A stretch of 32,000 bases of DNA, from NCBI RefSeq assembly GCF_000012805.1, contig NC_007484.1:2130001-2162000 (forward strand), read 5' to 3'. The first letter of the stretch is position 1. Each line of letters opens with the position of its first letter. Shown piece after piece: positions 1 to 32,000 of the stretch. Below the pieces are notes generated by a model. It worked only from the letters and a program-made list of their open reading frames with translations. It had not been told where the DNA came from and searched no databases. This stretch comes from Nitrosococcus oceani ATCC 19707 (lineage in GTDB: Bacteria > Pseudomonadota > Gammaproteobacteria > Nitrosococcales > Nitrosococcaceae). The position numbers and the translations under genes are program-made.

Positions 1-7200: not shown

Positions 7201-9560
7201 GCTGACGCCTCTCGCGCGACGATTCCCAGTTCAGTCGCCGAAAGCGGTTTGCCCAGTTTTTGATACTCCCGGCGCACCGCCTGAAGTACATGGGCCATGG
7301 TCACCGGACCCTTCTTTTCCGCCGCAAGAAAGGCAGCAGCGAGGGCAATGTTCTTGATATTGCCGCCGTTCAGTTTGAATTGTTGAGCCAAAAAATCGAA
7401 ATCTACTTCTTTGGCCAAGGGTGTTTCTATTGGCCAAATTCCAGCCCAAATCCGCCTGCGGCTGGCTTCATCGGGAACAGGAAAATGGACTGTAAAAGCC
7501 AACCTACGCACGAAAGCCTCGTCCAAATTCTGGCGCAGATTGGTCGCCAGAATGGCAATGCCTTCGTAGGTTTCCATCTTTTGTAGCAGATAGGAAATTT
7601 CCACATTGGCATAACGATCATGGGAATCGCGCACTTCAGAGCGCTTGCCGAAGAGGGCATCAGCCTCATCAAAAAAGAGAATGGCATTGGCATTCTCAGC
7701 CGCAGTGAAAATACGCTCCAAATTCTTTTCCGTTTCGCCAATATACTTGCTGATTACGGTGGAAAGGTTAATCTTATAAAGATCGAGTGCTAACTTATTG
7801 GCCATGATCTCTGCGGCCATGGTCTTGCCGGTACCGGAAGGCCCGGAGAACAAAGCATTAACGCCTTTGCCCAGAGAGAGCTTGCGATCAAACCCCCATT
7901 CGCCTAACACCTGGTGATGATGGTGAACCCACTGGCATATCTCCCGCAATTGGGCCATGCTATCGTCAGGCAAAACAATATCGTTCCAGGTGTACTTGGG
8001 CTGTATTTTCTTGGCCAATGTCGCTAACTCGTGACCGGATTGAGTGCGGGCTGCGGCAAACAGGTCACTGAGCGTGGGTTGAATTCTGGATTGAGAGGGT
8101 AACTCCTCCGGTGCCTGGGTAATGCTCCGCAGAAGTGCCTGGTTGCATGCAGTGACGGCTGCCTCGGCAATCTGGTTGGGGGTTAAGCGGAACCGGTTAG
8201 CAAGGCTATCCAAATCCCTTGAGCTGAGTGCCCTATCTTCCGCTGCCAAATTAGCCTGCCAGCAGGATCGGCGCTCAGCAAAGTCCGGTATGGGGAAGGA
8301 TACCTCGATCACGCCCGTAGGAATTCGTCCCCTAGGTACCCAGGGCTGGGTGCCCGCCAAGATGACGATACCTGCATCTTGAGCCAAGGCATCGAGCAGT
8401 GCTTGATATGGGATAGCCCGTTCTTCCCTAAGCAAAGTGTCCATCCCCTCAAGATATAAAACGGCGTTTTGAAACCAGGCTTCGCGGAACAGGATTTTCA
8501 GCACGCGCTCGAAATCGGGATCAACGGTAAGAGCATGGAGTAGGTCCACAATCAGAAGAGGCCTATTGACCTTTGCTGCCAATGCTTCCGCCATACGACG
8601 CTTACCTATGCCATGGGGTCCGTGGAAATACAGCCGCAATGGTCGGTGCGCTTCCCTGGCTTGGAGAATCAAAGCAGGTAGCGCTTGCTTTATTCCCGTA
8701 TTGAAAAAGGCTTCATCCAAAGAGGTGTTGGACTCCACCATCTCGCAACATGGCGCCAACCGTGAATCGAGATTCTCTTGCCCCAGTAGTAAGCGGATAA
8801 TCTGCTCATCGATCTTGAGATAATGGCTCAACAGGGAGGGTGAAGTCTGCTGCGAATCGGGAATTAGCTGAACCAGGTTGTGCTGAATGAGGGGGGCTTC
8901 TGGTGCAAAGTAGATACGGTTTTTAAGCTTCTCTGCTGTCGTTAAACTCAATAAATTAAGTACCAAATCGATGCTAGGCCGCCGGCGGGTCACATCATCC
9001 TGAAGGTAGGCATATAACCGCTCATAGCGCAGATCGATCTCAGGCGCAAGCGCCAGAAGAAGTACATCAAGCTCAAAGGAAGACAGATTGAAAACCTGCT
9101 GCAGCCAGGCTAGCCGCGAACCTTCACCTAGTGCCTCATCCGACAAAGTTTCTTCCAATTGTTTGTCAGGGAAATGAAAAACAGGTCTTCCAGGCTCACG
9201 CGTTAGCAACTGTTCTGCTTCACTTTTGCTGATATGAAGGCCCCGGAAAGGATTAGCAGCGGCTTTAGGTCCATAAACCGTCTGGGCCACAGCGATTGCC
9301 TGTTCAAGCAGGCGATCCAACCGCTTTAATGCGGGTAATAAGTCGCGAAGGTACGGATCATCCGGGGTTGTTTCTATCCCTTCTTCCTTCCATGATTCTT
9401 CTGGCATAGCCTCTGCTCGCTTAGAGAATGCTCCGACCTCCTCTGTTTCCTCTAGCGAAGCTTCTGCTAATTCTTCCTCGGGCTCGACAAAGGATTCCTC
9501 ATCCAGTGGTTGGATTGGCTCATCGCGCCGTTGTTTTTGCCTGCGTTTCCAAAACCCCAT
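7197..9560 (-). CDS. Double AAA+ ATPase (eCIS Afp15/Pvc15-type, CDC48-like)
   Basis: 787 aa. The first module is degenerate (LYFHGPHGIGKRRMAEALA). The second is canonical, with Walker A GPSGTGKTMAAE and Walker B ILFFDEADALFGKR, and the C-terminal lid is typical of the family. GGGAGA lies upstream of ATG 9560. Confidence 0.9.
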   Translation of the reverse strand: MGFWKRRQKQRRDEPIQPLDEESFVEPEEELAEASLEETEEVGAFSKRAEAMPEESWKEEGIETTPDDPYLRDLLPALKRLDRLLEQAIAVAQTVYGPKAAANPFRGLHISKSEAEQLLTREPGRPVFHFPDKQLEETLSDEALGEGSRLAWLQQVFNLSSFELDVLLLALAPEIDLRYERLYAYLQDDVTRRRPSIDLVLNLLSLTTAEKLKNRIYFAPEAPLIQHNLVQLIPDSQQTSPSLLSHYLKIDEQIIRLLLGQENLDSRLAPCCEMVESNTSLDEAFFNTGIKQALPALILQAREAHRPLRLYFHGPHGIGKRRMAEALAAKVNRPLLIVDLLHALTVDPDFERVLKILFREAWFQNAVLYLEGMDTLLREERAIPYQALLDALAQDAGIVILAGTQPWVPRGRIPTGVIEVSFPIPDFAERRSCWQANLAAEDRALSSRDLDSLANRFRLTPNQIAEAAVTACNQALLRSITQAPEELPSQSRIQPTLSDLFAAARTQSGHELATLAKKIQPKYTWNDIVLPDDSMAQLREICQWVHHHHQVLGEWGFDRKLSLGKGVNALFSGPSGTGKTMAAEIMANKLALDLYKINLSTVISKYIGETEKNLERIFTAAENANAILFFDEADALFGKRSEVRDSHDRYANVEISYLLQKMETYEGIAILATNLRQNLDEAFVRRLAFTVHFPVPDEASRRRIWAGIWPIETPLAKEVDFDFLAQQFKLNGGNIKNIALAAAFLAAEKKGPVTMAHVLQAVRREYQKLGKPLSATELGIVAREASA

Positions 9561-9692
9561 GGTGCTTGGATCTCCCGTATCGTAATTTCCTATGGAGATA
9601 ATCCAACCGCTTCAATGCAAGAAGATATTTTTAAATACAGCTTCTTGTTTGATGTGCTGAGTTCCTCGCTAAGGAGTGGTCTCAAATCTTAT

Positions 9693-9950
9693 TCAGTCCC
9701 TCGTCATTTTTCCTTTAGCGTAGGAGTACACAAATTTGCCTTCTCCCGTAACCATCTTAGTGACTTCGCCCTCAGCTACTAAACATTCAAGGGCTTTCTC
9801 TATTGTCTCCGTGGCTTCTTTAAACCGCTGTCGCGTTAACCACCAACGGGCAATCCCCTCTACACTGTCCGCCGCGTTAGGATGGGCATCAAAATAATGT
9901 TTAATTGCATTTGCCACTGCAGCAAGTTCCTCCTCATTGTGGTCGGGCAC
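9693..9950 (-). CDS. Small hypothetical protein, first gene behind the sigma-54 promoter (possibly winged-helix-like)
   Basis: 85-aa ORF with a GTG start at 9950, about 35 nt downstream of the -12 element. No family recognised. It is called coding only from its position and clean ORF. Confidence 0.5.
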   Translation of the reverse strand: MPDHNEEELAAVANAIKHYFDAHPNAADSVEGIARWWLTRQRFKEATETIEKALECLVAEGEVTKMVTGEGKFVYSYAKGKMTRD

Positions 9951-9984
9951 GAGATGATTCCTACATTGAACTTAATTGTAAAAA

Positions 9985-10000
9985 GGCAGCTTACATGCCA
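9985..10000 (-). promoter_or_regulatory. Sigma-54 (-24/-12) promoter of the CIS operon
   Basis: The minus strand reads TGGCATGTAAGCTGCC, against the consensus TGGCACG-N4-TTGC. GG and GC are separated by exactly 10 nt. It lies 35-50 nt upstream of the first ORF and directly downstream of a sigma-54 activator gene. Confidence 0.7.
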
Positions 10001-10153
10001 TCTGTAATAAAAATTATTATGTAACTGAATTAACAAAAGAATTTATTTATTAGAGAAGCGAAGTAAGAAAACGAATCACATGCAAGGTGAGTAAAAATCT
10101 ACCCATCCTAAAGAGGTATCGCAAAACAAACGATTAATAAACAAAAATTTTTT

Positions 10154-10194
10154 GGTGGGTCATTTTTGTCCCACCATAGGTCAAAAATGACCCA
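10154..10194. promoter_or_regulatory. Candidate upstream activator sequence: perfect 13-bp inverted repeat
   Basis: TGGGTCATTTTTG (10156-10168) and CAAAAATGACCCA (10182-10194) are exact reverse complements separated by 13 nt. A nested pair GGTGGG (10154-10159) / CCCACC (10170-10175) sits inside. The centre is ~176 bp upstream of the -24 GG, with a very AT-rich spacer between. Confidence 0.45.
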
Positions 10195-10583
10195 GTCAAT
10201 AGGACGAATTTTTAAAATTCATGATGCTGCCGTATTTTTAAGCATATGAATAAAATGTGAGGTGTTGTAGGAGCGAGCTGATGGTGTTCCGCAAACCCAT
10301 GTTTCCTTCCTAAAAAAGGGTTTACGAAGACTTCCGTGTCTCCTGGCCCCACGTCACCGGCTCGCTTCAGAAATACTTCAAAGTTTTTACTGCAATACTT
10401 ATATTGAAGTCACCCAGGATAAAACGCAGGCGATGACGGCGCATGGGGCTTCAGTAAAGCCGGGATGTTCTTTTGCTCTTTAAAGGAAGAAATGACAGCT
10501 GAATCCGTAATCGCGCCAGGTGCGGATCAGTCAATAAGAGACGATAAGTTCGCCCTCACCGTTCATACGCGAGATAGAAAGGG

Positions 10584-11990
10584 CTATATGTCTTTACTTT
10601 TAATATAAAAAGCTCTGTTGATTTGATATTTCTTAAGCAATTTACCGAAGGTGCGCCGCTCCTTTCCCGCCCGTTTTGCAGCCAGGGAAATATTCCCATG
10701 GCATTCGGCCATAAGACATTCCAGATATTGCTTCTCGAAGTGCGCAATAACCTGGGTTTTAGCTTGATTAAAGCTCCCTCTATAGCCACCCGGGGATTCC
10801 AATGGAGGGTTATTTTCACTTCCTATCGAAGGAAGTCTTTGGGGTGGCAGGGGGATCAACGGACCTTTGGAGAGCAGCAAGGCCCGGTGAACGAAGTTTT
10901 CCAACTCCCGCACATTACCCGGCCAAGGATAATTTTTCATCCAAACAAGCGTGGTCGGATGGAAGGCTTGGGGGGATCGGCAATATTTAAGGCTGTATTG
11001 ATAGAGAAAATGTGTAGCCAATGATTCAATATCGCCCGATCTTTCTCGCAAAGGGGGCAAGAAAAGCGGCATGACATTGAGACGAAATAACAAATCTTGA
11101 CGGAAATTCCCGCGCCTCACTAAGGCCTCCAAATCCTCATTGCTGGCGGAGATAACCCGTACATCTGCCTGTTTTAGACTCCGACTCCCCAAGGGTCGGT
11201 ATTCCTGATTCTGCAAAAAACGCAGTAAAGCCACCTGCGCCTTCGGGGAGAGGGATTCCACTTCATCGAGAAACAAAGTCCCTTGGTGAGCTTGGGCTAC
11301 CAACCCTAGTTGAGCTTCTTTAGCATCCGTATAAGCACCGCGCTCGTGGCCAAAAAGCTCGTTTTCCAACAGCGTATCTGAGAGGGCCCCACAATTGATA
11401 GGAATGAAAGGATGGTCTTGCCGCAAGCCGAGGTAATGAATAGCGCGGGCGGCCATTTCCTTACCGGTGCCCGTTTCGCCTTCGATCAATACGGGGGCTT
11501 CGCACTCGCTCAGGGCTTTTATCAATTCGAGGGCATTTAAAAAGGCGGGCGATTGTCCAATCAGATTTAGACTAGCCAACTCATCTCGGAACACTAATGG
11601 ATGAGGAGAAACCTGTGGTGGCATTATCCCCTCACAACCCCGGGCTAGGCGTAATGACAGCTCCTTCCCCTGGCAGGGCCAACGTAGAATTTCCCGGCAG
11701 TAGGCTAGCAGCTCCGCATCCCAAGGAGCTTTATCATCGGCAATCACCACTAAAGCGGGGGTTATCCATTGCTCCCGCAGACTAGAAAGCAGACGATCGC
11801 GAGGAAAATGGTTTGAGCCTATGGCCAGAACGATCGGTGTGCCCGGGAGCATTAGTGCCTGTGCGAGCCAATCGTGACCCTGCACGCTTTGAACTGGTCG
11901 GTTAAGCGCTTTCAAAGCAGTGCAGAGGATATCTTCAACCGCACGGGACACAAAAGAAACGAGGTTCAGGGGCACTGGGGTTGTATTCAT
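10584..11990 (-). CDS. Sigma-54-dependent transcriptional activator (bacterial enhancer-binding protein, Fis-type HTH)
   Basis: AAA+ core with Walker A GETGTGKE, the sigma-54 contact loop as ELFGHERGAYTDA, Walker B LFLDEVESL, and RVISASNEDL...FRQDLLFRLNV. The C-terminal HTH is GNISLAAKRAGKERRTFGKLLKKY. The ~135-aa N-terminal domain is of unclear type. Confidence 0.92.
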   Translation of the reverse strand: MNTTPVPLNLVSFVSRAVEDILCTALKALNRPVQSVQGHDWLAQALMLPGTPIVLAIGSNHFPRDRLLSSLREQWITPALVVIADDKAPWDAELLAYCREILRWPCQGKELSLRLARGCEGIMPPQVSPHPLVFRDELASLNLIGQSPAFLNALELIKALSECEAPVLIEGETGTGKEMAARAIHYLGLRQDHPFIPINCGALSDTLLENELFGHERGAYTDAKEAQLGLVAQAHQGTLFLDEVESLSPKAQVALLRFLQNQEYRPLGSRSLKQADVRVISASNEDLEALVRRGNFRQDLLFRLNVMPLFLPPLRERSGDIESLATHFLYQYSLKYCRSPQAFHPTTLVWMKNYPWPGNVRELENFVHRALLLSKGPLIPLPPQRLPSIGSENNPPLESPGGYRGSFNQAKTQVIAHFEKQYLECLMAECHGNISLAAKRAGKERRTFGKLLKKYQINRAFYIKSKDI

Positions 11991-12918
11991 TATTTCGCTC
12001 CTTCATCCTACAAACCCGTGGTCCATACTGAAGGCATGGGCAGACATGCACAGTCCAACCGATGAGGTGGCAGTAGGAAAATGCTAAGCTTGATAGACCT
12101 CTTGTCTGCCTCTCCCTCTAGCGTCTTATCACCCTGCAGTCCGCTTGCTTTGGGGATGTCTTATTTTTTAAGTTTTTTATTGTGAGCGCGGCCCTTTATC
12201 CCTGATATTAGTAGGCGTCACCTTACTTTGCCAACATATTTGCATTTGAAACCATTAATATCACACGTATTTCCCTCTCTCTGGTTTAAGGGGATTGCCT
12301 GTTATTAAATACCCTAGGGGAGTAAGCGTTTTTTCTCTGTAAATTCTTGTACCCAATAGTTGTGACATATTTACAACACTTCTCGATTTTCCTCAGTTGA
12401 ATTATGAAGTGGCCAGCCAGGGATGGGGCAAGGGCTTTCCAGCCACTTCAGGAGCTGGCAGGCTTGAGAGCCTATCTATGGGCAGCGTGAACGGTTGTTG
12501 GAGTACGCTGCGGCACATATCCCGCCTATGATGAAAGCACGGAGGAAATAAATCTCCAGTTCGTCATCCTGTGGTGCTAGAGATTAGTGGTAAGGCTGGG
12601 AAGGGCCACTGTAGAGACTCTCCTACAGACCCTGACCTGACCGGGCATTACCGCGAAGGGATTCTACTTGAGATGAGCACAGTCAATTGGCACTGCTCGA
12701 TACCTATCATGAAGGTAGGGCACGATGTGAACTGGCGATTGAGTCTGCACTGAAATTAAAAAACAGCATCTATCCTTAAAAGAGGAAATCGCCTCTTTTC
12801 TTCAGGCCAAATTTCCCCAAGATCCAGCGCTTGGCGGAAAAGCGGAAAAGCTGTAGGCCGAGATCGGTTTTGAGGATGAAGAGCCATCCATCCTCAGGCT
12901 GCAAAGCCGCGATCAACA

Positions 12919-13014
12919 CGAGGCTCCGCAAAACGCGCGAGCGCATCAGACGACCGATGCGTTTTATCACCAGTATACCGCAAGGCTATATATTATAGAG
13001 TCTGACCCCTTTTG
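12919..13014 (+). repeat. Direct repeat copy A (96 bp), possible solo IS-end remnant
   Basis: 90 of 96 positions match 20993-21088. It ends in AGGCTATATATTATAGAGTCTGACCCCTTTTG. Weaker similarity extends ~25 nt further left (12893-). GACCCCTTTT is tandemly duplicated at 13005-13024. Confidence 0.9.
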
Positions 13015-13030
13015 ACCCCTTTTATTTTAA

Positions 13031-13516
13031 ACAATCATAAAGCTCTATGAACATCAGGGCCGCCCGCTTGTCTATATCGACGAAAGCGGCTTTGCGCATG
13101 ACATGCCCCGTACACACAGATACGCGCGGGTTGGACAGCGCTGCTACGGACTGTGTGACTGGCACGCCAAAGGCCGGACAAATGCTATCGGCGCTTTGAT
13201 TGGCAAGGCTTTGCTCACAGTCGGGTTATTCACAGCAAACATTACGGCAAACATTTTTACGGCATGGGTAAAACAGGATTTGTTGCCGCAATTGCCGGAA
13301 AACGCCGTCATCGTCATGGATAACGCCACGTTCCACAAACGGCTGGACACACAAGAGAGTCTCCGAAAGGCCGGCCATACCCTGCTTTTCCTGCCGCCTT
13401 ACTTTGCAGAGCTCAACCCCATCGAACAAAAATGGGCGCACATCAAAGCCATCAGAAAACCACTCTCCTGCTCTATCGATGACCTCTTCAAAATTGAATC
13501 ATTTTATGTGACGTAG
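13031..13516 (+). pseudogene. IS630-family transposase, C-terminal DDE half only (N-terminal HTH region missing)
   Basis: The frame is open from 13031 and reads LVYIDESGF (first D), RTNAIGAL, VIVMDNATFHK (second D), LPPYFAELNPIEQKW (E). There is no matching N-terminal ~170 aa upstream. The stop at 13514-13516 is followed by AGGCTATAG, which resembles the end of the 96-bp repeats. Confidence 0.85.
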
Positions 13517-13628
13517 GCTATAGTGGAGTCAGGCAACTGGATTTTCTGTGAAATATTCACAGAACCCCGCTATTGCAAAAACTATCAACATAGGCTAGAT
13601 CTTTAGCTACAAAAAAGAGGGTGCCGCC

Positions 13629-14651
13629 ATGCGCATGACCAGAGCTGAGTTTCAGAACTATCTTGATGCACGGGCTGGTCACGCCATTTATCTTGATCCG
13701 GGTCTTTATGAAGGCCCCGTTGAGGTGCCACCACAAACTAGTGTGATTGGTATCCCCGGAAGAACGGTGATCTGGGGCACTGGCATTAATGATTGTCCTG
13801 TAATGCATTTCATGCCGTCCTCCTCAGAACGCCTTAATGAAAACCTCATCTGCTCTGGTCTTGTCATCGCGGCTGATTCGAAACGTGTTGTCCCTGCTCT
13901 GCGGCTTAGCCATTGGCGTTATGGCAGGCTCTCCGACATTGTGGTCCTGAGCCGTTCCGATGGCGTCATCCTTGATGGATGGCACGGTAGTGTGGCGGAG
14001 CGTATTGTATGCTGGAGCCACAACGCTTGGCTCTACCTTACCCACGATCTGAAATTGCCCCGCGTTCCGGGAGCGAAGCATACGCAGACTGGAATTCGTT
14101 TACGCAGTGGTGACGACCTTGATGCCCCCTGGCCCGCGATGTATGCGAGCTTTCGTGACTGCGTTATTAATGGATCTAGCGAGGAGAGTGAGTATCCCGC
14201 GGTGGAAATGGAACGGGGAAAATCTGGCGGCCATCTCAACCAGATAAGTTGGGAGGGGGGTTGGATCCAGCGAACGAAAACGGCATTCCGAATCAAGGAT
14301 GCTTCGAGTCGGCCCCATCACTTCGCGTTCCGGTCCGTAGGCTGTGAGCAAATCACTAATTTTATCGACGCTGATGGTATCGACTTCGTCACAATCGATA
14401 GCTGCACGCTCCAAGGCCCTGGCCGCCATTGGCCAGCCCTGAAGGTACCGGCCTGTCAGCGCCTCACGATCCGTGATACCTCTGCGGTGGGTCTAATCGA
14501 TTTTAGCAATAACCATCACGCTTCGGCTAACCTAGTCGCTGCGAACAGTAATGTGGAAGGCCTTGCCAGCGGTAGCCCCGATGAACTCTACGCTTATATG
14601 ATTTTGGGTTATTCTATTGACGGAGCGCACGGCATCTGGAAACGGCCTTGA
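13629..14651 (+). CDS. Hypothetical protein (possibly right-handed beta-helix repeat fold)
   Basis: 340-aa ORF with AGAGGG 7 nt upstream of the ATG. The fold guess rests on periodic short hydrophobic/Gly/Asn segments. No catalytic motif recognised. Confidence 0.6.
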   Translation: MRMTRAEFQNYLDARAGHAIYLDPGLYEGPVEVPPQTSVIGIPGRTVIWGTGINDCPVMHFMPSSSERLNENLICSGLVIAADSKRVVPALRLSHWRYGRLSDIVVLSRSDGVILDGWHGSVAERIVCWSHNAWLYLTHDLKLPRVPGAKHTQTGIRLRSGDDLDAPWPAMYASFRDCVINGSSEESEYPAVEMERGKSGGHLNQISWEGGWIQRTKTAFRIKDASSRPHHFAFRSVGCEQITNFIDADGIDFVTIDSCTLQGPGRHWPALKVPACQRLTIRDTSAVGLIDFSNNHHASANLVAANSNVEGLASGSPDELYAYMILGYSIDGAHGIWKRP

Positions 14652-15306
14652 ACGCTGATAGTGAATTATTTAGCTATTGTTCCTCAATCCTATAGGGAGA
14701 TTATTAGGCTCGGCGCCTGTTGATATTTTTATTGAGCTGCGCCTTCCGCCCAGCGCAGGCATTGTCAGCCATCGCAATATACCCCCGCAGTAATCGGCCA
14801 TTCAATGCTTTAATGTGCTCCAGGATCGGAAGCCTCAGGAACAATTCATTACAGTTCCTTAAGGAATAAAACCGACACCGTAAGCAGATAATCGCTTACC
14901 CTTCAGAACCACTAATAACTTCTCTGCCGCCGACTCAGGCTGTCCACCATAGCCATACCCCTACTCTCGGCATATGGCGATGAAATAGACTTTCTCATAG
15001 CCATGCCGTATGCCAAAAAGCTTTTTTATTTATCGTCGTTCAGGAAAAAACTGGACGCACACCTTATGTCTATAGAAATAATTTTAATGTTTAAAAAATG
15101 CGGTACTAGCCTTTCATTTTTCTATACTTTTTGTCATTTAATCAGGCGCTTATAAAACTTACAAAAAATTCAAAAAAATACGGCAAAGCACCCTGTTTTT
15201 ATAAATTCGGATAATGTGAACTATTTCACTCAACCGATATAAATTAGTAAACAGAAAACACATTACTCCATTGGCTATCCTGTCATCAAGATAAAGGAAT
15301 ACTGAC

Positions 15307-15398
15307 ATTACTAAATTACTAAATTACTAAATTACTAAATTACTAAATTACTAAATTACTAAATTACTAAATTACTAAATTACTAAATTACTAAATTA
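15307..15398. repeat. Octanucleotide tandem repeat (ATTACTAA) x 11.5, perfect
   Basis: Direct reading: eleven exact ATTACTAA units at 15307-15394 plus ATTA. It is intergenic, in an AT-rich ORF-free stretch ~630 nt upstream of the caspase-fusion gene. Confidence 0.98.
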
Positions 15399-15729
15399 AG
15401 TAACAGGAGAAATACTTTATTAAATCTGTATAAGCAGAAAAAAATAGGAAGAGTTTTTAGATTTTCTTATCAAGAATAGCCCAGGTAATTTTAATAAATG
15501 ATAAATAGAACGGAAATCTTAGGCGGGAGAAAATACGCCTAATATAATCAAATGGAAAATAACCCGCCTTAACAATACACAAGGATAGTGGAAATTTAGA
15601 GGTTGTAGCACGCAAGGGTAACCGTTTAGCCCATTACTGGAGAAAAGCAAATGGTGGTCCTTGGCAGCATAGTACAGATTTTTAAGCTATAAAAAGTATC
15701 AGGCCACATAGTTTACTCTGGCACTTTAT

Positions 15730-15766
15730 TGAAAAATCCTATCCTGGCGGTATACCCCCAGGATAG
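15730..15766 (-). terminator. Possible intrinsic terminator on the minus strand inside the AT-rich leader
   Basis: 9-bp stem CTATCCTGG (15739-15747) / CCAGGATAG (15758-15766) with a 10-nt loop. On the minus strand it is followed by GATTTTTC. No annotated minus-strand gene ends here. Confidence 0.35.
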
Positions 15767-16030
15767 AAATGAAACGAAAAAAGAAAAACATCAGAAAATG
15801 ATGTACCACACAATGAAAAATATTTTTAGTTTAGAACACTTATGAAGACACCTAGGGGAACCACATGCCTTGTCAAAGAAAGGTGACTTTCCGCTCAAGT
15901 ATTTTCAGGCAATCTATCATCTACAAGCAAGAAAGATTTACCAAAGAAATGGCAATTGACTGCTAACAACAGGCATTAAATACATGAGAACGGGCCGGTG
16001 CAAACCTGCCAAAAAAAGGGAGCAGATCCT

Positions 16031-18754
16031 ATGTCAAGAACATTTCAGTCGGTCACTGGTTCCGAATTCCAGGATGTGGTCGCCGCCTACCCTTTCACCC
16101 GCCGGGTGACGGAAGTGCATCTTCATCACACCTGGCGCCCCCGGCAGCAAGACTATCGGGGGCTGGCCACCCTCGAAGGCATGTGGCGCTTCCATACCCA
16201 GACCCATGGCTGGAGTGATATTGCCCAGCATGTCACCATCGCCCCGGATGGGACCATCTGGCTTTGCCGCAATTTTAACTGGTCGCCGGCCAGCGCCCGC
16301 GGCTTTAACGGCAACCGGAAAGCCGGTCCATTCATGATTGAGCTGATTGGCGATTTCGATATCGGCAAGGAAACCATCACGGACCCGCAAATGGAAGCCA
16401 TGCTGACGGTGATCAAGACCATTCAGGATCACTTCAAGCTCCATCCTTCCCAGCTTCGCTTCCACAATGAAATGTCGGGCAAGACCTGCCCCGGAACCGG
16501 CTTCGACAAGGCTCAACTTATCAGGGACATTGAAGGCCACGCCCTGGAAGGCAGCACTGCAAGCCGCGGCGGGGATACCCCCTTTCCCGAGCGGGCGGGC
16601 CGGGCGTTTGAATTGATGCGCGGCCTTAATCCTTATGCCCGGCAAACTGATGAGATGGACGAGGCCGAGCATGCGGTCGGCTACGAGGCGCTTGAGCAGG
16701 CCTCCCGCAGCCGGTTATTCGGTCCTGAACTGACCGACGAAATGATCAATGCGCTCACAGATTATGTGGTCAACCTGGAATGGGGGCAATTTTCCGATTC
16801 GGGCCGCATCGGAACCACGCCCGGCGATGTGGACCGGCTGTTCGAGGAAGCAATACCGGCCGAGATCGAAGCGGCCAAAGCCCGCCAGGAAAAAGCCCGG
16901 CTTTTATTCTACGCTCATGGCGGGCTGGTGTCGGAGGAAAATGCTTTGCTCGGCGCTTTCAGCCAGCTCAAGTTCTGGCGCCGCAATAATGTCTATCCGA
17001 TTTTCTTTATCTGGGAGACGGGCTTTGCCGAGACTATCCGGCAGCTGATCAGCGCCGCCGTTGACAGGACGCGGGCGCGGGCGCGTATTTCCTGGGCAAC
17101 CGATAACATTATTGAAGAGGTGGTGCGGGCGCTCGGCAGTCCTCGGGTATGGGGCGGGATGAAAGCCAGCGCTTTGCTGGCCAGCGAACCCGATGGCGGT
17201 GCGGCCTATGTGGCGCAAAAAGCAGCCGACCTTTTGCAAAAGCACGGCGATGATATTGAATTTCACACGGTCGGCCATAGCGCGGGCTCTATTTTCCATG
17301 CCCATTTCATGGCGGCGCTCGTGAACAGGGGCGCCCGCCTCAAAACCGCCCATTATCTTGCCCCCGCCATCCGCTCCGATCTTTTTCACAAAATTGTCGC
17401 GCCGCATCTTGGCAACAGCATCGGGCCCCTGACGGTGTTCACCATGACCAAACAATTGGAAAGGGACGATACCGTCACCCCCCTTTATCGTAAATCGCTT
17501 TTGTACCTGATTTACGAAGCCCTGGAAGAAAAGCGTCAGACCGATATCCTCGGGCTTGAAATCTCACTGCGCGCCGACGATAAGGCGCGGGAGATATTCG
17601 GATTGCGGGGCACGCCTTCAGACCGGGGGGAAGTAGTGTGGTCACCGAGCAGCAATGCTGACTCGGGCAGCGCCAGCCAATCCTCTATCCATAGCGGCTT
17701 TGATGAAGACAAGGCCACCATGGAAAGCATCGCCCGGCGCGTCCTCAACCGGCGTGAAGGCCAGCCCATCGCGCCCTTTGAGCCGTCGCGCTCACGGGCG
17801 GCGGTCGATTTCTGGCAAGACCAGATTGACTGGCCGGAGCCTCTTGAGGCCTTGATGAGCAATGGCGCCGCCGCTGCCCCGGCTCCGGCCGGGGTAGCCC
17901 CCACCGTTATCGTCCCCCCGGCGGTGCAGCCCGGCCATCGGCCCAGTACCGGCCGCAAGCTTGCCCTGTGCGTCGGCATCGATCAGTATCCACGCAGCCC
18001 CTTAAGCGGTTGTGTGGCCGATGCCCGTTTATGGGAGCGTACGCTTTCCAACCTCGGTTTCACCACCAGCCGATTGCTGGATCAGGAGGCCACCGCCGAG
18101 ACCATTCGCACCCAATTGCGCACCCTGGTGCAAAACAGCAGCCCCGGCAATGTGCTGGTCTTCCAGTTCGCCGGACACGGCACCTGGATCGAGGATATTT
18201 CAGGGGATGAGGGAGACGGCGACACGCCGGATGGGGACGAATGCTTGTGCGCCGTGGATTGTGAAAGCGGGGAGGACGGCTTAATCATTGACGATCAGCT
18301 TCGCGTTATCCTCAACGATCTCCCAAGCGGCGTCGCCATGACTTGCTTTTTTGATTGCTGCCATTCCGGGACGGCCACCCGGGCATTATTACGGCCCTTT
18401 AGAACAGGGGCGCGGGGTGGAGAAACGCGCCCGCGTTATCTGGCGCCCTCGGCAGCCATGAAGCAGGCCTTTAAAAACCTTAAAAACCGAGCGGCGCGCC
18501 AAGGCGCTATGGGCACCAATACCATGCGCGAGGTGCTGTTCAGCGCCTGCCGCTCAGGCGAACTGGCCTATGAGAGCAACGGCCAGGGCGATTTCACCGC
18601 GCGCGCCGCGCAGGTGCTCGCCAATGGCATCGGCTCGCTCACCAACCGGGGTTTTCACGACCAGGTGCTGGAGAAATTCGGCCAAGCGCCCCGCCAGCAC
18701 CCGGAACTGGACTGTCAGCCCGAGCGGCTCAGCGCTCCGTTGCTTAATCTTTAA
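16031..18754 (+). CDS. Three-domain protein: N-acetylmuramoyl-L-alanine amidase (PGRP/Amidase_2) + alpha/beta-hydrolase (DUF900-like, GHSAG) + caspase-like peptidase C14
   Basis: The PGRP zinc ligands are present: VHLHHTW ... RFHNEMSGKTCPG. The hydrolase part reads LLFYAHGGLVSEENAL, IFFIWETG, and the nucleophile elbow HTVGHSAGS. The caspase part reads KLALCVGIDQY, the His in FQFAGHGT and the Cys in FFDCCHSG. The preferred start is ATG 16031 (MSRTFQ), with AGGGAG 8 nt upstream. No signal peptide is evident. Confidence 0.88.
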   Translation: MSRTFQSVTGSEFQDVVAAYPFTRRVTEVHLHHTWRPRQQDYRGLATLEGMWRFHTQTHGWSDIAQHVTIAPDGTIWLCRNFNWSPASARGFNGNRKAGPFMIELIGDFDIGKETITDPQMEAMLTVIKTIQDHFKLHPSQLRFHNEMSGKTCPGTGFDKAQLIRDIEGHALEGSTASRGGDTPFPERAGRAFELMRGLNPYARQTDEMDEAEHAVGYEALEQASRSRLFGPELTDEMINALTDYVVNLEWGQFSDSGRIGTTPGDVDRLFEEAIPAEIEAAKARQEKARLLFYAHGGLVSEENALLGAFSQLKFWRRNNVYPIFFIWETGFAETIRQLISAAVDRTRARARISWATDNIIEEVVRALGSPRVWGGMKASALLASEPDGGAAYVAQKAADLLQKHGDDIEFHTVGHSAGSIFHAHFMAALVNRGARLKTAHYLAPAIRSDLFHKIVAPHLGNSIGPLTVFTMTKQLERDDTVTPLYRKSLLYLIYEALEEKRQTDILGLEISLRADDKAREIFGLRGTPSDRGEVVWSPSSNADSGSASQSSIHSGFDEDKATMESIARRVLNRREGQPIAPFEPSRSRAAVDFWQDQIDWPEPLEALMSNGAAAAPAPAGVAPTVIVPPAVQPGHRPSTGRKLALCVGIDQYPRSPLSGCVADARLWERTLSNLGFTTSRLLDQEATAETIRTQLRTLVQNSSPGNVLVFQFAGHGTWIEDISGDEGDGDTPDGDECLCAVDCESGEDGLIIDDQLRVILNDLPSGVAMTCFFDCCHSGTATRALLRPFRTGARGGETRPRYLAPSAAMKQAFKNLKNRAARQGAMGTNTMREVLFSACRSGELAYESNGQGDFTARAAQVLANGIGSLTNRGFHDQVLEKFGQAPRQHPELDCQPERLSAPLLNL

Positions 18755-18771
18755 GAAAGGCTGAGGCGCGA

Positions 18772-20802
18772 ATGAAAGGCCCGCCTATCCCTACTCCAAC
18801 GGCCCCCGAGGCCGTTGAAGCCATCGCCCAGAGCCGGGGCGGACAGCCGGCACCCGGCGCCGGCAAGCCCGCCGGACCCGAACCTGGAGAAGGTCAACGC
18901 TACCGGATAAGCGCGCGCATCGACCGGGCCGAGTACACCCGGTTGCATGAGCGAACACCGGGAGAGCCCCTTTACCGGCCCCTTCGAATTTACGCCCTGA
19001 ACCCGGCCGTGTCGCGCCTTGACGGCGGCATCGCCGCAACCAAAATCCAGTATGAGCCCCTGGCGCCGGGACCAAAAGGCTCGATTCTGGAAGTCGATTC
19101 CCAGGATGCCGAGGGCCGCACCTACCCCAAGGCCAATCTTGAGGACCCCCTGGTGCTGCTGGAGGGGGGCTACACCCCCTCCCTCTCTTCGCCCTGCTTC
19201 CACCAGCAAATGGTCTATGCGGTGGCGATGATGACCTACAACCACTTCAAAGTGGCCCTCGGGCGCAATGTGGCCTGGTCATTCGCGCCCCGCGATCCGG
19301 CATCGGGAAACAACCGGCTGCTGCTACGTCCCCACGGGGCGCGGGAGGCTAACGCCTGGTACGATCGAACCCGGGGTGAAATCGTCTTTGGCTACTTCAA
19401 GGCGAAAAACTCAACGCCGGTGGTGCGTCAAGACGAGGGGTATGTATTCACCTGCACTTCCCACGATATCATCGTCCACGAAATGAGCCATGCCTTGCTT
19501 GATGGCCTCAGAGCCCACTTTCTCCATCCTACCCAGGGCGACGTGCTGGCCTTTCATGAAGCATTTGCCGATCTTATCGCCGTGTTCCAGCACTTCACCT
19601 TTGAAGACGTGGTGCGGGCCGAAGTCGCCTGCTCGCGGGGCAACCTTGAGAAGGCCGAGTTGCTCATTGACATCGCCCAGGAATTTGGCCGCAGCCTTGG
19701 CGAAGACGGACGGGCGCTGAGAACTTTGGTGGATTTGGCGGAACATTGCCATATTGGCGGCCACGATCACCAAATCAAATCCGGCGCCAATCCTCTGACC
19801 TATGACAATGCAGGGGTAGAACCCCATGAACGGGGCCGTGTGCTGGCCTGCGCCGTCTTTTCGGCATTTCTGACCCTTTACCGGCGGCGAACGCGCCGCT
19901 ATATCAAGCTGGCCACCCACGGCACGGGGGAGCTGCCCAAGGGCGATCTCTCCGATGGGTTGACCGATTTTCTGGTTGCCGAGGTGCGGCGGCTGGCCAA
20001 TCAGTTTCTGACCATCTGCATCCGCGCGATTGATTATTGCCCTCCTGTGGACATGCGCTTTAGCGACTACCTGCGCGCCCTGATCACCGCCGACCAGGAT
20101 GTGGCCCCCGACGATGACTGGGCTTACCGGGAGGCCATTATCCATGCCTTTGGCGAGCGGGGAATTTATGGCGAAGGCACGCCCACCATGACCGAGGATG
20201 CGCTCACCTGGGGCGGGCCGCGTCTTCCCATCGAGCCGGAGCCGGAGCTTAGCTTTGGACGCATGAAATTTGACAGCGATCCGGCCAAGCCTGCGGACGT
20301 TGCGGAGATGCGCCGGCAAGCGGGCGCCCTCGGGCGGCTCGCCACGCGCGTGGAATTGGCGGCGGAATTTGGGCTGGTCAGCCCCTCCAGCGCCGCTTTT
20401 GCCAGCGGCGAGTATGGCCTGCCCGTGGTGGAATCGGTGCGCTCGGTGCGGCGTGTGGGTCCGGACAAGCAGGTGGTTTTCGATATGGTGGCTGAAATCA
20501 TTCAGACCCGGCGCGTTAAAGATCGCCAGGGACGTCAATTCTCTTTCTATGGCGGCTCCACCGTTATCCTGGGTCCCCGCGGCGGCGTCCGCTTTATCAT
20601 CCGCAAACGGGTCGATCATGAGAAGCGGCTGGAAACCCAGCGCGAGTTTATGCACAGCACCGACGAGGCGGCATTCTGGGAAGCGGAGGGAAACCGCGTT
20701 CGCCCGGCACGTGATCTTTCCCGGCGCCTGTGCGTTCGCTTCCGCGCCAGCCCTAACTCGGAAAGCGAGGCAAGCGACGTACCGGCGCCGGGCCCTCGAT
20801 AA
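18772..20802 (+). CDS. Thermolysin-like (gluzincin, M4-like) zinc metallopeptidase without signal peptide, Pro/Gly-rich N-terminus
   Basis: HEMSHAL followed 23 residues later by FHEAFADL gives an HExxH...ExxxD arrangement. The upstream segments FHQQMVYAVAMMTYNHFK and ANAWYD..GEIVFGYF run parallel to thermolysin AHYYAGVTYDYYK and NAFWNGSQMVYGDG. It starts 17 nt after the stop of the caspase-fusion gene, with GAGG upstream. Confidence 0.85.
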   Translation: MKGPPIPTPTAPEAVEAIAQSRGGQPAPGAGKPAGPEPGEGQRYRISARIDRAEYTRLHERTPGEPLYRPLRIYALNPAVSRLDGGIAATKIQYEPLAPGPKGSILEVDSQDAEGRTYPKANLEDPLVLLEGGYTPSLSSPCFHQQMVYAVAMMTYNHFKVALGRNVAWSFAPRDPASGNNRLLLRPHGAREANAWYDRTRGEIVFGYFKAKNSTPVVRQDEGYVFTCTSHDIIVHEMSHALLDGLRAHFLHPTQGDVLAFHEAFADLIAVFQHFTFEDVVRAEVACSRGNLEKAELLIDIAQEFGRSLGEDGRALRTLVDLAEHCHIGGHDHQIKSGANPLTYDNAGVEPHERGRVLACAVFSAFLTLYRRRTRRYIKLATHGTGELPKGDLSDGLTDFLVAEVRRLANQFLTICIRAIDYCPPVDMRFSDYLRALITADQDVAPDDDWAYREAIIHAFGERGIYGEGTPTMTEDALTWGGPRLPIEPEPELSFGRMKFDSDPAKPADVAEMRRQAGALGRLATRVELAAEFGLVSPSSAAFASGEYGLPVVESVRSVRRVGPDKQVVFDMVAEIIQTRRVKDRQGRQFSFYGGSTVILGPRGGVRFIIRKRVDHEKRLETQREFMHSTDEAAFWEAEGNRVRPARDLSRRLCVRFRASPNSESEASDVPAPGPR

Positions 20803-20992
20803 AGCGCATAAGTAATGAGACAGTCCACTGATAAAAACCCCCACCTACGGCAGACAGATTCTTCAAACCTTGTGTCAGAGGCCGGAAAGCCAGCGTTTTC
20901 CAACCACTTAGTCTCACCAACGAGGGGAGTCCATGTCCCAACCGAGCGCGCCAAGAGTCGCGGATTCTCAGGTTACAAACCCGCGAACAACC

Positions 20993-21088
20993 CGAGGCTC
21001 TGCAAGACGCGCGAGCGTATCAGACGACCGACACGTTTTATCACCAGTATGCCGCAAGGCTATATATTATAGAGTCTGACCCCTTTTG
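20993..21088 (+). repeat. Direct repeat copy B (96 bp), possible solo IS-end remnant
   Basis: 90 of 96 positions match 12919-13014, in the same orientation. Weaker similarity extends left to ~20968. Confidence 0.9.
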
Positions 21089-21255
21089 TTTTATCCTGCA
21101 CGGGCTGTTCTATCCGGCTTGCTTCAGCTCCAGGGCACCAGGCAAGAATTGCGCTTGTTTGAGCCCGGGATAGTTTCTTTTGGGACATACCTTTGGGCTT
21201 TATCATCCTGAAGGTACAAATGGGTGGTCGGTATGAACTGCTGGCCATCATCAGC

Positions 21256-21280
21256 AAGGCCGCCCGATAGGAGCGGCCTT
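21256..21280 (-). terminator. GC-rich hairpin downstream of the 21309-21719 gene (possible terminator/stabiliser, no U-tract)
   Basis: AAGGCCGC (21256-21263) / GCGGCCTT (21273-21280), an 8-bp stem with a 9-nt loop, 28 nt past the stop codon. The lack of a T-run keeps confidence low. Confidence 0.3.
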
Positions 21281-21308
21281 GGTATAAAACGGATATGCAA
21301 ACCTAAGC

Positions 21309-21719
21309 TTATTCAATATCCATGGGTACGATAACCGGCTTACCATCCTGGATCACCGGTACGTCCACATCCGTCCTATCGACGCCGAATTCATAGGTAC
21401 CTTTCTCGCCGGTGTCCTCGTGCAGCATGACGAAGACCTTGTCGCCGGAGGCAACTTCCTCATCCAGGCTAACGCTGACGTCTTCTTGGGTACCGGATTT
21501 CACTGCCGAATAGCCAATGGATTGTGGTGCAATAATATTGCCATGCTCGTCGCTGGCGTGAATCACCACGAAACCATCATCCGGGACGGTTACACTATCC
21601 ACAGTGATTTCGCTGCCTGCCGGTTGAGGCGACACTTCGATTGCCGCCTTTTCGGCGGCGATGACAAAGCCGGCCACGCCGGTCATAGCCAGTACTAGCG
21701 GTAGAGTACGAAATTTCAT
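21309..21719 (-). CDS. Small secreted protein (DUF7282-like beta domain)
   Basis: The preferred start is ATG 21719, with AAAGGAG upstream. MKFRTLPLVLAMTGVAGFVIAAEKAA is a signal peptide. The body GFVVIHASDEHGNIIAPQSIGY...VSVSLDEEVASGDKVFVMLHEDTGEKGTYEF resembles the DUF7282 pattern. The track start at 21818 adds an unlikely 33-aa extension. Confidence 0.7.
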   Translation of the reverse strand: MKFRTLPLVLAMTGVAGFVIAAEKAAIEVSPQPAGSEITVDSVTVPDDGFVVIHASDEHGNIIAPQSIGYSAVKSGTQEDVSVSLDEEVASGDKVFVMLHEDTGEKGTYEFGVDRTDVDVPVIQDGKPVIVPMDIE

Positions 21720-22129
21720 CCCATTGCTCCTTTCTTGCCAAGTCAATGAATCCTGTTTCGCTTTCACCAAGCTAGATGAGTACATCAAAGTATAGGAAAA
21801 ATAAACCACCTTTTCCATGAGGATTGAATGTACGGAAAGCTGGGAAGGCCGGGGAAGCTGGCTTGGCTGTCAATCACTATGATAATCCATCGAAAAACAA
21901 CTGCACTCCGGTTCAGCTAGCACAAAAAAATCAAAGTCTCTGCCCCCTCAAGAATTTTGGCGATTGCCCCCGATTCCAGGATAGCGCGATGATTTCCAAT
22001 TCCCCGCTACAATTCGGGCCGTGTTCAATGCCGGTATCGAACACCCGCTTTAACAGGCGCGCCCAACGGATGCCGCAGAATGTGGCGCCTCCTCATTCGC
22101 ATCGCTTGGGTTGTTTTTGCATTCCACCA

Positions 22130-22276
22130 AAATTATTCGGTGTCACGCAACCGTGTGTCTCCGATCTCATGCGGGGCAAAATCGAATTGTTTAGTCTGGC
22201 CTCCTTGGCCAACATGGCGACGGTAGCCGGTTTGCATGTCGAGTTACATGGGCATGAGCCGGAAACTGCACCATAA
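22130..22276 (+). pseudogene. Remnant of an XRE-family HTH antitoxin (HigA-like), C-terminal ~48 aa only
   Basis: KLFGVTQPCVSDLMRGKIELFSLASLANMATVAGLHVELH matches the conserved HTH/C-terminal block of short HigA-type antitoxins. The upstream 100 codons of the 150-aa track ORF have no such similarity. Confidence 0.45.
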
Positions 22277-22364
22277 ATCATCACGCATATTTTATTCAGA
22301 ATAATCAATGGACTGCTGTTACAAGATGAATAGAAACGTTGGGTTTACCCCGGTCTGAGCGGTT

Positions 22365-23285
22365 TCAAGTTATCTGCTTCAAGCGGCTTATCCGCGCCCG
22401 GCCTACCCGGCTTTGGTTCTCCCGGGTCAGGGTTTGGCAAATATAATTACCCACCTCGATCAGTTTTTTAAGATCCACGCCGGTTTCAATACCCATTCCC
22501 TCCAACATATACACGACATCTTCCGTCGCTACATTGCCAGTGGCTCCCTTGGCATAAGGACACCCACCCAAACCAGCCACAGCGCTGTCAATAACGGAGA
22601 CCCCAAGTTCCAGGCAAGCAAAAATATTGGCCAGCGCCTGGCCGTAGGTATCATGGAAATGCACCGCCAACCGCGCCAGGGGAATCTCTTCCGCCACCGC
22701 CGCCAGTAGCTGTTGGGCCTGCAAGGGAGTGCCGATCCCAATGGTATCGCCGAGGCTGATCTCATCCACGCCCAGATCGGCAAACCAGCGCGCCAAACGG
22801 GCCACCTGGCGAGCTGCCACCGGACCCTCGTAGGGGCAACCCAAAACACAAGATAGATAGGCCCGCACCCCTAGCCGTTTTTCCCGAGCCTTGGCAATCA
22901 CCGGCTGATAACGATCCAGTGATTCCGCCACGGAACAATGGATATTTTTTTGGCAAAAGGTCTCCGTTACCCCGGTGAATACGGCAATATCCGCAACCCC
23001 GGCGGCAAGCGCCCGCTCCAGTCCGGCCTGATTGGGCACCAGCACCGGATAGCGCACGCCGGGCTGGCGTTGAACGCCGGCATACACCGCTTCGGCATCC
23101 GCCAATTGGGGCACCCAGCGGGGACTGACAAAGCTGGTCGCCTCGATAACCGGCAGCCCCGTTTCAGCCAACCGCTGAATAAACTCGATTTTAGTGGCCG
23201 TTTCCACTCTGCCGGGTTCATTTTGCAGGCCGTCGCGGGGCCCCACTTCAACGAGTTTGACCCGATCAGGAAATAATGCGCTCAT
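22365..23285 (-). CDS. liuE: Hydroxymethylglutaryl-CoA lyase
   Basis: VKLVEVGPRDGLQNE at the N-terminus, TIM-barrel HMGL-like motifs (ISLGDTIGIGTP, HFHDTYGQALAN, GLGGCPYAKGATGNVATEDVVYML), and leucine-catabolic operon context. Confidence 0.93.
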   Translation of the reverse strand: MSALFPDRVKLVEVGPRDGLQNEPGRVETATKIEFIQRLAETGLPVIEATSFVSPRWVPQLADAEAVYAGVQRQPGVRYPVLVPNQAGLERALAAGVADIAVFTGVTETFCQKNIHCSVAESLDRYQPVIAKAREKRLGVRAYLSCVLGCPYEGPVAARQVARLARWFADLGVDEISLGDTIGIGTPLQAQQLLAAVAEEIPLARLAVHFHDTYGQALANIFACLELGVSVIDSAVAGLGGCPYAKGATGNVATEDVVYMLEGMGIETGVDLKKLIEVGNYICQTLTRENQSRVGRARISRLKQIT

Positions 23286-23292
23286 CGATGAA

Positions 23293-24078
23293 TCAATACC
23301 GCCAGCGGGGCGGGCGTTTTTCTAAAAAAGCAGCGATTCCTTCTTGCCCTTCTGGCGAGCCGCGCAGACGGGCAAGCATCTCACCGGTATATTCCCGCAG
23401 ACTCTCCCCTCCCGGTTCAAGCCGAGCCAATAATCGTTTGCATTCGGCTATGGCTAGCGGCCCCGCCTTGAGAAGTCGGCGCACCTGGGAGGCCACAGCG
23501 GTTTCCAGCTCATCGGCATTCACCACCTGATGCACCAGTCCCAGCCGGAGAGCGACAGCACTGGGAATCAACTCACCACTCAGAAAAAACCGCCGTGCTT
23601 GGCGGGGGCCAATGGCGGCGACCACATAGGGGGCAATAATAGCGGGCACCAATCCAAGCCGAACCTCGCTGAAGGCAAAACTGGCGGAAGACACAGCGAT
23701 GGCAATATCGCAACAGGCTATCACCCCAATCGCTCCCCCATAGGCAGGACCATTGATCTTGGCAATGGTAGGCTGGGGCAAACGGTTCAATAACCGCATT
23801 ACCATGGCCAATTGCTGCGCATCCTGGCGATTGTTCTCTTCCGTTTCCAAACCCATGGCGCGCATCCACTGAAGGTCGGCGCCACTGGAAAAGCTTTCTC
23901 CCTGGCCGGTGAAAATCACTACCCGTATGGTCTCATCCTTGGCAATCGCCTGTAGCTGGCGGTGTAAAAGAGTGACCATTCGCCCGTCCAGGGCATTATG
24001 GCGGGCGGGAGTATTGAGCGTAAGCGTGCAAACACCCCGTTCATCGGTTTCTATTCGAATCGGTTCTAAGTCCATCAT
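23293..24078 (-). CDS. liuC: Enoyl-CoA hydratase family protein, context-inferred methylglutaconyl-CoA hydratase
   Basis: Crotonase fold motifs (LTLNTPARHNAL, VVIFTGQGESFSSGADL, INGPAYGGAIGVIACCDIAIA). It sits between the MCC beta and HMG-CoA lyase genes. Confidence 0.88.
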   Translation of the reverse strand: MMDLEPIRIETDERGVCTLTLNTPARHNALDGRMVTLLHRQLQAIAKDETIRVVIFTGQGESFSSGADLQWMRAMGLETEENNRQDAQQLAMVMRLLNRLPQPTIAKINGPAYGGAIGVIACCDIAIAVSSASFAFSEVRLGLVPAIIAPYVVAAIGPRQARRFFLSGELIPSAVALRLGLVHQVVNADELETAVASQVRRLLKAGPLAIAECKRLLARLEPGGESLREYTGEMLARLRGSPEGQEGIAAFLEKRPPRWRY

Positions 24079-24084
24079 GCTTCT

Positions 24085-32000: not shown

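What the first reader, a model, noticed from the sequence alone, without database searches (positions are those of the whole stretch)
16031..20802. Two-gene cassette: PGRP-amidase / alpha-beta-hydrolase / caspase fusion plus a cytoplasmic thermolysin-like protease, candidate novel conflict (defence or cell-death) system
Seen in the sequence:
- One 907-aa polypeptide joins three domains.
  - A peptidoglycan-recognition/amidase domain with its zinc ligands intact (HLHH ... H-x8-C-P-G).
  - A lipase/esterase-type GHSAG hydrolase.
  - A C14 caspase domain with an intact His (FAGHG) and Cys (DCCHSG) dyad.
- It is followed 17 nt later by a 676-aa HExxH...ExxxD gluzincin with a long Pro/Gly-rich N-terminal extension.
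- Neither protein has an evident signal peptide.
- The pair is visibly more GC-rich than its AT-rich flanks and sits between IS remnants.

Established knowledge:
- Caspase-like proteases fused to sensor domains act as effectors or activators in bacterial immune and abortive-infection systems, for example gasdermin-activating proteases and the effector-associated modules described by Aravind and colleagues.
- PGRP domains are muropeptide sensors in animal immunity.

Inference:
- A muropeptide-sensing caspase that activates, or is activated by, a second protease (a protease cascade) would be an unusual architecture.
- I do not recognise it as any named system.
Basis: partly seen in the sequence, partly recalled or inferred. 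Interest (0 to 1): 0.85.

Follow-up and report, generated by a model that had tools for sequence, protein, structure and literature searches.

The report
Caspase-lipase-amidase protein with metalloprotease partner
Two adjacent Nitrosococcus oceani genes encode four intact cytoplasmic hydrolases and most likely form a protease-triggered self-destruction (anti-phage) system, built around a large thermolysin-like protease family that I could not find described in the literature.

Summary
ORF1 (16031-18754, Noc_1884, 907 aa) joins three domains:
- a T7-lysozyme/endolysin-like Amidase_2 domain;
- a divergent alpha/beta-hydrolase;
- a metacaspase-like C14 domain.

ORF2 (18772-20802, Noc_1885, 676 aa) starts 17 nt later and has a thermolysin fold with HExxH...ExxxD. 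Its catalytic residues are invariant, and those of ORF1 invariant except one amidase position, across about 30 homologues from many phyla. Neither protein has a signal peptide or membrane segment.

The pair is a conserved, co-evolving two-gene module (Mantel r = 0.86). It is not wholly new:
- the amidase-metacaspase fusion in this genome was listed in 2012;
- the obligatory alpha/beta-hydrolase-caspase pairing was described in 2020;
- in 2025 that pairing was shown to be a caspase-activated death-effector zymogen.

What I found undescribed is the thermolysin-like partner. It is the constant hub of a family with more than 7,300 sequence clusters. Its partners swap between hydrolase-caspase fusions, subtilase fusions with defence-type MBL pro-nucleases, patatin, phospholipase-C-like and astacin-like genes. 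Two sister systems lie in plasmid defence islands.

The amidase looks more like an add-on endolysin-type effector than a muropeptide sensor. Best reading: an abortive-infection or lysis system, and a new variant of protease-gated effector modules. Function is untested. An adjacent eCIS locus gives a rival reading.

The parts
16031..18754 (+). ORF1 = Noc_1884 (ABA58350.1), 907 aa: Amidase_2 / alpha/beta-hydrolase / caspase fusion
   Evidence: ORF list. 100% identical to P0121 from N. oceani ATCC 19707. More than 1,000 full-length homologues.
16100..16495 (+). Amidase_2 (T7-lysozyme / endolysin-like) domain, aa 24-155. Zinc ligands H32, H145, C153 and K151 are kept. The Tyr46-equivalent position is Q66.
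   Evidence: Pfam E = 2.8e-10. PHROG endolysin E = 7e-12 and amidase E = 4e-11. T7 lysozyme alignment. Invariant columns.
16736..17830 (+). Divergent alpha/beta-hydrolase domain, aa ~236-600. HGG oxyanion motif (296-298), GHSAG nucleophile S417 (nt 17279-17281), H554.
   Evidence: AlphaFold model pLDDT 87.5. Foldseek top hits are lipases, esterases and thioesterases. Weak DUF900, LIDHydrolase and Abhydrolase_1 hits in homologues. 2,109 representative clusters.
17078..17080 (+). R350: a nearly invariant Arg (followed by Gly or Asp in homologues) in a low-confidence loop after a helix of the hydrolase domain. Candidate caspase gating-cleavage site (inferred).
   Evidence: Alignment A2. Model residues 121-124 have pLDDT below 50. 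Analogy with the Arg-Gly sites of LcHydrolase (PMC12642450).
17954..18715 (+). Peptidase_C14 (metacaspase-like) domain, aa 642-895. Catalytic H716 (nt 18176-18178) and C777 (nt 18359-18361) in DCCHSG.
   Evidence: Pfam E = 3.7e-22. PADLOC 'caspase' E = 5.6e-19. PDB GSU0716 E = 1e-17, then metacaspases. Invariant dyad.
18772..20802 (+). ORF2 = Noc_1885 (ABA58351.1), 676 aa: cytoplasmic thermolysin-fold gluzincin, the constant 'hub' of the family
   Evidence: ORF list. More than 7,314 homologous 90% clusters. Model pLDDT 85.5. Vibriolysin/thermolysin fold E = 5e-6.
18796..18837 (+). Conserved N-terminal motif (..TPxAxxAxAQSR, R22), followed by a variable Pro/Gly linker, in a disordered tail. Possible Arg-specific cleavage or docking site (speculative).
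   Evidence: Alignment. Present in many but not all family members. pLDDT 34-45.
19477..19572 (+). Zinc site: HEMSH (H236, E237, H240) and EAFAD (E263, D267)
   Evidence: Invariant columns. Aligned in register with neutral protease 1NPC. Motif present in 90 of 90 loci across all partner types.
20269..20736 (+). C-terminal alpha+beta domain of ORF2 (aa ~500-655) with no significant match. Candidate regulatory or sensing domain (inferred).
   Evidence: Secondary structure of the model. Only weak matches (E > 0.1), which I read as NTF2-like folds.
12879..13014 (.). Copy 1 of a 136-nt direct repeat that brackets the inserted segment
   Evidence: the repeat finder family D2, spacing 8,074 nt. Sequences printed.
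20953..21088 (.). Copy 2 of the 136-nt direct repeat (88% identical)
13103..13516 (+). DDE_3 (IS630-type) transposase fragment inside the bracketed segment
   Evidence: Pfam E = 6e-23.

Best explanation
Noc_1884/Noc_1885 is a horizontally mobile, two-gene, protease-gated self-destruction system. It most likely acts in abortive infection against phage.

**Proposed roles**
- The thermolysin-fold protein (ORF2) is the constant hub of a very large family. It most likely acts as the trigger-responsive activator protease.
- ORF1 is a latent multi-effector. It combines a metacaspase-like, Arg-specific protease, an alpha/beta-hydrolase zymogen (lipase/esterase type) and an endolysin-like amidase.

**Proposed sequence of events**
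1. An infection cue acts on ORF2, perhaps through its C-terminal domain.
2. ORF2 activates the caspase domain, by cleavage or by assembly.
3. The caspase cuts a gating loop in the hydrolase (candidate site R350), and perhaps the interdomain linkers and the N-terminal tail of ORF2.
4. The unleashed hydrolase damages the membrane.
5. The signal-less amidase then reaches the peptidoglycan, as a phage endolysin does once the membrane is breached, and the cell dies or lyses before phage release.

**What is shown here**
- The domain identities.
- The conserved catalytic residues.
- The conserved pairing and co-evolution of the two genes.
- The modular swapping of partners around the metalloprotease.
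- Defence-island context of sister systems.
- Homology of the sister systems' MBL partners to known defence pro-nucleases.

**What is inferred**
- The defence function of this particular variant.
- The direction of the cascade.
- The cleavage sites.
- The substrates.
- The trigger.
For: 1. **Conserved operon.**
   - The full amidase-hydrolase-caspase gene lies immediately upstream of the metalloprotease in 23 of the 80 best genomic loci.
   - In about 12 more, a hydrolase-caspase gene without a detected amidase lies in the same position.
   - It is also adjacent in Granulosicoccus, Novosphingobium and an Opitutaceae genome, with unrelated flanks.
   - The distance matrices of the two proteins correlate: Mantel r = 0.86, with 0 of 2,000 permutations reaching that value.
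2. **The hydrolase-caspase unit behaves like the known protease-effector module.**
   - In every full-length representative scanned, and by the lengths of most others, the hydrolase is followed by a clan-CD protease: C14, or C11 clostripain. N-termini are variable.
   - The literature reports that such hydrolases always accompany caspases (PMC7159879).
   - It also reports that one is a zymogen activated by Arg-specific caspase cleavage to kill cells (PMC12642450).
   - Here a nearly invariant Arg sits in a disordered loop of the hydrolase.
3. **The metalloprotease is the hub.**
   - The same family, with HExxH/ExxxD intact in 90 of 90 loci, is paired with varied partners: subtilase fusions plus MBL genes, patatin, phospholipase-C-like, astacin-like and M43-like genes.
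   - One locus, L077, has metalloprotease, MBL and amidase-hydrolase-caspase as three abutting genes.
4. **The MBL partners match PADLOC defence models.** They hit the LmuA, RTasMBL, Avs1a and PDC-M48B models. LmuA, RTasMBL and Avs1a belong to Lamassu, DRT and AVAST, the systems in which a protease-gated MBL pro-nuclease was reported (PMC12799240).
5. **Sister systems sit in defence islands.**
   - On plasmid pRle248a the order is CBASS cyclase, then patatin-metalloprotease-MBL, then Hachiman.
   - On plasmid pCMU01 the system is flanked by two SIR2 genes, an ATPase plus exonuclease, and an IS.
6. **Mobility.**
   - 57 plasmids carry family members.
   - The taxonomic spread is wide and patchy.
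   - In this window the cassette sits in a segment bracketed by repeats and carrying a transposase fragment.
7. **Cytoplasmic location** and near-absence from phage genomes.
8. **The amidase domain resembles phage endolysins**. Sister variants instead carry PG_binding_1 + GH19.
Against: - No experiment exists for any member of this family.
- Where I saw the flanks of the amidase-hydrolase-caspase type in detail (Granulosicoccus, Novosphingobium, Opitutaceae), they hold metabolic and regulatory genes, not defence genes. The defence-island evidence comes only from sister types.
- I computed no enrichment statistic.
- Homology of this hydrolase to the experimentally studied LcHydrolase could not be tested.
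- Only one candidate Arg site was found, whereas the known zymogen needs two.
- No classical sensor domain (STAND, TPR, WD40) is present, so the trigger is unknown.
- The direction of the cascade could be the reverse (caspase activates the metalloprotease), or the two could act in parallel.
- The amidase lacks the catalytic Tyr of T7 lysozyme (invariant Gln), so it may not be a hydrolase.
- The eCIS adjacency, seen in two diverged genomes, is unexplained by this model.
Confidence: 0.5

Rival explanations
1. The PGRP/Amidase_2 domain is a cytoplasmic muropeptide sensor, in the manner of AmpD or NOD. Its ligand binding, after cell-wall damage, switches on the caspase, which then works in a cascade with the metalloprotease.
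For: - The protein is cytoplasmic, and cytoplasmic anhydro-muropeptides exist in Gram-negative bacteria (established knowledge of the AmpG/AmpD recycling pathway).
- The position of the T7-lysozyme catalytic Tyr is an invariant Gln. This could mean binding without hydrolysis.
- The domain sits at the N-terminus, the position that sensors often occupy in protease-effector fusions (PMC12642450).
Against: - The domain is dispensable. Many hydrolase-caspase partners of the same metalloprotease have no N-terminal domain, or a different one.
- Its replacements are enzymes, not receptors: a DUF7379 lipase-type hydrolase, and PG_binding_1 + GH19 on the partner.
- The zinc ligands and the catalytic Lys are invariant, including the Cys that non-catalytic sensor PGRPs have lost (from memory).
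- Its closest relatives are phage endolysins, not sensor PGRPs.
Confidence: 0.15
2. The cassette is functionally tied to the neighbouring extracellular contractile injection system (eCIS). It would act either as cargo toxins aimed at other bacteria, or as the autolysis module that releases assembled particles.
For: - Window 1308-9560 encodes eCIS parts: Pvc16_N, two eCIS_core/DUF4157 proteins (one with an Ntox4 toxin domain, one with OmpA) and an AAA+WHD ATPase.
- In the diverged MAG locus L050, the same eCIS genes lie 2.4 kb from its own amidase-hydrolase-caspase/metalloprotease pair. There the DUF4157 effector carries VanY, PG_binding and CHAP domains, which target peptidoglycan.
- Release of eCIS particles by producer-cell lysis is known for several such systems (from memory).
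Against: - Only 1 of 80 other genomic loci has eCIS genes within 8 kb.
- The pair lacks the DUF4157 marker seen on the eCIS effectors here.
- In the window, the pair is separated from the eCIS ATPase by a regulator gene, a transposase fragment and a repeat, and it is divergently oriented.
- The family as a whole is independent of eCIS.
Confidence: 0.1
3. The two proteins are ordinary degradative enzymes. They would either be exported by a non-classical route as bacteriolytic or predatory weapons, or serve developmental autolysis or cell-wall turnover. This is the 'highly destructive weapon' or programmed-cell-death reading of the 2012 survey.
For: - Amidase + lipase-type hydrolase + two proteases is the enzyme set expected of a lytic cocktail.
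- The 2012 catalogue proposed autolysis or PCD roles (PMC3501461).
Against: - There is no signal peptide, membrane segment or known secretion-system marker.
- No conserved neighbour gene (such as an immunity gene) was found among the loci.
- The patchy, plasmid-borne distribution does not fit housekeeping.
- The partner repertoire includes a DNA pro-nuclease family that acts inside the producing cell (PMC12799240).
Confidence: 0.07

Closest known systems
Alpha/beta-hydrolase-caspase protease-effector module (Kaur et al. 2020, PMC7159879; LcCaspase/LcHydrolase of Lysobacter capsici, Evans et al. 2025, PMC12642450)
   Same: - A clan-CD, presumably Arg-specific protease is obligatorily coupled to a lipase-like alpha/beta-hydrolase.
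- Both are cytoplasmic.
- The N-terminal add-on domains are modular.
- A conserved Arg lies in a disordered loop of the hydrolase.
   Different: - Here the hydrolase and caspase are fused in one polypeptide, rather than encoded by neighbouring genes.
- No STAND, WD40 or vWA-MoxR sensor is present.
- An Amidase_2 domain and a separate thermolysin-fold protease are added.
- Sequence homology to LcHydrolase and the two-site cleavage are untested.
Protease-gated MBL pro-nuclease modules (Hachiman/AVAST/Lamassu/DRT accessory pairs and canu; Tuck et al. 2025, PMC12799240; Evans et al. 2025)
   Same: - Sister systems of the same metalloprotease family carry MBL genes that match the PADLOC LmuA, RTasMBL and Avs1a MBL models.
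- These are often found with a fused S8 subtilase, one of the three protease classes reported for such MBLs.
   Different: - The N. oceani cassette itself has no MBL gene.
- Neither paper's text contains any of the terms I searched for a thermolysin-like partner.
Bacterial gasdermin / CARD systems and other multi-protease defence cascades
   Same: - The logic of one protease licensing a lethal effector.
- Caspase and subtilase proteases are interchangeable.
- The outcome is cell death.
   Different: - There is no gasdermin, CARD or NLR-like ATPase.
- The effectors here are enzymes (lipase-type hydrolase, amidase), not a pore-forming protein.
Phage lysis cassettes (holin + signal-less endolysin, e.g. 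T7 lysozyme)
   Same: - The Amidase_2 domain is closest to T7 lysozyme and phage endolysin families.
- It lacks a signal peptide, so it needs a membrane breach to reach its substrate.
   Different: - It is host- or plasmid-encoded and nearly absent from phage genomes.
- The membrane breach would come from a hydrolase, not a holin.
- The Tyr46 equivalent is Gln.
Thermolysin family (MEROPS/Pfam M4)
   Same: - HExxH plus a Glu third ligand in ExxxD.
- Two-lobed thermolysin fold.
   Different: - No Pfam Peptidase_M4 or M4_C hit.
- No signal peptide and no FTP/PepSY propeptide.
- An extra C-terminal domain of about 170 aa and a disordered N-terminal tail.
- A cytoplasmic location.
Animal PGRP / NOD-type peptidoglycan sensors
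   Same: - The same Amidase_2 fold.
- An immunity context is conceivable.
   Different: - It is closer to phage amidases than to PGRPs.
- It retains the zinc-binding Cys.
- The domain is optional within its own family.

Membership tests
Alpha/beta-hydrolase-caspase protease-effector module | Caspase-fold protease with an intact His/Cys dyad | tested here: met
   Pfam C14 E = 3.7e-22. H716 and C777 are invariant in 30 sequences.
Alpha/beta-hydrolase-caspase protease-effector module | Alpha/beta-hydrolase obligatorily linked to the caspase | tested here: met
   Alpha/beta-hydrolase fold. In the 150 best of 2,109 representative clusters, the hydrolase is almost always followed by about 300 further residues. 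In the proteins scanned, these were C14 or C11 domains. Here the link is a fusion, not a neighbouring gene.
Alpha/beta-hydrolase-caspase protease-effector module | Hydrolase homologous to the characterised LcHydrolase family | not testable with these tools
Alpha/beta-hydrolase-caspase protease-effector module | Two conserved Arg-Gly cleavage sites flanking an inhibitory fragment | tested here: inconclusive
   One nearly invariant Arg (R350, followed by Gly or Asp) lies in a loop with pLDDT below 50. No second site was recognised.
Alpha/beta-hydrolase-caspase protease-effector module | Protease fused or linked to a recognised infection sensor (STAND, WD40, vWA-MoxR and similar) | tested here: not met
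   Pfam finds only Amidase_2 and C14 in ORF1 and nothing in ORF2. No such gene is conserved nearby.
Alpha/beta-hydrolase-caspase protease-effector module | Phage defence or cleavage-dependent toxicity shown experimentally | not testable with these tools
   This needs wet-lab work.
Peptidase family M4 (thermolysin) | HExxH plus a downstream Glu ligand (ExxxD) on a thermolysin fold | tested here: met
   Invariant H236, E237, H240, E263, D267. Foldseek match to vibriolysin and thermolysin, E = 5e-6, probability 1.0.
Peptidase family M4 (thermolysin) | Match to the curated Pfam/NCBIfam M4 models | tested here: not met
   No Pfam or NCBIfam hit at E <= 0.1. The family profile against PDB gives only E = 0.59 to neutral protease.
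Peptidase family M4 (thermolysin) | Secreted pre-pro-enzyme (signal peptide, FTP/PepSY propeptide) | tested here: not met
   No hydrophobic N-terminus. No propeptide domains detected.
Amidase_2 / PGRP (T7-lysozyme type) | Pfam model above its cut-off, with the His/His/Cys zinc ligands | tested here: met
   41.1 bits against a cut-off of 26. H32, H145 and C153 are invariant and align to T7 H17, H122 and C130.
Amidase_2 / PGRP (T7-lysozyme type) | Catalytic Tyr (T7 Tyr46) and Lys (Lys128) | tested here: inconclusive
   The Lys equivalent K151 is mostly conserved. The Tyr position is an invariant Gln, Q66. Amidase activity is therefore uncertain.
Known named anti-phage systems (PADLOC v2.0.0) | All components match models of one named system | tested here: not met
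   Only the generic 'caspase' model hits ORF1. ORF2 hits nothing.
eCIS payload | Consistent location in eCIS loci, or the DUF4157/eCIS_core marker | tested here: not met
   No eCIS_core domain in either protein. eCIS genes lie near the pair in only 1 of 80 other loci.

The most novel reading that the evidence does not exclude
The thermolysin-fold protein defines a previously unrecognised, very large family of cytoplasmic 'hub' metalloproteases that sense infection. These proteases would license interchangeable death effectors: lipase-type hydrolases, patatin, phospholipase C, MBL pro-nucleases and endolysin-like wall hydrolases. Licensing would be either direct or through a second protease (caspase, subtilase, astacin). 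In N. oceani this would be a true metalloprotease -> caspase -> lipase + endolysin cascade that lyses the cell from within. That would make it a bacterial counterpart of initiator/executioner protease cascades.
Probability: 0.3. Interest if true: 0.8.

Novelty: new variant of a known kind. Interest (0 to 1): 0.62.

Why it matters
If the model is right, three things follow.
- A new and abundant class of bacterial immune or cell-death systems would be added: more than 7,300 sequence clusters, across most bacterial phyla and on many conjugative plasmids. Its organising component would be a metalloprotease rather than an NTPase or a nucleotide-signalling enzyme.
- It would give a concrete, testable example of a two-tier protease cascade in bacteria.
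- It would show an endolysin-type amidase recruited by the host for self-lysis.

It would also assign a function to the only 'metacaspase' of a model marine nitrifier. That protein has been cited since 2012 as a hint of bacterial programmed cell death.

Tried and rejected
**Searches that found nothing**
- Sequence searches of ORF2 against Pfam, NCBIfam, PADLOC, PHROGs and PDB sequences found nothing significant. Only the structure model identified the fold.
- Foldseek of the ORF2 model against viral structures found nothing significant.
- Scans of phage genomes and IMG/VR gave 2 and 6 weak or partial hits. I therefore rejected a phage-lysis-gene origin.
- Literature searches by locus tag and accession (Noc_1884, Noc_1885, Q3J9Z5, ABA58350) and by combinations of caspase, amidase, thermolysin, gluzincin and anti-phage found no paper on the metalloprotease partner.

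**Ideas tested and dropped**
- A third conserved gene.
  - The 340-aa ORF at 13629-14651 has no family hit.
  - It is unrelated to the ~336-aa gene upstream of the pair in Novosphingobium, which in turn is unrelated to the ~312-aa gene in the Opitutaceae genome.
  - It has no tblastn hit in the 80 loci.
  - All-against-all clustering of 803 neighbouring ORFs gave no widely conserved neighbour beyond the partner gene classes: hydrolase-caspase (33 loci), MBL (17 loci) and an astacin-like gene (6 loci).
- The ORF2 N-terminal AQSR motif as a marker of caspase pairing. It is absent from several caspase-paired members and present in some others, so it is not diagnostic.
- GC content as proof of transfer. 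Other genes in the window are nearly as GC-rich.

**Checks that could not be completed**
- I looked for a stand-alone version of the hydrolase (P0368). It sits on a 1.2-kb contig, so there was no genomic context.
- I could not obtain the LcHydrolase sequence for a direct homology test.

Full report
**What is there.** The window is from Nitrosococcus oceani ATCC 19707. ORF1 is 100% identical to ABA58350.1 (Noc_1884), and ORF2 is ABA58351.1 (Noc_1885). ORF1 (16031-18754, + strand, 907 aa) starts at an ATG preceded by AAGGGAG. ORF2 (18772-20802, + strand, 676 aa) follows after 17 nt that carry a GAGG-type ribosome-binding site. In ATG numbering they are C777 and S417.

**Domains of ORF1.**
- Pfam finds Amidase_2 (aa 24-155, E = 2.8e-10) and Peptidase_C14 (aa 642-895, E = 3.7e-22).
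- The amidase domain scores at least as well against phage endolysin families (PHROG endolysin 7e-12, amidase 4e-11). Its best solved relatives are T7 lysozyme and phage endolysins, ahead of insect PGRPs.
- The HMMER alignment to T7 lysozyme puts H145, K151 and C153 on T7 H122, K128 and C130. It puts an invariant Gln (Q66) on the catalytic Tyr46. The zinc site is therefore intact, but hydrolytic competence is not certain.
- The middle 380 residues have no Pfam hit. An AlphaFold model built on 30 homologues (pLDDT 87.5) matches almost only alpha/beta-hydrolases (archaeal lipase, thioesterases, PlaB, cutinases; probability up to 0.99, E about 2e-3). A few homologues touch DUF900, LIDHydrolase or Abhydrolase_1.
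- G297-G298 of the HGG motif (H296 nearly so), GHSAG (S417) and H554 are invariant.
- The caspase domain is closest to Geobacter GSU0716 and to metacaspases. The H716/C777 dyad is invariant, and the motif is DCCHSG. By my recollection of metacaspase structures, this Asp indicates a basic (Arg/Lys) P1 preference.

**ORF2.**
- It has no hit in Pfam, NCBIfam or PADLOC and no significant match to any PDB sequence.
- A family profile aligns HExxH and ExxxD in register with Bacillus neutral protease, but only at E = 0.59.
- The AlphaFold model (pLDDT 85.5) matches vibriolysin and thermolysin (E = 5e-6, probability 1.0).
- H236, E237, H240, E263 and D267 are invariant. The motif pair is present in all 90 family loci I examined, whatever the partner type.
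- The protein adds a disordered N-terminal tail. This holds a short conserved motif ending in Arg (AQSR, R22) followed by a variable Pro/Gly linker.
- It also adds a C-terminal alpha+beta domain of about 170 aa with no significant structural match.
- Neither protein has a hydrophobic stretch compatible with a signal peptide or membrane helix.

**The pair is a conserved unit.**
- ORF1 has more than 1,000 full-length homologues and ORF2 more than 7,314 at 90% clustering. They span Proteobacteria, Acidobacteriota, Chloroflexota, Chlorobiota, Verrucomicrobiota, Planctomycetota, Armatimonadota, Nitrospirota and others.
- I scanned one genome per species with the ORF2 profile and looked at the 80 best loci.
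  - 23 have the full amidase-hydrolase-caspase gene immediately upstream.
  - About 12 more have a hydrolase-caspase gene without a detected amidase. Eight of these have complete upstream sequence.
- Clustering 803 neighbouring ORFs found no widely conserved neighbour apart from partner genes.
- In Granulosicoccus, Novosphingobium and an Opitutaceae genome, the pair is adjacent and the flanks are unrelated metabolic or regulatory genes.
- Pairwise distances of the two proteins across 26 pairs correlate strongly: Mantel r = 0.86, with 0 of 2,000 permutations as high.

**The hydrolase-caspase half is a known kind of module.**
- The middle domain alone retrieves 2,109 representative clusters. Among the best 150, it is almost always followed by about 300 further residues.
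- In the proteins I scanned, these are C14 or C11 clostripain domains, and one protein stacks C11 + CHAT + hydrolase + C14.
- The N-terminus varies: nothing, Amidase_2, DUF7379, or larger regions.
- Kaur et al. (PMC7159879) noted that bacterial conflict-system caspases are always accompanied by an alpha/beta-hydrolase.
- Evans et al. (PMC12642450) showed that one such hydrolase is a zymogen. Its caspase cuts it after two Arg residues, and this unleashes cell death.
- In ORF1, a nearly invariant Arg (R350, followed by Gly or Asp in homologues) lies in the one low-confidence loop of the hydrolase core, just after a helix. This resembles the first LcHydrolase site. I found no second site and could not obtain the LcHydrolase sequence, so membership is plausible but unproven.
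- The amidase-metacaspase fusion of this very genome was already listed, without analysis of the middle domain or the partner gene, by Asplund-Samuelsson et al. 2012 (PMC3501461).

**The metalloprotease is the hub.** The remaining loci pair the same protein with other hydrolases.
- An N-terminal S8 subtilase fusion, followed by an MBL-fold gene (at least 17 loci carry the MBL gene; most of their metalloproteases are ~1,180-1,200 aa, the length of the subtilase fusions confirmed in two).
- Patatin.
- Phospholipase-C-like phosphoesterase.
- Astacin-like or M43-like peptidases.
- In variants whose caspase protein carries DUF7379 instead of the amidase, the metalloprotease gains PG_binding_1 + Glyco_hydro_19 at its C-terminus.
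- In an Armatimonadota MAG (L077), metalloprotease, MBL and amidase-hydrolase-caspase are three abutting genes.
- The MBL partners match the PADLOC models LmuA, RTasMBL, Avs1a and PDC-M48B. LmuA, RTasMBL and Avs1a belong to Lamassu, DRT and AVAST, the systems whose accessory MBL was shown to be a protease-gated pro-nuclease (PMC12799240; PMC12642450).
- On plasmid pRle248a, a patatin-metalloprotease-MBL operon lies between a CBASS cyclase and a Hachiman pair.
- On plasmid pCMU01, the subtilase-metalloprotease + MBL pair is flanked by two SIR2 genes, an ATPase plus exonuclease, and an IS.
- 57 plasmids carry family members, 34 of them conjugative.
- Phage genomes essentially lack the family.

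**Interpretation.**
- The constant, always catalytically intact metalloprotease with swappable lethal hydrolases matches the layout of a defence system with one conserved core and interchangeable effectors. In the patatin-metalloprotease-MBL form it is the only protease, so it is the natural candidate for the licensing enzyme.
- I therefore read Noc_1884/1885 as a protease-gated self-destruction system. ORF2 would respond to an unknown cue and activate the caspase. The caspase would open the hydrolase zymogen. Membrane damage would then let the signal-less endolysin-like amidase reach the wall.
- Only the anatomy, conservation, co-evolution, modularity and sister-system context are shown. The defence role of this variant, the order of the proteases, the cleavage sites, the substrates and the trigger are inferences.
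- The reverse order remains open: the caspase could trim the AQSR tail of ORF2.

**Against the sensor idea.** The amidase domain is optional within its own family. Its substitutes are enzymes rather than receptors. It also keeps the zinc ligands that non-catalytic PGRPs have lost (that last point is from memory). The invariant Gln at the Tyr46 position keeps the sensor reading alive at low probability.

**An unexpected neighbour.**
- Window 1308-9560 (minus strand) encodes part of an extracellular contractile injection system (eCIS). It includes Pvc16_N, two eCIS_core/DUF4157 proteins (one ending in an Ntox4 toxin, one with OmpA), a CxxCxxCC protein and the AAA+WHD ATPase, with a sigma-54 activator beyond.
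- A diverged MAG (L050, about 47% identity) has the same eCIS genes 2.4 kb from its own pair. Its DUF4157 effector carries VanY, PG_binding and CHAP domains.
- This is the only such case among 80 loci, and the pair lacks the DUF4157 marker. I therefore treat an eCIS link (cargo, or lysis for particle release) as a rival at about 0.1, not as the general function.

**Local setting.** The cassette lies in an 8-kb segment bracketed by a 136-nt direct repeat (12879-13014 and 20953-21088, 88% identical). The segment also holds a DDE_3 transposase fragment, an unassignable 340-aa ORF, and a 36% GC spacer with an (ATTACTAA)n array. This fits insertion by a mobile element. The cassette's 61% GC is only modestly above other genes in the window.

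**Verdict.**
- The finding is a new variant of a known kind (protease-gated effector modules).
- Its new element is the thermolysin-fold hub protease and the fusion of an endolysin-type amidase with a hydrolase-caspase unit.
- Nothing here has been tested experimentally, and the direct defence-island evidence comes from sister architectures.

Noticed in passing
window 1308-9560 (- strand), with 10584-11990: Part of an extracellular contractile injection system. It comprises Pvc16_N + CarboxypepD_reg (1308-2189), eCIS_core/DUF4157 with a C-terminal Ntox4 toxin (2189-5158), a CxxCxxCC protein (5097-5831), eCIS_core + OmpA (5800-7200) and an AAA+WHD ATPase (7197-9560). A sigma-54 activator lies next to it (10584-11990).
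   Followed up: partly
L050 1613-17736: A diverged MAG has its own amidase-hydrolase-caspase/metalloprotease pair (4826-9812). On one side lie an M23 peptidase and an MBL gene. On the other lie a BTAD regulator and the same eCIS genes as in the window. Its DUF4157 effector carries VanY + PG_binding_1 + CHAP, so this eCIS appears to target peptidoglycan.
   Followed up: partly
window 12879-13014 and 20953-21088: A 136-nt direct repeat (88% identical, 8,074 nt apart) brackets the transposase fragment, the unknown ORF and the cassette. It may be an insertion scar or two copies of a small repeated element.
   Followed up: partly
window 15283-15422: A tandem array of about 13 copies of the 8-mer ATTACTAA lies in the 36% GC spacer upstream of ORF1. 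Such an array could vary in length and affect expression.
   Followed up: no
window 13629-14651 (+): A 340-aa ORF with no Pfam or PHROG hit and no relative in the 80 related loci. It is not homologous to the similarly sized gene upstream of the pair in Novosphingobium.
   Followed up: yes
L077 7881-14565: Metalloprotease, MBL-fold gene and amidase-hydrolase-caspase occur as three abutting co-directional genes in an Armatimonadota MAG. This links the two main partner types to one hub protein.
   Followed up: yes
L091 (plasmid pRle248a) 3915-14163: A patatin / thermolysin-like / MBL three-gene operon sits between a CBASS oligonucleotide cyclase and a Hachiman (DUF1837 + helicase) pair on a conjugative Rhizobium plasmid.
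   Followed up: partly
L090 (plasmid pRle248d) 448-8080: The same type of alpha/beta-hydrolase domain is fused to a protein annotated as a C1 (papain-like) peptidase. A caspase family protein and a trypsin-like protease gene lie nearby. This looks like another protease pairing of this hydrolase.
   Followed up: no
window 18772-20802; RefSeq proteins WP_256998749.1 / WP_244859951.1: The RefSeq re-annotation of N. oceani carries 459-460-aa versions of Noc_1885. Judging by family alignments that conserve the first ~220 residues, these are probably truncated at the N-terminus.
   Followed up: no
window 21309-21818 (-) and 22365-31556: Downstream of the cassette lie a DUF7282 protein, then a leucine/isovalerate catabolism cluster (HMG-CoA lyase, enoyl-CoA hydratase, carboxyltransferase, thiolase) and a fused MeaB-methylmalonyl-CoA-mutase-like gene. 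These are ordinary metabolism and mark the edge of the island.
   Followed up: partly
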